Shown here piece by piece: positions 1 through 38,629 of a DNA stretch of 38,629 nucleotides. The notes under the pieces are model-generated. The model did not search any database, was not told where the DNA came from, and saw only the letters and a list, made by a program, of their open reading frames with translations. How positions within the stretch are numbered: position 1 is the first letter of the stretch; each line of letters opens with the position of its first letter. Origin of the DNA: a virus; the IMG/VR virus record IMGVR_UViG_3300027861_000006, positions 1-38,629 of that record; one strand, given 5' to 3'. Both the position numbers and the translations under genes were made by a program.

Positions 1-82
1 GAAATTAAATGGATTAAAAATTATGAGGATATTCTTGCAACATACAATACATCAAAAAAGTATGTCGGCTGCAGGTATGCTT
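1..82 (+). repeat. Left copy of the 82-nt exact terminal overlap
   Basis: Character-by-character identity with 38548-38629. Confidence 0.95.
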
Positions 83-261
83 ATTCAAATGTATTTAACA
101 CTTTCGGCTTCTTTAGAACTCGTAAAGATCGTTACGGCATGAAAGATTGGTGGTGTTCTGAGATTGACGCTTATGTTATTGGAATAGGTGATTACAAGTT
201 AAGTCCTAATGCACTCTACACAGAAATTATTCTAAGAAATAGAAAATATAGGGAGGTTTAA
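1..261 (+). CDS. 3' part of the junction-spanning ORF (starts at 38251): permuted papain-fold NlpC/P60-superfamily (YiiX/C92-like) putative cell-wall amidase/endopeptidase
   Basis: The frame is continuous across the overlap and stops at TAA 259-261. His-first/Cys-last order: FAHTELIF ... GVSFKDI ... VGCRYAYSNVF ... DWWCSEI. This resembles YiiX-type H..GI / G.pYd..F / YCSEL motifs (from memory, no search). Confidence 0.5.
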   Translation, partial: EIKWIKNYEDILATYNTSKKYVGCRYAYSNVFNTFGFFRTRKDRYGMKDWWCSEIDAYVIGIGDYKLSPNALYTEIILRNRKYREV

Positions 262-262
262 A

Positions 263-592
263 GTGCCTAAAGTAGCAAATAAGACGCTTTTGCAAGAGGT
301 TGTTGCAGTATTTAAAGCCGTTACAGCATCTGTAGCGATTATAGGAATGCTTGTACTAATCGGCTGGAACGTAAAGGGTGAAGAGCTAGTTGATTGCAGG
401 ATACAGGAAAAAATGAACGACCATGTAAAAGAGAATGATGTTTATATTAAGCAAATTATGACTAACGCGAAGGACGTTGTACAACTTAAAGAGTTGTCTA
501 TGCAAACCCATTTGTTAATTAAACAGCTAACGACTGACGAGATGGAGCGCAGGGCTGACAAAGAATTCGATGAAATTAAGAGGAGGCAGTAA
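263..592 (+). CDS. Type-II membrane protein with one N-terminal TM and a charged coiled-coil tail; holin or i-spanin candidate
   Basis: GTG start 6 nt after GGGAGG. TM segment VTASVAIIGMLVLIGW. Lies directly after two wall-hydrolase-like genes. Confidence 0.5.
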   Translation: MPKVANKTLLQEVVAVFKAVTASVAIIGMLVLIGWNVKGEELVDCRIQEKMNDHVKENDVYIKQIMTNAKDVVQLKELSMQTHLLIKQLTTDEMERRADKEFDEIKRRQ

Positions 593-593
593 C

Positions 594-1970
594 ATGAGAT
601 TATTATTAACTTTACTAATACTTGCAAGTAGTGTTTTTAGTGCTACAGATTATGTAATAGCAGTATTTAAAATTGGCGATCAGGTGTCTAGCAATCCTTA
701 TCTTGACGGTGAGCTTATTGAGATAGTAGATCCTAATGAGCAAGCAGGGAATTTTGTTTTATCCGATAGAATGCAAACTATTTTTTATTGCAGGAGAATA
801 GCACTAAATAAAAAAACGCAATACAGAAATTACATGAAGGTGAATGGTAGCGGTAAATCAAAGTGCATATTAAGGCCAAATAAATTATCTAAAGAAGAAA
901 AAGAGTTGTTGCGAGATGAAAGTGCTATTAAGCCTATACAAAATATTGATGAATCTGTTTTTGATTTTGGCGATAACTTAAATTCTAATGCTAAAGTTAA
1001 AGATAAAAACGCTTGGGTTGGTGGTAGTGTTACGGTTGGTAGTGATGGGGATTATGCTACTTGGGCGTTGTTAGTAGCTGACCTTGGGACTTTTACAAGT
1101 GACGGTACAGCCACGCAAATCAGTAACGTTACTGAAACAATATCATCTATTTTGGGTAATAGTGTCTCTAGTTATACTATGATTCTTGATGGTGGTAACT
1201 ACAAGATAAATCATGTTAATAGAATAATGTATTATACACCAGAAAGCTCCACTGGTACTGGTATTATTAAAAACTTTCATACGGTTAGAACTGCCGATGC
1301 TGCTGCGAATACAGTGCCAGCTATTGTAACAACTGATGTCTCAACCAGTATTACTTATTCGTTTTATAATAACAAGTTTGACGGTGGGGGTTTTAATGGT
1401 CGTGGGCTAGACCTTTCAGATAACACTCCCATATGCGATGTCTACAATAATCTATTTATTAACTATAATGGAAATATAGGATCTATTGGGCTGAAGACTA
1501 CGCTGGTAAATACTTCAACTGTTATTAGCGGAAACACTTTCCTTAATTGTGACATAGGACTTGATTTCAACAGCCAAGACATGGAGGCGCAAAACAACGC
1601 CTCTTTTTGCACTTCTACCGATTATTTTAGTACTGGCTCCCTAACAATGTTCTCAAAATGCGCCTCCTCAGATGCAACAGGTTCAGAGGCGGGGTTACAG
1701 AGTTTAGTAGCAAATACAGTATTTCAGAGCACTACAAGTACAGATGTAAACTTTCTCTATCCTGTAAAAGATGAGGCTTTGTACGGCGCAGGTGCTAACC
1801 CTACAATTTCAGGCCATGATACATATTTCAACAATTACCCAATAATTTTAGGCGATGTTGACATAGGAGCGAATGGCTTGTTAAGGTCAGCATACAACCC
1901 GCATCAAGGCAAATACTTTCGATTTGGCTCAACATTCCCTGAATGGAGTCGCAGAAAACTTAGAAATTAA
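594..1970 (+). CDS. Predicted secreted right-handed beta-helix (pectate-lyase-like) protein; depolymerase/tailspike candidate
   Basis: ATG 594 follows AGGAGG. Sec-like N-terminus MRLLLTLLILASSVFS/ATD. Repetitive N/G/T-rich turns (YNNKFDGGGFNGRGLDLSDN.., VYNNLFINYNGNIGSIG.., ISGNTFLNCDIGLDF) typical of parallel beta-helices. Confidence 0.6.
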   Translation: MRLLLTLLILASSVFSATDYVIAVFKIGDQVSSNPYLDGELIEIVDPNEQAGNFVLSDRMQTIFYCRRIALNKKTQYRNYMKVNGSGKSKCILRPNKLSKEEKELLRDESAIKPIQNIDESVFDFGDNLNSNAKVKDKNAWVGGSVTVGSDGDYATWALLVADLGTFTSDGTATQISNVTETISSILGNSVSSYTMILDGGNYKINHVNRIMYYTPESSTGTGIIKNFHTVRTADAAANTVPAIVTTDVSTSITYSFYNNKFDGGGFNGRGLDLSDNTPICDVYNNLFINYNGNIGSIGLKTTLVNTSTVISGNTFLNCDIGLDFNSQDMEAQNNASFCTSTDYFSTGSLTMFSKCASSDATGSEAGLQSLVANTVFQSTTSTDVNFLYPVKDEALYGAGANPTISGHDTYFNNYPIILGDVDIGANGLLRSAYNPHQGKYFRFGSTFPEWSRRKLRN

Positions 1971-2008
1971 TTAATAGAATACCACAACTCTTACAAGAGG
2001 AAAATATT

Positions 2009-2629
2009 ATGGGAAGAAAAAGCAAAAAGCAATTAGCTAGAGAAGCTAATACGAGCTCGATGGGGCGACAAGCAGACGAAATAGAGACTTCGGGTAGTCG
2101 AGTTACTTACAATGGTAAAAACAAGCTAATGCCGAAGTCTCACAGGGATTTCAATACAGTCTTAACGCACCTAAACCATAATCTTGAATTATTACACAAA
2201 AATCCACCTCCGGGTGTCTCTTTAGTTCACGTAACTGCTTTTGAAAAATTAATGAGTTATGCCTTTAGAGAACCTATTGAAAATGTCGAGATGGTTAAAT
2301 GCACAAATCCCGATTGCAGAAAAATGCACTTGATTGAATGCCCTCATTGTGAAACTTCCCATAGTATTGTTATACCTTCCGCTGTCCATGAAAAAAATAG
2401 CATTGTAGCATTAAATAAATTAATAGATAAATTAGCCCCAAACCTTGCGGCTGTTTCTCAAGATATAAATATTACTGGTTTACAATCTAGTATCACAGAT
2501 TGGGGAGTTAGAATTATTACTAAATATGTTCCTGTTGCAGATCAACCAATGGAAGTGCAAAAATTAAACCAAGCCTTAACAAACGCTGTTGAGGCAGAAT
2601 TCACAGAGGTTCCTAATGTCAAATCATAA
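2009..2629 (+). CDS. Small terminase subunit candidate (basic N-terminus, internal C4 zinc-ribbon-like CTNPDC..CPHC)
   Basis: Lies immediately upstream of TerL and overlaps its start. Assignment rests on position only. Confidence 0.35.
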   Translation: MGRKSKKQLAREANTSSMGRQADEIETSGSRVTYNGKNKLMPKSHRDFNTVLTHLNHNLELLHKNPPPGVSLVHVTAFEKLMSYAFREPIENVEMVKCTNPDCRKMHLIECPHCETSHSIVIPSAVHEKNSIVALNKLIDKLAPNLAAVSQDINITGLQSSITDWGVRIITKYVPVADQPMEVQKLNQALTNAVEAEFTEVPNVKS

Positions 2630-4241
2630 GCCTGTAGCTACCATTAATTCTATTGCAGACGCTATTTCAAAAGGTGTCGCAGAGGGTATTCAGAAAATGA
2701 AAGTTCCTGAATTTATACCTACAGGAGCTTTAGAACCAATGATTAAAGCTGTTGGGATGTTTATATGGGATATTGTTAATGCTCAGTGTGCAAATAAATT
2801 AGGCAAAACCACAATGGTAGTCAATATCCTCAGGAATATTTTTTGGGAACCTGACCTTGAATATTTTGATTACCCCGCCTTCCACGATTGGCCTTATAAG
2901 AATGTTGACGGTGAAATTATTAAGCATGGCCGTATTATCTGCACTGCTGAAAATGCTAAAGAAGATGGGCCTATTGATACCGAGATTAAGAAGTGGTGGC
3001 CTGAAGGTCGATACACAAGGATTAAAGATGGTAAAGGTTATTACTCTAAATACAAAACAGATACAGGTTGGAGCTTTGATATACTTACTTTTGAGCAGGA
3101 TGTAACAGCTTTTGAAGGACCTATGATGTCTTGGCAGTGGTGTGATGAGCCGCCTAAGCCAAAGCTAATGGGAGCGATAATGTCTCGTTTCTCAAAACAG
3201 GGTGTGCTAATGCTTTCCCAAACCCCAATTAATGCAGGTCCATTTATTGATAAATTAGAGGATCTAAAAGAAGTTGGGAGTAGAATAAAAAAGATTGAAG
3301 CTACTATTTACGATAATAGTTCTGAAAGTGGTATTATGAACTCCAAAGGAACTAAGCGTGGATTAATGACAGATGAAGAGATCGAGATATACAAAAGAAA
3401 AATTCCTCTTGATGAACACCCCGCACGTTTAGAAGGTAAAGCTATTGGTAAGAGTGGTAAGATCTACCCTACTTTTGATTTGAATGTGAATGTTAAGCAT
3501 TACGACCTAACCGCTGAAAGTACCAAGCAGTGGAACGGTTACTGCATAATGGATCCTCACGACAAATACTATCCATTCATACAATGGTGGGCTGTATTAC
3601 CCCCTAATGAGATCAACAAGTCGAGATTTGTTTGTTATAATGAATGGCCTACCGTAGAAACCCTTGGTGGCTATTATGACCAAAAGAGAAAAACCGCTGT
3701 TTGCAACTTAGGTCCTGAAGAGATTTCTAAAATAATAAAGCTATTTGACGGAACGCATTTTGGTATTGAGATTAAAAAAAGAGGCATTGACCCAAGGTTT
3801 GCAAGAAACACTGAAAGTAATTATACCAAAGCTGTCGAAGGTATCGTTATCGATTACCTAAAGTACGACATTGAATTTGAACTACCTGATTTGGGATTGA
3901 TTAGTATTGGAAGAAATGCCATAAGAAAAGATATTAAGTACGATAAAACAGCGCCGCTTAGCCTGTATAATGAACCTGACATGGTTATTATGCCACATTG
4001 CAAAAATACCATTCGTTCGTTAGACCGCCATTATTGGGAGAACAACGATAAAGGCACTGAGAAGGAAGCTGAAGAGTTTAAGGACCCTTCTGACTGCGCT
4101 AGAATGTTTAAGGCCTTAGAGGCTAACGTAGGGTGGACTCCTAATAGACCCCCCGTTAAGGTTGCCGATAAAAAGATGATAATTACCGAAAACATTAATG
4201 AGGAGTTTAATAAATCTATTGGGGAGATTGGGTTGGGTTAA
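2616..4241 (+). CDS. terL: Terminase large subunit
   Basis: Walker A-like NKLGKTT and Walker B-like WQWCDEPP. Acidic motifs in the C-terminal nuclease half (IMDPHD, KDPSDC). ATG 2616 overlaps the upstream stop. About 540 aa. Confidence 0.85.
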   Translation: MSNHKPVATINSIADAISKGVAEGIQKMKVPEFIPTGALEPMIKAVGMFIWDIVNAQCANKLGKTTMVVNILRNIFWEPDLEYFDYPAFHDWPYKNVDGEIIKHGRIICTAENAKEDGPIDTEIKKWWPEGRYTRIKDGKGYYSKYKTDTGWSFDILTFEQDVTAFEGPMMSWQWCDEPPKPKLMGAIMSRFSKQGVLMLSQTPINAGPFIDKLEDLKEVGSRIKKIEATIYDNSSESGIMNSKGTKRGLMTDEEIEIYKRKIPLDEHPARLEGKAIGKSGKIYPTFDLNVNVKHYDLTAESTKQWNGYCIMDPHDKYYPFIQWWAVLPPNEINKSRFVCYNEWPTVETLGGYYDQKRKTAVCNLGPEEISKIIKLFDGTHFGIEIKKRGIDPRFARNTESNYTKAVEGIVIDYLKYDIEFELPDLGLISIGRNAIRKDIKYDKTAPLSLYNEPDMVIMPHCKNTIRSLDRHYWENNDKGTEKEAEEFKDPSDCARMFKALEANVGWTPNRPPVKVADKKMIITENINEEFNKSIGEIGLG

Positions 4242-4401
4242 GATAGCTAAAACAAGATATACTAGTTTCTGATAACCTGCACTCGGACGATATTGCAAGA
4301 CAATAAAACTTATTGCAATACCCCCAATCATCATCTGTTTTAAATTTTTCAAAATACTTACATTGACCACATGGTTTAGTATTTAGGATTTTTTTACTCA
4401 C
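4216..4401 (-). CDS. Small Cys-rich hypothetical protein (PCGQCKYF..GYC)
   Basis: GTG start after a G-rich SD. Last gene of the leftward arm. Its 3' end overlaps the TerL 3' end convergently. Confidence 0.4.
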   Translation of the reverse strand: MSKKILNTKPCGQCKYFEKFKTDDDWGYCNKFYCLAISSECRLSETSISCFSYLNPTQSPQ

Positions 4402-4571
4402 TACACCCCCCTCTTAATTAAAACCAATGAACAAGTTATCAACATTCCGCCAAACCAGTTCATGCTAAGCTCCTTAAGCCCCGCAACCAAAAACAACACA
4501 AATAATCCACATTGCAAAACGGCTATTATGTACATAGCAATATCTGCCAACCTTAACGCTAATTCTTGCAT
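4401..4571 (-). CDS. Small hydrophobic membrane protein
   Basis: ATG 4571 is preceded by AAGGTGG. Two hydrophobic stretches (IAMYIIAVLQCGLFVLFLVAGL, GGMLITCSLVLI). The longer 4646 start lacks an RBS. Confidence 0.45.
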   Translation of the reverse strand: MQELALRLADIAMYIIAVLQCGLFVLFLVAGLKELSMNWFGGMLITCSLVLIKRGV

Positions 4572-4587
4572 ATTACCACCTTCATAA

Positions 4588-4794
4588 TTAAATAAACCTA
4601 ACAAGCCCAGCTTCAGGCGTTTCAATGCTACCGTCTTCAAGCTCAACTATCGCAGTTGTATAATTAGCAACTCCATTTTCAGCTTCAAAGGTGTCATAAA
4701 AAGTACCCCACTGGTGGAATATTCCCGTATTTACAACTTTCTTTGTTTTTGAATAGTTATCGTATATTTCTACTTTTCTGAGTTTGGTATTCAT
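4588..4794 (-). CDS. Hypothetical protein (68 aa)
   Basis: Co-oriented ORF whose start overlaps the upstream stop (4791-4794). Confidence 0.5.
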   Translation of the reverse strand: MNTKLRKVEIYDNYSKTKKVVNTGIFHQWGTFYDTFEAENGVANYTTAIVELEDGSIETPEAGLVRFI

Positions 4795-5042
4795 TTTTTT
4801 TCTCCTTCTTGAATTGAACCACTAACCTTCCTAACAAATTTATCAGACCAGTACTCATTACCGCTTTTAGCTAGAACATACCATTGATTGCCAATTTGCC
4901 TCCATACTTTAGCATCAACTACAATTTCCTTATAGCTCATTTCGTATTTTACTGTAACTATAACCTTTTCTGTTGTTGTAGTGTCAAAGTTTGCTGCAAA
5001 ACATATTGCAGATAGTGTTAATATTATGATGATTATTTTCAT
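4791..5042 (-). CDS. Small predicted secreted protein (83 aa)
   Basis: Sec-like N-terminus MKIIIIILTLSAICFA/ANFD. Confidence 0.5.
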   Translation of the reverse strand: MKIIIIILTLSAICFAANFDTTTTEKVIVTVKYEMSYKEIVVDAKVWRQIGNQWYVLAKSGNEYWSDKFVRKVSGSIQEGEKK

Positions 5043-5075
5043 TTTATTATATTTCCTTTATTTTATTGTAATTAA

Positions 5076-5402
5076 TTAAATTATCTTATAACACTCTTCT
5101 ATTTTCTGACCTGACAGCGTTTTGAGGCCACTAAATAGCCTGCTATGCCTTTCTCTCTCGTGCTTACTTAAGTCAACTAACTCAACATTAACAGTACCCT
5201 CTTGATCCTGCTTAATATTACCATTGTACGCCGTTATGTTCCAACTGAAATTAAGACACTTATCACCAACCTGAATATGGAAACCTTCGCTAGATGGGGT
5301 TGATGGCATCCTACTAGTATCCTTAACGTAGGGAGGTATTGGAAAAATGGTAGTTAAAAATTTATTTCGTGTCATCAGCCCAATCCTTTCTAGCTTCTTC
5401 AA
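5076..5402 (-). CDS. Hypothetical protein; start uncertain (TTG 5402 or ATG 5374)
   Basis: ORF in the early operon. A 21-codon ORF with a GGAGAAG RBS overlaps its 5' end in another frame. Confidence 0.4.
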   Translation of the reverse strand: MKKLERIGLMTRNKFLTTIFPIPPYVKDTSRMPSTPSSEGFHIQVGDKCLNFSWNITAYNGNIKQDQEGTVNVELVDLSKHERERHSRLFSGLKTLSGQKIEECYKII

Positions 5403-5443
5403 AAATCGATTCTTTATTTTTACTCATTATCTTCTCCTTTGGG

Positions 5444-5644
5444 TTAAAAGGATAAACCTTTGCAATCATTACATTCATAACTCCATTCCACTAAATCTGC
5501 TTTACCACAAGTTAATAATGCAATAGCGCAATCCCCTAAGAAACTGGTTTTAGGTAATACCCTATGTATAGTTTCCTTATTACAATTAGGACAATACTTT
5601 TTAATTGTTCTCACACCTCCACCTCTTTCTCGAATTTTTCCCAT
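5444..5644 (-). CDS. Zinc-ribbon protein (CPNC ... CNDC)
   Basis: Two CxxC pairs about 40 aa apart. Confidence 0.5.
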   Translation of the reverse strand: MGKIRERGGGVRTIKKYCPNCNKETIHRVLPKTSFLGDCAIALLTCGKADLVEWSYECNDCKGLSF

Positions 5645-6018
5645 TCTCCAATTTTACCGTTTGTGATTTTGGCTCTTTCGTACACTGATATGATGTCATC
5701 GTAATTACATGACCCCGTAGTTACTGGAGTATTACCATTACCATATCTCGCAACCCACCCACTAGATCCTTCTGTTGCTGCCCATATTACGCACTCTTCT
5801 TGAGTGTATGGAACCATTTTCTTTTTTGGGAGTGGTTTGTAGTGATTGTAAAACCCTGCTCTATAAGTATTGTTTCTGTTTTCGAGATTATTAAAATCTC
5901 GTGCGGTTATAGCTAAACACCTTCCATTTTTAAATGTTTTAATAACAGTTGCCTTTGACCATTTTTTCCCATCATAACTAACTAACATCTCTTCAAACAC
6001 ATTATTTTCTACTGACAT
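5611..6018 (-). CDS. Hypothetical protein (135 aa)
   Basis: Co-oriented, abuts its neighbours. Confidence 0.55.
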   Translation of the reverse strand: MSVENNVFEEMLVSYDGKKWSKATVIKTFKNGRCLAITARDFNNLENRNNTYRAGFYNHYKPLPKKKMVPYTQEECVIWAATEGSSGWVARYGNGNTPVTTGSCNYDDIISVYERAKITNGKIGEWEKFEKEVEV

Positions 6019-6338
6019 TATTTATCTCCTTTACTCTTACAACAATTACAAATCCATTCCCATTTACCTTTTCCAACATGTATCTTAAATTTAGGCATCT
6101 TAATCTCGTCTCCACAGTCAATACAAACTATCGGCTTTACCTTCAACACGTCTTTATAAGTGACCAATTCTTTTTCAACTGGTTTTTTATACGCCTTACA
6201 ATTTTTGCCACAAGGGTATTTTCTTGAAGGAAACTTTACACTACACCTTTCAGTCCCCCTAACCCCATGCGCACAGTCACACACAATTAACTTAAACCTA
6301 TCCAGCGCCTTTTTAGACTCATTTGATAATTTAATCAC
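6018..6338 (-). CDS. Cys-rich, multi-zinc-ribbon hypothetical protein
   Basis: CDC..H, CGKNC, CIDC, CNCC motifs. Confidence 0.5.
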   Translation of the reverse strand: MIKLSNESKKALDRFKLIVCDCAHGVRGTERCSVKFPSRKYPCGKNCKAYKKPVEKELVTYKDVLKVKPIVCIDCGDEIKMPKFKIHVGKGKWEWICNCCKSKGDK

Positions 6339-6352
6339 AAATCACCTCTTTT

Positions 6353-6550
6353 CTAATCCCCTCTTAAAACTCTACAATCAAAACCTTTTTCATAATCACA
6401 AAGGCTTGTTTTACGATAATCACACCTCTTGCAAATATCCTTGTCCTCTTTTTCATCCTGCTTAGTAGCACCCCCCTTGCAAAGAGGCAAGAGGGGCTTA
6501 TTGCTAGAATCGTATTTCATCATTAAAGTTTGATGCTGGACCAGCACCAT
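6353..6550 (-). CDS. Small Cys-rich hypothetical protein; start probably the internal ATGATG near 6526
   Basis: CKRC..C..C pattern. 5' end overlaps the ssb 3' end. Confidence 0.4.
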   Translation of the reverse strand: MVLVQHQTLMMKYDSSNKPLLPLCKGGATKQDEKEDKDICKRCDYRKTSLCDYEKGFDCRVLRGD

Positions 6551-6914
6551 TTGGATTACTAGAACCGCCCTGTGAAGCCTGTGGCCGTCCTTGCTGAAAG
6601 GTCCACTGCTCTACAACTACTTCTGTTTTATACCGCTTAGAGCCGCCGTTTTTGTCATCCCAGCTCGTTGTACGCAAAGCCCCTGCTATAATAACAGCAG
6701 AGCCTTTTTTAAACAATTTGCCGATAGTTACCGCTGTTTTGCCAATCGCTACACAGTTGACCCATTCAACTGTATCCACCCAACCCCCAGACTTATCCTT
6801 ATGACCACCCTTACAAGCTACTGAAAAGTTTGCAAAATCCGTTCCGCTACGATTTACGATTTCTGCATCTCGCCCCACCGTTCCTACTAATTTTACTGCA
6901 TTAGTTATTGACAT
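6504..6914 (-). CDS. ssb: Single-stranded DNA-binding protein
   Basis: OB-fold N-terminus (NAVKLVGTVGRDAEI..., TEWVNCVAIGK), a G/Q/P-rich linker and an acidic amphipathic tail FNDEIRF. ATG 6914 lies 6 nt after GAGGAGG. Confidence 0.85.
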   Translation of the reverse strand: MSITNAVKLVGTVGRDAEIVNRSGTDFANFSVACKGGHKDKSGGWVDTVEWVNCVAIGKTAVTIGKLFKKGSAVIIAGALRTTSWDDKNGGSKRYKTEVVVEQWTFQQGRPQASQGGSSNPNGAGPASNFNDEIRF

Positions 6915-7197
6915 TAACAACCTCCTCTTTAGGATTAATTAATGCTGCAGCTTTTCTTTCCAATAAAACTGCCTGTGCTTTACAGAAATTTTGGAATCCA
7001 ACCATTACAGTTTCAGCATCTCCATCGTCAAGCCCCTCTACAAGAACGGCGGTACTTAATTTAAGACTTACGCCACCCGCTATACCCCTTTGCTTAACCT
7101 CGACACTTTTAAGACGCTCTGCGCCCCTTAGAAGAGCTTTCGCTTTTCTTACTTTTGCATTAATTTCTGCAAACATGTCTGTTTGTTTTGCTTCCAT
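6901..7197 (-). CDS. Hypothetical protein (98 aa)
   Basis: Co-oriented. Its stop overlaps the ssb start. Confidence 0.5.
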   Translation of the reverse strand: MEAKQTDMFAEINAKVRKAKALLRGAERLKSVEVKQRGIAGGVSLKLSTAVLVEGLDDGDAETVMVGFQNFCKAQAVLLERKAAALINPKEEVVNVNN

Positions 7198-7223
7198 TTG
7201 GTTTTTTTCTCCTTCTGTTAAAA

Positions 7224-7667
7224 TTAAAAAATGACTAACTTTTCTGCTTTCTCGTAAAAGATAACAATCTCTGCTGAGAAATTACCTTTTTCATAACCAC
7301 CGCCTAATTCAAGGATAGGCACTTCCTGCCAACAATCATCATGGATAATCTTATTGTCAACAAGAAGATCCATTATTGATTCAGCCTTATTAGTTAAATC
7401 TGTTTTACGCCTATCTCCAAAACTAAATTTAATAATAATTTTAGAGATGCTTTCAATAGCTCTACCTTTTCTTGGTTGAGACAATAACTCACTACTTGCT
7501 GACTTATGCCAATCTTTATGCTTAGACGAAGGTAATAGCCAAAACAGTTGCCCTTTAGGCTTGTGACCGCCTATCTTTATTCTAATGTTTTTCCAGTTAG
7601 GAATTATCTGCTTGGAATTTTTCTTAGATGGAATACGGCCTGTTAAGGTGTATCTGATTGACTCCAT
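7224..7667 (-). CDS. rusA: RusA-family Holliday-junction resolvase
   Basis: IPSKKNS aligns with E. coli RusA PPSNNRYY. DRRKTDLTNKAESIMDLLVDNKIIHDD aligns with [27 protein letters not shown] (recalled sequence). Confidence 0.8.
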   Translation of the reverse strand: MESIRYTLTGRIPSKKNSKQIIPNWKNIRIKIGGHKPKGQLFWLLPSSKHKDWHKSASSELLSQPRKGRAIESISKIIIKFSFGDRRKTDLTNKAESIMDLLVDNKIIHDDCWQEVPILELGGGYEKGNFSAEIVIFYEKAEKLVIF

Positions 7668-8393
7668 TTATGACCTCACTATTTGAGTTTGAGTCTTTTT
7701 AATTTTAACACCGGGAATAGTCATAACACCTTTAGAGGCTTTTACCATTGCTTTAAGAGCAGGTACATTAATCCCAATTAAATGGCTTGTTAATGAGTTT
7801 TCAAGAAGAAACGGTATTGCTTTAAAATGATCTTCCACCTCAACCACATAATCAGTTCGGTAGCTTACACCTGAAACTTTCTCCTGCTTAATTTCAGTCG
7901 CAACGGTTGTAGTCGCTTCTTCAATCTTATCCTCCATTCGAGCTTGGGCTTTTTCGGCCAACTCTTCTTTGCCTTCAGATTGATACTTTTCAATTTTAGC
8001 AGCTTCAGCTTCAGCAGCCTTTTCAGCCTTACGCCTTTTCTCTTCAGCTTCGGCTTCAAGCTTTTTTTGTTCAAGAGCTATTCTACGCTTTTCGGCATTG
8101 TCAAAATCAATCATTGCACTGCCAATCTTATCTTTACCTGCTTTTAGCTGATTAAGAACGTTCATAAACTCTTTTTGAATAACCTTCCTTTTTTCGTCAA
8201 AAGGTTTAACGGCTTCTTTTCTAAGAGCCTCTACAGTTTTGATAGCACCTTGTACATCTCTTTGAATACCCCCTGCATTCAAATTCTGCTCTGCATTTGT
8301 AATCTCAATCTCTTCAATTGAGCTAAGTGTTTCAAGAGCAGTCTTCATCTTATCAAGAGTCTCTTGAGCTATTAGGTTTTTTTCTTCTGACAT
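7668..8393 (-). CDS. Coiled-coil phage protein of unknown function (E/K/A-rich centre)
   Basis: 241-aa ORF abutting rusA. Lies in the recombination module. Confidence 0.6.
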   Translation of the reverse strand: MSEEKNLIAQETLDKMKTALETLSSIEEIEITNAEQNLNAGGIQRDVQGAIKTVEALRKEAVKPFDEKRKVIQKEFMNVLNQLKAGKDKIGSAMIDFDNAEKRRIALEQKKLEAEAEEKRRKAEKAAEAEAAKIEKYQSEGKEELAEKAQARMEDKIEEATTTVATEIKQEKVSGVSYRTDYVVEVEDHFKAIPFLLENSLTSHLIGINVPALKAMVKASKGVMTIPGVKIKKTQTQIVRS

Positions 8394-8396
8394 AAT

Positions 8397-8867
8397 TTAT
8401 CCCTTCTTTTGGGTTAGTTTATATTGTTCATGTATTGGATTAATCTCTACACCTAGATGGTCTATAATTAAAGGTATCACCTCTCCTAATGGCCTGCAAG
8501 CCCTGCCTGTAGAACTTTTTTGACAAGGTACAGACGCATCGTCTAAAGCGTTAAGCCAGTTTTTTTCGTGAACTTTAATAGCTTTAATAGTACGTGTTTC
8601 TAAATTATGCAGATCGCTAATAGTATTGTTGATGTCACATTTTAACGATGTAACCTGCATCGCAGTATTTTTTCTTAACTCCTCATTGTCAGCCTTTAAT
8701 GCTCCGGTTTTAATTAATAATTCACTGACACCTTCAGCAAGGCGATAGTGATCATGCTCAGCACCGTTTAACTTTATATCTATCTTTTTAAGCCTTGACC
8801 AATTCAAAGCAACTTGTAGCACAATTAGTCCAATTATCATAAATAATAAAACTTTAAACACATCCAT
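8397..8867 (-). CDS. N-terminally membrane-anchored coiled-coil protein
   Basis: TM segment VLLFMIIGLIVLQVAL followed by helical sequence. Confidence 0.5.
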   Translation of the reverse strand: MDVFKVLLFMIIGLIVLQVALNWSRLKKIDIKLNGAEHDHYRLAEGVSELLIKTGALKADNEELRKNTAMQVTSLKCDINNTISDLHNLETRTIKAIKVHEKNWLNALDDASVPCQKSSTGRACRPLGEVIPLIIDHLGVEINPIHEQYKLTQKKG

Positions 8868-8875
8868 ACTCTCTC

Positions 8876-9481
8876 CTACTTTCCAAACGCTTTCAACACG
8901 TTTAATAATGATAAAAATTTATTAAAATCTGTCTTCTGATTAAATCGTTTTTCAACTTCATAACCGTTCTCAAAAATTCTTACTGCAAAACGGTGTCCAA
9001 TTTTCCTGATACCTAATTTCTCCATCCTTAATTTTTCATAAGCAGCAGTTTGTATTTTGGCTGTCTTTGGCATTGAAACAGAAGACTTCCAATCTAGCAT
9101 TAATGGCAGTTTTTTAAACAGTCCACCAAGATCCCAAGTTCCACAATATCCATATATTTTTGAATAGTGCATAGTCTCAGTTTCTTCAACTGTTATATCT
9201 TTATTGTAATCTGCCATAAACTTATCAACACCTTTAACCCACGGTTTCATTTGAGGGTCATAGGTAACGGTTTTACCCAACATCATAGCTTCCGCAATAG
9301 TATGCAAGGCTTTGCCGAAATTAGAGGCCGTATCACCCTTTACAAAGAAGCCCCCTGACACTGGATTAAACGGTGCTTCATCATTGTCTCTCACACCCAC
9401 CCTGCTCATAACTTGGGTTACAGACGGTACGATTTTGCCGTTGTATTTGTAGGTGTGAGTTAACTCTTCAAATTCAAGCAA
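8876..9481 (-). CDS. PD-(D/E)XK (RecB/Cas4-like) exonuclease, partner of RecT
   Basis: HTY..PSVTQV N-terminal motif, GKALHTIAE, GTWDLGG ... LMLDWKSS (D...D-x-K) and QTAAYEKL (QxxxY). TTG 9481 overlaps the stop of the upstream ORF. The 9565 start would add an implausible hydrophobic extension. Confidence 0.6.
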   Translation of the reverse strand: MLEFEELTHTYKYNGKIVPSVTQVMSRVGVRDNDEAPFNPVSGGFFVKGDTASNFGKALHTIAEAMMLGKTVTYDPQMKPWVKGVDKFMADYNKDITVEETETMHYSKIYGYCGTWDLGGLFKKLPLMLDWKSSVSMPKTAKIQTAAYEKLRMEKLGIRKIGHRFAVRIFENGYEVEKRFNQKTDFNKFLSLLNVLKAFGK

Positions 9482-9665
9482 ACCGAACCACCATTCCAAC
9501 AACCCAAGCAACAACTGATATCGCCCATAATACAACAAGTATCCTATAAACAATATACCACACACTAAAATATTTGTTATAAAGGTTCATTGGTCCATTA
9601 AGGATTGATATCAAAAGAGCAAGTAATACCATTACTAAAGATGATAATTCCATTAAATTTTCCAT
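9474..9665 (-). CDS. Small two-TM membrane protein
   Basis: Two hydrophobic helices. Start abuts the recT stop. Confidence 0.4.
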   Translation of the reverse strand: MENLMELSSLVMVLLALLISILNGPMNLYNKYFSVWYIVYRILVVLWAISVVAWVVGMVVRFA

Positions 9666-10693
9666 TATTCCTTCCCCATAAAAACGTCAACGATAGAAGA
9701 AAGTTTTTTCTCGTCAACACTTTCAATATCGGTAATTTTAAATTCATTCTCTAAAACTATAGCAATCTCTTCTAATGATTGGCCAGTAATTTTAATCAAC
9801 TTATCCATGTTTGGGGTTTTCACTTCTTCAAAATCACCTTCAACTACTGGTTGTGACACTTCGGGTTTTGTGGACTCTCTTTTCTCAGAAGGCTTACTTA
9901 CCTTGTCTGCAATCTCTTGATAGTCAGAGTCAACTAACTCTTCCATACCTTTTGGGGTATCAAACTGAGGGTTTCCTGCATCACTCAACTCTTCCATTTT
10001 AACCATTGTTGCAAGATTAGGATTATCGAAAGACTGAGGGAGCTGATTACAATGTCTTCTGATTGCAGTTTTCTCAGCCATTTCATCTTCATTATTTGCC
10101 CAAATATTTTTAGACTTAGCAGCATTTTTTATTTTAGTAACTTTGTAATAAGGCAATACCCTTACATCTTTAGAACCATCTTCCATAAACGCAACCGTTA
10201 AAACACATTTAGGATTACCTCTACTTTCACTAAAGCTAGGGGTGTAGCTATATGATACTTCACCGTCAATTTCTTCATAAGTAAAGTCGTCATCATCAAA
10301 AATAACTTTAGCGGTCATATTTTTCATTCCTGCATTTTTACAGAGCTTCTGAAGGCCTTTGTATCCCGCAATTAGAGTTACCATAACACCTTTAATATCG
10401 TAACCGTCAGCATCTTTACCTATCTTGCAATTGAACCCAACAAGGTAAGCCTCTTTTTTCTGTGGTTCAAAAGATAAACCCATACTACTTGCAAGGTAAA
10501 CTGCATTTAAAACACTACTCGGAACCAAGTTCTGAGCATCTTTTAAGTTTTTAATTACACTGTCAACAGCCGTTACGATATGTCTGTCCACACTGTAACC
10601 ACTCGGTACAACAGCAGCAATAGCATTCTTAAAATCGTCTGCTCTCATTCTTTCAATGAGAGTTAGCTCTTTTTTATCTTTCTTCTCAGGCAT
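9665..10693 (-). CDS. recT: RecT-family single-strand annealing recombinase
   Basis: FKNAIAAVVPS...R, LNAVYLASSMGLSFEP..KEAYLV and an acidic C-terminal tail match RecT-family hallmarks. Confidence 0.8.
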   Translation of the reverse strand: MPEKKDKKELTLIERMRADDFKNAIAAVVPSGYSVDRHIVTAVDSVIKNLKDAQNLVPSSVLNAVYLASSMGLSFEPQKKEAYLVGFNCKIGKDADGYDIKGVMVTLIAGYKGLQKLCKNAGMKNMTAKVIFDDDDFTYEEIDGEVSYSYTPSFSESRGNPKCVLTVAFMEDGSKDVRVLPYYKVTKIKNAAKSKNIWANNEDEMAEKTAIRRHCNQLPQSFDNPNLATMVKMEELSDAGNPQFDTPKGMEELVDSDYQEIADKVSKPSEKRESTKPEVSQPVVEGDFEEVKTPNMDKLIKITGQSLEEIAIVLENEFKITDIESVDEKKLSSIVDVFMGKE

Positions 10694-10731
10694 AACGCCT
10701 CCTTTTTTAAAATGTTTTAATCTTAACTTTT

Positions 10732-10757
10732 CGGTAGGTAAGGCAAGCTTACCACCG
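10732..10757. promoter_or_regulatory. 10-bp stem hairpin (one bulge) in the gap upstream of recT
   Basis: CGGTaGGTAAG-gcaag-CTTACCACCG. No U-run follows on the coding (minus) strand, so it is not a canonical terminator. Confidence 0.3.
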
Positions 10758-10772
10758 AGGCATTATAGGCGA

Positions 10773-11018
10773 TTATTCTCCGCCACAGTGTTCGGTAGCT
10801 TCATCACTGGGATTTCTTGGTGCACTACTAACCCATTCAAGGCCATCATAAACTACAGGGAAATAAACTCTAGTTTCAGACCAAGCTGTAAAAGGCTTGC
10901 CTTCACTTCCACCATACCTACTATCAAATTTTTTATTCATTTCTTCTTCTGTAAGAGTGTTAGCAATTAACACATCCCCATCAAGTGCATCGTTGATTAA
11001 TTCTTTCCAAGTTGACAT
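10773..11018 (-). CDS. Hypothetical protein (81 aa)
   Basis: Co-oriented ORF. Confidence 0.5.
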   Translation of the reverse strand: MSTWKELINDALDGDVLIANTLTEEEMNKKFDSRYGGSEGKPFTAWSETRVYFPVVYDGLEWVSSAPRNPSDEATEHCGGE

Positions 11019-11086
11019 ACCTTCTCCTTTTTGTTTGAATGGAAGTGAGAGCCAACCTATTAAAATGCTCCCACCTCCTTTTATTG

Positions 11087-11359
11087 TTAAAATAATCTTC
11101 TGTAATTTCTTTCAAATCGGCAAGAATATTTTTCTTCACCCATAATTAATACTGATTCAGTCATTTCTATAAATGGTATATTGTCAGCATAATATGTAGT
11201 CACTTTGCCTCTTTTAATTCTTGCACATCTACTCATAATATCTATGACTGGTATCTTATCTTTTTTCCAGTAATCTTTAAGGGCATCCATAATACATTCT
11301 TCTTCTTTTTTTACAAGCTTCTTTAAACTTTTAGCAATTATGCCTAACGTAGAATTCAT
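11087..11359 (-). CDS. Hypothetical protein (90 aa)
   Basis: Co-oriented ORF just downstream of dnaB. Confidence 0.5.
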   Translation of the reverse strand: MNSTLGIIAKSLKKLVKKEEECIMDALKDYWKKDKIPVIDIMSRCARIKRGKVTTYYADNIPFIEMTESVLIMGEEKYSCRFERNYRRLF

Positions 11360-11368
11360 ACAACCCCC

Positions 11369-12697
11369 TTAAAATTCGTCTTTATTACCATAATCAATAT
11401 CTCTAAAGGTTGTTATTGGCCCTTCAAACACTACTTCGCAACTAATATCAGTCGGGCCATTCCTTTGCTTTGCAATAATTATTTCAGCCTTACCTTTATC
11501 TGACGCATCCTTAGAATAGACCTCGTGACGATAAGGAAAAAGTATCATATCTGCATCTTGTTCTATTGATCCTGAGTCTTTCAAGTCCGATAGCTTAGGC
11601 CTCCTACTGTTTAACGGGCGGTTTTCTAAAGCCCTATTTAATTGTGAAAGTGCTATGATAGGAATATTGAATTCTTTAGCTATTGCTTTTAAAGTGCCTG
11701 TGATTTCGGTGATCCTTCTTACAGGCTCTTGATTTTTTACCAGACCTTTCATTATTTGCAAATAGTCTATAATGCCAAGCCCTACATTGTGTTTCCTAAT
11801 TAACCTTCTTAACTTGCTTCTAAATGTTACTATGTTTAAGTACCCATCATCATCAACATAGATTGGTAACGATGCTACTTGAGTTGATACTCTGTTTATT
11901 GTTTCAAACTCACGATCATTTACAAGGCCATTTCTAATCTTAAATAGTGGCACATTCGCTAATTTGGACTGTATTTTTTGAGTTAGTTGAATATTAGGCA
12001 TTTCAACACTAAAGAAAGAAGCTGGAACACCGCAATATTCGGCAATATTTAATGCTAAACTTGTCTTGCCCATGCCCGGCCTTGCCGCTATAATAACCAA
12101 GTCTCCACCATGAAAGCCACCTGTTAATTCGTCTAACTTTTTGAAGCCAGTAGGTATCTCAGGTATACCACCCCTTTTCCTAGCCTCACTTATATTTTTA
12201 AGAGACGGGCCTATAGTTTCCGATAAATGTACCGCCTTAGTTTTTTCATTCTTCTCACAAATGCTTTGTATTCCGCTCTCTATCCCCCCTAAAAGCTCTA
12301 CAGGATCAACTTTTGGATCATAAGCACACGTTAAAGCATTATTACACGTTTCTATAATCCTTCTGACATCAAATTTACCCTGAACTATCTCAATATGGGT
12401 CGATAAATTCAAAGTTGTGGAAACCTCACTCATTAATTCACTGAAATACACGTCTCCACCCGCCTCTTCGACCTTCTGAGAGGCTTTAAGATGATTTCTA
12501 ACCGTGAGCAGGTCTATTTCTTTTGACGAGCTATAAAGGGCTTCTATGGCGTTCATAATTAATCGGTTTTTTGAAGAGTAAAATATTTCACAATCAATAT
12601 CTTCGATAAAATCGTCAATTATCTTCGGAGAAACTAAAAGCGATGCTATTATCGACTTTTCTGTTTCTATTGAGCTTGGTGGTATTTTTAGGTTCAT
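11369..12697 (-). CDS. dnaB: Replicative DNA helicase DnaB
   Basis: N-terminal PPSSIETEKSIIASLL, Walker A AARPGMGKTSLALNIA, DYLQIM, ALSQLNRALENR and SGSIEQDADMILF. Confidence 0.95.
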   Translation of the reverse strand: MNLKIPPSSIETEKSIIASLLVSPKIIDDFIEDIDCEIFYSSKNRLIMNAIEALYSSSKEIDLLTVRNHLKASQKVEEAGGDVYFSELMSEVSTTLNLSTHIEIVQGKFDVRRIIETCNNALTCAYDPKVDPVELLGGIESGIQSICEKNEKTKAVHLSETIGPSLKNISEARKRGGIPEIPTGFKKLDELTGGFHGGDLVIIAARPGMGKTSLALNIAEYCGVPASFFSVEMPNIQLTQKIQSKLANVPLFKIRNGLVNDREFETINRVSTQVASLPIYVDDDGYLNIVTFRSKLRRLIRKHNVGLGIIDYLQIMKGLVKNQEPVRRITEITGTLKAIAKEFNIPIIALSQLNRALENRPLNSRRPKLSDLKDSGSIEQDADMILFPYRHEVYSKDASDKGKAEIIIAKQRNGPTDISCEVVFEGPITTFRDIDYGNKDEF

Positions 12698-13227
12698 GAA
12701 ATTCTCTCATTAATTATGTCAGAAATAAGATTTTTAGCTATTTCAAGTTGAACACGATTAGAAGTTTCTTTTTCAAGAGCTTTGATTTTTAAGTTTTTAA
12801 CTAATCGCCTCTCTTGGTTAAGTTCAACTGAAGTCTTATTAACCTCTGCTGTTAGTTGTCCAATAAGCTCACCATTATTATAATTATCTGTTTTTAAGTT
12901 ATTTCTATCTCTTGCAGCTTCCGAATAAGAATCTTGGGTACTTTTAAGAGCTTCCCTGAGTTCTAGGTTAAGACTTTCAAGTCTCTTATTCTCTTTTTCT
13001 AATTCTTTTTTCAACATACACTCTCTCCTTTTTAAATGTTGAGCATTAATGAATATTTCAAAACTATTCATTGCAGAAAGTATTGTTGTTGGCAAATCAG
13101 ATACTTTATCGTAAATATCATCTCTATTGTCTTCATTGCTCAATTCATTTACAAACCAATCGTAAAAATTTCCAAGGTTATCCCAACCATCTTCTCCATC
13201 AACTTCCCACGGTTTTTTTATACTCAC
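12694..13227 (-). CDS. Acidic N-terminus plus coiled-coil protein between the replisome organizer and DnaB (helicase-loading partner?)
   Basis: ATGA overlap with the dnaB start. No P-loop is visible. Confidence 0.55.
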   Translation of the reverse strand: MSIKKPWEVDGEDGWDNLGNFYDWFVNELSNEDNRDDIYDKVSDLPTTILSAMNSFEIFINAQHLKRRECMLKKELEKENKRLESLNLELREALKSTQDSYSEAARDRNNLKTDNYNNGELIGQLTAEVNKTSVELNQERRLVKNLKIKALEKETSNRVQLEIAKNLISDIINERIS

Positions 13228-13258
13228 AATTTCTCCTTTATTTTTACTTTACTACGCG

Positions 13259-13894
13259 TTACGAATAATCTTCAATCGAGCCTGCTTTGTTATACTGCGA
13301 GGACTCATTATTATTACCATTGCTATTAAAATCGTTACCTTCCCAAGTAATTACACACTGTTTCCAATTAGTAATCTTTGTTTTACCTCGATACCAATTA
13401 CTAGCTTCATAGTGTGCAACAAACTTTTCTGCATCGATGGAGTTGTTTCTCTCTTTGCAGTAAACTCTAACTTCTTCTACTGTTGGCTTTTGGAAAACTT
13501 TCTTTGTATACTTTCTTTTACTTAAGTTAGTATTACTTAAAGGTAAAGTATTACTTGATGCCGGTTCCACCGTGGTGGTAAAACCCATAGCTGGTTCACA
13601 TAGTTGTGGTTCTGAGAATATTTCATAGTTATATGTGAATTGACCATGTTCTCCATGCACCTTAGTTCTTTCGAGATAACCTTTTTCTTCTAACTCTTTT
13701 AATCCTGACTTAACAGCCTCTTTTCCATCTTTAGCACTCTTAACAATTTCGCTTGAAAAGAATTTCCAGCCATCAGGTTTAGACATAAGATGTAAATATA
13801 TACCCTTTGCCTTAAATGATATTTCTGAATTTGAAACAATATTATTTGAAACTTGAGTAAAATTAGTTTCAATTCGGTTTATTAGACTACTCAA
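13259..13894 (-). CDS. Replisome organizer / replication initiator (winged-helix N-domain)
   Basis: TTG start 7 nt after AAGGAGG. N-terminal F.QV.N......IS.KAKGIYLHL.S..DGW and ...GL.ELE.KGYL, plus a C-terminal YC.ER...IDAEKFV.HYE..NW...K..I.NWK motif. These are typical of phage DnaD/organizer proteins (from memory). Confidence 0.6.
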   Translation of the reverse strand: MSSLINRIETNFTQVSNNIVSNSEISFKAKGIYLHLMSKPDGWKFFSSEIVKSAKDGKEAVKSGLKELEEKGYLERTKVHGEHGQFTYNYEIFSEPQLCEPAMGFTTTVEPASSNTLPLSNTNLSKRKYTKKVFQKPTVEEVRVYCKERNNSIDAEKFVAHYEASNWYRGKTKITNWKQCVITWEGNDFNSNGNNNESSQYNKAGSIEDYS

Positions 13895-14045
13895 AAGTAA
13901 CCTCCTTAAATAAGAAGAGAGCCAATACCATAAGTGACAGATAAGGAATTGGATACCTTATAATTTTATGATATGACTCTCTTTGATTTTTAACATTTTA
14001 ATTTCCAATTTCAAGTGGTTTGTAAAGCCTGTCACAACTTCTACA

Positions 14046-14079
14046 GTAACAATATAACATCAAAGCACCAATTGTGCAA
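14046..14079 (-). promoter_or_regulatory. Promoter for the replication module; copy C of the conserved TTGGTG-N8-TTATATTGTTAC element
   Basis: On the minus strand: TTGCAC-17 nt-TATATT, with TTGGTG-ctttgatg-TTATATTGTTAC embedded. About 150 nt upstream of the organizer gene. Confidence 0.5.
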
Positions 14080-14082
14080 CGA

Positions 14083-14355
14083 TTATTTTTTAAAAAGTTT
14101 TTCTCTTACTTTTTTACTCATTAAATTCACCGCTTTTCTCCATGAATCGGCGCTTGTATGCCCTACACCATCGATATAAGCAGTGTAGGTTGTCGTGTAT
14201 TCTGTAGCGTTCGAGAACCTTACTGTTTTTTGTGCAGAACAATAGTTATCTCCTATCTTTGACGCTAATTTATTAAGATCATTTTGCGCTTCTTTGCGAT
14301 CGTATTCTTTAGTTTCAACCGTTTTTGGTTGCCTTTTGTTATCCATTTCTTTCAA
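14083..14355 (-). CDS. Hypothetical protein (90 aa)
   Basis: Co-oriented ORF. Confidence 0.5.
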   Translation of the reverse strand: MKEMDNKRQPKTVETKEYDRKEAQNDLNKLASKIGDNYCSAQKTVRFSNATEYTTTYTAYIDGVGHTSADSWRKAVNLMSKKVREKLFKK

Positions 14356-14596
14356 CCTCTTGAACTTTCTTTTTCGCTAATTTAACACTCTGGAGAATAT
14401 CTTTATACACTCCAAGACTCTCAAGTGCTTTGAGCAGTTTATATTTATAATCTTCTGTTAGTTTCAAATGACCGCTTAAGCGTGCTCTAAGAGTTATGAC
14501 ACTTTTGCTACCAATACTCTTTGAGACACGCTCGAATCCTGCTACAGATACAAGCTTTTTAATTTGGAGTTTTGAAATTTCTATCTTTTTAGTCAA
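14339..14596 (-). CDS. Small basic, possibly DNA-binding protein (85 aa)
   Basis: Co-oriented and overlaps both neighbours. Confidence 0.5.
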   Translation of the reverse strand: MTKKIEISKLQIKKLVSVAGFERVSKSIGSKSVITLRARLSGHLKLTEDYKYKLLKALESLGVYKDILQSVKLAKKKVQEVERNG

Positions 14597-15146
14597 TGGA
14601 TATCTCCCCGCATTCTAAAACTCTATGGAATTTATTTGCAATATTAACATTACCCTTTGTGAGCAACTTCTTTTTTAACGTCTTGCTACAATTCTCACTA
14701 TGCATTGCATGAGATAATACATAGTAGAGTTGTTGTATTATTTGCTTATCATCATAGCCGCCCTTTAAATCTCCACAGTGTAGGGGCATACATGAGAAAT
14801 CTAAATTCGAATCACTCAAATTCGAACCTCTCAAATTCGAACCTCTCAAATTCGAACCTCTCAAGTCCGAATAACTCAAGTCCGAATAACTCAAGTCCGA
14901 ACCTCTCAAGTCCGAATAACTCAAGTCCGAATAACTCAAGTCCGAACCTCTCAAGTCCGAACCTCTCAAATTCGAACCTCTCAAATTCGAACCTCTCAAA
15001 TTCGAACCTCTCAAGTCCGAATATCTCAAATCCTTATTTTCTTTAATCGCATCCAGCAGACATCCTTTTGTTGTTTCAAACTCCCCACTATGAATAACTA
15101 ATCCGTTATCCCATCTTTTGATTTCTTCATAGAGTTGTTTCATCAT
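14589..15146 (-). CDS. Pentapeptide-repeat protein (16 consecutive [DN]L[RS][GY]S units)
   Basis: DLRYS DLRGS NLRGS x3 DLRGS DLSYS x2 DLRGS DLSYS x2 DLRGS NLRGS x2 NLSDS NLDFS, flanked by non-repetitive N- and C-terminal domains. Confidence 0.85.
   Translation of the reverse strand: MMKQLYEEIKRWDNGLVIHSGEFETTKGCLLDAIKENKDLRYSDLRGSNLRGSNLRGSNLRGSDLRGSDLSYSDLSYSDLRGSDLSYSDLSYSDLRGSNLRGSNLRGSNLSDSNLDFSCMPLHCGDLKGGYDDKQIIQQLYYVLSHAMHSENCSKTLKKKLLTKGNVNIANKFHRVLECGEISID
14801..15025. repeat. Tandem array of 15-bp units (three near-identical unit types) encoding the pentapeptide repeats
   Basis: Units tcaaattcgaacctc / tcaagtccgaataac / tcaagtccgaacctc lie back-to-back with no spacers. Confidence 0.95.
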
Positions 15147-15417
15147 TTACCCTCATTCCGCTCAATATATCATTCACCACACCAATGCAGGTAACAGTAT
15201 ACAGACCATTCTCCTTACGAAGCGATTTAAGCCCATCTCGCACCGCTTCCCACTCTTCTATAGTCAAGTCCACACCCCTTTTAATAATGCCTCTTAACAT
15301 GCTTCCAATCGTCTTTGGGTCGTCAAGTTCAAACCCTTCCAATACACAATCCTCTAAATGTTCAACGACTTTCAATCTTGAAATCATACTGGCACTTGAA
15401 TTTTCTTTATTACTCAA
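15127..15417 (-). CDS. Hypothetical protein (96 aa)
   Basis: Co-oriented ORF overlapping the start of the pentapeptide gene. Confidence 0.5.
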   Translation of the reverse strand: MSNKENSSASMISRLKVVEHLEDCVLEGFELDDPKTIGSMLRGIIKRGVDLTIEEWEAVRDGLKSLRKENGLYTVTCIGVVNDILSGMRVNDETTL

Positions 15418-15437
15418 AATAAAACTCCTTTTAATTA

Positions 15438-15551
15438 TTAGTTACCTACAATAAAATATCTTAACATACTACCAATCGCTACAGCCGCCAATATCAAAGC
15501 AGAATAAGCAATTAGCTCGTACATAATATCACCTAATTTTCTATCTCTCAA
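15438..15551 (-). CDS. Possible 37-aa single-TM peptide (not in the ORF track)
   Basis: TTG start 8 nt after AAGGAGG. Translates as MRDRKLGDIMYELIAYSALILAAVAIGSMLRYFIVGN. Confidence 0.3.
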   Translation of the reverse strand: MRDRKLGDIMYELIAYSALILAAVAIGSMLRYFIVGN

Positions 15552-15566
15552 AACCACAACCTCCTT

Positions 15567-15695
15567 TTAACGTTTACTCTTCTTGCAACTCTCACGCCAG
15601 ATCTTTGCATAGTAATACACAAAGGCACTTAGAGTGATACCCATCTTTAAAGCAAGTTTAATCTGCTTTATATTCTGCTTTCTTAGTTTACGCAT
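15567..15695 (-). CDS. Possible 42-aa basic peptide (not in the ORF track)
   Basis: ATG start. Translates as MRKLRKQNIKQIKLALKMGITLSAFVYYYAKIWRESCKKSKR. Fills the gap between neighbouring genes. Confidence 0.25.
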   Translation of the reverse strand: MRKLRKQNIKQIKLALKMGITLSAFVYYYAKIWRESCKKSKR

Positions 15696-15714
15696 TTTGA
15701 TTAACTTTCTTTGT

Positions 15715-15975
15715 TTAAATAATAGACATACTTATTTTTATGTCATCGATTAGTTGATAGTATACTTGGTTGCTTTTCCAAGAGTTAGCATAGGCTGTTG
15801 TCCTGCTTGCTCTACTGGAATTAAAAGGGTCTGTGTTAAGCTCTCTTTCTAATGCTTTATTTAACTGCTTTCGAGTTGATATAGCAGAGGCAACCAATTT
15901 TTTAATATACTGCAACCTCTCTATCTCATCCATTTTGGCAGTGTGCTTATGCAATAGTTCTCGCTTAAGACTCAT
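15715..15975 (-). CDS. Hypothetical protein (86 aa)
   Basis: Second gene of the leftward early operon. Confidence 0.5.
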   Translation of the reverse strand: MSLKRELLHKHTAKMDEIERLQYIKKLVASAISTRKQLNKALERELNTDPFNSSRASRTTAYANSWKSNQVYYQLIDDIKISMSII

Positions 15976-16198
15976 GTGTAAAACCCTCTTTAGTTAAGCT
16001 TTCTTTAATCCAATCAGCGTTTTCAATAGCAGTGTGAGTGTCCCAACCGTTAGACTCTTCTACTTTTGTTTCTGAAACAGTAACAACACCATTCTTATCT
16101 GCCTTTGCAAATGTTCCAAAAGTGCTATTTACATAGTTAATTACATCCTGCATCCACTCAGTATATTCTGCTGTAAGTTTGATTGTTGTTGTTTTCAT
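15965..16198 (-). CDS. Small acidic hypothetical protein, first leftward early gene
   Basis: First ORF downstream of the leftward promoters. Confidence 0.5.
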   Translation of the reverse strand: MKTTTIKLTAEYTEWMQDVINYVNSTFGTFAKADKNGVVTVSETKVEESNGWDTHTAIENADWIKESLTKEGFTHES

Positions 16199-16243
16199 CT
16201 TAATTTCCTTTGTTATTGTTTGTTGCTCAATTCCTATACCAAT

Positions 16244-16272
16244 AAGATACCATAATTCTAAGCAAAAGTCAA
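16244..16272 (-). promoter_or_regulatory. Leftward sigma70-like promoter (TTGACT-17-TATCTT)
   Basis: -35 at 16267-16272 and -10 at 16244-16249 (minus strand), with an exact 17-nt spacer. Confidence 0.5.
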
Positions 16273-16299
16273 CACTTTTTATACAAAAAATGTAAATAA

Positions 16300-16328
16300 A
16301 TTATACAGTGTAGATAAGAGTAAGGCAA
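16300..16328 (-). promoter_or_regulatory. Second leftward sigma70-like promoter (TTGCCT-17-TATAAT)
   Basis: -35 at 16323-16328 and a consensus -10 at 16300-16305 (minus strand). Confidence 0.5.
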
Positions 16329-16363
16329 GAGCTTGAAAGTTTTTTTGAGAAAGTTTAACTTAT

Positions 16364-16405
16364 TTGGTGGGAATTGGTTATATTGTTATTACTTCTAAGT
16401 TGCGG
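16364..16405 (+). promoter_or_regulatory. Copy A of the conserved promoter-like element (TTGGTG-N8-TTATATTGTTATTAC) plus the downstream TAAGTTGCGG box
   Basis: Same architecture as copies at 14046-14079 (minus) and 17233-17285 (plus). Heads the rightward genes. Confidence 0.45.
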
Positions 16406-16532
16406 AACTAAAGAATCAAATTATTTATAGGGTTATTAGATATGTATACAGGCATCCGCAACGCCTTTGCATATTGAAAGCCCTTGTTATTAAGTTTGCG
16501 GGAGCTTTGTTATAAAAAATAAAAAACTATAC

Positions 16533-16563
16533 CTATCACTCGCCGTATTACATATAGTGATAG
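16533..16563. promoter_or_regulatory. Inverted repeat CTATCACT-N15-AGTGATAG in the leader of the first rightward gene
   Basis: Perfect 8-bp arms. Either an operator-like palindrome or a leader hairpin. Confidence 0.35.
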
Positions 16564-16608
16564 CGGTTGTTTTGGGGCTGTGTTCTACTTTGTTTATGGG
16601 GGTTTGAG

Positions 16609-16905
16609 ATGCTTGGAGGAATAGCTTACATTATTCATGGTGTTATAGTTGAGGCTAGTAAGGCCGTTGAGGAGGCTGAAAGGCAAGCCATCAGAGCAGC
16701 GGAGTCAAGGGAACATGCCTTTCAAAAAAAATGGGATAAACAGACTCAAGAACTTTCAAGGCCTATTGGTTATACTAGGCACATAAAGAAACAAGCAGAG
16801 ATTAAACTATTCGGCAAGCAATTGAACTTAACCAAAGAAGACACGGGTGAAAGAGGTCTTAAATATTATGAGTTGAAGGACTATTTGAAGGGGTTGGAGA
16901 GATGA
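16609..16905 (+). CDS. Hypothetical protein, first rightward gene (hydrophobic N-terminus, helical basic remainder)
   Basis: ATG 16609 lies after GGGGGTTTGAG. The upstream extension to 16567 lacks an RBS. Confidence 0.5.
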   Translation: MLGGIAYIIHGVIVEASKAVEEAERQAIRAAESREHAFQKKWDKQTQELSRPIGYTRHIKKQAEIKLFGKQLNLTKEDTGERGLKYYELKDYLKGLER

Positions 16906-16994
16906 ATAAGGTGAAATGTCCTAAATGTGGAAGTGAGAATGTTGAGAGTACATGCATCGGTAGGGTTTGTGATTGGGAGGCTGAATGCAATTAG
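16902..16994 (+). CDS. 30-aa zinc-ribbon peptide (CPKC ... C...C..C), not in the ORF track
   Basis: ATGA start/stop coupling with the upstream gene. The downstream ATG 16985 overlaps it. Confidence 0.35.
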   Translation: MNKVKCPKCGSENVESTCIGRVCDWEAECN

Positions 16995-17212
16995 TAATAA
17001 AAAGAAGTGAATTAATTCATTGCAAAGATAAGTCTGTGTATAACAACAATGTCTATTTGGTTGAGGGTATATATAAAATAAAAGAAGTTTGTGATGAGGA
17101 CTATAATTGTTGCACTTACTACTTGCTACATAACGATGAGTGGATTTTTATCGGATGTAGTGAGGATTATCTTGATGATATAAAGATTGACTTTTTGTTA
17201 ATGCACACCTAA
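16985..17212 (+). CDS. Hypothetical protein (75 aa)
   Basis: Last gene before the non-coding island. Confidence 0.5.
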   Translation: MQLVIKRSELIHCKDKSVYNNNVYLVEGIYKIKEVCDEDYNCCTYYLLHNDEWIFIGCSEDYLDDIKIDFLLMHT

Positions 17213-17232
17213 TTAATCTTTTCCCAACACTT

Positions 17233-17285
17233 GTTGGTTAAATTTGTTATATTAGTAATTACAAATAGATTAAGTTAAGCGCAAA
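17233..17285 (+). promoter_or_regulatory. Copy B of the conserved promoter-like element (TTGGTT-N7-TTATATTAGTAATTAC) plus a TAAGTTAAGCGG box
   Basis: Shares TTGGTk, TTATATT, GT.A.TAC and TAAGTT..GCGG with copies A and C. No ORF lies downstream. Confidence 0.4.
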
Positions 17286-17386
17286 TAAGAATTGAGAACT
17301 GGCGACTCAATCACTTAATCTTGAAAGGTTCTATATAGTAACAGGATAAGCTTAGAAACGTTCCTGAGAACCATAGAGCCTTTTTT
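17262..17386 (+). ncRNA. Candidate ~125-nt structured non-coding RNA or leader (two hairpin domains ending in U6)
   Basis: Domain 1: AGAUUAAGU (17266-74) pairs with ACUUAAUCU (17313-21), with an inner AUUGAG/CUCAAU stem. Domain 2: GGUUCU..CAGGA pairs with UCCUGAGAACC (17327-17372). T6 lies at 17381-86. Confidence 0.3.
17327..17386 (+). terminator. Possible conditional intrinsic terminator
   Basis: GGUUCUAU (17327-34) can pair with AUAGAGCC (17373-80; 8 bp, one G-U) directly before UUUUUU. Alternatively it pairs with the adjacent AGAACC (17367-72). Confidence 0.3.
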
Positions 17387-17405
17387 AATACCCTTTAAGC
17401 CCACT

Positions 17406-17414
17406 TGATATAAT
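17406..17414 (+). promoter_or_regulatory. Perfect extended -10 promoter element TGATATAAT
   Basis: Exact TGnTATAAT match about 20 nt after the U-run. Confidence 0.4.
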
Positions 17415-17470
17415 ACCAACCCAAATACACCACAGCACACCCAAGCCTATCCTAAACATCTCTAAACCCC

Positions 17471-17660
17471 TTTATATACTTATATATTATTATATATATA
17501 TTATATATAGTTATTTATTATTAATACTTAGTTATAGTGTTATTTATATATAATATCTAAATATTATTATTACGTTCATACATGCATATACAAGTACCTA
17601 TTGTAATTTTGTTTTTAGTTATTTTTAGTTAGTTTCTTATGTATTGTTTTAGATACTTTA
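17471..17660. other. About 190 bp of almost pure A/T; candidate DNA-unwinding element
   Basis: TATA-type runs and a tandem TTTTTAGTTA x2 at about 17612-17634. Very few G/C. Confidence 0.4.
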
Positions 17661-17665
17661 AGTGC

Positions 17666-17705
17666 AGATTGACCAGTGACAACACCAATAGGTGCCTGTC
17701 AATCT
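17666..17705. other. Hairpin AGATTGAC-N24-GTCAATCT (extendable with a bulge to GCAG/CTGC)
   Basis: Perfect 8-bp inverted repeat immediately after the AT block. Confidence 0.4.
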
Positions 17706-17739
17706 CACTGCATACAAATACCTATATGTCTATTAAGAA

Positions 17740-17748
17740 TGTGGATAA
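17740..17748 (+). promoter_or_regulatory. Perfect DnaA-box 9-mer (TGTGGATAA = complement of TTATCCACA)
   Basis: Exact match. Two one-mismatch copies in the same orientation lie at 17967-17975 (TGTTGATAA) and 17988-17996 (TGTGGATAC). Confidence 0.35.
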
Positions 17749-17806
17749 CTCCCAAAAATAGCGTCTGGATCAATTTAAGCACAAAAAGCGCTGGGAGGCA
17801 TTTAAT

Positions 17807-17923
17807 GTGAAAAAAGGCGTTATTGTGACAGTGGTTGGGTTTTTACTATGTTTTAGGCCATTATGCATGTCGCATAGTAACTATTATGTAAACTTTATTG
17901 CATTAATTGAAGATTTTAGTTGA
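17807..17923 (+). CDS. Possible 38-aa hydrophobic peptide inside the island
   Basis: GTG start 8 nt after GGGAGG. Translates as MKKGVIVTVVGFLLCFRPLCMSHSNYYVNFIALIEDFS. No other support. Confidence 0.2.
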   Translation: MKKGVIVTVVGFLLCFRPLCMSHSNYYVNFIALIEDFS

Positions 17924-17995
17924 TTTCTTGATGTTTTTGTATTAATTTAATTAATATAAATAAAATGTTGATAACTTGTTGGTATGTTGTGGATA

Positions 17996-18010
17996 CCCCC
18001 CCCCACCCCC
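17996..18010 (+). repeat. C9-A-C5 homopolymer tract (G-tracts on the minus strand), with a second CCCCAACCCC at 18051-18060
   Basis: Read directly. Stands out in an AT-rich genome. Confidence 0.9.
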
Positions 18011-18074
18011 AAAATTGAGGATGGAGGCTTAGGAAAAGTTTTGGACTAGTCCCCAACCCCGTAAGTATGAAAAC

Positions 18075-18350
18075 ATGAACATATGCAAAAAGGAGTATGG
18101 CATAGTGAAAAAAGAAAACACAAAAACTTTTAAAGACTTAATGTCTGAGTGTGAAAAGGCTCCTGAACCTCTTTATGTTTCGTATGAAGCGTTTCATGAT
18201 GATAAAACTTTTGAAGTGCGGGTGTATTTTATTTGTGGTGTTTACATAGCAATGTCGAATCACGAGGGTGGTGATTGTTGGGAAGATGAAGGTGCGTATT
18301 CATTTTTAGATTTCGATCTTTTTAAAAAAGATTTTGGGATAAAGGATTAA
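18075..18350 (+). CDS. Hypothetical protein; start may be GTG 18105 (9 nt after AAGGAG)
   Basis: First ORF after the island. Confidence 0.5.
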   Translation: MNICKKEYGIVKKENTKTFKDLMSECEKAPEPLYVSYEAFHDDKTFEVRVYFICGVYIAMSNHEGGDCWEDEGAYSFLDFDLFKKDFGIKD

Positions 18351-18353
18351 TTC

Positions 18354-18587
18354 GTGTCTAATTTTGAACAAATAATAATCGACAAAGAAATATTGCTTCC
18401 AGACAATACGGTTATGGGGATAGACTTAGGAGCAGGTAAGGTGATTATTGATGCTGGTTTAATGAGTGCTATGCTTACGTTGGCTTTAGAGGCCGCAGAG
18501 CTTGTAGGAAGTGCTTCTGGTACTGATACTACAAAGGCTATGGCTAGTATAGGTTTGATGCAAGCGTTTATAGCTGGAGGGAACTAA
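18354..18587 (+). CDS. Hypothetical protein (77 aa, GTG start)
   Basis: Tightly packed, co-oriented. Confidence 0.45.
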   Translation: MSNFEQIIIDKEILLPDNTVMGIDLGAGKVIIDAGLMSAMLTLALEAAELVGSASGTDTTKAMASIGLMQAFIAGGN

Positions 18588-18588
18588 C

Positions 18589-18735
18589 ATGTTGATTATG
18601 CCAAATGAAGTTAGAAGTGGTAGGACTGGCGAGAATACAGAGGCTTTTAGAAATTCTCATGATCGGATATTTGGGAAAAAGGACGATTCAAAGAAAACTT
18701 TGAAAAATAAAGAGGAGAAGAGAGATGTTGAATAA
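18589..18735 (+). CDS. Possible 48-aa basic peptide (not in the ORF track)
   Basis: ATG after GGAGGG. Its stop overlaps the next gene's start. Confidence 0.35.
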   Translation: MLIMPNEVRSGRTGENTEAFRNSHDRIFGKKDDSKKTLKNKEEKRDVE

Positions 18736-19282
18736 GTTTATTGTTTTTTTAGTGTTAATTATAGCGCTTGGGTTTGCGGGTGAAAATTACAATGGGTATT
18801 TAGATACTGTATTGGTGTCTGACACATTAGGGGCTGGAGATGCGTTTTATTCTGCAGCTATGAATTTGAGTGAAGATGAAGACATACGGCTATTGGTAAA
18901 AGCGAATGATACGAGTGAGGCGGGATTAACAGACGATAGTATTGCTATTTATTATGGGTATCAGACAGGTAAGGAGACGCTTGGGAGTGATGGTGAAGCC
19001 TATAATGCTTGGGATGGCGAGATGATTATAGATACGATGCTTGCAAGTGAGTTTGGTGCTGTTGGTAGTGGAACTATAGAGGCTTCGGGTACGCTTACAA
19101 GAACTTGGGGCGGTGCTGATACAACTAACGTTTCTGGTTTTGCTTATCAAAGTAGGTGGTTTGTACCTGAATGGGATCATAGGATAAGATTTTTTGTAAA
19201 AGGTTTGGCTGCAAATAAAAAAGGTTCTGCTTTACATCTTGTGTTAGAGGTGGGTAGACGTTTAGATATTCCAACGAAATAG
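18725..19282 (+). CDS. Predicted secreted protein (185 aa) just upstream of the portal gene
   Basis: Sec-like N-terminus MLNKFIVFLVLIIALGFA/GEN. RBS GAGGAGAAG. Confidence 0.6.
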   Translation: MLNKFIVFLVLIIALGFAGENYNGYLDTVLVSDTLGAGDAFYSAAMNLSEDEDIRLLVKANDTSEAGLTDDSIAIYYGYQTGKETLGSDGEAYNAWDGEMIIDTMLASEFGAVGSGTIEASGTLTRTWGGADTTNVSGFAYQSRWFVPEWDHRIRFFVKGLAANKKGSALHLVLEVGRRLDIPTK

Positions 19283-19290
19283 GTTGAATA

Positions 19291-21138
19291 ATGTCATTTG
19301 ATATTACTGAAGATAATTTTAAGAAGCATGAAAAGGAGCTTACGGCTCTTTTGGCTGATCAACTTAACAGCTATTATAAGTCTAGTTGCTATAAGCGTCT
19401 CGAGGGGCGTTATTTTCGTTTAAAAGACTCTGTGGATATGAATTTTCATGGTAATGCTAATCGGAGTCGAAGTGTAAGTCGAACTAGAAATGCCTCTAAG
19501 AGTAGGATGAACTTTGCGTTAGTGAAACAACGGACTATTTTAAGAAGAGCGATTTTATCGCAGAATTCCCGGGGTGAACCTTTAGCGACAACTGAGCCTA
19601 TTGGTGCTACCACTATGGAAGCTGCAAACAACATTCAAGATGTTGTAAATATGAATTTAAAAAGTACTGAGTTTCGTGCAAAGGCTTTTTTAGCTATTAA
19701 AGACGACACTTCTGTGTTTGGTGCATCTGTGGCTTATACGTCATGGAGAGAGAGTTCAAAACAGGCTAAGAAGACAGTTGCGTCAAAGATAGGCCCTAGA
19801 AGAGAGCTTGTAAGGACCACTAAAAAGAATGCTGTTAATCATGCCATTAATGTTCTTGATTATTTTCAAGATCCAAAAGTTTCTGATCCTGACGATTCAG
19901 ATTATCAAGGTCACATAGAGAGAATTAACCTATCCAAACTTGTTGCTGCTGTAAAAATGAACCCTGAGGCTTATATTACTGCTAATGTTGAGCAGATAAT
20001 TGAAAGAGCTAAAAAGGAATCGATACAAGATAAGAATTACCATGATAAAACTGTGGACAGTTCTATTTCGAGTAAAAGGTTTGAGATAGATAGACAGATT
20101 TTTTATTCTACTTGCAATATTAAGGGAAATGAGGACAATAGTAATTTTTATTATGTTGAAATGATTGCAGGAAAAATTGTTCGCTTTCAAGAAAACCCTC
20201 ACGACAACGATATTCGACCTTATGCGGTATTTACTTTTTATCCACGAAGAGAAGTGTGGTGGGGTAATTCTGACGCTGAATTCGTACTACCTCACGAAAA
20301 ATATACTAACCTGATAATGGGTATGAAAGCTGATAAAGCACTTCAATCTCTTCAGAGCTACTTGTTTTATGAAAAAGGTACTATTGACGTAGCTGATTGG
20401 AATAATCGACATAAGAATGGTGGTTTTGTTGGAGTTAATACAGGCGGCAATCAAAATCTTTCTCAGTTATTGTACCAAGTGCAGCCACAAGATCAATCCT
20501 TAAACACTACTGACTCGATTATGAGAGAAGTTAAGGAGAATGAACAGAAACTTACTCCAAGACCTGACCTATCAAGGGCTGCTAAAAGCGGAGGTCTACA
20601 AAACACTACTGCTACTGCTGCAAATATCCTTGATGAACAGGGTGATGTTGTAGAATCAGAGATATTAGAGAACTTTACTTTCGGATTAAAACGATTAATT
20701 AGAAATAATGTGATTATTCTTCAACAGAGACTTTCAGACGAGTTTGCTATTAGGCCAAAACCTAACGAAGCACAAAGAAAATTGATGAAAGAGGAAATAT
20801 TAGGCGATGTTGATTACCATATTGAGACAAGTTTAAATAAAAACAAAGCTACTGAGCTGTTAAGGCTACAAAACCTAATTACAATGTTTATGAACTTCAA
20901 GGGTAGTGGTGATCCAGCATTAGCACAACTTGATTTAACAGGTATTTTCAAAAAATTACTAAAACAGGCTGATATTGGGGATGTAGACGAGTTATTTCCC
21001 ACTCAGCCACAACAAGAGTTGCCGGGCGCAGTGCCAAGTGACCCACAAGCTCCACAGGGGGCCGATTTAGGGCAGGCAGGCGCAGTACAGGAACTCACAC
21101 CACCCCAAACACAGGAAGGGGCTTTAAATGAGGCTTAG
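19291..21138 (+). CDS. Portal protein (candidate)
   Basis: 615 aa, first large virion gene. Followed by scaffold-like and capsid genes as in T7-type order. P/Q-rich disordered C-tail. Family not verified. Confidence 0.6.
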   Translation: MSFDITEDNFKKHEKELTALLADQLNSYYKSSCYKRLEGRYFRLKDSVDMNFHGNANRSRSVSRTRNASKSRMNFALVKQRTILRRAILSQNSRGEPLATTEPIGATTMEAANNIQDVVNMNLKSTEFRAKAFLAIKDDTSVFGASVAYTSWRESSKQAKKTVASKIGPRRELVRTTKKNAVNHAINVLDYFQDPKVSDPDDSDYQGHIERINLSKLVAAVKMNPEAYITANVEQIIERAKKESIQDKNYHDKTVDSSISSKRFEIDRQIFYSTCNIKGNEDNSNFYYVEMIAGKIVRFQENPHDNDIRPYAVFTFYPRREVWWGNSDAEFVLPHEKYTNLIMGMKADKALQSLQSYLFYEKGTIDVADWNNRHKNGGFVGVNTGGNQNLSQLLYQVQPQDQSLNTTDSIMREVKENEQKLTPRPDLSRAAKSGGLQNTTATAANILDEQGDVVESEILENFTFGLKRLIRNNVIILQQRLSDEFAIRPKPNEAQRKLMKEEILGDVDYHIETSLNKNKATELLRLQNLITMFMNFKGSGDPALAQLDLTGIFKKLLKQADIGDVDELFPTQPQQELPGAVPSDPQAPQGADLGQAGAVQELTPPQTQEGALNEA

Positions 21139-21571
21139 AGACTTCATATACCAACTAATTTCGTTCGGCGGCTATTCAAGAAAGCTTTATCGAGAATTGC
21201 ATGATTCTTTTAACAAAGATATTGCTAATACAAGAGAGGTCGTTGCACAGGCAAAGGCTGCTGAAGATAATTATAACAAGAAGCCTACTAGATTTTCGGT
21301 TATCGAGGCGTTTGACGCTAATAGCCCTGAATTTCAAAAGCAGATCCTTGAGCTTTCAAAGAGTGCTACCTTTAGATGGTTAGTTTTTTCTACTGAGCAA
21401 GATGTCTACGACATGATGAACAATGCTACAGGTGAAAAAGCTGTTGAGATTATGGGAATGTCAAAAGGATTACGTTATTTCAGGACTGTAATTGATGGTA
21501 TTTGTAAGAGCCGACAAGAATTTGCGGCAAAAGCTGAATTCCAAAACAATAGCGGGGCTGAAATTGACTAA
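21128..21571 (+). CDS. Hypothetical virion-module protein (147 aa)
   Basis: Overlaps the portal stop. Confidence 0.5.
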   Translation: MRLRDFIYQLISFGGYSRKLYRELHDSFNKDIANTREVVAQAKAAEDNYNKKPTRFSVIEAFDANSPEFQKQILELSKSATFRWLVFSTEQDVYDMMNNATGEKAVEIMGMSKGLRYFRTVIDGICKSRQEFAAKAEFQNNSGAEID

Positions 21572-21917
21572 GAAGTACAGTTACCACGATTATAAGCTTC
21601 CTAGCAAAAAGCCGTTGCCTGAGGATATAAATCAGATAGCTACAGATATTGCTACTAGGCTAGACACTACAGGAAAACTATTAAAACTTATGACTTACCC
21701 TGAAAGCAATAAAGCTTTTGGCAATATCAATTATATAAACCCTGCTACTATGAGACTTGAGGCTACATTTGAGTATCATAGCGGTATGGTGAAGCTTATC
21801 AAGCTTGTTAAGTACATAGACGATACAGCTTCTCACTTTATGCAGACGATTAAGAATAATAAAATTGAATTTAGAACTGAGGCTCAAATTAATAAGTCTC
21901 GAAATGCAAATAAATAA
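21492..21917 (+). CDS. Hypothetical virion-module protein; start uncertain (ATG 21495 or TTG near 21563)
   Basis: ORF overlaps the upstream gene by up to 80 nt. Confidence 0.45.
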   Translation: MMVFVRADKNLRQKLNSKTIAGLKLTKKYSYHDYKLPSKKPLPEDINQIATDIATRLDTTGKLLKLMTYPESNKAFGNINYINPATMRLEATFEYHSGMVKLIKLVKYIDDTASHFMQTIKNNKIEFRTEAQINKSRNANK

Positions 21918-21937
21918 CTCTTACAGGAGAAAATGAT

Positions 21938-23005
21938 ATGGCAGATGAAATAGAATCAGGAGAAGTGGACCAAGAACAGCAGGCCCAAAGCTTTTTTGTT
22001 GACCAAGATACTGGTGAACGTGTTGACTCTACGCCTAGTGCTGAAGAAGCACAAGAAAAGCCTTTAGAAGCGGAGGCTGCCAAAGAGCCTGACGCTAAAG
22101 AAGCACCAACGGATACAACCGAAAAAGAAAACGTAGAAGACCCTTTTAATTTCATGGATACGGCAGAAGATGGTTCTAAATCATTTAATGCTCTTTCTGC
22201 TATGGAGTTTTTAGAAGGGGCAGGACAGAAGCAACCAACTTATGGCGAGGCTTCTCCAAGGGCGGCAGAGGCGGCGCAAAACGCTGACCCTCTAAATCCA
22301 CAAGGAGCGGCGCAAGAGCCTGAAAGGAGTCTGGTAGAGCTTGCAAGGGATAACGTAATGAGTTTCCCTAATTACATGCAAGGTTACATAGACCAAGGGT
22401 ACAGCATCGATCAGGCATACCAGTATGCTAAACAGGCTGTGGAAAACGATTTGACTTCCTTTGAAACTACTAACCGTTATGAAGAGATGGAAAAGCGGTT
22501 AGAAGAAAAGTTCAGTGGAAAGCAGACCGAAAGAACCCATCAAGAGGAAATGGCGGCATTAACTCCTGTATCTACAAGAAATCTACACGAGGTCGCAAAG
22601 GCTTCGGGATTAGGATCTGTGGAGAAATTACAAAGTGCTTTAGTGAACCCCGAATATGGTGGTAGAGCGATTCAACACTTTTTTCAACAAAGTATTGGAG
22701 ATACTAAATTTGAGTCAACCGAAGCGGAACAGCAAGCTATGAACGATTGGTTTGTTAAGTTTACTGCGGATAGAAACAATTTAGAGCTCTTGGCAGACAT
22801 AACAACTGCTCGAATATTTAAGGCAAACTTGCCAAAACTTACAGAAGCTATCAGGGCGGGTAAAGTCGGCCTTGATAATGAAAATAAGCGAGGTAACGGT
22901 ATGGGTAATATTTCGACACAGGGTAAAACTAGAAATAACCCTGCTACACAAAAGACAAACGAACTTGCAAATTTCTTGCATGTAAATAGTCTTGATGAAG
23001 TGTAG
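21938..23005 (+). CDS. Scaffolding protein (candidate)
   Basis: Acidic, helical, low-complexity 355-aa protein between the portal and capsid genes. Confidence 0.5.
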   Translation: MADEIESGEVDQEQQAQSFFVDQDTGERVDSTPSAEEAQEKPLEAEAAKEPDAKEAPTDTTEKENVEDPFNFMDTAEDGSKSFNALSAMEFLEGAGQKQPTYGEASPRAAEAAQNADPLNPQGAAQEPERSLVELARDNVMSFPNYMQGYIDQGYSIDQAYQYAKQAVENDLTSFETTNRYEEMEKRLEEKFSGKQTERTHQEEMAALTPVSTRNLHEVAKASGLGSVEKLQSALVNPEYGGRAIQHFFQQSIGDTKFESTEAEQQAMNDWFVKFTADRNNLELLADITTARIFKANLPKLTEAIRAGKVGLDNENKRGNGMGNISTQGKTRNNPATQKTNELANFLHVNSLDEV

Positions 23006-23030
23006 CAATAATTTATAAGGAGGCCATGTT

Positions 23031-24227
23031 ATGGCAACTCAACAGACACCTTTTGTACCTCAAGACCCTTCGGCTACAGGGTTACAGGGAAGAACAGTAA
23101 ATGATGAAATTAGAAACCTTATTCCCGGCAACTCACCGCTATTAGAGCTTGTTGCAGTTGGTGTTGCGCAAGACGGTAAAGTGAAAAAATCAGCGGGAAT
23201 GATTAGTAAACAGGCTACAGATACAGTAAGATTTGAAGCTTTCACACATACACCACCTGGCTATCTTCAGACTGTTGCAACTAAAACAAGTGCTCTTGTT
23301 TATACGTTTGCAAGTGTTGCTGAAATTTATGTTAGAATGGTATTTGAAAATACTGCTAACAAAACCGTTGGTGTAGTTTCAGCTATTTCAAGTACAAGTG
23401 TTACTTTTACCTCTATTGGTTCAACTGCCTTTTCTGCTGTTGCAGGTGACGTTTTAATGCGTCTTGGTAACGCTTATGAAGCCAATTCAAGCGATCCTGC
23501 TTACTTGCAGAAAGACGATGATAACATTTACAATATGTGTCAGACTTTCCGTTTTCCAACAGCAGCTTCAAATTCACAGATTGCTACAAAACAGGTTGCA
23601 GGTGGAGATTTCTTTCAGAGAGCTTCTAAGTATGCAATGATTGAAGGTATGCGTGATATTGAAAGAGCGTTTCTTTTTGGTAAAAAATCTTCAAGTGGTA
23701 ATACTACTGAGATTAGTGATATTAGTAAAAACGTAGCGACTACTGAAGGTCTATGGAATCAGTCAGGTGTTGTATTTGATGCAGGTGGAAACATGACTCC
23801 GTCAAAGCTCTTTAAGGATATTCCAAACAAAATGGACTCTTCTGTAGGCGATATGGACCGTGTTATTATGCTGACTTCTAAGAAACAGCGTACTAACCTT
23901 CTTGAACAGCAGCAGGACAGTATTCGTATTGACCAAAAATCTGATCCTAAAGAATATGGTGTTAAAATCCCAATGTTTATGACAGGTGGACCAAACATTG
24001 AAATTCGTTCGCATGATGCGTTTAACAATGCAGGACACGAAGACGAAGGACTTATTTTCCTTCCTGAGCGTCTTAAATATCGTTACCTTAAAGGTAGAGA
24101 TATTGCACCAAACAAAGATATTCAGTCTAATTCTACTGATGGTAAAATTGACGAAATCTTTGGTGAAGTTGGATTGCAGAATGACGATGGTGGTGTGTCA
24201 ATAATGAGACTTATTAACATGTCTTAA
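23031..24227 (+). CDS. Major capsid protein (candidate)
   Basis: 398 aa. ATG lies 7 nt after AAGGAGG. Directly follows the scaffold-like gene and is followed by the clearest intrinsic terminator in the window. Confidence 0.7.
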   Translation: MATQQTPFVPQDPSATGLQGRTVNDEIRNLIPGNSPLLELVAVGVAQDGKVKKSAGMISKQATDTVRFEAFTHTPPGYLQTVATKTSALVYTFASVAEIYVRMVFENTANKTVGVVSAISSTSVTFTSIGSTAFSAVAGDVLMRLGNAYEANSSDPAYLQKDDDNIYNMCQTFRFPTAASNSQIATKQVAGGDFFQRASKYAMIEGMRDIERAFLFGKKSSSGNTTEISDISKNVATTEGLWNQSGVVFDAGGNMTPSKLFKDIPNKMDSSVGDMDRVIMLTSKKQRTNLLEQQQDSIRIDQKSDPKEYGVKIPMFMTGGPNIEIRSHDAFNNAGHEDEGLIFLPERLKYRYLKGRDIAPNKDIQSNSTDGKIDEIFGEVGLQNDDGGVSIMRLINMS

Positions 24228-24233
24228 TTAATA

Positions 24234-24262
24234 GCCCTCTTGAAATATAGGGGGCTTCTTTT
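24234..24262 (+). terminator. Intrinsic terminator after the capsid gene
   Basis: GCCCTCT-tgaaatat-AGGGGGC (one mismatch) followed by TTCTTTT. Confidence 0.65.
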
Positions 24263-24285
24263 AAATTTCTAAATGGAGAAATGAA

Positions 24286-24786
24286 ATGAAATCAATAAAA
24301 ATCTTTTTGGTAATGGCTGTTTTCGCTTCTATTGCTTTTGCAGACGCACTTGCAGATATAAGTGTAAGTGCAGTTCCTGAATTTGACAGAAATAACAACG
24401 ATGTTGTTTCGGCTGATGCGTTGTATGATACGCTTTCGGGTGCTGACACTTCAATCATGTTCACAGACTTTGTTCCAACAAGAGGTTGGGAATACATTTT
24501 AGTAAGAGACGCTATTACTGGTACAGGAGCCGATTCCGCTTATTATTACCTGCAGGTTGACTGCAAGGATGCTAAGAGGGGTAACGTGCTTTACACGGCT
24601 AATATCGATACTATAGACGGTGCTGCAGGGGTTGCTAATATTATACCTTTTGGCAATACTCTAATTGGTACAGCGTTTGATATTCGACTTGTTGGTATTT
24701 CGGGTAGTACAGGTTTTCAGGCGATTGTGAATAGAGCAATGCTTTATCGCAGACGACCAAGAACAATCTTTAAAGCGTGGAATTAA
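24286..24786 (+). CDS. Predicted secreted protein (166 aa) inside the virion module
   Basis: Sec-like N-terminus MKSIKIFLVMAVFASIAFA/DALAD. Basic C-terminus. Confidence 0.6.
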   Translation: MKSIKIFLVMAVFASIAFADALADISVSAVPEFDRNNNDVVSADALYDTLSGADTSIMFTDFVPTRGWEYILVRDAITGTGADSAYYYLQVDCKDAKRGNVLYTANIDTIDGAAGVANIIPFGNTLIGTAFDIRLVGISGSTGFQAIVNRAMLYRRRPRTIFKAWN

Positions 24787-24840
24787 TTAATAGGAGGGTG
24801 TAAAAGCCCTCTTTAACATAACCTTTAAAAAGGAAAAAAA

Positions 24841-25398
24841 ATGTCAAAAGAAAAAAAAGAGATCAAGTATGTTGTGGCTGCAAAAAGCTTTAGCATTATT
24901 GTTCAGATTAAAGACGAAAAAGGTAAAAAGGTAAAGGATGTTGATTCTGAAACAGGTGTTCAGAAACGTGTTAATCGCACTCCTCAATTCCATGAAGACC
25001 TTGTGGACATGAAAAATGTTATCGATAGTGTTAAAAAAGGTTATCTCTGTGAATACAATGTTACAGAAGAAACACCTAATTACATCGCAGACGCTTTTAA
25101 AAAGTGTGCGGAAAATCGTTCTCATCCAGTTATAACTTATGATACTTGGATCAAAGAGAATAATCCTGAACGTCATGCAGAGATGGTTAGAGCAGATCAG
25201 GCCGAAAAAGCTGCTGCTGAAGCTTACGAAAAAGGTAAAGCTGAAGGTCAGACAGGCGATATCAAAAAGCTTACTTCTGAAAAGAATACTGCTGAAATAG
25301 CTGTTGAAAATCTTACAAATGAAGTTGCTGAAAAAGACGAAACTATTGCAGACCTTCAGAAAAAGGTTGCTGAAATCGAAAAGAATGCAGGTAAATAA
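24841..25398 (+). CDS. Hypothetical virion-module protein with a coiled-coil C-terminus
   Basis: 185-aa ORF. ATG after AGGAAAAAAA. Confidence 0.55.
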   Translation: MSKEKKEIKYVVAAKSFSIIVQIKDEKGKKVKDVDSETGVQKRVNRTPQFHEDLVDMKNVIDSVKKGYLCEYNVTEETPNYIADAFKKCAENRSHPVITYDTWIKENNPERHAEMVRADQAEKAAAEAYEKGKAEGQTGDIKKLTSEKNTAEIAVENLTNEVAEKDETIADLQKKVAEIEKNAGK

Positions 25399-26111
25399 TG
25401 CCTAACAATCAACCTTTATACAGTGAGATTAAAGCTCGTTTAGAGGATTGGCTACAGAGTTCGGGGGGCAGTGTTGTACTGCTGCCCCTTGACCTTTTAA
25501 ATAGGGCGCAAGACGATTTGACGCTACATAAGCAATGGTCTAATATGATGTTTACAGAGGCTTTAACACCTGTTGAAGGAGAGCCTAGAACCTATTCTAT
25601 GCCTGACGGTATGGCTTCTTATCAAATTATCTCTTCAGACCATGACGGAGATGGAAAGCCTGACGAATACTTTTACGACAGGTCTAACCAAGTTAAGGGC
25701 TATAAAGTTGAAGATAGATTTGATATTACTACAGGCCATGCACACGTAATTCTTTTTTATAGAGACCCAAGTGTGCTACCTAATGTTTATTATCAAAAAG
25801 CTTTAACTGACTTTCAGGATACAGACACTCCTCAATACTCGTTCTTTCCAAGTGAACTACTTTTAAGAACTGCTCAAAAGATTCATATTGAAGAAACGGG
25901 GCTTACAAGCTCCGAGGTGACTGTTATTTTAAATAGCCAAAAAACTTTGTTAAAAAATTATACTGCTATTCATCATAACGTGAATACAGATCTGAAAATG
26001 GAAATACTAGACTACGAAGGGCATCCAATACAGACAGAAGCTATTAACCTGACAGGTTGCTTTGATGGCGACCCTGATTATTACAAAGGGCAGGATAACA
26101 GTGTCTTATAG
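25398..26111 (+). CDS. Head-tail adaptor / tail tubular protein A position (candidate)
   Basis: Assigned only by position, directly upstream of the gp12-like gene. Confidence 0.35.
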   Translation: MPNNQPLYSEIKARLEDWLQSSGGSVVLLPLDLLNRAQDDLTLHKQWSNMMFTEALTPVEGEPRTYSMPDGMASYQIISSDHDGDGKPDEYFYDRSNQVKGYKVEDRFDITTGHAHVILFYRDPSVLPNVYYQKALTDFQDTDTPQYSFFPSELLLRTAQKIHIEETGLTSSEVTVILNSQKTLLKNYTAIHHNVNTDLKMEILDYEGHPIQTEAINLTGCFDGDPDYYKGQDNSVL

Positions 26112-27993
26112 CAGAAAGAAAAAGGCCGTAAGGTTTTCTAATTTTTCCAAGGGGCTAAATACCTCTAAAGACTCCACTGTTATTGGAAATCAGCAGGTGC
26201 AAGAGAGTAAAAACGCTATACTACGTGAAAACGGCGCAGACAGGCGACCCGGTACAATTGCTAAAGAGAATTTCAATTTAACAGACCTTATAAAAGGTTT
26301 GCATAATTATTTAGACTTTGTTAATATCGAGCACTTACTCATGGGATCGGGTGGTAAATTATACGATGTAGCAAAGGCAGATGGTGCTCCTACGTTAAGA
26401 TATGATTTGGGCGGTACTGATAACTTTTATTTTGCCGATGCTTTGGGCCGATGCTTTATCGTAAACGGAAACGAAGTTGTTAAAGATGAAGGTGGTACAA
26501 CTTATCAAGTTGGTATAGATGCCCCCACAGGAGCAAGCGCAGGCGTAATTGCGGGCGGTTCGCTAGCAGAGGGTACTTATGGTGTTTATGCAGGCTACGG
26601 ACGAGAAGAGGGCGGCGTAATCGTTCTTTATTCAACAGGTCAATATTTGGGTACAGTAAATTTAACCGCTGGAAATCAAACCGTTCAAGTCACTAATTTT
26701 GCCCAAAGCAGTGACCCACAAGTTGACAAACGTGTTATTTGGATGACTGACGCTGATTTATCTACGGTTTACCGCTACTATACAGCCGATAATGATGCTA
26801 CAGCAACGCACAATGTTACAAGTGATGCCGACAAGTCCGAATCTATTTTATATAGTGTTGACGCTGTTGATAACATTTCAGTTCCAGACTTTGAGCACAT
26901 ACTGGCAGCGGACAACAGGCTTTGGGGTAGTGTTGATAACGTTCTTTATTACAGCTTAATGAATAGCGCTAACCCATATGATTTAGAAAGATTTTTTACC
27001 TTAAATCGAATTACTCTTAAGTATAAGATTACAGGATTATTTGAAGTTCAAGGCAATGTTTACATGAATACGCCGTATGGGATATTTATGCAATCAAACG
27101 CCGATGTTACTGCTAGAACTATCCACGTTGAAAAACGGTGGTATTTTAAGTATATGAATACCGTTGTTGATTATAACGGTGGAAAATTGGGACTAACTAA
27201 TGATGGTGTTAAGTTTTTCGATGGTGAAAAGTTTCTTGATTATGACATATCTGAAGATGTGAAAGCGGAAATTACTAAGATGTATAGTACCGTTTCGGGA
27301 TTCGAGCCTTTTGCTGTTATTATAAGAAGAGATATACGCACAGAATACCATATAAGTTATAATGACAACTCTTTCACAGCAGCTACAAATAATAAAAGAA
27401 TTGTCCTTAATCTTGACAAATTAGCCTATTTACCTGAAAAGCAGGTTACAGCGCCGTGGGAAATATGGGATAATGGCGCAACCCATATGACAACAGATCT
27501 TTCTGGAATTACTTATCAAGCACAGTCGCACGCTACAGCACCTAAGCTTTACGTTGAAAACCCTAATACTACCATAGACAATGGTATCTATCTGCAAAGT
27601 GGAGCTGTTGGTACAGAGGCGAGTTATATAGAGTTGTTGGTTTGCACTAAAACAATTCTACTAGATATGTCGTCACGGTTAGCATGGAATTTATTGCGGG
27701 TTATGGCGAGGCTTTCGGCTAAAGCTACTATTGAGATACATATAAGAGATGTTGAGGGCGAAAACTCTAGTGATTTAGTAGGGGCGGGTGACGAGGTCTC
27801 TTTATGGGATGTCTTTCTTTGGGATGTTGGAACATGGGCAAGTACAACGCCACGATTAATTAAAACTAGATTGCCAGCAAGTTTAAAAGGATATATGATG
27901 TTTGTTAAGTTTTATCAAACTGCAAATGATCCTGAATTTAATATACAAGATATTGTAGTAGAGGGTACAGCCTCTCAGATACGTTTTACATAG
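26062..27993 (+). CDS. Tail tubular protein B / nozzle (T7 gp12-like); likely start GTG 26101
   Basis: N-terminus NFSKGLNTSKD-...-GADRRRPG matches recalled T7 gp12 NLKGGISQQPD-...-GLQKRPP. The spacing between G[IL] and RP is the same (29 aa). Confidence 0.55.
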   Translation: MMATLIITKGRITVSYSRKKKAVRFSNFSKGLNTSKDSTVIGNQQVQESKNAILRENGADRRPGTIAKENFNLTDLIKGLHNYLDFVNIEHLLMGSGGKLYDVAKADGAPTLRYDLGGTDNFYFADALGRCFIVNGNEVVKDEGGTTYQVGIDAPTGASAGVIAGGSLAEGTYGVYAGYGREEGGVIVLYSTGQYLGTVNLTAGNQTVQVTNFAQSSDPQVDKRVIWMTDADLSTVYRYYTADNDATATHNVTSDADKSESILYSVDAVDNISVPDFEHILAADNRLWGSVDNVLYYSLMNSANPYDLERFFTLNRITLKYKITGLFEVQGNVYMNTPYGIFMQSNADVTARTIHVEKRWYFKYMNTVVDYNGGKLGLTNDGVKFFDGEKFLDYDISEDVKAEITKMYSTVSGFEPFAVIIRRDIRTEYHISYNDNSFTAATNNKRIVLNLDKLAYLPEKQVTAPWEIWDNGATHMTTDLSGITYQAQSHATAPKLYVENPNTTIDNGIYLQSGAVGTEASYIELLVCTKTILLDMSSRLAWNLLRVMARLSAKATIEIHIRDVEGENSSDLVGAGDEVSLWDVFLWDVGTWASTTPRLIKTRLPASLKGYMMFVKFYQTANDPEFNIQDIVVEGTASQIRFT

Positions 27994-28003
27994 GAGTAAG
28001 GAA

Positions 28004-29533
28004 ATGAATTTTATCAAAACAATGTACTTAGTGGCTATGGCGTTTTACGCTATTTATGCGTTAGACGATATGACTATACCTAACCCGTTTTCTCCAAATA
28101 CCCCTGCAAGATCTGCTGAGGTTAATGAGAATAATGATAGTACGAAGATTGCATTTAATAGGCTAAATGATACTCTTGCAAATGATTTTACAAGAAATAT
28201 TTATTTTGAAAGTGGCGATACTACCATCAAAACCATTTATGTAGACACCGTAGTTGCTCTTGTTTGCTCAGTTAATGTTCGTGGTTACATGGCAGACCTT
28301 ACAGCGGGTACGGTTAATATTGATGGTGGAACTATCGATGGTGTTACCATAGGAGGCTCTACAGAGGGCGCAGGTTACTTTGACACGCTTCACTCAGTAA
28401 AAGGCATTACTGGGACAGCTTTAAATACAGGACAGGGCTTAAACGAGCTTTACCCTATGGACCAAGCAGTTTTAACGACTTCAGATGTAACTTTCGATTC
28501 TGCTTATGCTGGAAAGGTAGTGACTCCATCGGCTGTTATTACGACCTTAAACGCGAACGGTGGAACAATTGATAATACAATAATTGGCGGTTCGGGAACT
28601 GCTGCAATAAGTGGAACAACAGGAAGTTTTTCGGGAGCATTAACAGGAACAACACTTAATACAGGTCAAGGTGCAAACGAGCTTTATGATATGAACCAAA
28701 ATGTATTAACTACAAGTGATGTTACATTTAACAATGGTACTTTTAATGATAAAGTCTTAATAGACACGCTTTCAAGCAATAGTGTGATAAATCTTTTAAA
28801 AGTAAAAAATAATTATACAGCAGGGTCAGGAACAGGTGATGATGCAGGTTGCTCTATAGAAATGTACAATGGGATTGCAGAAGCAACTGAACCAGCTAGA
28901 CGAGGCGTAATAGAATATTATTCCAAAGGCTTTTTTGATAATCCCGATAATACTTTTTTGCATCTTAATAATTACAAAGGTAGTAAAGATGAAGGACTAA
29001 CTATCACTTATAAAGCAGTAGGGATAGGCACAAGTACCCCAAATGCTTTATTGACAATAGATAGTTCCTTTACGACAAAAGAAGTCTCAGCATTCTCAAC
29101 CCCCTCAAGTGGCTACGGTAAGTGGTACGCAAAAACAGACGGATTACCTTATTTCAAGAATGACGCGGGGACTGAGTATGGATTAGCAGCAGGTTCGGAA
29201 GGTAGTTTTACTGGAACGCTAACAGGGTGCACAACAAGCCCAACCGTAACCGTTTATTATGTTGTTTCAGGAGATTTGGTTACAATGACTATTGGCGATA
29301 TAACAGGGACTAGTAACACCTCAGCCATGTCAATTACAGGAATGCCGTCTGGTATTTGGCCTAATAGCGATCAAGCAATTTCAGTATCAATATTTAATGG
29401 TGGCAGCTTACAATCTGATGCTAGAGTGTGCTTAGTTAAAACAACAGGTGTTATTGAAGTACAAGGGACTATTACAGCGAGTAGTACAAAGGGTTTTAAG
29501 TCTAGCTCCTCTGCTTACAGGACTAACAATTAA
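28004..29533 (+). CDS. Tail fibre protein with a signal/anchor-like N-terminus
   Basis: GGTIDGVTIGGS / GGTIDNTIIGGSG fibre repeats. Duplicated block LNTGQG.NELY.M.Q.VLTTSDVTF. ATG after AGGAG. N-terminus MNFIKTMYLVAMAFYAIYA/LDD. Confidence 0.65.
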   Translation: MNFIKTMYLVAMAFYAIYALDDMTIPNPFSPNTPARSAEVNENNDSTKIAFNRLNDTLANDFTRNIYFESGDTTIKTIYVDTVVALVCSVNVRGYMADLTAGTVNIDGGTIDGVTIGGSTEGAGYFDTLHSVKGITGTALNTGQGLNELYPMDQAVLTTSDVTFDSAYAGKVVTPSAVITTLNANGGTIDNTIIGGSGTAAISGTTGSFSGALTGTTLNTGQGANELYDMNQNVLTTSDVTFNNGTFNDKVLIDTLSSNSVINLLKVKNNYTAGSGTGDDAGCSIEMYNGIAEATEPARRGVIEYYSKGFFDNPDNTFLHLNNYKGSKDEGLTITYKAVGIGTSTPNALLTIDSSFTTKEVSAFSTPSSGYGKWYAKTDGLPYFKNDAGTEYGLAAGSEGSFTGTLTGCTTSPTVTVYYVVSGDLVTMTIGDITGTSNTSAMSITGMPSGIWPNSDQAISVSIFNGGSLQSDARVCLVKTTGVIEVQGTITASSTKGFKSSSSAYRTNN

Positions 29534-29534
29534 T

Positions 29535-29831
29535 ATGAAAAAAACAATAATAAATCTAACCCCTTCTCAAAACTCCCTTCAAGGCCAATTCTCGAATGGA
29601 GATGATCCTTTAGTAATGTGTGACGCAACTAATGGAGATTTCTCTATTACAATGCCTGATGCACCGTCTACAGACGATTCAACTTTTAGATTCGTTAAAA
29701 AAGACGACTCATTAAATACTGTAACTCTTGTTGCAAAATCTGGTCAAAAAATTATGAATGAAGATTCTCAAATACTAACAGAAGAAGCAGATGAGCTTGT
29801 TTTAAACTCAGATGGAATTGGTTGGTGGTAG
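29535..29831 (+). CDS. Small fibre-associated protein (98 aa)
   Basis: The ATG begins 2 nt after the fibre stop codon. The upstream extension to 29448 overlaps the fibre gene and is not needed. Confidence 0.5.
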   Translation: MKKTIINLTPSQNSLQGQFSNGDDPLVMCDATNGDFSITMPDAPSTDDSTFRFVKKDDSLNTVTLVAKSGQKIMNEDSQILTEEADELVLNSDGIGWW

Positions 29832-29832
29832 T

Positions 29833-30792
29833 ATGAATAAGTTACTTTTCATCTTATCAGTAATCCTTACTTGTTCTCAAACGCCTTTATATGCAACTAA
29901 ATACGGTAGTGTAAAGCTTTGGGACGGTGACACTATTGTAAATGTTAGCGATAGCGCTTTGAAAGTTTATACTGACGATACATTGAATGTTGCCATAGCG
30001 GACACTATTGTTGTTAGAGTTACCGATACGCTCGAAGTTAATTCAATTCCTAAAGACTACTATTTAGAAGTTGCCAAGGGTAATGTTGCAGGCGCATCTA
30101 AGGTGAATAAGTTTGGGCATAATCCTACCGCTACCAGTGGCGATGATATTTGGGGCGGGGGTGGTGTTTACGTTTTTTTTCCTGACACTGCAAGAACGAT
30201 GGAAATACTTAGCACTTCGGCGCTTGACGATGAAGGAAGCACAGGGGCTATTCAGGTAAGGGTAAAAGGACTTGATTCTAACTGGCTTGAAATAGAGGAA
30301 ACCGTAACTATGAACGGCACTACTCCTGTATCTTTGACAAATAAGTTCGTTCGAATGTACAGGGCTTTTGTTCTTGAAGTAGGATCGGCAGAAACCAACG
30401 AAGGGGATATTACCGTTGAAATTGTTGGAACGGATACGGCTGCTATTTTTATAAGTGCCGATGAAGGCCAAACGCAACACGCTATCTACACCGTTCCTGA
30501 AGATAAGACCGCTTACTTTTTAAAGGGGTATGTGTCATTGACTAATAGTAATAAAAATGGTGAAGATGGAACATTCCAATATTACGTTAGATTAAACAAT
30601 GGATATCAGAGTGCTTGGCTTGTTAAAGGCGAGGTGGGCTTAGTTAATATTGGTTCAAGTTACTGGCAATATGAATATGCCGTTCCAGCAGGGCCTATAC
30701 CCGGCAAATCAGACATTAAGATTCGACTTACAGACGCAAGTGCGACAATGAACACACAGGCAGGGTTTGATCTCATTTTAATAGATAATTAA
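29833..30792 (+). CDS. Lipoprotein-like beta-rich protein (receptor-binding/structural candidate)
   Basis: N-terminus MNKLLFILSVILT/CSQ (lipobox-like). ATG 29833. Confidence 0.55.
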   Translation: MNKLLFILSVILTCSQTPLYATKYGSVKLWDGDTIVNVSDSALKVYTDDTLNVAIADTIVVRVTDTLEVNSIPKDYYLEVAKGNVAGASKVNKFGHNPTATSGDDIWGGGGVYVFFPDTARTMEILSTSALDDEGSTGAIQVRVKGLDSNWLEIEETVTMNGTTPVSLTNKFVRMYRAFVLEVGSAETNEGDITVEIVGTDTAAIFISADEGQTQHAIYTVPEDKTAYFLKGYVSLTNSNKNGEDGTFQYYVRLNNGYQSAWLVKGEVGLVNIGSSYWQYEYAVPAGPIPGKSDIKIRLTDASATMNTQAGFDLILIDN

Positions 30793-30805
30793 TAAAGGAT
30801 ATATT

Positions 30806-32908
30806 ATGGCAGTAGCAACAACCGCAGTTAGTACAGAGGCAAAGAAGCCTATTGTGAATTTCCCAACAGTTCAGCCAAACCAGCCTATACCATTGCTTCC
30901 AAATGCAGTGCAACAACCAGTACGCCAACAGCCTGCTGTAATGCCTCAAATACAGCAAGCGGGAGCAGCTACAGGTGCAGGGCAAGTATTTCAGCCTAAC
31001 CTAAGTAAACAGGTGGTCGAGACAGCTCAACAGAAGGCTATACAGGGCACTCCAAGCCAAACAGCTAGTTTAGTGTCCCAAAACGCTCAAAACCTCTTAA
31101 AAGACCCTTCCATGGGAAAAGATTACGACGCTCAAAAAAAGCTTTCTATGGATCAACTTGCTAAACAACAATCTTCTGATTTAGAAAAATTAAGACAGTC
31201 TACAGGTGGAACGGCTAATCTAGGCTTTAATATTGGAAACCTTGCTTCTGCTCAACTACAGCAAAGGCAGGAGAAAACAAATTTATCTCAACAAATGGAT
31301 ATTGACGCACAGCAACAAAAGCTATCTGATGGTTTAGCGGCATTGACCGCAGGACAGCAAACTGTAGGCATGGAACAAAGTTTACAGTCGGGTGATATTG
31401 ATAATCTTATTAAGACATCTGATGGAGCGCTCTCTTTTGCGGAACTCGCTTCTAAAGAGAATATGTTTACAAGTCAGCAGGAATGGGATACTACAGAGTC
31501 TCAATTGCAAAAAGATTTTGAAATGGCTATGACTCAAGGAGATTACGCACAGGCTAATAAGCTTGCTGCTCTGATGAACGACTTTGAGACTGCAAAGCTT
31601 AAGAATCAGCAAGAGTGGCAGAGTGCTGAAAACATTGCTCAAAATGCTTTTAAAAAAGGTATGGTTATGAATGAACAGGAATATGACAAGGCCAAACAAT
31701 ACCTTGCTTTTGAGTTAGAGCAAGCTGCTGCTGACAATGACTTTGAGAAGCACCAGTATCTAATGGACAAACAGCAAGAACTTGATTTACAAAACATGCT
31801 ACAGAGCTTTGACTTTAATAGTAAAATGGCGGTTCTTGATAGTGAGCTACAAACTGCAATTAATAATAACGACTTTGAGCATCAGGCTATTCTTAATAAG
31901 TTTACCCACGGCCTACAAATGCAACAGATAGAGCAAGAGCAAGGTTTTGAAGAAAGTATGAAGTATCTTGATAACGAGCTTGAACTTGCATTGCAGACGG
32001 GCGATTATGAAAATGCTAAAATGCTAAACCAAATGAAGTATGATCAAGAAATGTCAATACATCTTGATAATATGGAGCTTGCTAATATGAAGCTAGATAT
32101 GGAGCAACAGGGCCTTGATATGGCAATGGTTGAAAGTGAATACGAAAAGCTACAAGCTGAAATTGCAGCAGGCAGAGTAGACCCAAGTGCTTCAGTCGAT
32201 TATTTGGAACAAGTTTTTGCAGACTCTTTACCTGAAGGCTTTGAGTTTACAGAACCCGATCCTTATGCCGTACAAGCTGCTTTGAAAGACGATTACCTTA
32301 ATAAGATGTATCAGTATGGCTTAACTCAGGGTGAGGACGCTATGGTGTTTGAAACAGTTACTAATCCTGATGGAACGACTACTGAAGCTTTTGCAGGTTT
32401 GAATGACTCTTATTTAGGTTCCTTTAATGATTACGTTAATGACACTACTTATGCACAAACTGGTACACCTGATGAGGCTGAAATCATCGCGCTTAAAGCG
32501 GGTGACATGCCGATAGACCAAATGGAAAGCAAACATTTCGATTACCTACTTAATGACGTAACCACACCTGAAATCGACTTAGGCATATATCAAGATTACG
32601 CAACACAGGAGGTTGGCTCAGGTAGTAGTTCAAGAACAATTTACCCTGAACTTGAAAACAATGTTGGAGGCTTTACGAATATTGGAGGCGTATTATTTAA
32701 CGTGCAATCAAAATCTATTCTTGATGAGGGTGGTGATGATGTTACAGTTTACAATATCGTAGACGTAGTAACAGGCCAAACCATTGAGATAGCTGCTGTT
32801 GAGAGTGGTTCAACAAGTGCCGACCTTAATTCTCATGGTAATAACGAGCTCCATACATACTTGGAAACAATCAAAAAAGACCCTTATTATGCAAGTAAAG
32901 GAGAATAA
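30806..32908 (+). CDS. Q/N-rich 700-aa protein with repeated [GN]D[FY][EA] helical motifs and an acidic Tyr-rich C-half; internal/ejection protein candidate
   Basis: Q-rich N-terminus. Repeats GDYAQANKL, NDFETAKL, NDFEKHQYL, NDFEHQAIL and GDYENAKML. Confidence 0.6.
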   Translation: MAVATTAVSTEAKKPIVNFPTVQPNQPIPLLPNAVQQPVRQQPAVMPQIQQAGAATGAGQVFQPNLSKQVVETAQQKAIQGTPSQTASLVSQNAQNLLKDPSMGKDYDAQKKLSMDQLAKQQSSDLEKLRQSTGGTANLGFNIGNLASAQLQQRQEKTNLSQQMDIDAQQQKLSDGLAALTAGQQTVGMEQSLQSGDIDNLIKTSDGALSFAELASKENMFTSQQEWDTTESQLQKDFEMAMTQGDYAQANKLAALMNDFETAKLKNQQEWQSAENIAQNAFKKGMVMNEQEYDKAKQYLAFELEQAAADNDFEKHQYLMDKQQELDLQNMLQSFDFNSKMAVLDSELQTAINNNDFEHQAILNKFTHGLQMQQIEQEQGFEESMKYLDNELELALQTGDYENAKMLNQMKYDQEMSIHLDNMELANMKLDMEQQGLDMAMVESEYEKLQAEIAAGRVDPSASVDYLEQVFADSLPEGFEFTEPDPYAVQAALKDDYLNKMYQYGLTQGEDAMVFETVTNPDGTTTEAFAGLNDSYLGSFNDYVNDTTYAQTGTPDEAEIIALKAGDMPIDQMESKHFDYLLNDVTTPEIDLGIYQDYATQEVGSGSSSRTIYPELENNVGGFTNIGGVLFNVQSKSILDEGGDDVTVYNIVDVVTGQTIEIAAVESGSTSADLNSHGNNELHTYLETIKKDPYYASKGE

Positions 32909-32911
32909 ATA

Positions 32912-33457
32912 ATGATAGTAATAACAGGAGCCCCAAGAACAGGCACAAGTATGATAATGCAGACTCTCAAAACATTGGGAGTTGAAGTTGTAGGTGAAAA
33001 GTTTAGTGATGTTAATATGCCTGAAAACAACCCTTATGGATATTATGAACTTCCCATTGCAGAAATTACAGAGGGCATTCAAGATTTACGATACAAGGGC
33101 AAAGCCGTAAAACTTTTTGCGCAAGGCTTGGGTAAAACAAAAGTAGATGCAATCGACAAAGTGATCCATTGTAAACGCAAGGTGAAAGAGTCGGCTTTAA
33201 GCTTTATGAAAGTGTTAAAAGCAACTCCAATAGGAATTAAGCCTACGATTAATAACTCTAAACAGATAGTTAAACACAATGCACTTTTTGCAGAAACTTT
33301 TGCTAAACACACTAAGAAACCAGTGTTTAATGTAGATTTTGAAAATTTCAAATCTAATAAAATTGAAGAGATAGAAAAGTTATGTAGTTTTCTCGGTATA
33401 GAAGCCACTGCTGCTCAGAAGTCCGAAGCAATAAAAAATATAAAGGACGGTAAATAA
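32912..33457 (+). CDS. Small sulfotransferase-fold protein (181 aa)
   Basis: 5'-PSB loop IVITGAPRTGTSMIMQTL. 3'-PB-like CKRKVKESALSF (R-x7-S). C-terminal VDFENF..N...EIEKLCSFLGIE resembles the sulfotransferase tail .YEDL......l..i..FLGl (from memory). Confidence 0.6.
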   Translation: MIVITGAPRTGTSMIMQTLKTLGVEVVGEKFSDVNMPENNPYGYYELPIAEITEGIQDLRYKGKAVKLFAQGLGKTKVDAIDKVIHCKRKVKESALSFMKVLKATPIGIKPTINNSKQIVKHNALFAETFAKHTKKPVFNVDFENFKSNKIEEIEKLCSFLGIEATAAQKSEAIKNIKDGK

Positions 33458-33891
33458 TGGGAATTGCAGCAGCGATAATAGCGGCAGGAGTAGGTGTTGC
33501 TTCAACAGTGGCAGGTGCGGTAGGTTCTTCACAGACCGCAAAAGCGCAAGAAGAAGCTGAAGCTGAAAGACTTGCAAAAGAAGAAGAAGAAAATGAGAAA
33601 ATGCGCAAAGAGCGAATTAGGACACAGCGTCAAGAGGGCATAGGTATGCTCGCACAAGAGAGGCAAAACGCTACAACACAAAGTAGAAGCCGATCTTTTG
33701 GGAAAGATGCAAAAGCTGCTTTAAGCAATGTTAGCAAACGGGGTAGTGCTCCACAAGCTCCTGCTCCCGCAATAACTCCACAGGCTCCACAAATGCCAAG
33801 TAGAGGTGCTCCACCTCCGATGCCATTAGGCAACCCAAAGCCTATAACACCCGTTGCGGGATTACCCACATCAACGATTGGACGGAGGTAG
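33457..33891 (+). CDS. Gly-zipper TM plus Pro-rich protein; small internal virion protein candidate
   Basis: MGIAAAIIAAGVGVASTVAGAVG N-terminus. PQAPAPAITPQAPQMP tail. ATGA-coupled start. Confidence 0.55.
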   Translation: MGIAAAIIAAGVGVASTVAGAVGSSQTAKAQEEAEAERLAKEEEENEKMRKERIRTQRQEGIGMLAQERQNATTQSRSRSFGKDAKAALSNVSKRGSAPQAPAPAITPQAPQMPSRGAPPPMPLGNPKPITPVAGLPTSTIGRR

Positions 33892-33894
33892 CAT

Positions 33895-35115
33895 ATGTCA
33901 CAAGCAAGTAGAGGGGCAGCATTAAGCTATATCGCCCAAGCAGTACCAAGGGTAACACAAGATGTTATTGGCAAGGTACAGGCAGGCAGAGACCGTAAAG
34001 AGGACATGAAGGATAAGGAACTTGAAAGAAAACTGTCTCAAGGCCGACTTGATGCAATGGGACGGCAAGCCACTATAGACGAGCAAAACATAGATACAGG
34101 CGATCGCAAAGCAGAGCAACGTAAAAAAGCATCTGACCTTAACACGAAAATTCAAGCCGACATTTTTGCAGAAGAAATAAAAGTTAATAAGAAAAAAGCT
34201 CTCGATACTGAGCTTGGAAAAATGTCGAAAGAGAAGCTGCAGGTTGAATATGGAGCGGACAATTTAGCGCAAGCCAAAGAATTAGCTTACACAGAAATCG
34301 ATCTGCCTACAGGTGCAACAAAAGAAGATATTGTTAAAAAGTATCGCAATGAAATAGAAGCGCTACAATTTACTGACCCTACTATGCAAGGGCGTATGGC
34401 AGGGATAACCCAAAGGACCAAGAGGGCAGAAAAAAAGGAAGATATTGAAGGTGAAAAATTATTTAGTCAGGGTGAAGGTGCGGTTGATTATGCTAGATCT
34501 GTAGAGTCTCGAGAGGATAAGCAAGAGTTTGAGAGTAGTCAACTGAATAAACGACTTTCTGCACAAGAGAGAATGAAAAAGATAACCAGTGGAGAAGCTG
34601 ACGCTGAAACTAGCGACATACCAGATTTAAAGCCGATTAGTAATATTGCCATTACAAAAGATTCTGTTAAGAGGGTAAAAGAGGCTTATCCTATGATTAA
34701 AGGTGTCTCAAACGAGATCAACGGGCTAAAAGACCTGTACAACAAGGTAGGGATTGAATTAGTTGGTGCTGATGCTGCAAGGTTAAAGTCAAAAGTAAGG
34801 AAAATTCAGCTACAGTTGAAATCGAAAGCCTTTCTCGACCTTGGTGTTCTTAACGGTCCCGATTTAGACTTGCTTGAAGAGGTAGTGCCTGATCCATCAA
34901 CCTTGAAAGCAGGCGCAAAAAAAGCAGCTTTCGGAAAAGTGTTTGAAGGGCAGTTAGGCGAGCTACTTGATTTTGTCGACAGTAGGGGCGAGATGTTCTA
35001 CAGAGCAAATGGTTTTGAGGCTGACAACAAAGGTGTTACGGGGCAAGCGTTCAACTCTACGCCTGTTCAATCAGGAATGTCAGATGATGATTTCAACGCA
35101 GCGTGGGGAGAATAA
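33895..35115 (+). CDS. K/E-rich helical 406-aa protein; internal virion protein candidate
   Basis: Position and composition only. Confidence 0.5.
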   Translation: MSQASRGAALSYIAQAVPRVTQDVIGKVQAGRDRKEDMKDKELERKLSQGRLDAMGRQATIDEQNIDTGDRKAEQRKKASDLNTKIQADIFAEEIKVNKKKALDTELGKMSKEKLQVEYGADNLAQAKELAYTEIDLPTGATKEDIVKKYRNEIEALQFTDPTMQGRMAGITQRTKRAEKKEDIEGEKLFSQGEGAVDYARSVESREDKQEFESSQLNKRLSAQERMKKITSGEADAETSDIPDLKPISNIAITKDSVKRVKEAYPMIKGVSNEINGLKDLYNKVGIELVGADAARLKSKVRKIQLQLKSKAFLDLGVLNGPDLDLLEEVVPDPSTLKAGAKKAAFGKVFEGQLGELLDFVDSRGEMFYRANGFEADNKGVTGQAFNSTPVQSGMSDDDFNAAWGE

Positions 35116-35117
35116 CA

Positions 35118-37853
35118 ATGCCTACACAGCAAGAATTTATTGCAAAAGCTAAACAAATGGGTAAAAGTAAAGAGGAAACTCTTGCTAAAATGCGTGAGCT
35201 GGAAGGTAGAGGGTATTTTGATACCCCCGAACCCCAAGACCTAACCCCCGAACCTATTGAGCGTGAAGAGTCTGTACCATTGGTAAAGCAGGCTATTAGT
35301 GCAATTAGCAAAGGTGCTACTGCTACAGGTAAGTTTTTAGGCGGCTCTATCGCTCACCCAATCGAAACAAGTAAAGGGCTTGTAAAAGGCATAGGTGAAG
35401 CAGGAGTTGGCGATATTGGGCGGGGTACTGCTGCAATGCTAGGCTCGGTTATACCCGGTGAAGATCGTTTTGAAAAAAGAGCAAGAGATTATAAAGACAA
35501 AGAGTTTTTTCCTGCAAGTGGTGAAGTTCAAGAAAGAGCGAAGCCTGTAGGTCAATTTGGCGCTAAAATGGGTGCAGGTGCTGCATTAGCCTCTACCTTA
35601 CCCGCAACTGCCCCCGCTGCCGCTGTAGCTTTGGGCGGTGGAGCATTGGCGAATGTTCCGTTTTTACCTCAAGCTTTTACAGAAGGTGGTGCAGAGGGCG
35701 CAATTAAAGACATTGCATTAAACACAGCTATCGATTTAGCCACTTTTGGAGCAGGAAAAGCTATTCCGGGGATTAAAGCTGCTTTACTTAAAAAAGGCGT
35801 AAAAGGGCTTGAAGCTGATAGGATTGCAAAAGAGGCTTTTGAAAGAGCCACAAAATTACCAAGTGCAAAAACGGTAAAAACCACCGCTGGAAAGGGTTTT
35901 AAGCTAGCACCTGACACCCCTGTTAAAGATGGTGTAGAGCAAGTTGGAGAGGATATTTTAAAGAGTTCAGCACCCGAGAAAACCCTTGGAGAAAAGACAT
36001 TAGGTCGCATCTCCGAGTCAGACAGGTCTATTTTATCAGAGCCATTATTAAAAACTGAAACACCGTATAATGAATATGCTCAACTAGCAGAGTCAGCCGT
36101 TAAAAACCCTAGAAACCCAACCCCAATGGATGTCGCGGGTCGTAGAGGTTCAGAGGCTCTTGATATAATTGACGAGAAACTATCCTCTGTTGGCGCTAGA
36201 AAGCAAGAGCTAATGGATAGGGCGGTGAATAAGACTATTAATGTTGAATCTACCCAAAAGCGTTTTAATGACTTAATTGAGGACAGGTTGGGCTTAGAAG
36301 TAACCGAAAAGGGCGCTTTAAAAGGGGCGGGTCGTGCGCCAACCGAAAAGAAACTTATAGAAGAGGTTAATGACCTTTTAAGGTCTGTAAAAGGCGAGGT
36401 AACTATAAAGGATGCCGATAATATCAAGGCAGCATTAAGAGACATTGTAGACGCTCCTAAGTCGTTTCAAGTACAGCCTAGAAAAACTATAACCGAGTCC
36501 ATTGTAAATACTGTTAGAAAAGATATTGATGATAAACTTATTCAACAAATTGGCCCTGAATTTAGAAAGGTAAATAAGGAATATGCTGACGCTATTGATT
36601 TAAGTAGTTTTCTGAATAAGAAATTAGGGGCTGTTACTGACAAAGGCACAGGTCAGAGGATAATGGGTGCTTCTCTTCTTAAATCATCTCTACAAAGTAA
36701 CTCAGATAGAGGTTCTAAGGCTTTATTTGACAGAGTAAAAAAAGAGACAGGTATTGACCTTATAAAAGATGCTAAATATGCGGAAATAGCTATGCAGGCG
36801 GTGGGTGATGCTAGAATTAAGAATTTACTTGAAGAGGTTGGGGTTAAGTTACCGGGTAAAGCGGGGGCTATACAAGAGTTAGGTTCAAAAGCTTTAGATA
36901 TAGCAAGACCCGACAGGTTAAGTGAAACCGTTAAGTTTTTCAATAAACAACAGCAAAAGCGTAGCGGAGATGTGTTGGGAAAAGCTGCTTTGCCTGCTCC
37001 TCCACCTTTTAGGCTTCCTAATCCACTTGGGAACCAGAGGGGGGCTGTTGATATTGGGACTAATATTAAAAATATTGAGAGAGAGGCAAAAAAATTCAAG
37101 ACGCCAAGAGAGTTTATTAATGCACAAAAAAAAGACTTTCATGGTACTAGTCAGAAGTTTGATATTTTTGATGCTAGTCAGCTAAATAAATCAACAAACA
37201 CTTTAGCAGGCAAAGAAGGGTTTTGGTTTACCAGTTCGGCAAAAGAGGCAGGTGATTATGCGCAGCTCTCAGGAAAGAGACTAGCTAAAGACGAAGTTGC
37301 CTTTGAGGCAATGAGTAAAAGGTTAGCAAAATCCCTAGAAAATGCAGAAAAGGCAAGGGATTTTGATCTTGTAGATAATATTACTGCTCAAATAGAAAAG
37401 CATGAGGCATCCTTGTTTTTAGAAAAACCAGAGAGTTTTGTAAAAGATGCTTTTCTTGTAACTAAAAAGCCTAAAATTGTTAATATGGATGGTAAAAACA
37501 GCACGCAGGGAGCTTTGTCTGAAATAATATCTAAAGCAAAAAAAGGGGGGCATGATAGTGTTGTTTTTAAAAACATATCAGATAATCCAGTAGATGCAAG
37601 AGTTAAAACTGACCAAACAATAGTGTTTTCTCCTGACCAAATTAAAACGGAAAAAGAACTGTCAGATATTTGGAACAATGCTCAACGCACAGGAAGCGCA
37701 GGTAACATAAGAATGAACGCAATGCTCCCCGCAACAGGATTAGCAGGAGCAGGAGTACTAACAGCAGGGCTCAAAGTCGAACAAGGCAAGAAAAAGCAAC
37801 AATTAACAAGAGAACAAATGCAGAAACTAGCGCAATCAAGAAGAGGTAATTAA
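35118..37853 (+). CDS. Large (911-aa) ejection/internal-core-type protein with a C-terminal ART-like domain
   Basis: ATG 35118 after GGGGAG. Largest gene, in the gp16-like position. A/G-rich hydrophobic patches. C-terminal FHGT...FDIFD ... GFWFTSS..A.DYA ... GHDSVVF ... TIVFSPDQIK. Confidence 0.6.
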   Translation: MPTQQEFIAKAKQMGKSKEETLAKMRELEGRGYFDTPEPQDLTPEPIEREESVPLVKQAISAISKGATATGKFLGGSIAHPIETSKGLVKGIGEAGVGDIGRGTAAMLGSVIPGEDRFEKRARDYKDKEFFPASGEVQERAKPVGQFGAKMGAGAALASTLPATAPAAAVALGGGALANVPFLPQAFTEGGAEGAIKDIALNTAIDLATFGAGKAIPGIKAALLKKGVKGLEADRIAKEAFERATKLPSAKTVKTTAGKGFKLAPDTPVKDGVEQVGEDILKSSAPEKTLGEKTLGRISESDRSILSEPLLKTETPYNEYAQLAESAVKNPRNPTPMDVAGRRGSEALDIIDEKLSSVGARKQELMDRAVNKTINVESTQKRFNDLIEDRLGLEVTEKGALKGAGRAPTEKKLIEEVNDLLRSVKGEVTIKDADNIKAALRDIVDAPKSFQVQPRKTITESIVNTVRKDIDDKLIQQIGPEFRKVNKEYADAIDLSSFLNKKLGAVTDKGTGQRIMGASLLKSSLQSNSDRGSKALFDRVKKETGIDLIKDAKYAEIAMQAVGDARIKNLLEEVGVKLPGKAGAIQELGSKALDIARPDRLSETVKFFNKQQQKRSGDVLGKAALPAPPPFRLPNPLGNQRGAVDIGTNIKNIEREAKKFKTPREFINAQKKDFHGTSQKFDIFDASQLNKSTNTLAGKEGFWFTSSAKEAGDYAQLSGKRLAKDEVAFEAMSKRLAKSLENAEKARDFDLVDNITAQIEKHEASLFLEKPESFVKDAFLVTKKPKIVNMDGKNSTQGALSEIISKAKKGGHDSVVFKNISDNPVDARVKTDQTIVFSPDQIKTEKELSDIWNNAQRTGSAGNIRMNAMLPATGLAGAGVLTAGLKVEQGKKKQQLTREQMQKLAQSRRGN

Positions 37854-38254
37854 TGAAAACTTACATAACTTTCCACTACAACGACCTAGGAAGATCAAAT
37901 CTTGTAATTTACAAAGATGGGGAAAAAATCAACTCCTTTCCTGCAAGAACTGGTTCTGTGCACGAAGCCCTTTGTAATCCTATCAAACAAGGCGTTTGGT
38001 ACATAAAAACCCCTCACGAAAAAACCACCGAAAAAGGAATGATGATTGAAGGGTTTAATATTTCTTGGAAAACTAGATTGTATAATTCTGAAAAAGAATA
38101 CACCCGTTACCTAATTCACCCCGATGGAAATAAACCCGGCTCTTTAGGCTGTATAGTTACCCCCGGCATGGAATTAGAGCTAAGAGACCTTATAGATAGC
38201 CTTTTAAAAGAAGTGGACGAAATACCCGTTTACGTGAATGTGAGCCCAAGATGA
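37853..38254 (+). CDS. L,D-transpeptidase-fold (Tlde1/DUF2778-like) peptidoglycan enzyme; endolysin candidate
   Basis: LIHPDGNKPGSLGCIV resembles a shortened YkuD H...S.GC motif. FPARTGS...NPIKQGVWYI also fits the family (from memory). TAATG coupling to the upstream gene. Confidence 0.55.
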   Translation: MKTYITFHYNDLGRSNLVIYKDGEKINSFPARTGSVHEALCNPIKQGVWYIKTPHEKTTEKGMMIEGFNISWKTRLYNSEKEYTRYLIHPDGNKPGSLGCIVTPGMELELRDLIDSLLKEVDEIPVYVNVSPR

Positions 38255-38629
38255 ACCAAGCGTTAAAGCAAGATCCAACAAAGTTATATGTCGCTTTCCA
38301 CAGAGGTGGCAAAAGTGACCTGAAAACAAGGCTAGTGTCTGCAATGTGTAAGATTTTTACCAATAGCGATTATCGAGAAGGGAAAAAACTAGGAATTAAC
38401 GACACTCGTTTTGCACACACAGAATTAATCTTCCCTAGATCTATTGCAGAAGATAAAAGGTGCTACTCTTCAAGAGGTACTGACGACCCAAGCGGTGTGA
38501 GCTTTAAGGACATAAAATTTTCTCACCCTGAAAGATGGACTTTTGTTGAAATTAAATGGATTAAAAATTATGAGGATATTCTTGCAACATACAATACATC
38601 AAAAAAGTATGTCGGCTGCAGGTATGCTT
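38251..38629 (+). CDS. 5' part of the junction-spanning permuted NlpC/P60 (YiiX/C92-like) ORF (continues at 83-261; 185 aa in total)
   Basis: ATGA overlap with the upstream stop. Runs off the window end in phase with position 1. Confidence 0.5.
   Translation, partial: MNQALKQDPTKLYVAFHRGGKSDLKTRLVSAMCKIFTNSDYREGKKLGINDTRFAHTELIFPRSIAEDKRCYSSRGTDDPSGVSFKDIKFSHPERWTFVEIKWIKNYEDILATYNTSKKYVGCRYA
38548..38629 (+). repeat. Right copy of the 82-nt exact terminal overlap
   Basis: Identical to 1-82. 38548 is in codon phase with position 1. Confidence 0.95.

Follow-up and report, generated by a model that had tools for sequence, protein, structure and literature searches.

The pentapeptide-repeat gene analyzed here is a member of a large, undescribed modular phage pentapeptide-repeat family, and the best explanation of its product, which we put forward tentatively, is an early accessory protein that would bind some protein of the host, counter-defence being the most likely purpose. 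The window (the whole 38,629-nt stretch analyzed, IMG/VR record IMGVR_UViG_3300027861_000006) is the complete circular ~38.5-kb genome of an SU10-like phage, in which the gene and its adjoining ORFs are placed as follows:

14589..15143, minus strand: pentapeptide-repeat protein CDS, 184 aa plus stop (ORF list and public gene call P0001)
15150..15154, minus strand: GAGGG, a Shine-Dalgarno-like motif preceding the start codon, read from the sequence
15127..15417, minus strand: 96-aa ORF upstream of the repeat-protein gene (ORF list)
14339..14596, minus strand: 85-aa ORF downstream of the repeat-protein gene (ORF list)

A longer form of the ORF (14589..15146, minus strand) begins at an in-frame ATG at 15146 and encodes 185 aa; residues are numbered here by this form. 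The true start is likely the second ATG, at 15143, which gives 184 aa: GAGGG precedes it at a distance of 6 nt, and P0001, the public gene call, has this length too. The 3' end of the 96-aa ORF overlaps the gene start by ~17-20 nt, which suggests translational coupling, and the start of the 85-aa ORF overlaps the repeat-protein stop by 8 nt. Searches of PHROG, Pfam and PADLOC returned no match for the 96-aa ORF and no significant family match for the 85-aa ORF, and the Pfam and PHROG matches of the small neighbouring ORFs were uninformative. An antisense ORF (14705..15046, plus strand), which lies wholly inside the array, was discarded as a mirror artefact.

The protein is divided into three parts, the second of which is also repetitive at the DNA level:

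15033..15146, minus strand: N-terminal cap, aa 1-38 (EIKRWDNGLVIHSGEFETTKGCLLDAIKENK), from alignment with phage pentapeptide-repeat N-termini
14793..15032, minus strand: pentapeptide repeats, aa 39-118 (PF00805, unit list, AlphaFold2 and Foldseek)
14803..15033, no strand assigned: 15-bp DNA tandem array (Tandem Repeats Finder: 15.4 copies, 89% matches, 45-bp higher-order period)
14592..14813, minus strand: conserved helical domain at the C-terminus, aa 112-185, sharing residues with the final repeat (28-sequence profile)

The initial annotation had counted sixteen uninterrupted pentapeptides, and a unit-by-unit list of residues 39-118 returned the same number: DLRYS, DLRGS, three NLRGS, DLRGS and two DLSYS (units 1-8), then DLRGS, two DLSYS, DLRGS, two NLRGS, NLSDS and NLDFS (units 9-16). 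The Pfam PF00805 match was far above chance (E=1.8e-39; 133.3 bits against a cut-off of 20.2), and the 16 units place the protein in the pentapeptide repeat superfamily, which is delimited by at least 8 contiguous units of consensus A(D/N)LXX. The beta-helix proposed from the sequence agrees with the AlphaFold2 model (pLDDT ~90 over the array, 89-94, with one bridge per fifth residue) and with Foldseek (probability 1.0 against solved pentapeptide-repeat structures); by model and unit count, the 16 units would form a rod of ~4 coils. Generic beta-helix proteins dominated the fold searches with the whole model. The best overall structural match, the cyanobacterial lumenal protein Rfr32 (PDB 2g0y / 2f3l; target-normalised TM 0.67), resembles the window protein in having a short beta-helix followed by C-terminal helices, but the two share 16-18% sequence identity and their biology is unrelated.

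Both flanking domains of the initial annotation are present, a 38-aa N-terminal one and a 67-aa C-terminal one with Cys/His, although the N-terminus proved not to be unique. It is a recurrent module (EIKxRxxGxVI...KxxLxxAIK) that is found also in phage pentapeptide-repeat proteins bearing other C-terminal domains; AlphaFold2 confidence is low over its residues 1-27. The DUF5758 (PF19062) phage proteins, which gave strong, repeat-driven matches, illustrate this sharing: they carry an SDLRG-type array like that of the window protein and in some cases the same N-cap (P0017), but their C-terminal domain is beta-rich and ~105 aa long.

What sets the window protein and its relatives apart is the distinct C-terminal domain, a ~70-aa helical domain conserved throughout the family. 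The window protein matched the C-terminal domain profile A3 at E=1.6e-29 over residues 112-182, directly after the repeats, and carries the domain motif LDFSCxPLxCG...YDDKQIIQQLY...ANKFHRVxECG. The 28-sequence profile of this domain retrieved 1,291 representatives of 50%-identity clusters (637 of them at E<=1e-10), in all of which the domain lies downstream of 1-27 repeats; among the best 120 homologues, 42 have kept it. Family members come mostly from uncultured gut and anaerobe phages. The domain had no sequence match in Pfam, PHROG, NCBIfam or PDB. Modelled alone, it is predicted to form five short helices (AlphaFold2 pLDDT 89.7), for which no fold match was found in the PDB.

Conserved positions of the domain are D115, C123, D131, Q137, Y140, H141, N170, F172, H173, E177 and C178; over 186 unique sequences, D115 is kept in 99%, C123 in 96%, H141 in 97%, H173 in 98% and C178 in 92%. 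The tetrad Cys123-His141-His173-Cys178, complete in 153 of 189 sequences, may bind zinc. A strict zinc site is nevertheless uncertain, because ~19% of family members are without one of the ligands and the window protein itself has an incomplete tetrad, C-Y-H-C, in which H141 is replaced by Y (a state shared by only 3 of the 189 sequences). In the window protein W122, adjoining C123, is replaced by H, and H122 is a possible substitute ligand. The same residues could be read differently, as a Cys-His-Asp triad (D115, C123 and H173, conserved at 96-99%) that would make the domain a protease, deamidase or transferase with the beta-helix as its targeting arm. The effectors NleL and SopA, in which a pentapeptide beta-helix precedes an enzymatic domain, do turn up in the fold search, where it is the beta-helix that matches. 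However, the domain has only ~70 residues in five short helices and gave no enzyme fold match, and a structural metal site accounts at least equally well for a conserved set of two Cys and two His; we regard catalysis as very improbable.

The rod, on the other hand, is strikingly variable in length. In a sister contig (L001) the same gene has 5 repeats rather than the 16 of the window; in alignment this is a clean in-frame difference of 165 bp, equal to 11 units, and the flanks are 99.97% identical over 10.2 kb on one side and 98.7% identical on the other. Moreover, alleles that share the same caps differ in array length in six lineages (L001 with the window, and five others), and the homologue in Blautia phage Montmirail has ~2 repeats. 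Assembly collapse was considered as the source of the short L001 allele and rejected: with the k-mer size of 141 indicated by the contig name (k141), the 75-bp array and both unique flanks would fit within one 141-mer, which must therefore exist in the reads. In the long allele, every 99-mer and every 141-mer across the array is unique.

Such near-identical 15-bp units of unstable copy number, ~0.9 kb upstream of a DnaD-like initiator gene, might act mainly as DNA (for example as the iterons of an origin or as a hot spot of recombination); alternatively, the ORF might be a fast-evolving repeat that has no specific protein function. Against this, the repeat units have lineage-specific codon sets while the S/A-D/N-L pattern is kept at the protein level, which points to concerted evolution under constraint on the protein. 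Furthermore, in every case the array is flanked by conserved coding caps within one long ORF, and the C-terminal domain that follows it is conserved in over 1,000 clusters. Both alternatives thus seem highly implausible.

Length and charge also bear on the reading of the initial annotation in which the protein mimics B-DNA, so as to bind gyrase or topoisomerase IV or to occupy the DNA site of restriction or DNA-sensing enzymes. [quoted passage not shown] Proteins of the Qnr/MfpA/AlbG type have 8-10 coils per monomer and a dimerising helix at the C-terminal end; Qnr in particular has ~9 coils in a ~214-aa protein, with loops A and B breaking the beta-helix. The window protein differs from them in several respects: i) its TM-scores against MfpA, Qnr and AlbG (Foldseek) are just 0.2-0.3, and its scores against the NCBIfam models are 27.0 bits for Qnr (NF033086; cut-off 240) and 26.4 bits for MfpA (NF000349; cut-off 360); ii) it is neutral (whole protein net 0, pI 6.95; repeat region -1) where they are acidic, and its family is without acidic bias (median net -2, median pI 5.9, pI range 4-10); iii) its units are homogeneous and repetitive at the DNA level, in an uninterrupted array without Qnr-type loops A and B; iv) it has a different C-terminal domain in the place of the dimerising helix; v) it has only ~4 coils, and the number of repeats varies, from 5 to 16 between sister phages and from 1 to 27 family-wide. 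Two properties expected of a DNA mimic, dimensions conserved to match B-DNA and a strongly electronegative surface (the latter judged from sequence charge only), are therefore not seen, and at the level of sequence charge the result contradicts the DNA-like surface that had been anticipated. A rod so freely variable in length is hard to reconcile with fitting a defined DNA-binding groove. The charge, the low Qnr and MfpA scores and the lack of length conservation together make the DNA-mimic or topoisomerase reading quite unlikely.

The gene lies in a phage replication arm, in keeping with the initial annotation: the genome encodes an SU10-type capsid protein and a portal, and downstream of the repeat-protein gene, on the same strand, are genes for a DnaD-like initiator, for DnaB and RecT, and for an exonuclease. 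Among cultured phages, even the nearest have capsid proteins that share just 23-26% identity with that of the window phage. The repeat-protein gene stands in about fifth place in the leftward operon, and this gene order suggests early expression. At the operon head lies the following feature:

16300..16328, minus strand: best sigma-70-like promoter match, TTGCCT-17-TATAAT (consensus scan)

The total count of sigma-70-like sites in the window is not above the shuffled expectation, and this site is to be read as no more than a match to the consensus pattern. At ~16 kb the sign of the GC skew is reversed. A scan of the window found no Rfam family and no tRNA. The window phage is lytic-looking and SU10-like, with the gene in its leftward replication arm, and in temperate relatives the gene heads the lytic early operon.

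All ten relatives that could be located lie in early regions of phages or prophages, where they adjoin cI/cro/xis-like switch genes, DNA methylases, a Gad2 homologue, SSB and recombination genes. Many unrelated functions share an early-region location. One rival reading is a replication or recombination accessory encoded with the replication module, for example a replisome adaptor or scaffold, or a RecBCD/AddAB inhibitor that guards phage DNA ends. The gene recurs near genes for DnaD-like initiators, DnaB, SSB, RecT/Erf and exonucleases: at one locus (L004) a paralogue directly follows SSB, at two others (L006 and L007) SSB lies within 2-3 kb, and in the window DnaD and DnaB are downstream. 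However, an all-against-all BLASTP of the ORFs within 3 kb at 13 loci found no constant partner gene, and replication genes were occasional neighbours, no single one of them being constant. The temperate relatives, moreover, place the gene at the early-operon head, well before the replication genes, and the charge data do not support a mimic of DNA ends. CP-T1, a relative of Vibrio phage 24, is apparently without a counterpart of gp60 (the phage 24 protein compared below), which together with the repeat length variation in the present family suggests an accessory rather than a core gene. A replication accessory is thus an unlikely reading.

Among 50,697 GenBank phage records (INPHARED), megablast with the 13-17 kb region found nothing, nor did tblastn with the whole protein, whose array is masked by the low-complexity filter; when the C-terminal domain was the tblastn query, the sole matches were Blautia phage Montmirail and one faecal fragment. 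No relative was confirmed in 185,579 reference genomes with patterns of the closest subfamily, a second genome-scan pattern, ANKFHRVE, gave six loci, and a search of plasmids with the C-terminal domain found no copy. Montmirail is the only complete cultured-phage genome with a C-terminal domain match among the 50,697 records. Its protein, WAK79216 (ON453898 5720..6013, annotated as 'pentapeptide repeat family protein'), matches the domain at 44% identity to the consensus query and is encoded in an early operon just after an excisionase/regulator. Unlike the window protein, however, it has 97 aa, ~2 repeats and another type of N-cap (EELQKILEAHKKWI), and Montmirail is temperate and siphovirus-like and has a gut Firmicute as its host.

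The other part of the initial annotation, an anti-defence role, stays plausible and has one experimental precedent in an architecturally equivalent protein, gp60 of Vibrio phage 24. This protein has been reported to counter the RexAB-like Sucellos system: its deletion greatly raised Sucellos resistance to phage 24, and its escaper mutations (Y112R, N110/N115D) sit in the repeats (bioRxiv 10.1101/2024.07.02.601686). The precedent rests on this single preprint. Like the window protein, gp60 (SBVc24_0060, KJ572844 12900..13322) has an N-cap helix, a run of near-identical A/S-D/N-L-R-G units and a small C-terminal domain, and its repeats likewise correspond to a tandem array of 15-bp units in the DNA (93% matches, against 89% in the window). 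Both genes are accessory and are surrounded by small early genes, with methylases and replication genes close by, gp60 adjoining two methylases. In addition, the gp60 escaper changes (Y to R, N to D) fall at outward positions that separate the unit types of the window array (N/D, RG/SY). On the other hand, phage 24 and the window phage differ in host phylum and phage type, and the C-terminal domain of gp60, which matches the class of P0053 and P0030, is unrelated to that of the window family (hhalign probability 0.1%). The precedent is therefore one of analogy, with homology limited to the repeats. RexAB-type systems, such as the gp60 target, are thought to sense DNA-protein complexes, which makes a decoy role of the DNA-mimic kind conceivable.

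In the counter-defence reading that we favour, the protein, like the rest of its family, is made up of an N-cap, a stiff beta-helical rod built from near-identical [S/A][D/N]L[R/S]x repeats, and the conserved C-terminal head. It would act by protein-protein binding to a host factor rather than by B-DNA mimicry, through a surface made up of the head and the outward repeat residues (D/N, R/S, G/Y), and its target would most probably be a defence sensor or effector. PADLOC defence models gave no match for the window protein, two relatives and five neighbouring ORFs, and the term 'pentapeptide repeat' is absent from the text of the EVADES preprint and from that of a survey of anti-defence diversity (PMC11724313). 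The length of the rod and its surface change fast through gain or loss of 15-bp units, by slippage or unequal recombination. A further step, which is doubtful at present, is that the array serves as a phage contingency locus, in which units gained and lost often and in frame would retune the length and surface of a rod presenting a zinc-binding head against variants of a host defence complex.

Once annotated, phage pentapeptide-repeat proteins usually receive no further attention or are put down as Qnr-like resistance genes. The present analysis sets out a large phage group (over 1,000 clusters at 50% identity) that is defined by its Cys/His C-terminal domain and not by likeness to Qnr, and in which the beta-helix behaves like a module that grows and shrinks rapidly. 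Two members of the family are accessible through culture, those of Blautia phage Montmirail and of a prophage in Ihubacter sp. rT4E-8. If the family is one of counter-defence proteins, the range of anti-defence factors would gain a new and common class, and caution would be called for against reading phage pentapeptide-repeat genes as determinants of quinolone resistance. If the array is in addition a contingency locus, phage populations would hold standing variation with which to inhibit variants of a defence system or to escape recognition, and the family would represent counter-defence proteins of variable length that are widespread as a class among the phages of the gut and of anaerobes.

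The gene and its array are located as follows:

14589..15146, minus strand: open reading frame of the pentapeptide-repeat protein in the ORF list, 185 aa
14803-15033: 15-bp DNA tandem array (15.4 copies, 89% matches, 45-bp higher-order period)

A second in-frame ATG, at 15143, is probably the true start, since it is preceded by a GAGGG box 6 nt upstream and agrees with the 184-aa length of the public gene call (P0001); residues are numbered here by the 185-aa form. The run of sixteen uninterrupted pentapeptides reported in the initial annotation is real: it occupies exactly residues 39-118 and consists of few unit types (DLRGS, NLRGS and DLSYS, with DLRYS, NLSDS and NLDFS at the ends), and Pfam PF00805 matched the protein at 133 bits (cut-off 20.2; E=1.8e-39). 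An antisense ORF of 113 aa with SNSNL-type repeats (14705..15046, plus strand) falls wholly inside the array and was rejected as a mirror artefact; comparable antisense ORFs are present at homologous loci.

The structure was predicted with AlphaFold2 from a 42-sequence alignment (mean pLDDT 82.7): pLDDT was ~89-94 across the array, with one bridge per five residues, 85-98 in the C-terminal part and below 50 in residues 1-27. Foldseek matched the model to solved pentapeptide-repeat structures with probability 1.0, and the predicted fold thus agrees with the pentapeptide beta-helix proposed earlier. Similarity to MfpA, QnrB1 and AlbG was low (TM-scores of 0.2-0.3), the best target-normalised match being the short lumenal protein Rfr32 (TM 0.67), while among predicted viral structures the matches were phage "pentapeptide repeat" proteins without assigned function.

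The further proposal, that the protein is a true DNA mimic of the Qnr/MfpA type (imitating a T-segment or B-DNA), met with several sets of data that each count against it: i) the protein has a net charge of 0 (pI 6.95), its repeat region carries -1, the end coils being weakly positive and the middle weakly negative, and 178 family members have a median net charge of -2 and a median pI of 5.9 (range 4 to 10); ii) NCBIfam scores were 27 bits against the Qnr cut-off of 240 and 26 bits against the MfpA cut-off of 360; iii) the rod has no loop interruptions; iv) it comprises only ~4 coils, an estimated 20 Å or so, the rise of a pentapeptide beta-helix being ~4.8 Å per coil; v) rod length varies freely. 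Weak DNA-like behaviour would still be compatible with these sequence properties, but the DNA-mimic/gyrase mechanism is unsupported and a true mimic is quite unlikely. No phage pentapeptide-repeat protein is named in a review of proteins that inhibit gyrase (PMC10886550), which covers the phage peptides Igy and Gip and cellular pentapeptide-repeat proteins.

The motif LDFSCxPLWCGxL..YDDKQIIQQLYH...ANKFHRVxECG was common to 42 of the 120 best homologues. Profile A3, built on the ~70-aa C-terminal domain, matched the representatives of 1,291 clusters (50% identity) at E<=1e-3 and of 637 at E<=1e-10, and in the 146 best-scoring further matches examined the domain always lay downstream of 1-27 pentapeptide units. 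As judged from these alignments, the conserved part of the family is the C-terminal domain and not the rod. Among 186 unique sequences, conservation reached 99% at D115, 96% at C123, 96% at D131, 98% at Q137, 97% at H141, 96% at N170, 98% at H173, 91% at E177 and 92% at C178; the window protein is atypical, with Y at 141 and H at 122, where the family usually has W. Of 189 family sequences, 153 have all four residues of the Cys-His-His-Cys tetrad, which suggests a putative structural metal site; that the protein is instead a small Cys-His enzyme is highly improbable. The domain had no match in Pfam, PHROGs, NCBIfam or PDB sequences, and its model when predicted alone (pLDDT 89.7, five short helices) had no fold match in the PDB (best E=3.6).

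The N-terminus, by contrast with the uniqueness claimed for it, can be aligned with a cap module (EIKxRxxGxVI...KxxLxxAIK) that recurs in phage pentapeptide-repeat proteins whose C-terminal domains differ from this one. Since one cap is shared across different C-terminal domains, these proteins appear modular: a repeat rod is combined with one of at least two N-cap types and with one of at least three C-terminal classes (the Cys/His domain of this family, DUF5758, and the class of the proteins P0053 and P0030). An extra Cys-rich tail with CPxCG-type, zinc-ribbon-like motifs follows the C-terminal domain in the family members P0134, P0136, P0232, P0239 and P0249, and an extra N-terminal domain of ~85 aa is present in P0195 and P0223; both point to further modularity.

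Rod length was found to be unstable. The sister contig L001, of the same phage type but from another sample, matches the window at 99.97% identity across 10.2 kb to one side of the array and at 98.7% across 6.1 kb to the opposite side; its gene copy shows no DNA difference outside the array but is shorter by exactly 165 bp (11 units), leaving 5 repeats. Because a single 141-mer of the k=141 assembly can hold this short array together with the unique sequence on either side, the short allele would be read-supported; the long array of the window contains no repeated 99-mers or 141-mers. Five further allele groups have the same caps and unequal repeat numbers (153/191, 159/113, 188/138 and 194/274 aa, and P0010/P0063, the last spotted by eye), the member in Blautia phage Montmirail (97 aa) has only ~2 repeats, and every lineage examined carries a DNA-level 15-bp array (79-93% matches) with its own codon set. 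Length-variant alleles and lineage-specific codon sets together indicate that the arrays evolve in concert as units are gained and lost, under what reads from the sequences as protein-level constraint on S/A-D/N-L; a DNA-level or non-specific role of the array is very improbable.

The window termini share an 82-bp exact direct overlap (1..82 and 38548..38629), and the assembly is therefore complete and circular (~38.5 kb). Neither tRNA nor Rfam matches were found in the window, nor could a large terminase be recognised. The plus strand encodes a portal and a major capsid protein of SU10 type (Pfam E=1e-17), which shares only 23-26% identity with the closest counterparts from cultured phages (those of Microcystis, Roseobacter and Caulobacter), and searches of 50,697 GenBank phage records by megablast (13-17 kb) and tblastn (whole protein) gave no match; as far as these comparisons reach, the phage is very divergent and far from described groups. 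Five large plus-strand ORFs (466-700 aa; 570..1970, 2589..4241, 26062..27993, 28004..29533 and 30806..32908) lack PHROG or Pfam matches. A 916-aa protein (35103..37853, plus strand) contains an ART-PolyVal ADP-ribosyltransferase domain (Pfam E=2.6e-11). It is probably a "polyvalent" protein of the large, ejected kind and a candidate for a role in host takeover or counter-defence; temperate phage L003, unrelated to the window phage but likewise encoding a family member, has an ART-PolyVal protein of 2,451 aa.

The repeat-protein gene, which overlaps small ORFs without recognisable family on both sides, is about the fifth of a minus-strand block (4.1-16.2 kb) that continues with a DnaD-like initiator, DnaB helicase, RecT and an exonuclease; GC skew switches sign at ~4 kb and ~16 kb. 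At the head of the block lies:

16328-16300, minus strand: best promoter-like site of that strand

The phage context given in the initial annotation was right; early expression itself we infer from gene order. A role as replication or recombination accessory factor, or as nuclease inhibitor, is unlikely. Two genes downstream, a 90-aa ORF (14083..14355, minus strand) has a partial weak PHROG match to the nicotinamide-nucleotide adenylyltransferase family (E=1.9e-4), probably spurious. A gene-poor stretch (~16.2-18.1 kb) separates two divergent gene blocks near the cumulative GC-skew minimum (near 16 kb), contains AT-rich tandem repeats of periods 10 and 31 (17472..17556), and may hold origin or regulatory elements.

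All ten located relatives lie in phage or prophage early regions, including:

L003 and L004, temperate phages: family member is the second gene after a cI/cro-like switch
L004: second paralogue directly after SSB
Montmirail and an Ihubacter prophage: after a xis-like regulator
L002: among small genes with methylases, NinG and ParB
L012: 6001..6420, with a Gad2 homologue and a methylase
L013: among small early genes adjoining MazG-like and DUF5131 ORFs, with a Rep3-type initiator ~3.4 kb away

L004 (NCBI GCA_016852305.1, contig JAEIGA010001194.1) has its two paralogues at 6373..6942 and 1447..2016, the one that follows SSB directly overlapping the SSB gene end; in L012, the Gad2 (PF26128, anti-Gabija) homologue and cytosine methylase (1187..1858 and 2409..3539) share one early gene run with the family member. 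No conserved neighbour gene was found across family loci, nor any plasmid copy of the family. Genome matches fell in Bacillota, Muribaculaceae, Dehalococcoidia and Syntrophaceae assemblies; hosts are therefore mostly anaerobes or gut bacteria.

A functional comparison is offered by gp60 (24_60) of Vibrio phage 24. As reported in one preprint (10.1101/2024.07.02.601686), all escapers of Sucellos, a RexAB-like abortive-infection system, carried Y112R and N110/N115D in this pentapeptide-repeat gene, its deletion made the phage much more Sucellos-sensitive, and its repeat region was difficult to assemble. The gene (KJ572844 12900..13322) follows two methylases, and its product resembles the window protein in having an N-cap helix, a 15-bp array (93% matches) and a C-terminal domain (~80 aa). 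This domain, however, is unrelated to that of the family (hhalign probability 0.1%) and related to those of P0053 (E=2e-7) and P0030, so gp60 is analogous in architecture without being orthologous. Within the repeats, the escaper changes (N to D, Y to R) fall at those outward-facing positions by which the unit types of the window differ from one another. In GenBank gp60 has 140 aa and its repeats end near residue 61, whereas the preprint places mutations 110-115 within repeats and calls the region mis-assembled; the deposited sequence probably under-counts repeats.

Thus the repeat observation, fold and phage context of the initial annotation stand, and its DNA-mimic/gyrase mechanism lacks support. 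As the best-supported reading, we tentatively regard the window protein as an early accessory protein that might bind a host factor, using its Cys/His head, which is conserved and so far undescribed, together with the outward face of a beta-helical rod whose length changes rapidly. By analogy, its likeliest role would be in counter-defence, for which it is a candidate.

Follow-up and report, generated by a model that had tools for sequence, protein, structure and literature searches.

A large non-coding island at the early/late boundary of an uncultured phage looks like an unusually elaborate control region

What does a phage keep in a non-coding stretch of ~892 bp that heads its late operon and is the largest gap in its genome? 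The window analysed here (the whole stretch of 38,629 nt, IMG/VR record IMGVR_UViG_3300027861_000006) is a circular genome of ~38.5 kb whose contig ends overlap by 82 bp, and it comprises an early-left module for replication, a divergent region and a rightward operon of 25 kb that extends from the island to the TerL gene at 2616-4241. The gap spans 17213-18104, and the runner-up is 368 bp. The original prediction took 17213-18074 for an ORF-free, signal-dense island serving as the origin of replication, the late-transcription switch, or both. Indeed, no ORF of at least 60 aa is found between these positions, the longest being 46 aa; because GTG 18105 (with AAGGAG at 18090-18095) or ATG 18141, the start in the ENA gene call, is the more likely beginning of the downstream gene, the gap continues beyond 18074. 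All the signals listed in that prediction (a copy of the phage's promoter-like element, two hairpin domains with a U-run, a perfect extended -10, a G-poor CA tract, a nearly pure A/T stretch, a long hairpin, DnaA-box-like 9-mers and C9/C5 tracts) are present in the island. It looks like a control region that is ordinary in kind but unusually elaborate, with an early terminator, a probable unwinding zone, a late promoter with an operator and an unexplained poly-C element. Judging from sequence, we give a probability of about 0.55 to the reading that it is the central cis-acting control region of a lytic-type phage using the host RNA polymerase, made of four modules that are separable in evolution.

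The gap is found at the same place in the relatives L002-L009, the relatives having 47-72% portal identity; across the gap, L003 matches the window at 68% of nucleotides and L002 at 62%. The alignments favor DNA signals over a protein ORF in the relatives, as the conservation is at the DNA level and not codon-like, being seen on both strands and in more than one frame. The clade consists of uncultured phages, and no cultured relative was found: megablast, blastn and tblastn against cultured phages gave no relatives of the island or of the portal, the portal had no tblastn match in 50,697 phage records, and a GTDB portal scan gave no match. A scan of IMG/VR for the poly-C pattern returned 63 loci, none with a portal or wider-profile match, and these were discarded as chance matches. 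Protein searches show that the phage encodes an initiator, at 13259-13894, DnaB and SSB. No polymerase was recognised among the phage proteins searched, and Pfam, PHROGs and other protein searches found neither a sigma factor nor an RNA polymerase of the phage. There is no tRNA in the window, and Rfam gave no credible match at gathering or E-value thresholds.

Predicted early-right terminator and short RNA

The promoter-like element TTGTTATATTAGTA, a TGn plus TATATT extended -10, lies at 17244-17257 on the + strand. It is one of three copies, the others being at 16375 (+) and 14047 (-); all three have 0-1 mismatch, are intergenic and are aimed at downstream genes. Counterparts of the 17244 element are found at the same place in L002 (TGGTGTATATT) and L003 (TATATAAT). 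Downstream of it, two predicted hairpin domains end in a U-run. The domain at 17267-17321 (+) would be the 5' part of a short early-right 3' RNA, a candidate small RNA of ~125 nt or a 3'UTR, and the one at 17323-17386 (+) is a predicted intrinsic terminator, t_R, with a 12-bp outer stem (AAAGGUUCUAU / AUAGAGCCUUU), a stem spanning 17323-17384 and T6 at 17381-17386. It shows a stable stem-loop followed directly by a U-run on the transcribed strand, and was overlooked by a simple scan because its loop is large. The fold of 17256-17392 has an MFE of -28 kcal/mol (z = -2.6).

It is also evident that the terminator structure is kept despite sequence change: among the three genomes compared, L003 and L002 carry 12-13-bp stems with a U-run at the homologous site, built from different stems, and each has a 5' hairpin domain at the same place, a comparison of individual folds (17256-17392, L003, L002) whose sequences align poorly. 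The unit of promoter, ~125-nt two-hairpin RNA and terminator is thus found in the window, L003 and L002, and is absent in L004, L005 and L008. The extended -10 at 17385-17414 (+; TTAATA-18-TGATATAAT), with 10/12 matches and the TG present, is window-specific; it is not kept in L003 or L002 and was rejected as a conserved promoter. The early-right terminator module rests on conservation of both sequence and structure. Early rightward transcription would start in the divergent promoter region (the copy at 16375) and at the internal copy at 17244, and would end at the strong intrinsic terminator, leaving the two-hairpin RNA; the predicted ends are ~17259-17262 for the 5' side and 17384-17388 for the 3' side.

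G-poor and AT-rich tracts as a candidate origin

Next to the terminator is a G-poor, C/A-rich tract at 17387-17470 (+) with CCCAAAT / CCTAAAC-type words, 1-2 G per 40 nt and 3-4 G in all, which would be rut-like if transcribed rightward. Equivalent tracts occur in L003, L002, L004, L005, L008, L073 and L089, the C-rich strand always being the late-gene strand; on the RNA strand the sequence is C-rich and G-poor over at least 70 nt, as in Rho-dependent terminators (rut), with the same strand bias in eight genomes. An AT-rich tract (17466-17660) overlaps its end. The core of this tract, 17472-17571, has 7% GC, and nowhere else in the genome is the duplex as unstable by nearest-neighbour calculation (-86.9 versus -127.4 ± 6.9 kcal/mol per 100 bp), ~5.9 SD from the genome mean. 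Lowest helix stability in an AT-rich region is what an origin should show, and the core is a candidate DNA-unwinding element; AT tracts are at the same place in L002, L003, L004, L005, L008 and L009. The right edge of the tract bears the conserved AGTACCTAT (17593-17601, consensus GGTACYTAT), found in every one of the seven relatives whose sequence reaches this point, and a second copy of this type, ATACAAATACCTAT, is at 17712. A long imperfect hairpin or inverted repeat (GCAGATTGAC ... GTCAATCTCACTGC) occupies 17662-17713; its fold z is -3.1 in the window, -2.6 in L003 and 0.2 in L002, and its arms are partly compensated in alignment A2.

A perfect DnaA box, TTATCCACA, lies at 17740-17748 (-), 170 bp from the AT tract and within a 17-mer identical in L003, and one-mismatch boxes start at 17966 and 17988 (3 observed versus 0.36 expected, P = 0.01). 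L005 and L089 share the enrichment of such boxes with the window, whereas five relatives have 0. Both one-mismatch boxes fall among the TGTTG repeats (TGTTGATAA, TGTTGGTAT, TGTTGTGGATAC) at 17966-17996. GTTG occurs 5 times versus 0.89 expected in the window (P = 0.002) and is enriched in 6/7 relatives (P < 0.05), with a lineage-specific suffix of the TGTTG repeat, GAT/GAC or GCR. The position of the repeats is not conserved, and some merely coincide with a -35 element. The DnaA boxes beside the poly-C were rejected as conserved DnaA sites, being lineage-specific TGTTG repeats where relatives have TGTTGCR. The repeats are ~350 bp from the AT tract in the window, and in L004 an inserted 108-aa ORF intervenes; this distance is atypical compared with origins whose initiator sites abut the unwinding element.

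Theta-type origins combine an AT-rich unwinding element with DnaA boxes and iterons (lambda ori, P1 oriR, iteron plasmids), and lactococcal phage c2 has an intergenic, transcription-primed ori. The island resembles them in its extreme AT tract, DnaA box, short repeats and nearby promoter, in being the largest intergenic region close to early promoters, and in a phage that encodes its own initiator, DnaB and SSB; it differs in the distance and shifting position of the repeats and in the several relatives without DnaA boxes. The origin part of the original prediction stands in part: the global stability minimum, the G-poor tract, the DnaA box and the TGTTG repeats speak for it, as does the finding of no iteron array inside the initiator gene, whereas the boxes missing from five relatives and the remote repeats speak against it. 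A replication origin in the island is plausible but circumstantial. The G-poor and AT tracts with the conserved GTACCTAT, the hairpin and the DnaA box are the best candidate for an origin or unwinding element, or for a Rho-type insulator. This module would insulate the late operon from early read-through, and most likely would also be the origin unwinding element for the phage initiator, DnaB and SSB.

Probable late promoter and operator-like block

An operator-like block, TGTCG-CATAGTA-AC-TATTATG-TAAAC followed by the palindrome TTATTGCATTAA, was found by alignment at 17868-17906, as a single copy in the genome. In L009, L008 and L073 the block is reversed but stays close to the start of the late operon; the copies in L089 and L112 precede TerS-TerL-portal and TerL, respectively. 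The predicted operator dyad is ~30 nt upstream of a conserved sigma70-like promoter at 17920-17948 (+), with -35 TTGATT (17920-17925), a 17-bp spacer and -10 TAATTT (17943-17948). Six relatives in alignments A1 and A3 show TTGnnn, a 16-17-bp spacer and TAnnTT at this point, L004 has TTGCGC-18-TATATT, and L008 has TTGACA-17-TATATT right after the reversed block. The -35 and -10 hexamers, the 16-18-bp spacer and the position are kept in 7/7 relatives, with a spacer of 17 bp in 5/7. These alignments suggest that 17920-17948 is probably the late promoter, P_late. In L073 the block is downstream of a consensus promoter, and the bound protein could thus be a repressor rather than an activator.

In P2/P4 (Ogr/Delta) and Mu (C, Mor), small early proteins, often zinc-binding, bind a dyad upstream of a weak sigma70 late promoter. 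The likeness lies in a weak -35/-10 with a 17-bp spacer, a predicted dyad site a few turns upstream that is found in either orientation, and genes for small Cys-rich proteins next to the gap, at 16567-16905 in the window, at 3624-3800 in L002, at 3706-4032 in L004 and also in L085. The differences are that the dyad here is unrelated to TGT-N12-ACA, that the small proteins showed no detectable homology to Ogr or C, and that the putative site of L073 is downstream of a promoter. The switch to late transcription survives from the original prediction in a different form, as a conserved promoter just upstream of the late operon with a dyad before it and not as a put RNA. Promoter and operator rest on conservation. 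Late expression would start at the weak sigma70-type promoter, with predicted 5' ends at ~17955-17958, and a dimeric DNA-binding protein, for which the small Cys-rich early proteins are candidates, would recognise the pseudo-palindromic block.

Poly-C leader and rival readings

Between the promoter and the late genes lies a leader of ~150 nt, in which C9-A-C5, a dyad and ATGAAAAYATG stand at fixed spacing. The invariant ATA-C9-A-C5-AAAATT (17993-18016, with the C9/C5 tracts at 17996-18010) is the only such run in the genome, and its C9 is the longest run of G or C. Seven relatives have C6-13, A or T, and C5-6; the orientation is poly-G in L073 and L085, and L008 is without poly-C. The dyad GGACTAGTCC, followed by CCCCAACCCC, is at 18043-18060, with a dyad-poly-C spacing of 33-37 nt. 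Its centre ACTAGT is swapped for ACCGGT in L005, ACCGGC in L009 and AGCGGT in L004; at the two central positions, 4 sequences have TA and 3 have CG, and a single-step intermediate never occurs. The conserved TATGAAAACATGAACATATGCAAAA (18066-18095, +) then runs into the Shine-Dalgarno sequence of the first late ORF. The leader shows no excess of RNA folding (z = +0.57); consensus folding with RNAalifold gave 0 pairs for the + strand and, for the - strand, a weak fold of -6 kcal/mol in which covariation is nearly missing, and the leader has no Rfam match. The lack of a consensus RNA fold, together with the inversion of the element in distant relatives, leads us to read it as a site recognised by a protein. 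A G-quadruplex or i-motif formed by the core alone was set aside, since by inspection most relatives are without four tracts of at least three G or C in short loops. The three boxes would be read by a protein as DNA or single-strand sequence, not as folded RNA, and the most concrete candidate would be a packaging (pac/cos) recognition site heading the morphogenesis operon.

Known packaging sites allow a comparison: lambda cos consists of cosQ-cosN-cosB, the T7 concatemer junction has CCTAAAG-type repeats beside the terminal repeat, and in herpesvirus pac1 C tracts flank an A/T element. Like them, the leader is multipartite with fixed spacing, a partly symmetric core and G/C runs, in AT-rich non-coding DNA heading morphogenesis genes, and C/A-rich short words are nearby as in T7. 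The island, or the poly-C and dyad, might be where the physical genome ends lie or where packaging begins (a cos or pac site or a direct terminal repeat), with poly-C and GGACTAGTCC as the terminase recognition or cleavage site and the C/A-word tract resembling the short repeats beside the T7 terminal repeat; we regard this as unlikely. The poly-C is invariant amid an AT-rich, fast-evolving region, the dyad changes on both sides (ACTAGT to ACCGGT) while box spacing is fixed, there is no RNA fold, and the strand is flipped in distant relatives. The poly-C heads the morphogenesis/packaging operon and in L085 is upstream of a recognisable TerL, and in L089 a TerS-like ORF and a homolog of the window's TerL are immediately preceded by the block together with four tandem TGTTGATAA/TGTGGATAA boxes and G/C runs; the circular assembly is compatible with pac, DTR or cos. 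On the other side, terminase genes are distant in this clade: the TerS candidate (2009-2629) and TerL (2616-4241) of the window are 22 kb downstream of the poly-C, and an adjoining terminase small-subunit gene, as expected of a packaging site, is seen only in the distant L085 and L089. Moreover, L008 has no poly-C, no similarity of the island to any annotated cos or pac site was found, and 0/4 long relative contigs break in the gap, which is uninformative for circularised assemblies. A comparison of TerS with repeat type gave no usable signal, the L089 protein being only 15% identical. Negative Pfam, PHROGs, PDB and HMM searches had raised the idea that the phage has no terminase and that the gap replaces it; this was rejected, as ORF 2616-4241 is a divergent TerL, itself missed by Pfam and PHROGs, with 27% identity to an annotated large terminase (E = 4e-35), one homolog with PF04466 and another with an intein, the family consensus ANKxGKT / WxDEPP, and TerS-X-portal synteny in L089. 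Tentatively, the invariant tripartite ATA-C6-13-A/T-C5-6-AAATTT, ~35 nt, GACTAGTC/GACCGGTC dyad, 17 nt and TGAAAAYATG may be a new packaging-initiation or DNA-structure-dependent (C-tract/i-motif or G-tract) signal of this uncultured clade, and the operator block a regulatory word that unrelated phages use as well, among them a contig assigned to the bin of a Paceibacterota (CPR) genome.

The other rivals concern transcription and coding. That the G-poor and AT tracts act as a transcription insulator only, with a terminator, a putative Rho-utilisation tract and an AT-rich release zone but no role in replication, would fit the C-rich, G-poor tracts of 80-200 nt that, in eight genomes, come right after the terminator or the divergent promoters with the C-rich strand as the rightward RNA. 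We consider it rather doubtful, because it does not account for the global stability minimum at 7% GC, nor for the hairpin, the DnaA box and the conserved GTACCTAT. Lambda controls its late genes through pR', 6S RNA and tR' with Q, and HK022 through put RNAs with two stem-loops, and the original prediction had proposed either logic here. A short RNA made constitutively from the 17244 promoter to the 17386 terminator, with a polymerase modified in a Q- or put-like manner reading ~700 nt into the late operon, is a distinctly improbable account. In the window, L003 and L002 an arrangement like pR'-6S-tR' is there, a promoter, a ~125-nt structured RNA and a terminator coming directly before a very long late operon, but it is not clade-wide: L004, L005 and L008 have no such unit, yet they have the CA/AT module and the late promoter. 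Furthermore, no Q/N-like antiterminator was found by Pfam or PHROGs among the island-flanking and early ORFs, and an independent conserved promoter with its operator is much nearer the late genes. The put-type logic is not supported by the leader, which is without a conserved two-stem-loop RNA and without consensus structure on either strand, and whose poly-C is inverted in L073 and L085. The island does not look like a structured antitermination RNA. Least probable by far is that it hides coding, either as a micro-ORF at 17807-17923 (38 aa, hydrophobic, GGGAGG-N8-GTG) or as a gene in another genetic code. The micro-ORF has a Shine-Dalgarno-like site and 77% amino-acid identity in L003, but its mismatches are spread 5/6/6 over codon positions, other frames and the other strand score equally, it is absent in L002 and beyond, and its 3' half is made up of the operator block, a sequence conserved even in genomes that have no ORF there. 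Genetic codes 4, 15 and 25 gave only stop-free stretches of 90-120 aa and no long hidden ORF.

Read as a central control region, the island offers a testable map of the timing circuit in a clade without a cultured relative. The map gives an early stop site, a probable late start, a 39-bp candidate operator and the 100 bp likeliest for unwinding, and the poly-C/dyad element adds a sharply defined and strongly conserved signal. Since otherwise unrelated phages also carry the operator block, searching metagenomes for it could point to the starts of late operons or to phages that share a host.

Genome layout and the non-coding island

Bases 1-82 of the window are identical to bases 38548-38629, and this exact 82-bp terminal overlap shows the window to be the circularised assembly of a complete genome of about 38,547 bp (about 37% GC). 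The early module (4401-16198) runs leftward and encodes SSB, two exonucleases, RecT, DnaB and a DnaD/O-like initiator with an HTH_36 domain. It is separated by a divergent region (16199-16566) from the rightward arm, in which two small ORFs (16567-17212) are followed by the island and then by about 25 kb of virion genes, including those for an SU10-type portal (19291-21138) and an SU10-type capsid protein (23031-24227); a TerS candidate (2009-2629) and TerL (2616-4241, plus strand) lie at the end of this arm. No sigma factor, RNA polymerase or DNA polymerase was recognised in the window genome, so transcription should depend on the host RNA polymerase and replication on the host replisome. No relative was found among cultured phages at the DNA or portal level.

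Several other features were seen in this genome. An early gene (14589-15146, minus strand) encodes a pentapeptide-repeat protein (PF00805, E = 2e-39), and the tandem 15-nt repeat at 14773-15078 (14 overlapping units) is this gene seen at the DNA level. The 916-aa product of a late gene (35103-37853, plus strand) has an ART-PolyVal ADP-ribosyltransferase domain (PF18760) and probably belongs to the ejected polyvalent virion proteins. The inverted repeat at 16523-16573 (CTATCACT ... AGTGATAG), in the divergent early promoter region and overlapping the start of the ORF at 16567, resembles an operator that would act on early-right transcription. No tRNA is present in the window; the relative L002 bears a tRNA-Ser (anticodon TGA) at 3511-3592, amid its early-right genes.

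The island had been noted as free of ORFs of 60 aa or more, and indeed code 11 yields none of that length, codes 4, 15 and 25 give no long ORF there, and every signal listed in the original prediction is present. Its right edge is probably 18104, given the AAGGAG-N9-GTG start of the first late ORF at 18105; counted from 17213 this makes 892 bp, more than any other non-coding stretch of the genome (the second largest is 368 bp). Portal homologs led to eight related contigs (L002-L009) and a profile scan to additional, more distant ones; every relative covering the region shows a large gap, after which come a series of small ORFs, a ~185-aa ORF and the portal gene. In BLASTN, L003 aligns with window 17353-18125 (68%) and L002 with 17447-18124 (62%), and L005 and L006 also align, with 17867-18090. 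The same island DNA gives translated matches in several frames and on both strands, which is not codon-like. The only plausible micro-ORF, at 17807-17923 (plus strand; 38 aa, hydrophobic, GGGAGG-N8-GTG start), has a counterpart at 1809-1907 of L003, the only relative to retain it, and is gone in L002; the 5/6/6 split of its mismatches by codon position speaks against coding, and the operator block makes up its 3' half. The multi-frame matches, together with the mismatch pattern and loss of the micro-ORF, mark the island as genuinely non-coding sequence under selection.

Terminator unit and candidate origin

The early-right unit has its 3' end in the first part of the island (17244-17386). This part begins with the promoter-like word TTGTTATATTAGTA, the third copy in the genome; the others lie at 16375 (plus strand), upstream of ORF 16567, and at 14047 (minus strand), upstream of the initiator gene. 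The RNA after this word would form a 5' hairpin and then a 12-bp terminator stem with a U-run (folding z = -2.6), and an RNA of ~125 nt is possibly released. L003 and L002 repeat this arrangement of two domains, their stems differing in sequence and a -10-like element occupying the matching place. The proposed likeness to lambda pR'-6S-tR' holds for only part of the clade (the window, L003 and L002): the unit is absent from L004, L005 and L008, and no Q-like protein was found.

At 17387-17760, a C-rich, G-poor tract adjoins an extreme AT tract that terminates at a conserved GGTACYTAT. All three recur in L002, L003, L004, L005 and L008; L009, whose contig begins within the AT tract, has the latter two. 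The C-rich strand is the rightward strand in every case, and G-poor tracts also occur in the more distant L073 and the otherwise unrelated L089. No other 100 bp of the genome is as unstable as the AT core (17472-17571; -86.9 versus -127.4 ± 6.9 kcal/mol). It is followed, after GGTACYTAT, by a hairpin (z = -3.1 in the window, -2.6 in L003) and a perfect DnaA box within a 17-mer common to the window and L003; the island holds three DnaA-like 9-mers against 0.36 expected. No iteron array was found within the initiator gene. This segment would be the likeliest place for an origin or unwinding element. However, the TGTTG repeats described below lie ~350 bp from the AT tract, five relatives lack DnaA-like boxes, and L004 has a 108-aa Cys-rich ORF inserted between this segment and the operator block. 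Alternatively, the segment could be a rut-like insulator, a reading compatible with an origin.

Operator block and probable late promoter

The next segment (17868-17948) starts with the operator block (17868-17906), TGTCG-CATAGTA-AC-TATTATG-TAAAC plus a TTAnnn/nnnTAA palindrome, present once in the genome. It is kept in L002, L003, L005 and L006, and in L009, L008 and L073 it is reversed, still at the head of the late operon. Such reversal without a change of place fits a putative site for a dimeric protein better than it fits a promoter core or an RNA. The probable late promoter, about 30 nt downstream of the block, is kept in the seven close relatives as TTGnnn, a 16-18-bp spacer and TAnnTT (TTGATT-17-TAATTT in the window); in L008, TTGACA-17-TATATT directly follows the block, 25 nt ahead of the first late ATG.

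A pattern scan also turned up the block in L112 (a 42-kb IMG/VR contig), ahead of a Terminase_3 TerL, and in L089, ahead of a TerS-like ORF, a TerL homologous to that of the window and a P22-type portal; both contigs are otherwise unrelated. These occurrences suggest that the block is a portable control word at the start of late or packaging operons. L089 (JBBACM010000030.1, a Candidatus Paceibacterota MAG contig; regions 285-345 and 455-520) bears, in addition to the block and likewise upstream of these genes, a C-rich, G-poor tract and a tandem array of four TGTTGATAA/TGTGGATAA boxes spaced 11 bp apart. A different phage type shares this regulatory grammar. Its binning with a CPR bacterium, weak evidence in itself, is a possible hint of the host. 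Candidates for the binding protein are small Cys-rich (zinc-ribbon-like) proteins encoded beside the gap in the window (16567-16905), L002 (3624-3800) and L085 (1699-1887) and inside it in L004 (3706-4032, minus strand), among which no mutual homology is detectable.

Poly-C leader and terminase

Downstream of the probable late promoter (17966-18104) lie TGTTG repeats, enriched in six of seven relatives with a lineage-specific suffix (GAT/GAC or GCR), which account for the two "DnaA boxes" that are imperfect. After them come three boxes whose spacing is fixed: ATA-C6-13-(A/T)-C5-6-AAATTT, a dyad with core ACTAGT, and TGAAAAYATGRCAATAWGCAAA. The dyad core is ACCGGT in L005, ACCGGC in L009 and AGCGGT in L004; at its centre stands TA in four sequences and CG in three, with no intermediate dinucleotide seen. 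The C9 of the poly-C element (17996-18010) is the longest G or C run of the genome; the C run is on the opposite strand in L073 and L085 and absent from L008. A put-type RNA, as originally suggested, is unsupported, since the leader folds no more stably than expected (z = +0.57) and neither strand gives a consensus structure. These results and the strand reversal suggest that the leader would be read as sequence by a protein, as DNA or unstructured RNA. L073 has a C6 run at its contig start (1-6) and G5-A-G6 375 nt further on (375-391), and between these two inverted runs lie the CA-type repeats, the operator block in reversed orientation and a consensus promoter. This could hint at an invertible segment, but the window has no corresponding inverted run.

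The most concrete idea for the poly-C element is a candidate packaging signal: it lies upstream of a recognisable TerL in L085, and similar grammar stands beside TerS-TerL in L089, but the window's terminase genes are 22 kb off. The window TerL is so divergent that sequence searches of Pfam, PHROGs and PDB missed it; it was identified via a homolog with PF04466, an intein-bearing homolog, a hit of 27% identity to an annotated large terminase of a Manatee Spring podovirus and the consensus ANKxGKT / WxDEPP. Its gene sits at the distal end of the late operon rather than beside the portal, unlike in the distant relatives L085, L078 and L076, where TerL is just upstream of the portal. One TerL homolog (P0081, 895 aa) contains intein and LAGLIDADG domains (PF14890, PF14528).

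The prediction of an origin, a late switch or both is partly supported. Conserved in relatives, the island is a control region of composite make-up, in which a terminator, a segment that is probably an origin or insulator, a probable late promoter plus its operator and a poly-C leader element are combined. This kind of feature is ordinary for phages and this instance is new; experimental follow-up is merited by the operator block that is shared and by the poly-C/dyad element.

Follow-up and report, generated by a model that had tools for sequence, protein, structure and literature searches.

Terminator boundary of a variable early cassette, with a possible orphan small RNA, as the favored reading of a structured element in an uncultivated podophage

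The element at positions 17241 to 17386 is interpreted here, with moderate confidence, as the terminator boundary of a variable early gene cassette that may also yield an orphan early small RNA, and not as an attenuator. The window, i.e., the stretch of DNA that was analyzed, is 38,629 nt long and covers an entire metagenomic contig that represents an uncultivated podophage. In the mechanism that we propose, the element would be the right edge of a small early-right cassette of variable content (16355-17386) in this 38.6-kb SU10-like podophage, and a strong terminator (17323-17386) would stop rightward early transcription before the origin-like region that precedes the late genes. A duplicate of the cassette promoter (element B, 17241-17262) would allow the host RNA polymerase to start a noncoding RNA of ~125 nt that consists of hairpin 1 and the terminator hairpin, and the transcripts from the cassette promoter itself (promoter A) would share their 3′ end with this RNA. 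We infer that promoter B fires, that termination is efficient, and that the region downstream has an origin or late-control role, as well as that the body of the RNA has no sequence-specific function other than as a by-product of early transcription or as an orphan small RNA.

Genome context and the early-right cassette

The contig encodes an SU10-type portal protein (19291-21138) and a major capsid protein (23031-24227), while DnaB, RecT, and a DnaD/O-like initiator are encoded on the minus strand. Among isolated phages, near and distant searches of INPHARED, together with tblastn, revealed no relative of the window, either by DNA or by portal protein. The matches of the capsid protein were 23 to 26% identical at most and those of DnaB up to 37% identical; tblastn with DnaB and the capsid protein produced 37% identity only, to human-fecal phage fragments and P1 Ban. 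ARAGORN detected no tRNA and no tmRNA in the window. A late protein of 916 amino acids (35103-37853) contains an ART-PolyVal ADP-ribosyltransferase domain and is possibly an ejected effector.

From approximately position 16200, early genes extend leftward. A rightward early cassette on the plus strand, which comprises promoter A (16355-16392) and three open reading frames (ORFs; 16609-16905, 16902-16994, and 16985-17212), runs towards the element at 17241-17386. After these ORFs, there are ~860 nt without a credible ORF, and the late operon begins at 18075. The first rightward ORF is separated from promoter A by a 215-nt leader (16393-16608), which is highly structured, with −48 kcal/mol over 228 nt, and holds an 8-bp hairpin, CTATCACT/AGTGATAG, at ~16533-16563.

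The terminator at 17323-17386

The 3′ domain of the element, on the plus strand, is a canonical Rho-independent terminator, as judged from sequence and folding. Its basal 12-bp stem is formed by GAAAGGUUCUAU (17323-34) and AUAGAGCCUUUU (17373-84), its apical stem by CAGGA (17342-46) and UCCUG (17362-66), and the hairpin is followed by a run of six U residues (17381-86). The composite stem of GGUUCU (17327-32) and CAGGA that was proposed in the initial annotation, with UCCUG opposite, is found where it had been described, and so is AUAGAGCC (17373-80), which abuts the U6 run and forms a terminator hairpin beyond chance. The domain folds with an energy of −18.6 kcal/mol (z = −4.06), none of 500 shuffled sequences being as stable, and in the full-length ensemble the pair probabilities of the terminator are 0.76 to 1.0.

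In a crude genome-wide scan for hairpins followed by T-runs, this terminator ranks third and is the only one of the top sites that is both intergenic and located downstream of co-oriented genes, namely, the plus-strand ORFs at 16609-17212. No obvious intrinsic terminator was found at the convergent junction of the late and early-left genes (4241-4370), so that 17323-17386 is the one clear canonical intergenic terminator of this genome. As with other intrinsic terminators at phage operon boundaries, it has a G/C-containing stem that directly precedes U6 and is flanked by a short A-tract, it is intergenic and follows co-oriented genes, it is far more stable than its shuffled versions, and its position is kept in those relatives that have the upstream cassette. 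In contrast to the usual intrinsic terminators, its hairpin is unusually long (62 nt): above the 12-bp base lie a large internal loop and a 5-bp apical stem that is capped by a loop of 15 nt. The loop of the hairpin also holds a second partner of the 5′ strand.

Conservation in related contigs

Eight related contigs were reached through portal homologues. The closest of these, L003, has a portal protein that is 72% identical, and blastn of the window against it shows homology at 16236-16346 and then at 17380-18095, the cassette in between being unrelated. The right-hand block of homology, with 69% identity over 757 nt, starts exactly at 17380, at the U-tract of the terminator. In L003, two tiny rightward ORFs are followed by a small hairpin and then a simple terminator, and no promoter is found there; L179 has a plain terminator at the same position; and L001 has an analogous unit, which consists of a TATATT motif, a 55-nt hairpin ~20 nt further on, and a 12-bp A/U-flanked terminator. 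Each of these three contigs has rightward early ORFs, and in each of them an intrinsic terminator at this position closes the series. L002 and L004 have neither the rightward cassette nor a terminator and retain all downstream blocks along with the portal/capsid late operon. The terminator is kept while the RNA body and its proposed switch are not, and the conserved feature is therefore the terminator that ends a variable cassette.

The presence of an analogous unit in L001 hints that the RNA body may nevertheless be selected; the alignment of this unit with the element in the window shows similarity that is not significant (p ~0.07). Searching the L001 analogue against Rfam found only a tRNA-Ser. 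This tRNA gene (anticodon UGA; L001 positions 7511-7592) lies inside the variable early-right cassette of that contig, which points to the cassette as a hotspot for accessory cargo.

Just one further copy of the RNA was found, and it is 100% identical; a protein search with the adjacent 75-amino-acid ORF had as its sole match an identical copy of the same phage. No further relative carrying the RNA was detected in IMG/VR, searched by portal protein and by a 25-mer, or in INPHARED, to which close, distant, and tblastn searches were applied. With a conserved 17-mer and a poly-C box (both described below) as patterns, scans of IMG/VR, JGI metagenomes, and GTDB genomes returned ~400 loci, none of which proved to be a new relative after filtering by blastn and tblastn.

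Promoter-like element B and the predicted RNA

Promoter-like element B (AATTTGTTATATTAGTAATTAC; 17241-17262, plus strand) has an extended −10 motif, TGtTATATT, with TG at 17245-46 and TATATT at 17248-53, but no good −35 motif, and its predicted start is at ~17260-62. It is a near-copy of the core of promoter A (AATTGGTTATATT-GTTATTAC; 16372-16392, plus strand), the early rightward cassette promoter, which is located in the divergent intergenic region and appears in the promoter scan as TTAACT-18-TATATT (16355-16384). In a local alignment, B and A are identical at 19 of 22 positions, which span the −10 motif and the first transcribed bases, and equally good alignments were seen in 3 of 1,000 shuffles (p ~0.003). 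A fuzzy search of the genome found A and B as the only two copies of the core, and the early-right promoter of L003 likewise contains the core AATTGATTATATTAGTA. Element B was not called by a generic sigma-70 scan because it has no −35 motif. The matches in that scan are not enriched in the genome (65 found versus 63.9 expected from shuffles), and the scan therefore carries no weight here. On balance, the sequence evidence leans towards B being a real early promoter; the 22-nt repeat shared by A and B could be an operator instead.

Given that B is a near-copy of an early promoter, an early RNA of ~125 nt is plausible. The initial annotation described B as having no ORF downstream, and indeed all plus-strand frames run into stop codons within a few codons; the predicted RNA contains no open frame and no start codon with a Shine-Dalgarno motif. 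Its structured RNA of ~125 nt can be retained as a reasonable prediction, with a promoter-like element, two hairpin domains, and a U-tract terminator, whereas the switch that was assigned to it is unsupported.

A competing explanation, unlikely but deserving serious attention, holds that no independent transcript is made. Element B would then be inactive, perhaps as an operator shared with A, and positions 17213-17386 would be the structured 3′ untranslated region (3′ UTR) and terminator of the promoter A operon (ORFs at 16609-17212). The absent −35 motif, with which B escaped the generic scan, fits this explanation, and so does the site between the last ORF and B. Twelve nucleotides past the stop codon of the ORF at 16985-17212, the terminator scan found a small plus-strand hairpin, CCAACACUUGUUGG, followed by a U-rich stretch (17224-17237). 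With a stem energy of only −4.4 kcal/mol, it is predicted to be a weak terminator at best, and transcripts from promoter A should therefore run through to 17386. L003, moreover, has its hairpin and terminator directly after the last ORF with no promoter, and small RNAs derived from 3′ UTRs are documented in lytic phages (PMC10914365). What speaks against an inactive B is the 22-nt identity to promoter A, which includes the −10 motif and the first transcribed bases, the extended TGn motif at the −10 of B, and the fact that L001, too, has TATATT ~20 nt before its hairpin. The reading with a separate promoter B transcript remains the one that we favor.

When the segment at 17262-17386 was folded, its minimum free energy (MFE) was −28.0 kcal/mol (z = −2.8 to −2.9), and this significance comes from the 3′ domain, the terminator. 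Hairpin 1 (17267-17321, plus strand) has a 9-bp outer stem formed by AGAUUAAGU (17267-75) and ACUUAAUCU (17313-21), which encloses a 6-bp inner stem of AUUGAG (17291-96) and CUCAAU (17306-11), as seen in the sequence and by folding. The 9-bp stem had been noted previously, although with the 5′ arm misplaced by 1 nt (at 17266-74), and the 6-bp stem inside it was correctly recognized. The energy of hairpin 1 is −9.4 kcal/mol (z = −1.59), 37 of 500 shuffles are as stable, and the outer-stem pair probabilities are 0.84 to 1.0; hairpin 1 is not distinguishable from shuffled sequence. Stability above that of shuffled controls is thus seen for the terminator domain but neither for hairpin 1 nor for the anti-terminator conformer. 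A search of Rfam with the whole window at the gathering threshold and with 16900-18200 at an E value of ≤10 returned only a chance match to a snoRNA.

The oop and 6S RNAs of phage lambda are short RNAs that extend from a promoter to a terminator. With these and with the noncoding RNAs of Pseudomonas phages, the predicted RNA shares its length of ~125 nt, the lack of an ORF, a promoter-like element of its own, a 3′ end at a terminator, and a location in an early/regulatory region that adjoins an origin-like region. Unlike oop, it has no antisense gene partner, and unlike 6S, it has no Q-type partner and no contiguous late operon. It also differs from phage noncoding RNAs in that it is homologous to no Rfam family, either in sequence or in structure. 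Short noncoding RNAs of the promoter-to-terminator and UTR-derived kinds are common in lytic phages, the candidates from Pseudomonas phages being an example (PMC10914365).

Antisense and packaging RNA readings

The RNA could also be a functional small RNA that acts as an antisense in trans or in cis, including as an antitoxin-like partner of a convergent minus-strand gene for a hydrophobic peptide, with the hairpin shared as a bidirectional terminator. This idea, which is modeled on the type I toxin-antitoxin pairs of Bacillus, appears to us highly improbable. It draws on a minus-strand ORF for a hydrophobic peptide of 24 amino acids (MFRIGLGVLWCIWVGIISSGLKGY; 17459 to 17385) whose end coincides exactly with the terminator and which has a Shine-Dalgarno-like GGGG motif. 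The corresponding frame is open in L003, with WCIWV and SGLxGY* retained; the hairpin also folds on the minus strand (−18.9 kcal/mol), and L001 has its analogous RNA unit. However, a stop codon interrupts the frame in L001, no such frame is recognizable in L004 and L002, hydrophobic peptides arise from G/T-rich DNA by composition alone, and the tail of the hairpin on the minus strand is only UUUC. Being open in L003 but broken in L001, the 24-amino-acid frame is therefore probably a by-product of the G/T-rich composition. A genome-wide scan for RNA duplexes found no outstanding target, its sole outlier being the RNA's own antisense, and the RNA body shows no conservation in the relatives. A type I toxin-antitoxin pair was rejected, as the peptide frame is not conserved in the relatives.

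The RNA was also compared with the packaging RNA (pRNA) of phi29, and this candidate was rejected. The fold consists of two independent hairpins, not of a helix A and a three-way junction with complementary CE and D loops. There was no match to pRNA in Rfam at an E value of ≤10, and the phage encodes DnaB and RecT instead of a replication module like that of phi29.

The proposed terminator/anti-terminator switch

The initial annotation pointed out that the 5′ strand of the terminator has two adjacent partners, AGAACC (17367-72) and AUAGAGCC, and both are present where it placed them. AGAACC, on the plus strand and contiguous with UCCUG, is an alternative partner of GGUUCU (17327-32) that can pair with it only before 17373-84 has been transcribed. 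In a truncated RNA (17322-17372), the conformer with GGUUCU:AGAACC is the MFE structure, at −10.0 kcal/mol (z = −1.68), and 33 of 500 shuffles are as stable. A comparison of the two conformers by folding turned out against a balanced switch: in the same 65-nt sequence, the alternative conformer has −11.3 kcal/mol versus −18.6 kcal/mol for the terminator, a gap of 7.3 kcal/mol (8.6 kcal/mol relative to the truncated fold). The terminator is thus more stable by 7 to 9 kcal/mol and takes essentially the whole ensemble, the GGUUCU:AGAACC pairs having a probability of ~0 in the full-length RNA. Shuffling of the loop interior, with the terminator strands held constant, gave equal or better sequestration of the 5′ strand in 166 of 2,000 cases (p ~0.08); the alternative pairing is within chance. 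The barrier for refolding from the alternative conformer to the terminator was estimated at ~8 kcal/mol, which is too high to be neglected on the time scale of termination; some kinetic leakiness is therefore possible, and the alternative conformer may, judging from these models, interfere transiently with termination, although there is no sign that such interference is regulated.

From the layout of the two partners, the initial annotation derived an attenuator or processive-antitermination element. In such a scheme, which would be comparable to lambda PR′-tR′/Q or to HK022 put, the GGUUCU:AGAACC helix, or a factor that stabilizes it, would block the terminator, and at late times of infection, transcription from promoter B would then continue into the origin region and the late genes. 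We regard this scheme as very unlikely. Several features are compatible with it: the alternative helix consists of six exact Watson-Crick pairs, directly adjoins the inner stem, and is the first to form during transcription; it is separated from the terminator fold by the ~8-kcal/mol barrier; and a promoter, a short RNA, and a terminator upstream of a late operon resemble the layout of lambda 6S RNA. These are outweighed by the preference for the terminator in the folding, with alternative pairs of near-zero probability and at chance level, and by the lack of a sensor, of a controlled gene, and of the switch in the relatives. No aptamer was found in Rfam, either at the gathering threshold or at an E value of ≤10, and no leader peptide was found in the RNA. 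The ORFs at 16609-17212 match no antiterminator family in Pfam or PHROG and show no Q-, N-, or LoaP-like match; a very divergent antitermination factor may be among these adjacent ORFs. The element was said to lie just before the late genes, but the next plus-strand ORF starts at 18075, and ~690 nt of conserved noncoding DNA, with another promoter-like site, separate it from the terminator. Furthermore, the element is missing in relatives whose late genes are the same, and the alternative pairings of the L001 analogue are two registers of a terminator (−36.1 and −33.8 kcal/mol), with no terminator/anti-terminator pair.

The comparison with known systems is similar. As in terminator/anti-terminator attenuators and riboswitch expression platforms, one terminator strand has two mutually exclusive partners. 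Here, however, the partner that competes is located within the loop of the terminator, is 7 to 9 kcal/mol weaker, and is at chance level, and there is no aptamer, leader peptide, T-box, or protein- or tRNA-binding domain, and no regulated gene directly downstream. HK022 putL and putR and lambda nut likewise have two stem-loops shortly after a phage promoter, but in the present case the second stem-loop is itself the terminator, there is no family match, and the element is absent in relatives that keep the same downstream operon. Riboswitch and tRNA-like readings were rejected, the features that define them being absent.

GGUUCU:AGAACC is best read, based on the folding models, as a transient cotranscriptional intermediate of a long imperfect terminator hairpin and not as a regulated anti-terminator. 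A more elaborate proposal, to which we give very little credence, is that AGAACC serves as a decoy in the loop that makes the terminator kinetically tuned and deliberately leaky, metering early transcription from A and B into the DnaA-box/AT-rich region, for origin activation, or into the late operon. The ~125-nt product would then be a functional early small RNA, and the L001 unit, at the corresponding site, would be an independently evolved analogue.

The noncoding region between the terminator and the late genes

The favored reading, a terminator that ends the variable cassette, places the element at the edge of a conserved noncoding region (17387-18074) that extends to the first late ORF. 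This region starts with a G-poor C/A block (17387-17470; 4 G residues in 84 nt) and an A+T block of 105 nt (17471-17575; 91% A+T). Three DnaA boxes follow within 260 nt, a perfect one at 17740-48, the only one in the genome, and two with one mismatch each (17966-74 and 17988-96). A strong, separate promoter-like site on the plus strand, TTAATA-18-TGaTATAAT (17385-17414), begins within the U-tract of the terminator and points to the origin-like region; it has 10 of 12 matches and an extended −10, which is not conserved in L001 or L003.

A palindrome-containing box, ATAGTAACTATTATGTAAACTT (17872-17895), is conserved in L001, L003, and L004. Its 17-mer alone pulled ~170 unrelated contigs, ~8 to 10 of which share an upstream ATAAT, forming the palindrome ATAATA-AC-TATTAT, as well as GTAAACTT; the contigs with this palindrome include L046, L170, L012/L059, L024, and L175. 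Judging from this distribution in sequence data, the box may serve as an operator or promoter-type site that is widespread in phages. A poly-C box (CCCCCCCCCACCCCC-AAAATT), which is followed by ACTAGTCCCCAACCCC and ATGAAAACATG (17996-18080), immediately precedes the first late ORF and is conserved in L001 to L004 and L007. Possible roles of this box are those of a late promoter, a leader, or a packaging signal.

In all relatives, a noncoding hub of 0.7 to 1.4 kb is found between the early and late genes: at 17387-18074 in the window, 8210-8930 in L001, 1368-2100 in L003, 900-1690 in L004, and 7150-8520 in L002. Its order comprises a G-poor C/A block with CTAAAC-like repeats, an A+T block of ~100 nt with ~90% A+T, a GGTACCTATT-like motif, DnaA boxes, and other conserved blocks; apart from the DnaA boxes and the poly-C box, the blocks were recognized in the relatives by eye. 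From these sequence features, the hub is probably an origin, terminus, and late-control region.

Implications

If correct, the favored interpretation would be mainly an aid to annotation, as it shows where a hypervariable early cassette ends in a lineage of uncultivated SU10-like podophages with genomes of ~38 to 44 kb and adds one candidate to the orphan small RNAs. The element would acquire greater weight only if there were regulated read-through into the origin-like region. The more informative biology of these phages probably resides in the adjoining conserved noncoding hub of 690 nt.

What the first reader, a model, noticed from the sequence alone, without database searches (positions are those of the whole stretch)
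18725..30792. Sec-signal-bearing proteins interleaved with virion morphogenesis genes
Six ORFs start with textbook signal peptides: n-region, hydrophobic core and an AxA-like cleavage site. They are:
- 594-1970 (VFS/A)
- 4791-5042 (CFA/A)
- 18725-19282 (GFA/G)
- 24286-24786 (AFA/D)
- 28004-29533 (IYA/L)
- 29833-30792 (ILT/C, lipobox-like)

Four of the six lie inside the late structural block, and they include the tail-fibre-like and a receptor-binding-like protein. Tailed-phage virions assemble in the cytoplasm, so exported structural proteins are not expected. Possible explanations:
- envelope-targeted accessory proteins (superinfection exclusion, receptor masking or modification)
- uncleaved N-terminal anchors
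- an unusual assembly or attachment pathway
Basis: partly seen in the sequence, partly recalled or inferred. Interest (0 to 1): 0.65.

Follow-up and report, generated by a model that had tools for sequence, protein, structure and literature searches.

The report
Exported, probably glycosylated phage tail proteins
In a family of uncultured short-tailed phages, the tail fibre and several neighbouring late proteins carry genuine secretion signals and are packed with a bacterial sugar-attachment motif, which suggests that outer parts of the virus particle mature outside the cytoplasm, contrary to how tailed phages are thought to be built.

Summary
The window is a complete ~38.5-kb genome of an uncultured SU10-like podovirus, and all six ORFs start with Sec-type leaders.

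For the four late-block genes the leaders are a conserved clade trait, not chance. They recur at the same positions in relatives whose capsid proteins are only 29-34% identical (38-56% GC). In the post-capsid family, 144 of 149 representatives carry one.

The "lipobox" on ORF 29833 is not supported. Its orthologues share an SPase I junction, A|TKYG.

A new finding: the mature parts of the leader-bearing proteins are 3.4-5-fold enriched in D-(S/T)-(A/I/L/V/M/T), the sequon of the Bacteroidota periplasmic O-glycosylation system. Leaderless proteins of the same phages (ratio 1.00), decoy motifs and control phages are not enriched. Residue preferences match published glycoproteomes.

Most likely the fibre and its partners are exported, cleaved and glycosylated. 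I infer, without proof, that they join cytoplasmically built particles at lysis. The main rival is exported proteins that never enter the virion.

The host is unknown. Heavy Shine-Dalgarno use and the absence of the Bacteroidetes "Q-rule" conflict with a classical Bacteroidia host.

ORFs 594-1970 and 4791-5042 are phage-specific accessory exported proteins.

The parts
18725..19282 (+). Pre-portal exported protein, 185 aa. Leader MLNKFIVFLVLIIALGFA | GENYNG. The mature part is all-beta with 5 D-S/T-hydrophobic sequons.
   Evidence: Strong SD upstream. All 8 database homologues, plus the L004, L008 and L012 counterparts, carry divergent leaders ending before a conserved (E)NYNG. Sequons: 5 observed, 0.8 expected. 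No Pfam, PHROG, PDB or deposited-phage match.
24286..24786 (+). Post-capsid exported protein, 166 aa. Leader MKSIKIFLVMAVFASIAFA | DALAD. It occupies the position of SU10 gp10, a putative decoration protein.
   Evidence: The family has 218 representatives at 50% identity, and 144 of 149 carry leaders with the junction AxA|AAPT. A member sits directly after the MCP in every related locus that extends past the MCP gene, 9 in all. Sequon enrichment is 5.1-fold with four conserved sequon columns.
28004..29533 (+). Tail fibre, 509 aa. Weak leader MNFIKTMYLVAMAFYAIYA | LDDMTIPNPFSPNT. Conserved N-terminal anchor module, two NTGQGxNELYxMDQNV repeats, variable C-terminus.
   Evidence: Lies directly after the nozzle gene, with a 4-nt overlap in relatives. 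243 homologues, some with Peptidase_S74 or pectate-lyase domains. N-terminal 60 aa are 39% identical on average against 25% for the C-terminal 150 aa. Leaderless homologues start at its predicted cleavage site. Sequons: 7 observed, 3.1 expected; 11-21 in relatives.
29535..29831 (+). Small fibre-associated protein, 98 aa, leaderless here. The L008 orthologue is 560 aa with a leader added precisely at its N-terminus.
   Evidence: Orthologues in L004, L006, L008, L016 and L017. L008 N-terminus: MKKLFLILVVVAAAFG|GIREVSLTPQD.
29833..30792 (+). Exported tail-module protein, 319 aa. Leader MNKLLFILSVILTCSQTPLYA | TKYGSVKLWDG, a sequon-rich extension of about 40 aa, then a phrog_8198 domain.
   Evidence: phrog_8198, E = 9e-44. 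Leaderless homologues in cyanophages are annotated as virion or tail-fibre proteins. Conserved A|TKYG junction in L016 and L017. Sequons: 7 observed, 1.7 expected.
594..1970 (+). Accessory exported protein, 458 aa. Leader MRLLLTLLILASSVFS | ATDY. Function unknown, no sequons. Lies downstream of a TM plus coiled-coil ORF (263-592).
   Evidence: Strong SD (GAGGAGG) upstream. No family or homologue found. Sequons: 0 observed, 2.1 expected.
4791..5042 (-). Small early-strand exported protein, 83 aa. Leader MKIIIIILTLSAICFA | ANFDTTTT.
   Evidence: No homologues in the related loci.
19291..21138 (+). Portal protein, leaderless (context).
   Evidence: PF23899 SU10_portal, E = 3.7e-21; phrog_1216.
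23031..24227 (+). Major capsid protein, leaderless (context).
   Evidence: PF17236 SU10_MCP, E = 1e-17.
24233..24256 (+). Terminator-like hairpin between the MCP gene and the post-capsid gene.
   Evidence: 8-bp stem with 5 G-C pairs, followed by a T-rich tail.
25398..26111 (+). Adaptor protein, leaderless (context).
   Evidence: PF24175 SU10_adaptor, E = 8e-06, just below the curated cut-off. The relatives' orthologues hit the same family.
26065..27993 (+). Nozzle-position protein, about 640 aa, leaderless (context).
   Evidence: Conserved at 34-39% identity in all relatives, directly before the fibre. The function is assigned by position only.

Best explanation
The four late-block proteins (pre-portal 185 aa, post-capsid 166 aa, fibre 509 aa, TKYG protein 319 aa) are made with genuine Sec signal peptides, translocated across the inner membrane and cut by signal peptidase I. 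In the periplasm they are most likely O-glycosylated by the host at numerous D-(S/T)-hydrophobic sequons.

The particle core (portal, capsid, adaptor, nozzle, ejection proteins) has no leaders and assembles and packages DNA in the cytoplasm as usual.

I infer that the exported proteins are the peripheral parts of the virion: the receptor-binding fibre, its accessory proteins and decoration-like proteins. On this view they dock onto finished particles only when holin lesions and lysis mix cytoplasm with periplasm, giving a particle with host-type glycans on its outward-facing parts.

How firm each step is:
- Shown by sequence: leader architecture and its conservation; the sequon enrichment and its restriction to leader-bearing proteins.
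- Inferred: actual cleavage, actual glycosylation, incorporation into the virion, and the timing of docking.
For: Export:
- Leaders are conserved in architecture but not in sequence across relatives with 29-34% MCP identity and 38-56% GC.
- 144 of 149 post-capsid representatives carry one. Mean length is 19.1 aa, the n-region is at least +1 in 99%, acidic residues are 0.2% in leaders against 10% in mature parts, -1 is A in 75% and -3 is A or V in 68%.
- Conserved mature residues begin before any alternative start codon.

Glycosylation:
- D[ST][AILVMT] is 131 observed against 38.9 expected in leader-bearing proteins, and 76 against 76.2 in leaderless proteins of the same phages.
- In the post-capsid family it is 595 against 117, with eight decoy motifs at 0.66-1.06.
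- Within the fibre family, leader-bearing members are at 1.52 and leaderless members at 0.90.
- At one conserved fibre position, D-S/T-L occurs in 10 of 12 leader-bearing members and D/N/T-A-I/L/V in the leaderless ones.
- The third-residue order L>I>V>T>A>S, S over T in two of the three families, and Asp as the only enriched first residue all match the published motif (PMC12871550).
- L021 replicates the pattern. Control phages sit at 0.69-1.13.

Virion role:
- Fixed synteny inside the morphogenesis operon, with no promoter/terminator pair bracketing the genes.
- The fibre has a conserved N-terminal module and a variable C-terminus. No other hypervariable receptor-binding candidate exists in the module.
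- Leaderless fibres of other phages begin exactly where its mature part begins.
- Homologues of the 319-aa protein's domain are annotated as virion or tail-fibre proteins in cyanophages.
- From established knowledge: tailspikes and fibres of P22 and T4 attach to finished particles in vitro, and lambda-type holins make micron-scale membrane holes.
Against: - There are no virion proteomics and no cultured member.
- No structural similarity to known virion proteins could be shown. The AlphaFold models are poor (pLDDT 57 and 38) and the fold matches are non-significant.
- The two small families have no detectable relation to SU10 gp10.
- The sequons sit largely at conserved columns, so a structural role for them cannot be excluded.
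- Orthologues are not independent, which inflates the z-scores.
- The host signals conflict with classical Bacteroidia, the only group known to use this sequon. 85% of genes have SD motifs, whereas the Bacteroides phage B40-8 has almost none. Gln at +1 is 2.8%, against more than 48% in over 99% of Bacteroidetes (PMC5837995).
- Docking of exported proteins at lysis has no known precedent in tailed phages.
Confidence: 0.45

Rival explanations
1. The proteins are exported, and probably glycosylated, but never enter the virion. They act in the infected cell's envelope. Possible roles are masking or destroying the receptor from inside to block superinfection and stop progeny being trapped on debris, helping egress, or remodelling the envelope. 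In that case the particle recognises the host with its nozzle and needle only.
For: Export evidence is the same as for the main explanation. Phage-encoded exported proteins among tail genes are well known: T5 Llp, lambda Lom and Bor, and Cor (from memory). P. gingivalis prophages encode Sec-signal proteins that were read as envelope modifiers (PMC10367356). SU10's own post-capsid protein gp10 was not seen in the virion map (PMC9509320). One fibre relative has a weak depolymerase-type C-terminal domain.
Against: These are syntenic core genes conserved across a deep clade, not variable morons. They are not autonomous transcription units. The fibre has the anchor-plus-variable-tip design of a virion receptor-binding protein, it is the only such gene in the module, and it is homologous to leaderless fibres. 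Soluble periplasmic proteins cannot reach the outer face of surface receptors.
Confidence: 0.3
2. The proteins are exported, but the D-(S/T)-hydrophobic enrichment is a structural feature of these beta-rich extracytoplasmic folds (for example Asx/ST turns before strands, or metal sites) and not a glycosylation sequon. The host need not be related to Bacteroidota. This concerns one step only and is compatible with either a virion or a non-virion role.
For: In the post-capsid family most sequons sit at four conserved columns. The host signals (SD use, no Q-rule) do not fit classical Bacteroidia. No glycan evidence exists.
Against: The enrichment recurs in at least four families with no detectable sequence similarity to one another (hhalign for one pair; no cross-family matches). 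It tracks leader presence within a single fibre family. It is absent from fibres of control phages. It reproduces the published first-, second- and third-position preferences, and D[ST][non-AILVMT] is not enriched (PMC12871550).
Confidence: 0.25
3. The hydrophobic N-termini are not cleaved and the proteins stay with cytoplasmically assembled virions. The segment acts as a membrane-interacting or oligomerisation element.
For: Podovirus internal proteins do carry hydrophobic N-termini despite cytoplasmic assembly. An example here is the gp14-like ORF 33457-33891.
Against: The leaders have a positive n-region, a short core and an AxA site, unlike the 22-aa Gly/Ala-rich uncharged segment of the gp14-like protein. 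Their sequence drifts freely while the n-h-c architecture is kept. Sequon enrichment only makes sense outside the cytoplasm. Leaderless homologues lack the segment entirely.
Confidence: 0.07
4. Chance or annotation artefact: AT-rich sequence and mis-chosen start codons give signal-like N-termini.
For: The heuristic flags 19% of spurious antisense ORFs in this window. A public gene caller chose downstream starts for two of the ORFs.
Against: The same leaders occur in relatives with 50-56% GC and in 144 of 149 family representatives. The SD motifs precede the upstream starts. Conserved residues lie between the leader and the next possible start codon.
Confidence: 0.02

Closest known systems
Virion module of Escherichia phage SU10 (Kuravirus), PMC9509320
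   Same: Same portal, major capsid and adaptor families. Similar order: terminase, portal, scaffold, capsid, small post-capsid gene, adaptor, fibres and nozzle, needle, ejection proteins.
   Different: SU10's fibres and its post-capsid Ig-like gp10 have no leaders and no sequon enrichment (ratio 1.10). No sequence relation exists between gp10 and the 166-aa family. The clade's MCP matches cultured phages at only 23-26% identity.
Substrates of the general protein O-glycosylation system of Bacteroidota (PMC12871550)
   Same: Noncytoplasmic proteins carrying D-(S/T)-(L/I/V/T/A/S/M). The motif is enriched over chance only in exported proteins. Position-specific preferences are the same.
   Different: These are phage proteins in a virion gene module. 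The host is unknown and uses Shine-Dalgarno initiation, and the leaders do not follow the Bacteroidetes Q-rule. Glycan attachment has not been shown.
Exported phage proteins encoded among tail genes: T5 Llp, lambda Lom and Bor, Cor of T1/phi80 (from memory)
   Same: Signal-peptide or lipoprotein genes located in or next to the tail and receptor-binding genes of tailed phages.
   Different: Those are small accessory outer-membrane proteins, patchily distributed and often separately transcribed, and none is homologous to a fibre. Here the exported set includes the fibre itself and core syntenic genes.
Sec-signal proteins of Porphyromonas gingivalis prophages (PMC10367356)
   Same: Phage genes with SPase I signal peptides adapted to the host's export pathway.
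   Different: Those follow the Q-rule, are of unknown function and were read as host-envelope modifiers. No fibres and no sequon analysis were reported.
Coat proteins g8p and g3p of filamentous phages (from memory)
   Same: Virion proteins made with cleaved Sec leaders and matured outside the cytoplasm. g3p is the receptor-binding protein.
   Different: Filamentous phages assemble by extrusion at the membrane and have no capsid or packaging motor. Here the core is a conventional HK97-type head and tail.
Glycosylated virions of some mycobacteriophages (from memory)
   Same: Glycans on outward-facing virion proteins.
   Different: In those phages the glycosylation is cytoplasmic, done by phage-encoded glycosyltransferases, with no export step.

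Membership tests
Sec / signal peptidase I (type I) signal peptide | Positively charged n-region | tested here: met
   Net charge is at least +1 in 99% of 145 post-capsid leaders. All six window ORFs have K or R in the first 5 residues.
Sec / signal peptidase I (type I) signal peptide | Uncharged hydrophobic core of about 7-15 residues, shorter than a membrane anchor | tested here: met
   The h+c region is 15.8 +/- 2.5 aa. Acidic residues make up 0.2% of leaders. The window fibre's core is weak because it is Tyr-rich.
Sec / signal peptidase I (type I) signal peptide | Small neutral residues at -3 and -1 (AxA rule) | tested here: met
   -1 is A in 75%, with S or G in the rest. -3 is A or V in 68%. 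Conserved junctions: A|AAPT, A|xENYNG, A|LDDxT(I/V)P and A|TKYG.
Sec / signal peptidase I (type I) signal peptide | Actual translocation and cleavage | not testable with these tools
   Needs PhoA fusions or N-terminal proteomics. SignalP was not available.
Bacterial lipoprotein (SPase II) signal, proposed for ORF 29833-30792 | Lipobox [LVI][ASTVI][GAS]C, conserved in orthologues | tested here: not met
   The window has ILT-C and L016 has LIT-C, both with Thr at -1. L017 has a different Cys arrangement. All three share A|TKYG downstream. The lipobox rule is quoted from memory.
Substrate of Bacteroidota general O-glycosylation | Noncytoplasmic location | tested here: met
   Inferred from the leaders.
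Substrate of Bacteroidota general O-glycosylation | D-(S/T)-(A/I/L/V/M/T) motif, enriched over chance, with Asp obligatory | tested here: met
   Ratios of 3.4-5.1 in leader-bearing proteins against 1.00 in leaderless ones. E[ST]x and other decoys are not enriched. Third-position order is L>I>V>T>A>S.
Substrate of Bacteroidota general O-glycosylation | Host belongs to Bacteroidota | tested here: inconclusive
   Host unknown. SD use in 85% of genes and Gln at +1 in only 2.8% argue against classical Bacteroidia. Chlorobi-type values would fit.
Substrate of Bacteroidota general O-glycosylation | Glycan attached to the Ser/Thr | not testable with these tools
   Needs glycoproteomics.
Moron / superinfection-exclusion gene (Llp, Lom, Bor, Cor type) | Patchy presence among related phages; autonomous promoter and terminator | tested here: not met
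   The four late genes are syntenic in all relatives examined. No bracketing promoter/terminator pair was found. For 594-1970 and 4791-5042 the patchy-presence feature is met, since the relatives have no homologues.
SU10-like (Kuravirus-type) podovirus | SU10-type portal, major capsid and adaptor proteins | tested here: met
   PF23899 at 3.7e-21 and PF17236 at 1e-17. PF24175 at 8e-06, 0.2 bits under its cut-off. The relatives hit the same families.
Phage tail fibre | Conserved N-terminal attachment module, variable C-terminal part, location next to the tail hub genes | tested here: met
   Presence in the particle was not testable.
T9SS cargo, Tat substrate, or type IV pilin-like signal | C-terminal T9SS domain; twin-arginine motif; G|F-T-L-I-E prepilin site | tested here: not met
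   No T9SS C-terminal domain in the Pfam scans. Reading the sequences shows no S/T-R-R-x-F-L-K motif and no prepilin motif.

The most novel reading that the evidence does not exclude
Tailed-phage morphogenesis here has a periplasmic branch. The receptor-binding fibre, its accessory proteins and decoration-like proteins are Sec-exported, cut by signal peptidase I and coated with host O-glycans. They dock onto DNA-filled particles built in the cytoplasm only during lysis, so the released virion wears host-type glycans on its outer parts.
Probability: 0.4. Interest if true: 0.9.

Novelty: new variant of a known kind. Interest (0 to 1): 0.75.

Why it matters
Tailed-phage virions are taken to assemble entirely in the cytoplasm. 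A deep clade whose only fibre, plus two or three other core late proteins, carries a conserved export signal and a dense glycosylation sequon challenges that view.

- If these proteins are virion parts, this is a two-compartment assembly route. It would also be a way for a phage to borrow the host's periplasmic glycosylation machinery, with consequences for particle stability, receptor recognition and immune or lectin recognition.
- If they are not virion parts, the clade spends several conserved, highly expressed late genes on periplasmic glycoproteins of unknown purpose, which is also new.

In practice, sequon enrichment restricted to leader-bearing phage proteins is a sequence-only marker. 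It supports real export, and it points to hosts with Bacteroidota-type glycosylation for uncultured phages. The post-capsid family (218 or more representative clusters) is large and completely unannotated.

Tried and rejected
- **Nucleotide and capsid searches.** Searches of deposited phages and IMG/VR found no close relative.
- **Host assignment.** The genome-collection scan returned one distant contig from a Clostridia MAG. There are no tRNAs. DnaB is about 37% identical to helicases from all kinds of hosts. NCBI and metagenome contigs carry no organism information.
- **Structure.** Sequence search of the PDB was negative. AlphaFold models had pLDDT of 57 and 38. Foldseek gave only generic jelly-roll resemblances at TM below 0.4, so I drew no structural conclusion.
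- **Relatedness of the small families.** No profile relation was found between the two small families, or between the post-capsid family and SU10 gp10.
- **Spanin pair as proof of a diderm host.** ORF 263-592 looks like an i-spanin, but no lipoprotein partner was found. This is inconclusive.
- **N-glycosylation sequon D/E-x-N-x-S/T.** Not enriched.
- **General trait of Bacteroidota phages?** Bacteroides phage B40-8 has no leaders on its structural proteins.
- **Literature.** No report was found of Sec leaders or O-glycosylation sequons on tailed-phage fibres.
- **Gene-free region 17213-18104.** No Rfam match; only AT-rich inverted repeats.

Full report
**What the window is.** The 38,629-base window ends in an 82-bp exact terminal direct repeat, so it is a complete phage genome of about 38.5 kb. 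Its rightward late block encodes an SU10-type portal (PF23899, E = 3.7e-21), major capsid protein (PF17236, E = 1e-17) and adaptor (PF24175, just under its cut-off). These are followed by a nozzle-sized protein of about 640 aa, a fibre, a 700-aa protein and three ejection-type proteins: one with a weak T7 gp14 match and one with an ART-PolyVal domain. No deposited phage or IMG/VR contig is close to it. The same phage occurs on one ENA metagenome contig.

**The observation.** I had no SignalP, so I wrote a transparent n/h/c heuristic. It finds 9 of 10 classic leaders and five of the six ORFs, missing only the fibre, whose core is Tyr-rich.

The heuristic is lenient in AT-rich sequence. It also flags 14 of 72 spurious antisense ORFs and 3.2% of real proteins with shuffled N-termini. 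The window on its own therefore gives only moderate evidence: 5 of 25 late genes flagged against about 0.8 expected.

**Conservation settles it for the four late genes.** Related loci were recovered through the fibre's homologues and a capsid-protein alignment. Their MCPs are only 29-34% identical to the window's and their GC ranges from 38% to 56%, yet the gene order is the same. That order is terminase, a leader-bearing protein of about 190 aa, portal, scaffold, MCP, a leader-bearing protein of about 160 aa, a protein of about 170 aa, adaptor, nozzle, a leader-bearing fibre, a small protein, a protein of about 700 aa, and the ejection proteins.

- All eight database homologues of the 185-aa protein have leaders. 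The leaders differ freely in sequence and end just before a conserved (E)NYNG.
- A profile search with the 166-aa protein found 218 representative clusters at 50% identity. Of the best 149, 140 carry a leader by the heuristic, or 144 after correcting over-extended starts.
- Across 145 of these leaders, length is 19.1 +/- 2.9 aa. The n-region is at least +1 in 99%, and acidic residues are 0.2% against 10% in the mature part. Position -1 is Ala in 75%, -3 is Ala or Val in 68%, and a conserved A-A-P-T/S follows the cut.
- The twelve fibre homologues that share the window's N-terminal motif all have leaders.
- Structural modules of four control phages (SU10, Microcystis Mel-JY34, Caulobacter Kuura and an uncultured podovirus) gave 4 flags in 93 proteins. 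Three are probably lysis or membrane proteins and one is a weak false positive.

The "ILT/C lipobox" of ORF 29833 is not supported. Thr at -1 breaks the lipobox rule, and the orthologues in L016 and L017 converge on an SPase I junction, LYA|TKYG and CFA|TKYG. The C-terminal 250 aa of this protein belong to phrog_8198 (E = 9e-44). Cyanophage members of that family are annotated as virion or tail-fibre proteins and have no leader. The leader here therefore sits on an added N-terminal extension.

ORFs 594-1970 and 4791-5042 have no homologues in the relatives or in deposited phages. They are best treated as phage-specific accessory exported proteins.

**An unexpected second signal.** The most conserved columns of the post-capsid family include four D-(S/T)-hydrophobic triplets. 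I therefore tested D[ST][AILVMT], the sequon of the general periplasmic O-glycosylation system of Bacteroidota. According to a 2025 review, it is the only sequence-specific bacterial O-glycosylation motif known. It acts only on noncytoplasmic proteins, and it is enriched over chance mainly in that phylum (PMC12871550).

| Set tested | Observed | Expected | Ratio |
|---|---|---|---|
| Leader-bearing late proteins, six clade genomes | 131 | 38.9 | 3.4 |
| Leaderless proteins, same genomes | 76 | 76.2 | 1.00 |
| Post-capsid family, 145 members | 595 | 117 | 5.1 |
| Fibre-family hits, leader-bearing (49) | 267 | 175.1 | 1.52 |
| Fibre-family hits, leaderless (62) | 193 | 215.0 | 0.90 |
| Four control phages | – | – | 0.69-1.13 |

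Expected values come from shuffling each protein. Further points:

- Every member of the post-capsid family has at least two sequons. Eight decoy motifs, including D[ST][non-AILVMT] and E[ST][AILVMT], lie at 0.66-1.06.
- At one conserved fibre position, 10 of 12 leader-bearing members read N-x-N-F-D-S/T-L. The leaderless members read D/N/T-A-I/L/V at the same place.
- The third-position order is L>I>V>T>A>S. Ser is slightly preferred over Thr in the post-capsid and fibre families, while the small pre-portal set prefers Thr. Asp is the only enriched first residue, at 3.3-5.4-fold. These match the published preferences.
- A further relative, L021, replicates the pattern: its fibre has 19 sequons against 3.2 expected, and its nine leaderless proteins have 4 against about 10.
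- The enriched families show no detectable sequence similarity to one another. hhalign aligns the pre-portal and post-capsid families only at their leaders, and the homologue searches gave no cross-family hits.

Two caveats apply. Orthologues are not independent, so the z-scores are inflated. Many sequons also sit at conserved columns, so a structural role cannot be excluded.

**What this means for export.** The sequon signal is independent of the leader analysis. It makes sense only if the leader-bearing proteins really leave the cytoplasm. Together the two lines make export very likely (my estimate is about 0.85) and glycosylation likely (about 0.6).

**Virion part or not?** This cannot be decided from sequence alone.

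For a virion role:
- The genes are core, syntenic members of the morphogenesis operon. They are not flanked by their own promoter and terminator; the only clear hairpin follows the MCP gene.
- The fibre follows the nozzle gene with a 4-nt overlap in relatives.
- Its mature N-terminal 60 aa are conserved (39% mean identity), while its C-terminal 150 aa are at the alignment baseline (25%). This is the usual design of a virion-anchored receptor-binding protein.
- No other hypervariable candidate exists in the module.
- Leaderless fibres of other phages begin exactly where the predicted mature fibre begins. One of them sits in the same post-nozzle position in a distant SU10-like contig.
- The leaderless/leader-bearing split follows particle geometry. 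The DNA-containing core is leaderless and the peripheral proteins carry leaders.
- One family changes state: the 98-aa protein after the fibre is leaderless here but carries a leader in L008.
- From established knowledge, fibres and tailspikes of T4 and P22 attach to finished particles in vitro, and canonical holins open micron-scale holes. Docking during lysis is therefore physically plausible.

Against a virion role:
- There is no proteomic evidence and no cultured member.
- The structure models are unusable.
- SU10's own post-capsid protein was not seen in its virion (PMC9509320).
- The nearest precedent reads phage Sec-signal proteins as envelope modifiers (PMC10367356).

**The host.** It remains unknown, and the signals conflict. 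The sequon points to Bacteroidota. However, 85% of the window's genes have Shine-Dalgarno motifs against a 14% background, and the relatives use them too. A genuine Bacteroides phage, B40-8, has almost none and has no leaders on its structural proteins. Gln follows the cleavage site in only 2.8% of the post-capsid family. By contrast, more than 99% of classical Bacteroidetes exceed 48%, Ignavibacterium album reaches 77%, and most Chlorobi are below 9% (PMC5837995). A basal lineage of Bacteroidota in the GTDB sense, or an unrecognised lineage with the same glycosylation specificity, would reconcile these signals. That is a guess.

**Verdict.** It is a clade-wide trait, and it is coupled to a glycosylation-sequon signature. 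I found no report of either feature for tailed-phage fibres in five literature searches.

I favour export, cleavage and glycosylation of peripheral virion proteins that join the particle at lysis (0.45). The next most likely reading is exported non-virion envelope proteins (0.30). Uncleaved anchors (0.07) and artefact (0.02) are unlikely.

Noticed in passing
window 1-82 and 38548-38629: An exact 82-bp terminal direct repeat. The window is therefore a complete genome, either circularly assembled or with a short terminal repeat.
   Followed up: partly
window 32912-33457 (+): A 181-aa sulfotransferase-domain protein (PF13469, PF00685) sits inside the tail and ejection gene block. It is absent from that position in relatives L004 and L006. 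It may modify a glycan or a protein.
   Followed up: no
window 35103-37853 (+): The largest ejection-type protein (916 aa) carries an ART-PolyVal ADP-ribosyltransferase domain (E = 2.6e-11), suggesting an enzyme injected with the DNA.
   Followed up: no
window 37853-38254 (+), the next ORF running to the window end, and 263-592 (+): The probable lysis region contains a YkuD (L,D-transpeptidase fold) protein of 133 aa, then a Cys/His-containing ORF of about 125 aa, then a 109-aa protein with an N-terminal TM segment and coiled coil (i-spanin-like). No lipoprotein o-spanin partner was found.
   Followed up: partly
window 2616-4241 (+) versus 18725: The large terminase (33% identical to the PF04466-positive terminase of L004) is separated from the portal by the whole leftward early region. 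In relatives L004 and L008 it directly precedes the pre-portal leader gene.
   Followed up: partly
window 14589-15146 (-): An early-strand pentapeptide-repeat protein (PF00805, E = 2e-39). It may be a DNA mimic or an anti-defence function.
   Followed up: no
window 17213-18104: An 892-bp gene-free stretch just upstream of the late block, with AT-rich inverted repeats (17484-17570). It has no Rfam match. It may be an origin or a regulatory region.
   Followed up: partly
window 28004-29533 (two copies in the fibre); proteins P0010, P0016, P0028, P0035, P0046-48, P0088: The fibre repeat NTGQGxNELYxMDQNVxTTSxVxF is shared by more than 200 metagenomic proteins. Some of these start with a long signal-anchor-like segment (MSQTKRAYDKFLLYALLIIALGVVGFISA) and carry pectate-lyase/beta-helix domains. 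Their origin, phage or cellular, is unknown.
   Followed up: no
L020 10001-11098 (protein P0234) and its neighbours: The post-capsid domain also occurs as the C-terminus of a 365-aa leader-bearing protein with Ig/fn3-like parts. This lies in the tail region of an unrelated siphovirus-like contig (62% GC), next to a glycosyltransferase. In that contig a leaderless lysozyme has 4 sequons against 0.3 expected.
   Followed up: partly
L018 (Bacteroides phage B40-8) 15801-16406: The membrane-anchored 201-aa protein next to the endolysin has 5 D-S/T-x sequons against 0.9 expected. Periplasmic domains of lysis proteins of a genuine Bacteroides phage may therefore also be glycosylation targets.
   Followed up: no
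L006 92-763 and L012 8279-8725: A further leader-bearing family (mature start ...KVNSR..P) occurs in the head-gene region of two relatives but not in the window. The L012 copy is sequon-rich (4 observed, 0.9 expected).
   Followed up: partly
L006 12232-13152: A Kelch/beta-propeller protein of 306 aa lies in the tail module of relative L006, in the position of the window's 319-aa TKYG protein. This slot appears to be exchangeable.
   Followed up: no

Follow-up and report, generated by a model that had tools for sequence, protein, structure and literature searches.

The window analyzed here, the whole 38,629-nucleotide (nt) stretch of IMG/VR record IMGVR_UViG_3300027861_000006, carries a gene for a 181-amino-acid (aa) protein that, judged from sequence profiles and a predicted structure, is very probably a stripped-down sulfotransferase (ST) belonging to a large, uncharacterized family. 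We favor the reading, to which we assign a probability of roughly 0.55, that ST is a catalytically intact, minimal enzyme of the PAPS-using type and that it serves podoviruses as an accessory enzyme with an acceptor that many infected cells have in common.

The ST gene occupies positions 32912 to 33457 of the plus strand (as do, on the same strand, all features described below), opens with an ATG, and encodes a 21-kDa product, and the ORF named in the original prediction is real. A spurious ORF was ruled out by the conservation of the gene across more than 4,000 clusters, in which it is clearly under purifying selection. Its start lies 3 nt past the stop of an upstream 700-aa ORF, within the end of which a Shine-Dalgarno sequence, AAGGAG (32898 to 32903), can be read 8 nt 5' of the ATG. 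At the other end, the stop codon TAA (33455 to 33457) has only its last A in common with the ATG of the following 144-aa gene (33457 to 33459), giving a TAATG junction with a 1-nt overlap (33455 to 33459); the ATGA junction originally described is incorrect, but this overlap is still compatible with the translational coupling that had been proposed, and ST is probably coupled in this way to the downstream late gene. Because of the 3-nt gap on the 5' side, the 1-nt overlap on the 3' side, and the lack of any terminator-like site on the plus strand from position 30142 to the end of the window, we infer that ST is cotranscribed with the late tail and ejection-type genes of this phage and would be expressed late; promoter and terminator scans of the window gave matches at chance level only.

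Two Pfam models match the protein above their gathering scores, namely, Sulfotransfer_3, which is its best Pfam family (38.2 bits against 27), and Sulfotransfer_1 (33.8 bits against 22). The AlphaFold (AF2) model is confident (pLDDT of 91.8, pTM of 0.88), and when it is compared to the PDB with Foldseek, the best 50 matches are all PAPS sulfotransferases (probability of 1.00, E values down to 2e-6, TMq of 0.53 to 0.66). Likewise, the best 60 matches of a family profile to PDB sequences consist only of sulfotransferase-fold chains (best E value, 1.6e-9), the matches including TPST1/2, CurM-ST, and StaL; the profile is needed for this result, as the single ST sequence returned only noise from the PDB sequences. 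Both computational checks suggested with the original prediction, by HMM and by AlphaFold with Foldseek, thus bear out the assignment. A generic P-loop kinase, the alternative that it had named, was rejected: the loop GAPRTGTS lacks the Walker A pattern GxxxxGK[ST], and kinase and AAA models score far below threshold (AAA_28, 15.1 bits against a gathering score of 27; AAA_18, 13.5 bits against 29.4). In the fold searches, kinases rank only below the sulfotransferases. PHROGs and NCBIfam contain no family for ST or its neighbors, and PADLOC, which holds models of known antiphage defense proteins, gave no meaningful match to ST, its one match (36 residues and 17.6 bits to a restriction-enzyme model) being absent from two other family members.

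Residue conservation, scored over 129 diverse representatives of the family, shows that the motifs originally singled out were correctly placed and are not chance resemblances. In the profile alignment, R9 of the 5'-phosphosulfate-binding (PSB) loop, GAPRTGTS (residues 6 to 13; 32927 to 32950), falls on Lys48 in the SULT1B1 motif PKSGTT; among representatives that include the N terminus, R9, G11, and S13 show little or no variation. The 3'-phosphate-binding (3'-PB) motif, K88-R89-x7-S97 (33173 to 33202), aligns with 'KVVYVARNPKDVAVS' of SULT1A3 and 'KIIYIVRNPKDTAVS' of SULT7A1, such that R89 and S97 fall on Arg130 and Ser138 of both enzymes; R89 is present in all 129 representatives and S97 in 128. 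In SULT1B1 and SULT1A1, the counterparts of the FLGI motif in the penultimate helix (residues 160 to 163; 33389 to 33400) are 'RFLEK' and 'EFVGR' (around residues 208 to 216 in the alignment); F160 is Phe or Tyr in 126/129 representatives, and the C terminus of ST lies about 18 residues past FLGI.

Two further elements are conserved throughout the family. Lys67 (33110 to 33112), present in 129/129 representatives, ends a strand (residues 65 to 67) that directly precedes the 3'-PB strand, and the strand order in the AF2 model would place it topologically, though not by alignment, at the position of SULT1E1 Lys106. The second element is a family-specific motif, N40-P-x-G43-Y-Y-E46 (33029 to 33049), which is a candidate for the acceptor side and the catalytic base and which has no sequence-level counterpart in solved structures: N40 is present in 92% of representatives, G43 in all 129, and position 46 carries an acidic residue in 116/129 (93 Glu, 23 Asp). 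In characterized enzymes, the catalytic Lys is Lys106 of the SULTs, and the catalytic base is His108 in SULTs and Glu in TPSTs and heparan sulfate sulfotransferases. Position 69 of ST is neither His nor conserved, and no His stands at the position of SULT His108. A profile built from the first 105 residues and compared to the PDB in order to align K67 and E46 matched no sulfotransferase, which leaves E46 unaligned with the catalytic Glu of TPSTs and heparan sulfate sulfotransferases as well; because this N-terminal profile aligns with no solved sulfotransferase, the equivalences of K67 and E46 to known catalytic residues are topological only.

The original description of ST as much shorter than typical family members also holds, in that its structural matches are 280 to 300 aa long (TM scores of 0.6 by query and 0.4 by target) and that, of the 255 positions of the Sulfotransfer_1 model, only positions 4 to 193 are covered. 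ST lacks the N-terminal ~40 and the C-terminal ~65 to 70 residues of cytosolic SULTs, and when the two are aligned, the phage protein runs out at about residue 228 of SULT1B1. Missing with this C-terminal portion are the cofactor contacts equivalent to SULT Thr227/Phe229 and Arg257-Lys258-Gly259. What is retained would be little more than the core responsible for nucleotide binding and catalysis (SULT residues 41 to 229, roughly), the lost segments at the two ends being those that close the acceptor pocket and cap the cofactor in cytosolic SULTs. In solved sulfotransferases, the C-terminal elements touch the adenine and the 3'-phosphate, and in their absence the PAPS affinity or the identity of the donor could differ in ST. 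To our knowledge, an architecture of ~165 to 220 aa is shorter than that of any characterized sulfotransferase.

This loss of the cofactor-capping elements found in all solved sulfotransferases would also suit a protein that is inactive as a sulfotransferase, i.e., a degenerate PAP(S)/nucleotide-binding or kinase-like protein in which the fold and the phosphate-binding residues are kept for some other role, as would the lack of a His at the SULT base position, the N-terminal half that cannot be aligned to solved enzymes, and the appearance of nucleotide kinases lower in the search of viral folds (BFVD). We regard this as highly improbable: the residues binding the phosphosulfate and the 3'-phosphate, together with the catalytic Lys, do not vary across more than 100 diverse sequences, pointing to retained chemistry, the loop reads P-R-x-G-T-S rather than Walker A, and the leading PDB fold matches are sulfotransferases without exception.

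In the intact enzyme that we favor, R9 and the PSB loop would hold the 5'-phosphosulfate, R89 and S97 would hold the 3'-phosphate, and K67 would stabilize the leaving group. Because no His is available at the SULT His108 position, E46 of the N-P-x-G-Y-x-E motif is proposed to be the base, as is Glu in TPSTs and heparan sulfate sulfotransferases. PAPS would be drawn from the host pool, since no PAPS synthesis gene was detected in the window phage. Most likely, the acceptor would be a molecule found in many infected cells, such as an envelope precursor, a metabolite, or a conserved host protein, and not a virion protein particular to one lineage. The open active site would favor a bulky or macromolecular acceptor, and subfamilies could have different acceptors despite their common catalytic residues.

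Among known systems, cytosolic SULTs (Sulfotransfer_1; SULT1A1, SULT1B1, SULT1E1, and SULT7A1) have the same alpha/beta fold as ST (Foldseek E values of 2e-6 to 1e-4, TM scores of 0.55 to 0.66 on the query), and their 5'-PSB loop, 3'-PB Arg-x7-Ser, and 'YYEDMKxxPxxEIxKIxxFLG' region all align with it; ST differs in being about 110 residues shorter, in lacking the acceptor cap loops, the RKG contact to the 3'-phosphate, the KTVE dimer motif, and the catalytic-base His, and in having Arg for Lys in the PSB loop. Sulfotransfer_3-type enzymes, comprising TPST1/2 and the sulfotransferase domains of CurM and OLS, constitute the best-matching Pfam family, the ST profile recovering TPST1/2 at an E value of about 1e-6 and CurM-ST at 1.6e-8. 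The PSB loop of TPSTs carries Arg (P-R-x-G-T-T/S), as does that of ST, and the base of ST would probably be acidic rather than His. The TPST, CurM, and OLS enzymes differ from ST in their length of 280 to 350 aa and in having substrate-binding clefts and cofactor contacts at the C terminus. Among cellular proteins, the closest relatives are bacterial TPR-sulfotransferase fusions (E values of about 1e-22 to 1e-24 against the family profile), whose sulfotransferase domain is C-terminal and similarly compact; these differ in being cellular and in having N-terminal TPR arrays and sometimes a phosphodiesterase/sulfatase-like domain, and they are equally uncharacterized. The best structural match in BFVD is a 183-aa protein from an "uncultured Caudovirales phage" (A0A6J7WIG0; E value of 3.5e-5, TM scores of 0.62/0.61, 13% identity). 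Annotated phage sulfotransferases, as in Synechococcus phages S-SRM01 and S-SCSM1 and in OM43-phage metagenomic genomes, are of the Sulfotransfer_3 type, like ST, and of unknown function (PMC10580990), those of cyanophages being about 280 aa long, compared to 181 aa for ST.

The ST family comprises 4,169 cluster representatives at an E value of ≤1e-3, mostly 160 to 220 aa in length, and is present at 62 loci in IMG/VR viral contigs. It occurs mainly in uncultured short-tailed phages (T7-like, crAss-like, and SU10-like podoviruses). In tblastn searches of 50,697 deposited phage genomes, neither three diverse family members nor the portal of the window phage found a match. A scan of cellular genome contigs with a narrow ST alignment yielded two relatives only, both longer, from which the family is tentatively considered rare in cells, tentatively because a single degenerate search pattern limits sensitivity. 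The remark in the original prediction that sulfotransferases are rarely described in phages is accurate for this family, given the 50,697 genomes without a match, but not for sulfotransferases at large: viromes, cyanophages, and OM43-phage metagenomic genomes all have genes annotated as such, which are listed as putative auxiliary genes to which no function is assigned (PMC10580990, PMC8290583). Automated annotation already labels the ST family as sulfotransferase.

Sulfation is well studied in eukaryotes and in a few bacterial systems, such as Nod factors, mycobacterial sulfolipids, and RaxX. A literature search found no experimentally defined role for any phage-encoded sulfotransferase, and the role of such proteins has been called unclear (PMC10580990). 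Apparently unremarked for the ST family are its truncated, ~165- to 220-aa form, its concentration in uncultured podoviruses, and the retention of all phosphate-binding and catalytic Lys residues. If active, ST would show how small a catalytic unit of this fold can be, a matter of interest to enzymology and engineering, and would point to an unrecognized and widespread phage strategy in which host PAPS is spent on a conserved target.

One distant cellular relative of ST adjoins CysD-like, CysN/CysC, and TauE genes. This clustering with genes for PAPS synthesis and sulfite export, the wide spread of the family in environmental phages, and the listing of viral sulfotransferases as putative auxiliary metabolic genes (PMC8290583) are what would be expected if ST spent PAPS on a small metabolite, either draining or diverting host sulfate assimilation or making a useful sulfated compound. 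We consider such a metabolic role very unlikely, as ST lacks the loops that form small-molecule pockets in cytosolic SULTs, no sulfur metabolism gene is coencoded in the window, and a position in a late operon would be unusual for a metabolic gene.

The portal, MCP, and adaptor of the window phage are of the SU10 type. Upstream of ST is the 700-aa protein (30806 to 32908), which has syntenic homologs 5' of ST in relatives (L001 to L007, L093, and L094) and consists of a disordered P/Q-rich N terminus, about 400 aa of alpha-helix, and a small beta-rich C-terminal domain. It has no Pfam match, its AF2 model, based on database homologs, is poor (pLDDT of 61.9), and Foldseek returns only generic helical repeats (best E value, 0.018). 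In other ST lineages, the upstream genes are unrelated to this protein, which speaks against the idea that it is a split TPR partner of ST.

Downstream, and kept 3' of ST in relatives, is the 144-aa protein (33457 to 33891), a candidate gp14-like internal protein. It had been described as a Gly-zipper internal protein, and its N terminus is indeed Gly/Ala rich and hydrophobic, but its match to T7_gp14 is weak (E value of 0.0096; 16.3 bits, below the gathering score of 27). It is followed by a 406-aa conserved protein of the ST module (33895 to 35115), a candidate ejection protein with homologs in L001, L002, and L004 and no family match, and by a 916-aa candidate ejected polyvalent protein (35103 to 37853) with an ART-PolyVal ADP-ribosyltransferase domain at residues 679 to 849 (Pfam, 44.9 bits against a gathering score of 31.2). 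This ART region is an add-on, because residues 8 to 617 align with the whole of a 636-aa homolog in L005. Last in the module is a 133-aa YkuD-like protein (37853 to 38254; Pfam YkuD, 24.4 bits against 23.4), a candidate cell wall-active enzyme whose slot is taken in L003 by an NlpC/P60 protein. That the neighbors of ST are ejection proteins is something we infer only from the subthreshold gp14 match, the ART-PolyVal domain, and gene order.

Within the window lineage, 10 of 11 relatives have ST in the same slot, between the 700-aa helical protein and the gp14-like/ejection-type genes, and its sequence is better conserved than those of the flanking genes; in one relative, L095, the flanking genes abut without it. 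Elsewhere, ST follows the crAss muzzle gene, lies in the T7-type primase-helicase/DNA polymerase (A) interval, follows a T7-type terminase, or stands beside a ribonucleotide reductase (RNR) gene; replication and terminase contexts together account for about 45 of the 62 viral loci. When the proteins adjoining ST were compared across contexts, no homologous neighbor was found, yet a nine-residue ST signature is kept in all context groups with its acceptor-side residues invariant, at identities of 36 to 46% within five defined groups versus 22 to 34% between groups. Counts of TPST-like acidic tyrosines over all window proteins, a crude test that bears on Tyr sulfation only, revealed no enrichment in the ST neighbors (the 700-aa protein has 1 versus 2.4 expected).

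These contexts weaken the functional reading drawn originally from gene placement. In one form of it, ST would sulfate a coencoded protein (the 700-aa, gp14-like, or 406-/916-aa product) during assembly, with the negative charge tuning packing, ejection, or receptor contact. The tight operon and retained slot speak for it, as do the comparable position behind the crAss muzzle gene, where cargo genes come next in crAss001 (PMC10172136), the TPSTs among the profile matches, and the fusion of the closest cellular relatives to TPR repeats, a type of protein-binding module. Set against the predominance of replication and terminase loci, the absence of a common neighbor despite invariant acceptor-side residues, the L095 arrangement, and the unenriched tyrosines, we find it unlikely, and the link of ST to ejection proteins is weak. 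Its conservation in 10 of 11 relatives and its recurrence after the crAss muzzle gene are nonetheless more than random placement and keep a virion-linked role alive. The gene in itself is no evidence for sulfated virions. An acceptor common to many cells, as in the reading that we prefer, is proposed because ST with the same signature occurs in replication, packaging, and tail-tip contexts with unrelated neighbors and because one relative lacks it; by its distribution, ST would be a podovirus accessory gene rather than a dedicated partner of ejection proteins.

T4 Alt is a packaged ADP-ribosyltransferase, and as with Alt and polyvalent-protein effectors, the ST gene lies among genes for internal or ejected proteins, with ART-PolyVal downstream; unlike those effectors, ST is a small, free-standing protein and not a domain of a polyvalent protein. 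By analogy with Alt, ST might itself be packaged, ejected with the internal proteins, and sulfate a host target at the start of infection. This would accord with its place between a putative tail/internal protein and the gp14-like/ejection-type genes, with the ART-PolyVal effector domain of the 916-aa product, which is typical of delivered polyvalent proteins, with the position of crAss-like ST at the start of the region encoding cargo in crAss001 (PMC10172136), and with a size of 21 kDa, compatible with passage through the portal and tail channel after unfolding. It is, however, decidedly unlikely in our view: ST has no recognizable targeting segment, T7-like lineages place it among DNA replication genes expressed before virion assembly, and the HNH and homing endonucleases inserted in the ST slot of crAss-like loci suggest a permissive insertion site, not one specific to cargo. 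A literature search found no paper linking sulfotransferases to polyvalent proteins, crAss cargo, or antidefense. Just as doubtful is the broader proposal in which ST founds a class of minimal sulfotransferases carried by phages and, both in the window lineage and in crAss-like phages from the environment, would either be packaged with the ejected cargo or act on it, making sulfation of a host or virion protein a part of how podoviruses initiate infection; we know of no phage for which either the packaging of a sulfotransferase with cargo or cargo-linked sulfation has been described.

Nothing was retrieved when viral contigs were scanned with the 406-aa or the 700-aa neighbor as a single protein, and a scan with a 550-aa marker alignment retrieved distant relatives with a different genome layout.

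The 181-codon sulfotransferase gene (ST; 32912 to 33457, + strand) starts with an ATG 3 nt past the stop of an upstream 700-codon ORF and carries a Shine-Dalgarno sequence, AAGGAG, at 32898 to 32903 (+). Its TAA and the ATG of the next gene have one base in common, forming TAATG (33455 to 33459) instead of the 4-nt ATGA overlap of the original prediction; the predicted motifs, by comparison, are all in place, namely, the 5'-phosphosulfate-binding loop GAPRTGTS (residues 6 to 13), the 3'-phosphate-binding motif K88-R89-x7-S97, and FLGI (residues 160 to 163). Searched against Pfam with hmmscan, ST scores 38.2 bits for Sulfotransfer_3 (gathering score of 27) and 33.8 bits for Sulfotransfer_1 (gathering score of 22), with generic P-loop/AAA models far under threshold. 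An AlphaFold2 model built on an alignment of 13 homologs is confident (pLDDT of 91.8, pTM of 0.88), and its best 50 Foldseek matches in the PDB are, without exception, PAPS-dependent sulfotransferases (E of 2e-6 to 2e-4; TM of 0.53 to 0.66 on the query, only ~0.4 when normalized on the 280- to 300-aa targets). Similarly, the best 60 PDB sequences matched by a profile of 129 family members are sulfotransferase-fold chains only (best E of 1.6e-9), TPST1/2, CurM-ST, and StaL among them. HMM and fold comparisons both uphold the predicted sulfotransferase, as opposed to a generic kinase or a protein lacking such matches, and ST is very probably a genuine sulfotransferase-fold enzyme with its phosphosulfate and 3'-phosphate sites intact.

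In residue alignments with SULTs, R9 stands in place of the Lys of the PKSGTT loop, R89 and S97 correspond to the Arg-x7-Ser 3'-phosphate motif ("KVVYVARNPKDVAVS"), and residues 137 to 165, the FLGI segment included, match SULT1B1 190 to 219. Strand 1 begins at residue 2 and the chain ends ~18 residues past FLGI; therefore, ST lacks the first ~40 and the last ~65 to 70 residues of cytosolic SULTs. A word-indexed search returned 13 homologs, every one of 160 to 187 aa, and an exhaustive profile search returned 4,169 cluster representatives at E<=1e-3 (1,308 at E<=1e-10), most of them 160 to 220 aa long, so that shortness is a family property and not a truncation artifact; the longer matches are TPR-sulfotransferase fusions. 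Among 129 diverse representatives, G43, K67, and R89 are invariant, S97 is kept in 128, N40 in 92%, and position 46 carries Glu (93 sequences) or Asp (23 sequences), while R9, G11, and S13 are (near-)invariant wherever the N terminus is present. SULTs employ His108 as the catalytic base, whereas ST has no His two residues past K67, for which reason our candidate for the base is E46, which belongs to the family-specific N-P-x-G-Y-x-E motif; some sulfotransferases are Glu dependent in this way. The role of E46 is putative, and a profile restricted to the family's first 105 residues matched no solved sulfotransferase. That ST is non-catalytic or has a non-sulfuryl function is, next to this pattern of conservation, very improbable.

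Only two cellular relatives emerged from a species-level genome scan, both longer (257 and 356 aa). One adjoins a TPR-sulfotransferase, and the other lines up with a PAPS-synthesis cassette made up of a TauE sulfite exporter, a CysD-like protein, and a CysN/CysC fusion (the 356-aa relative; contig L068, 7941 to 12721, an Elusimicrobia MAG). Judged from these sequence contexts, the cellular relatives weakly favor PAPS chemistry for the family and weakly hint at protein-directed activity; a metabolic, PAPS-consuming role for ST is quite unlikely.

The window, a complete genome of ~38,547 bp that assembled as a circle, opens and closes with an exact 82-nt direct repeat (1 to 82 and 38548 to 38629). 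Within 19291 to 26111, the + strand codes for a portal, a major capsid protein, and an adaptor that match SU10-type Pfam models, and the - strand of the genome codes for DnaB and RecT, which makes this ~38.5-kb phage podovirus-like. Among 50,697 deposited phages, tblastn found no match to the portal, and the phage's lineage is an uncultured one with a distant relationship to SU10-like podoviruses. Upstream of ST, the 700-aa protein is mainly alpha-helical in a low-confidence model and gave no significant match in a fold search. Downstream are a 144-aa protein whose N terminus is hydrophobic and Gly/Ala rich and which has a sub-threshold T7_gp14 match, a 406-aa protein, a 916-aa putative ejected protein (35103 to 37853, +), and, ending the module, a 133-aa YkuD-like protein (L,D-transpeptidase fold; 37853 to 38254, +; 24.4 bits; gathering score, 23.4). 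Between 30142 and the end of the window, the + strand has no terminator-like site. The 916-aa protein has an ART-PolyVal ADP-ribosyltransferase domain at residues 679 to 849, within its C-terminal 300 residues (44.9 bits, GA of 31.2); since residues 8 to 617 cover the entire 636-aa homolog in L005, a contig of the same lineage, and this homolog lacks the ART region, the ART module is appended at the C terminus in the window phage. In another such contig, L003, the slot of the YkuD-like protein (4239 to 4670) holds an NlpC/P60 protein, which suggests interchangeable cell-wall-active enzymes. The predicted setting among ejection-protein genes is reasonable from the gp14 and ART-PolyVal matches of these neighbors, although we infer it, and the gp14 match is sub-threshold.

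Within the window's own lineage, the order of 700-aa homolog, ST, and proteins of ~100 to 150, ~370 to 450, and ~480 to 670 aa is repeated in L001 to L007, L093, and L094. Relative to the window, ST is 70% identical in L001 (flanking proteins, 55, 62, and 44%) and 37% identical in L005 (700-aa homolog, 27%); by these identities, ST is more conserved than its flanks, and its position is, to a degree, meaningful in this lineage. It is nevertheless doubtful that ST sulfates a co-encoded virion protein; a rough screen of the neighboring proteins for acidic tyrosines of the TPST type was negative. In the more distant relative L095, 10 nt separate the 703-aa homolog from the small protein (5650 to 5700), and the family HMM detects no ST in six frames of this 10.9-kb contig. 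Because the flanks adjoin without it, ST is an accessory gene.

Scanning IMG/VR recovered 62 viral loci with ST relatives, in distinct neighborhoods: directly 3' of the crAss muzzle protein (crAss-like loci L008, L012, and L013) or after the muzzle and a 179-aa ORF (L026); between a T7-type primase-helicase and DNA polymerase A, with ribonucleotide reductase nearby (~25 loci); directly 3' of a T7-type large terminase (~20 loci); close to a different terminase (4 loci); and elsewhere (a few loci). No neighbor proteins are common to different context groups (blastp at 1e-4), and a nine-residue signature (R9, G11, S13, N40, G43, E/D46, K67, R89, S97) is kept in all of them, with ST identity higher inside five defined groups (36 to 46%) than across groups (22 to 34%). 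In crAss001, cargo/ejection genes come after the muzzle gene (PMC10172136), and therefore a tail-tip/cargo slot for ST recurs in two unrelated podovirus lineages. The majority of loci, however, are in replication or packaging modules, a distribution that does not favor the ejection-linked role originally suggested; that ST is packaged and then ejected as an effector is unlikely. We favor, at a probability of roughly 55%, an accessory PAPS-dependent enzyme whose acceptor would be common to many infected cells, as opposed to lineage-specific adjoining proteins, because phage lineages with unrelated virion proteins all keep the same acceptor-side residues and one relative does without the gene. 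Without the cap segments, the active site would be open and suited to a bulky acceptor.

HNH_3/homing-endonuclease genes occur by ST, 3' of the muzzle gene, in L012 (10513 to 11070, directly after ST) and L008 (11393 to 12154, one gene further). Mobile elements may insert preferentially in this crAss-like slot, and ST could be travelling with these endonucleases.

Phage sulfotransferase genes have already been reported as putative auxiliary genes (PMC10580990, PMC8290583), and the best viral structural match of ST is a 183-aa "sulfotransferase family protein" from an uncultured phage. Three diverse family members gave no tblastn match in deposited phage genomes, and neither PHROGs nor NCBIfam has a model for ST. 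As far as we have found, the literature describes neither a distinct, very large family of this compact architecture nor its concentration in podoviruses nor its recurrent placement 3' of tail-tip genes. ST is a well-supported enzyme with a potentially interesting target.

Elsewhere in the window, a 326-aa protein (29812 to 30792, +; phrog_8198, E of 9e-44) has a signal-peptide-like hydrophobic N terminus (MNKLLFILSVILTCSQ...), unusual in a tail gene block. The best-conserved marker of the lineage (43 to 84% identity) is a 550-aa protein (2589 to 4241, +) with no Pfam match, whose homolog in more distant relatives is followed by a ~700- to 770-aa protein, as would be the case for a large terminase and portal. 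In the early/replication region, a 15-nt tandem repeat (array at 14773 to 15078) encodes the ~18 copies of S-D/N-L-R/S-G/Y in a 185-aa pentapeptide-repeat protein (14589 to 15146, -), which has no PADLOC match and could be a DNA mimic or serve in anti-restriction.
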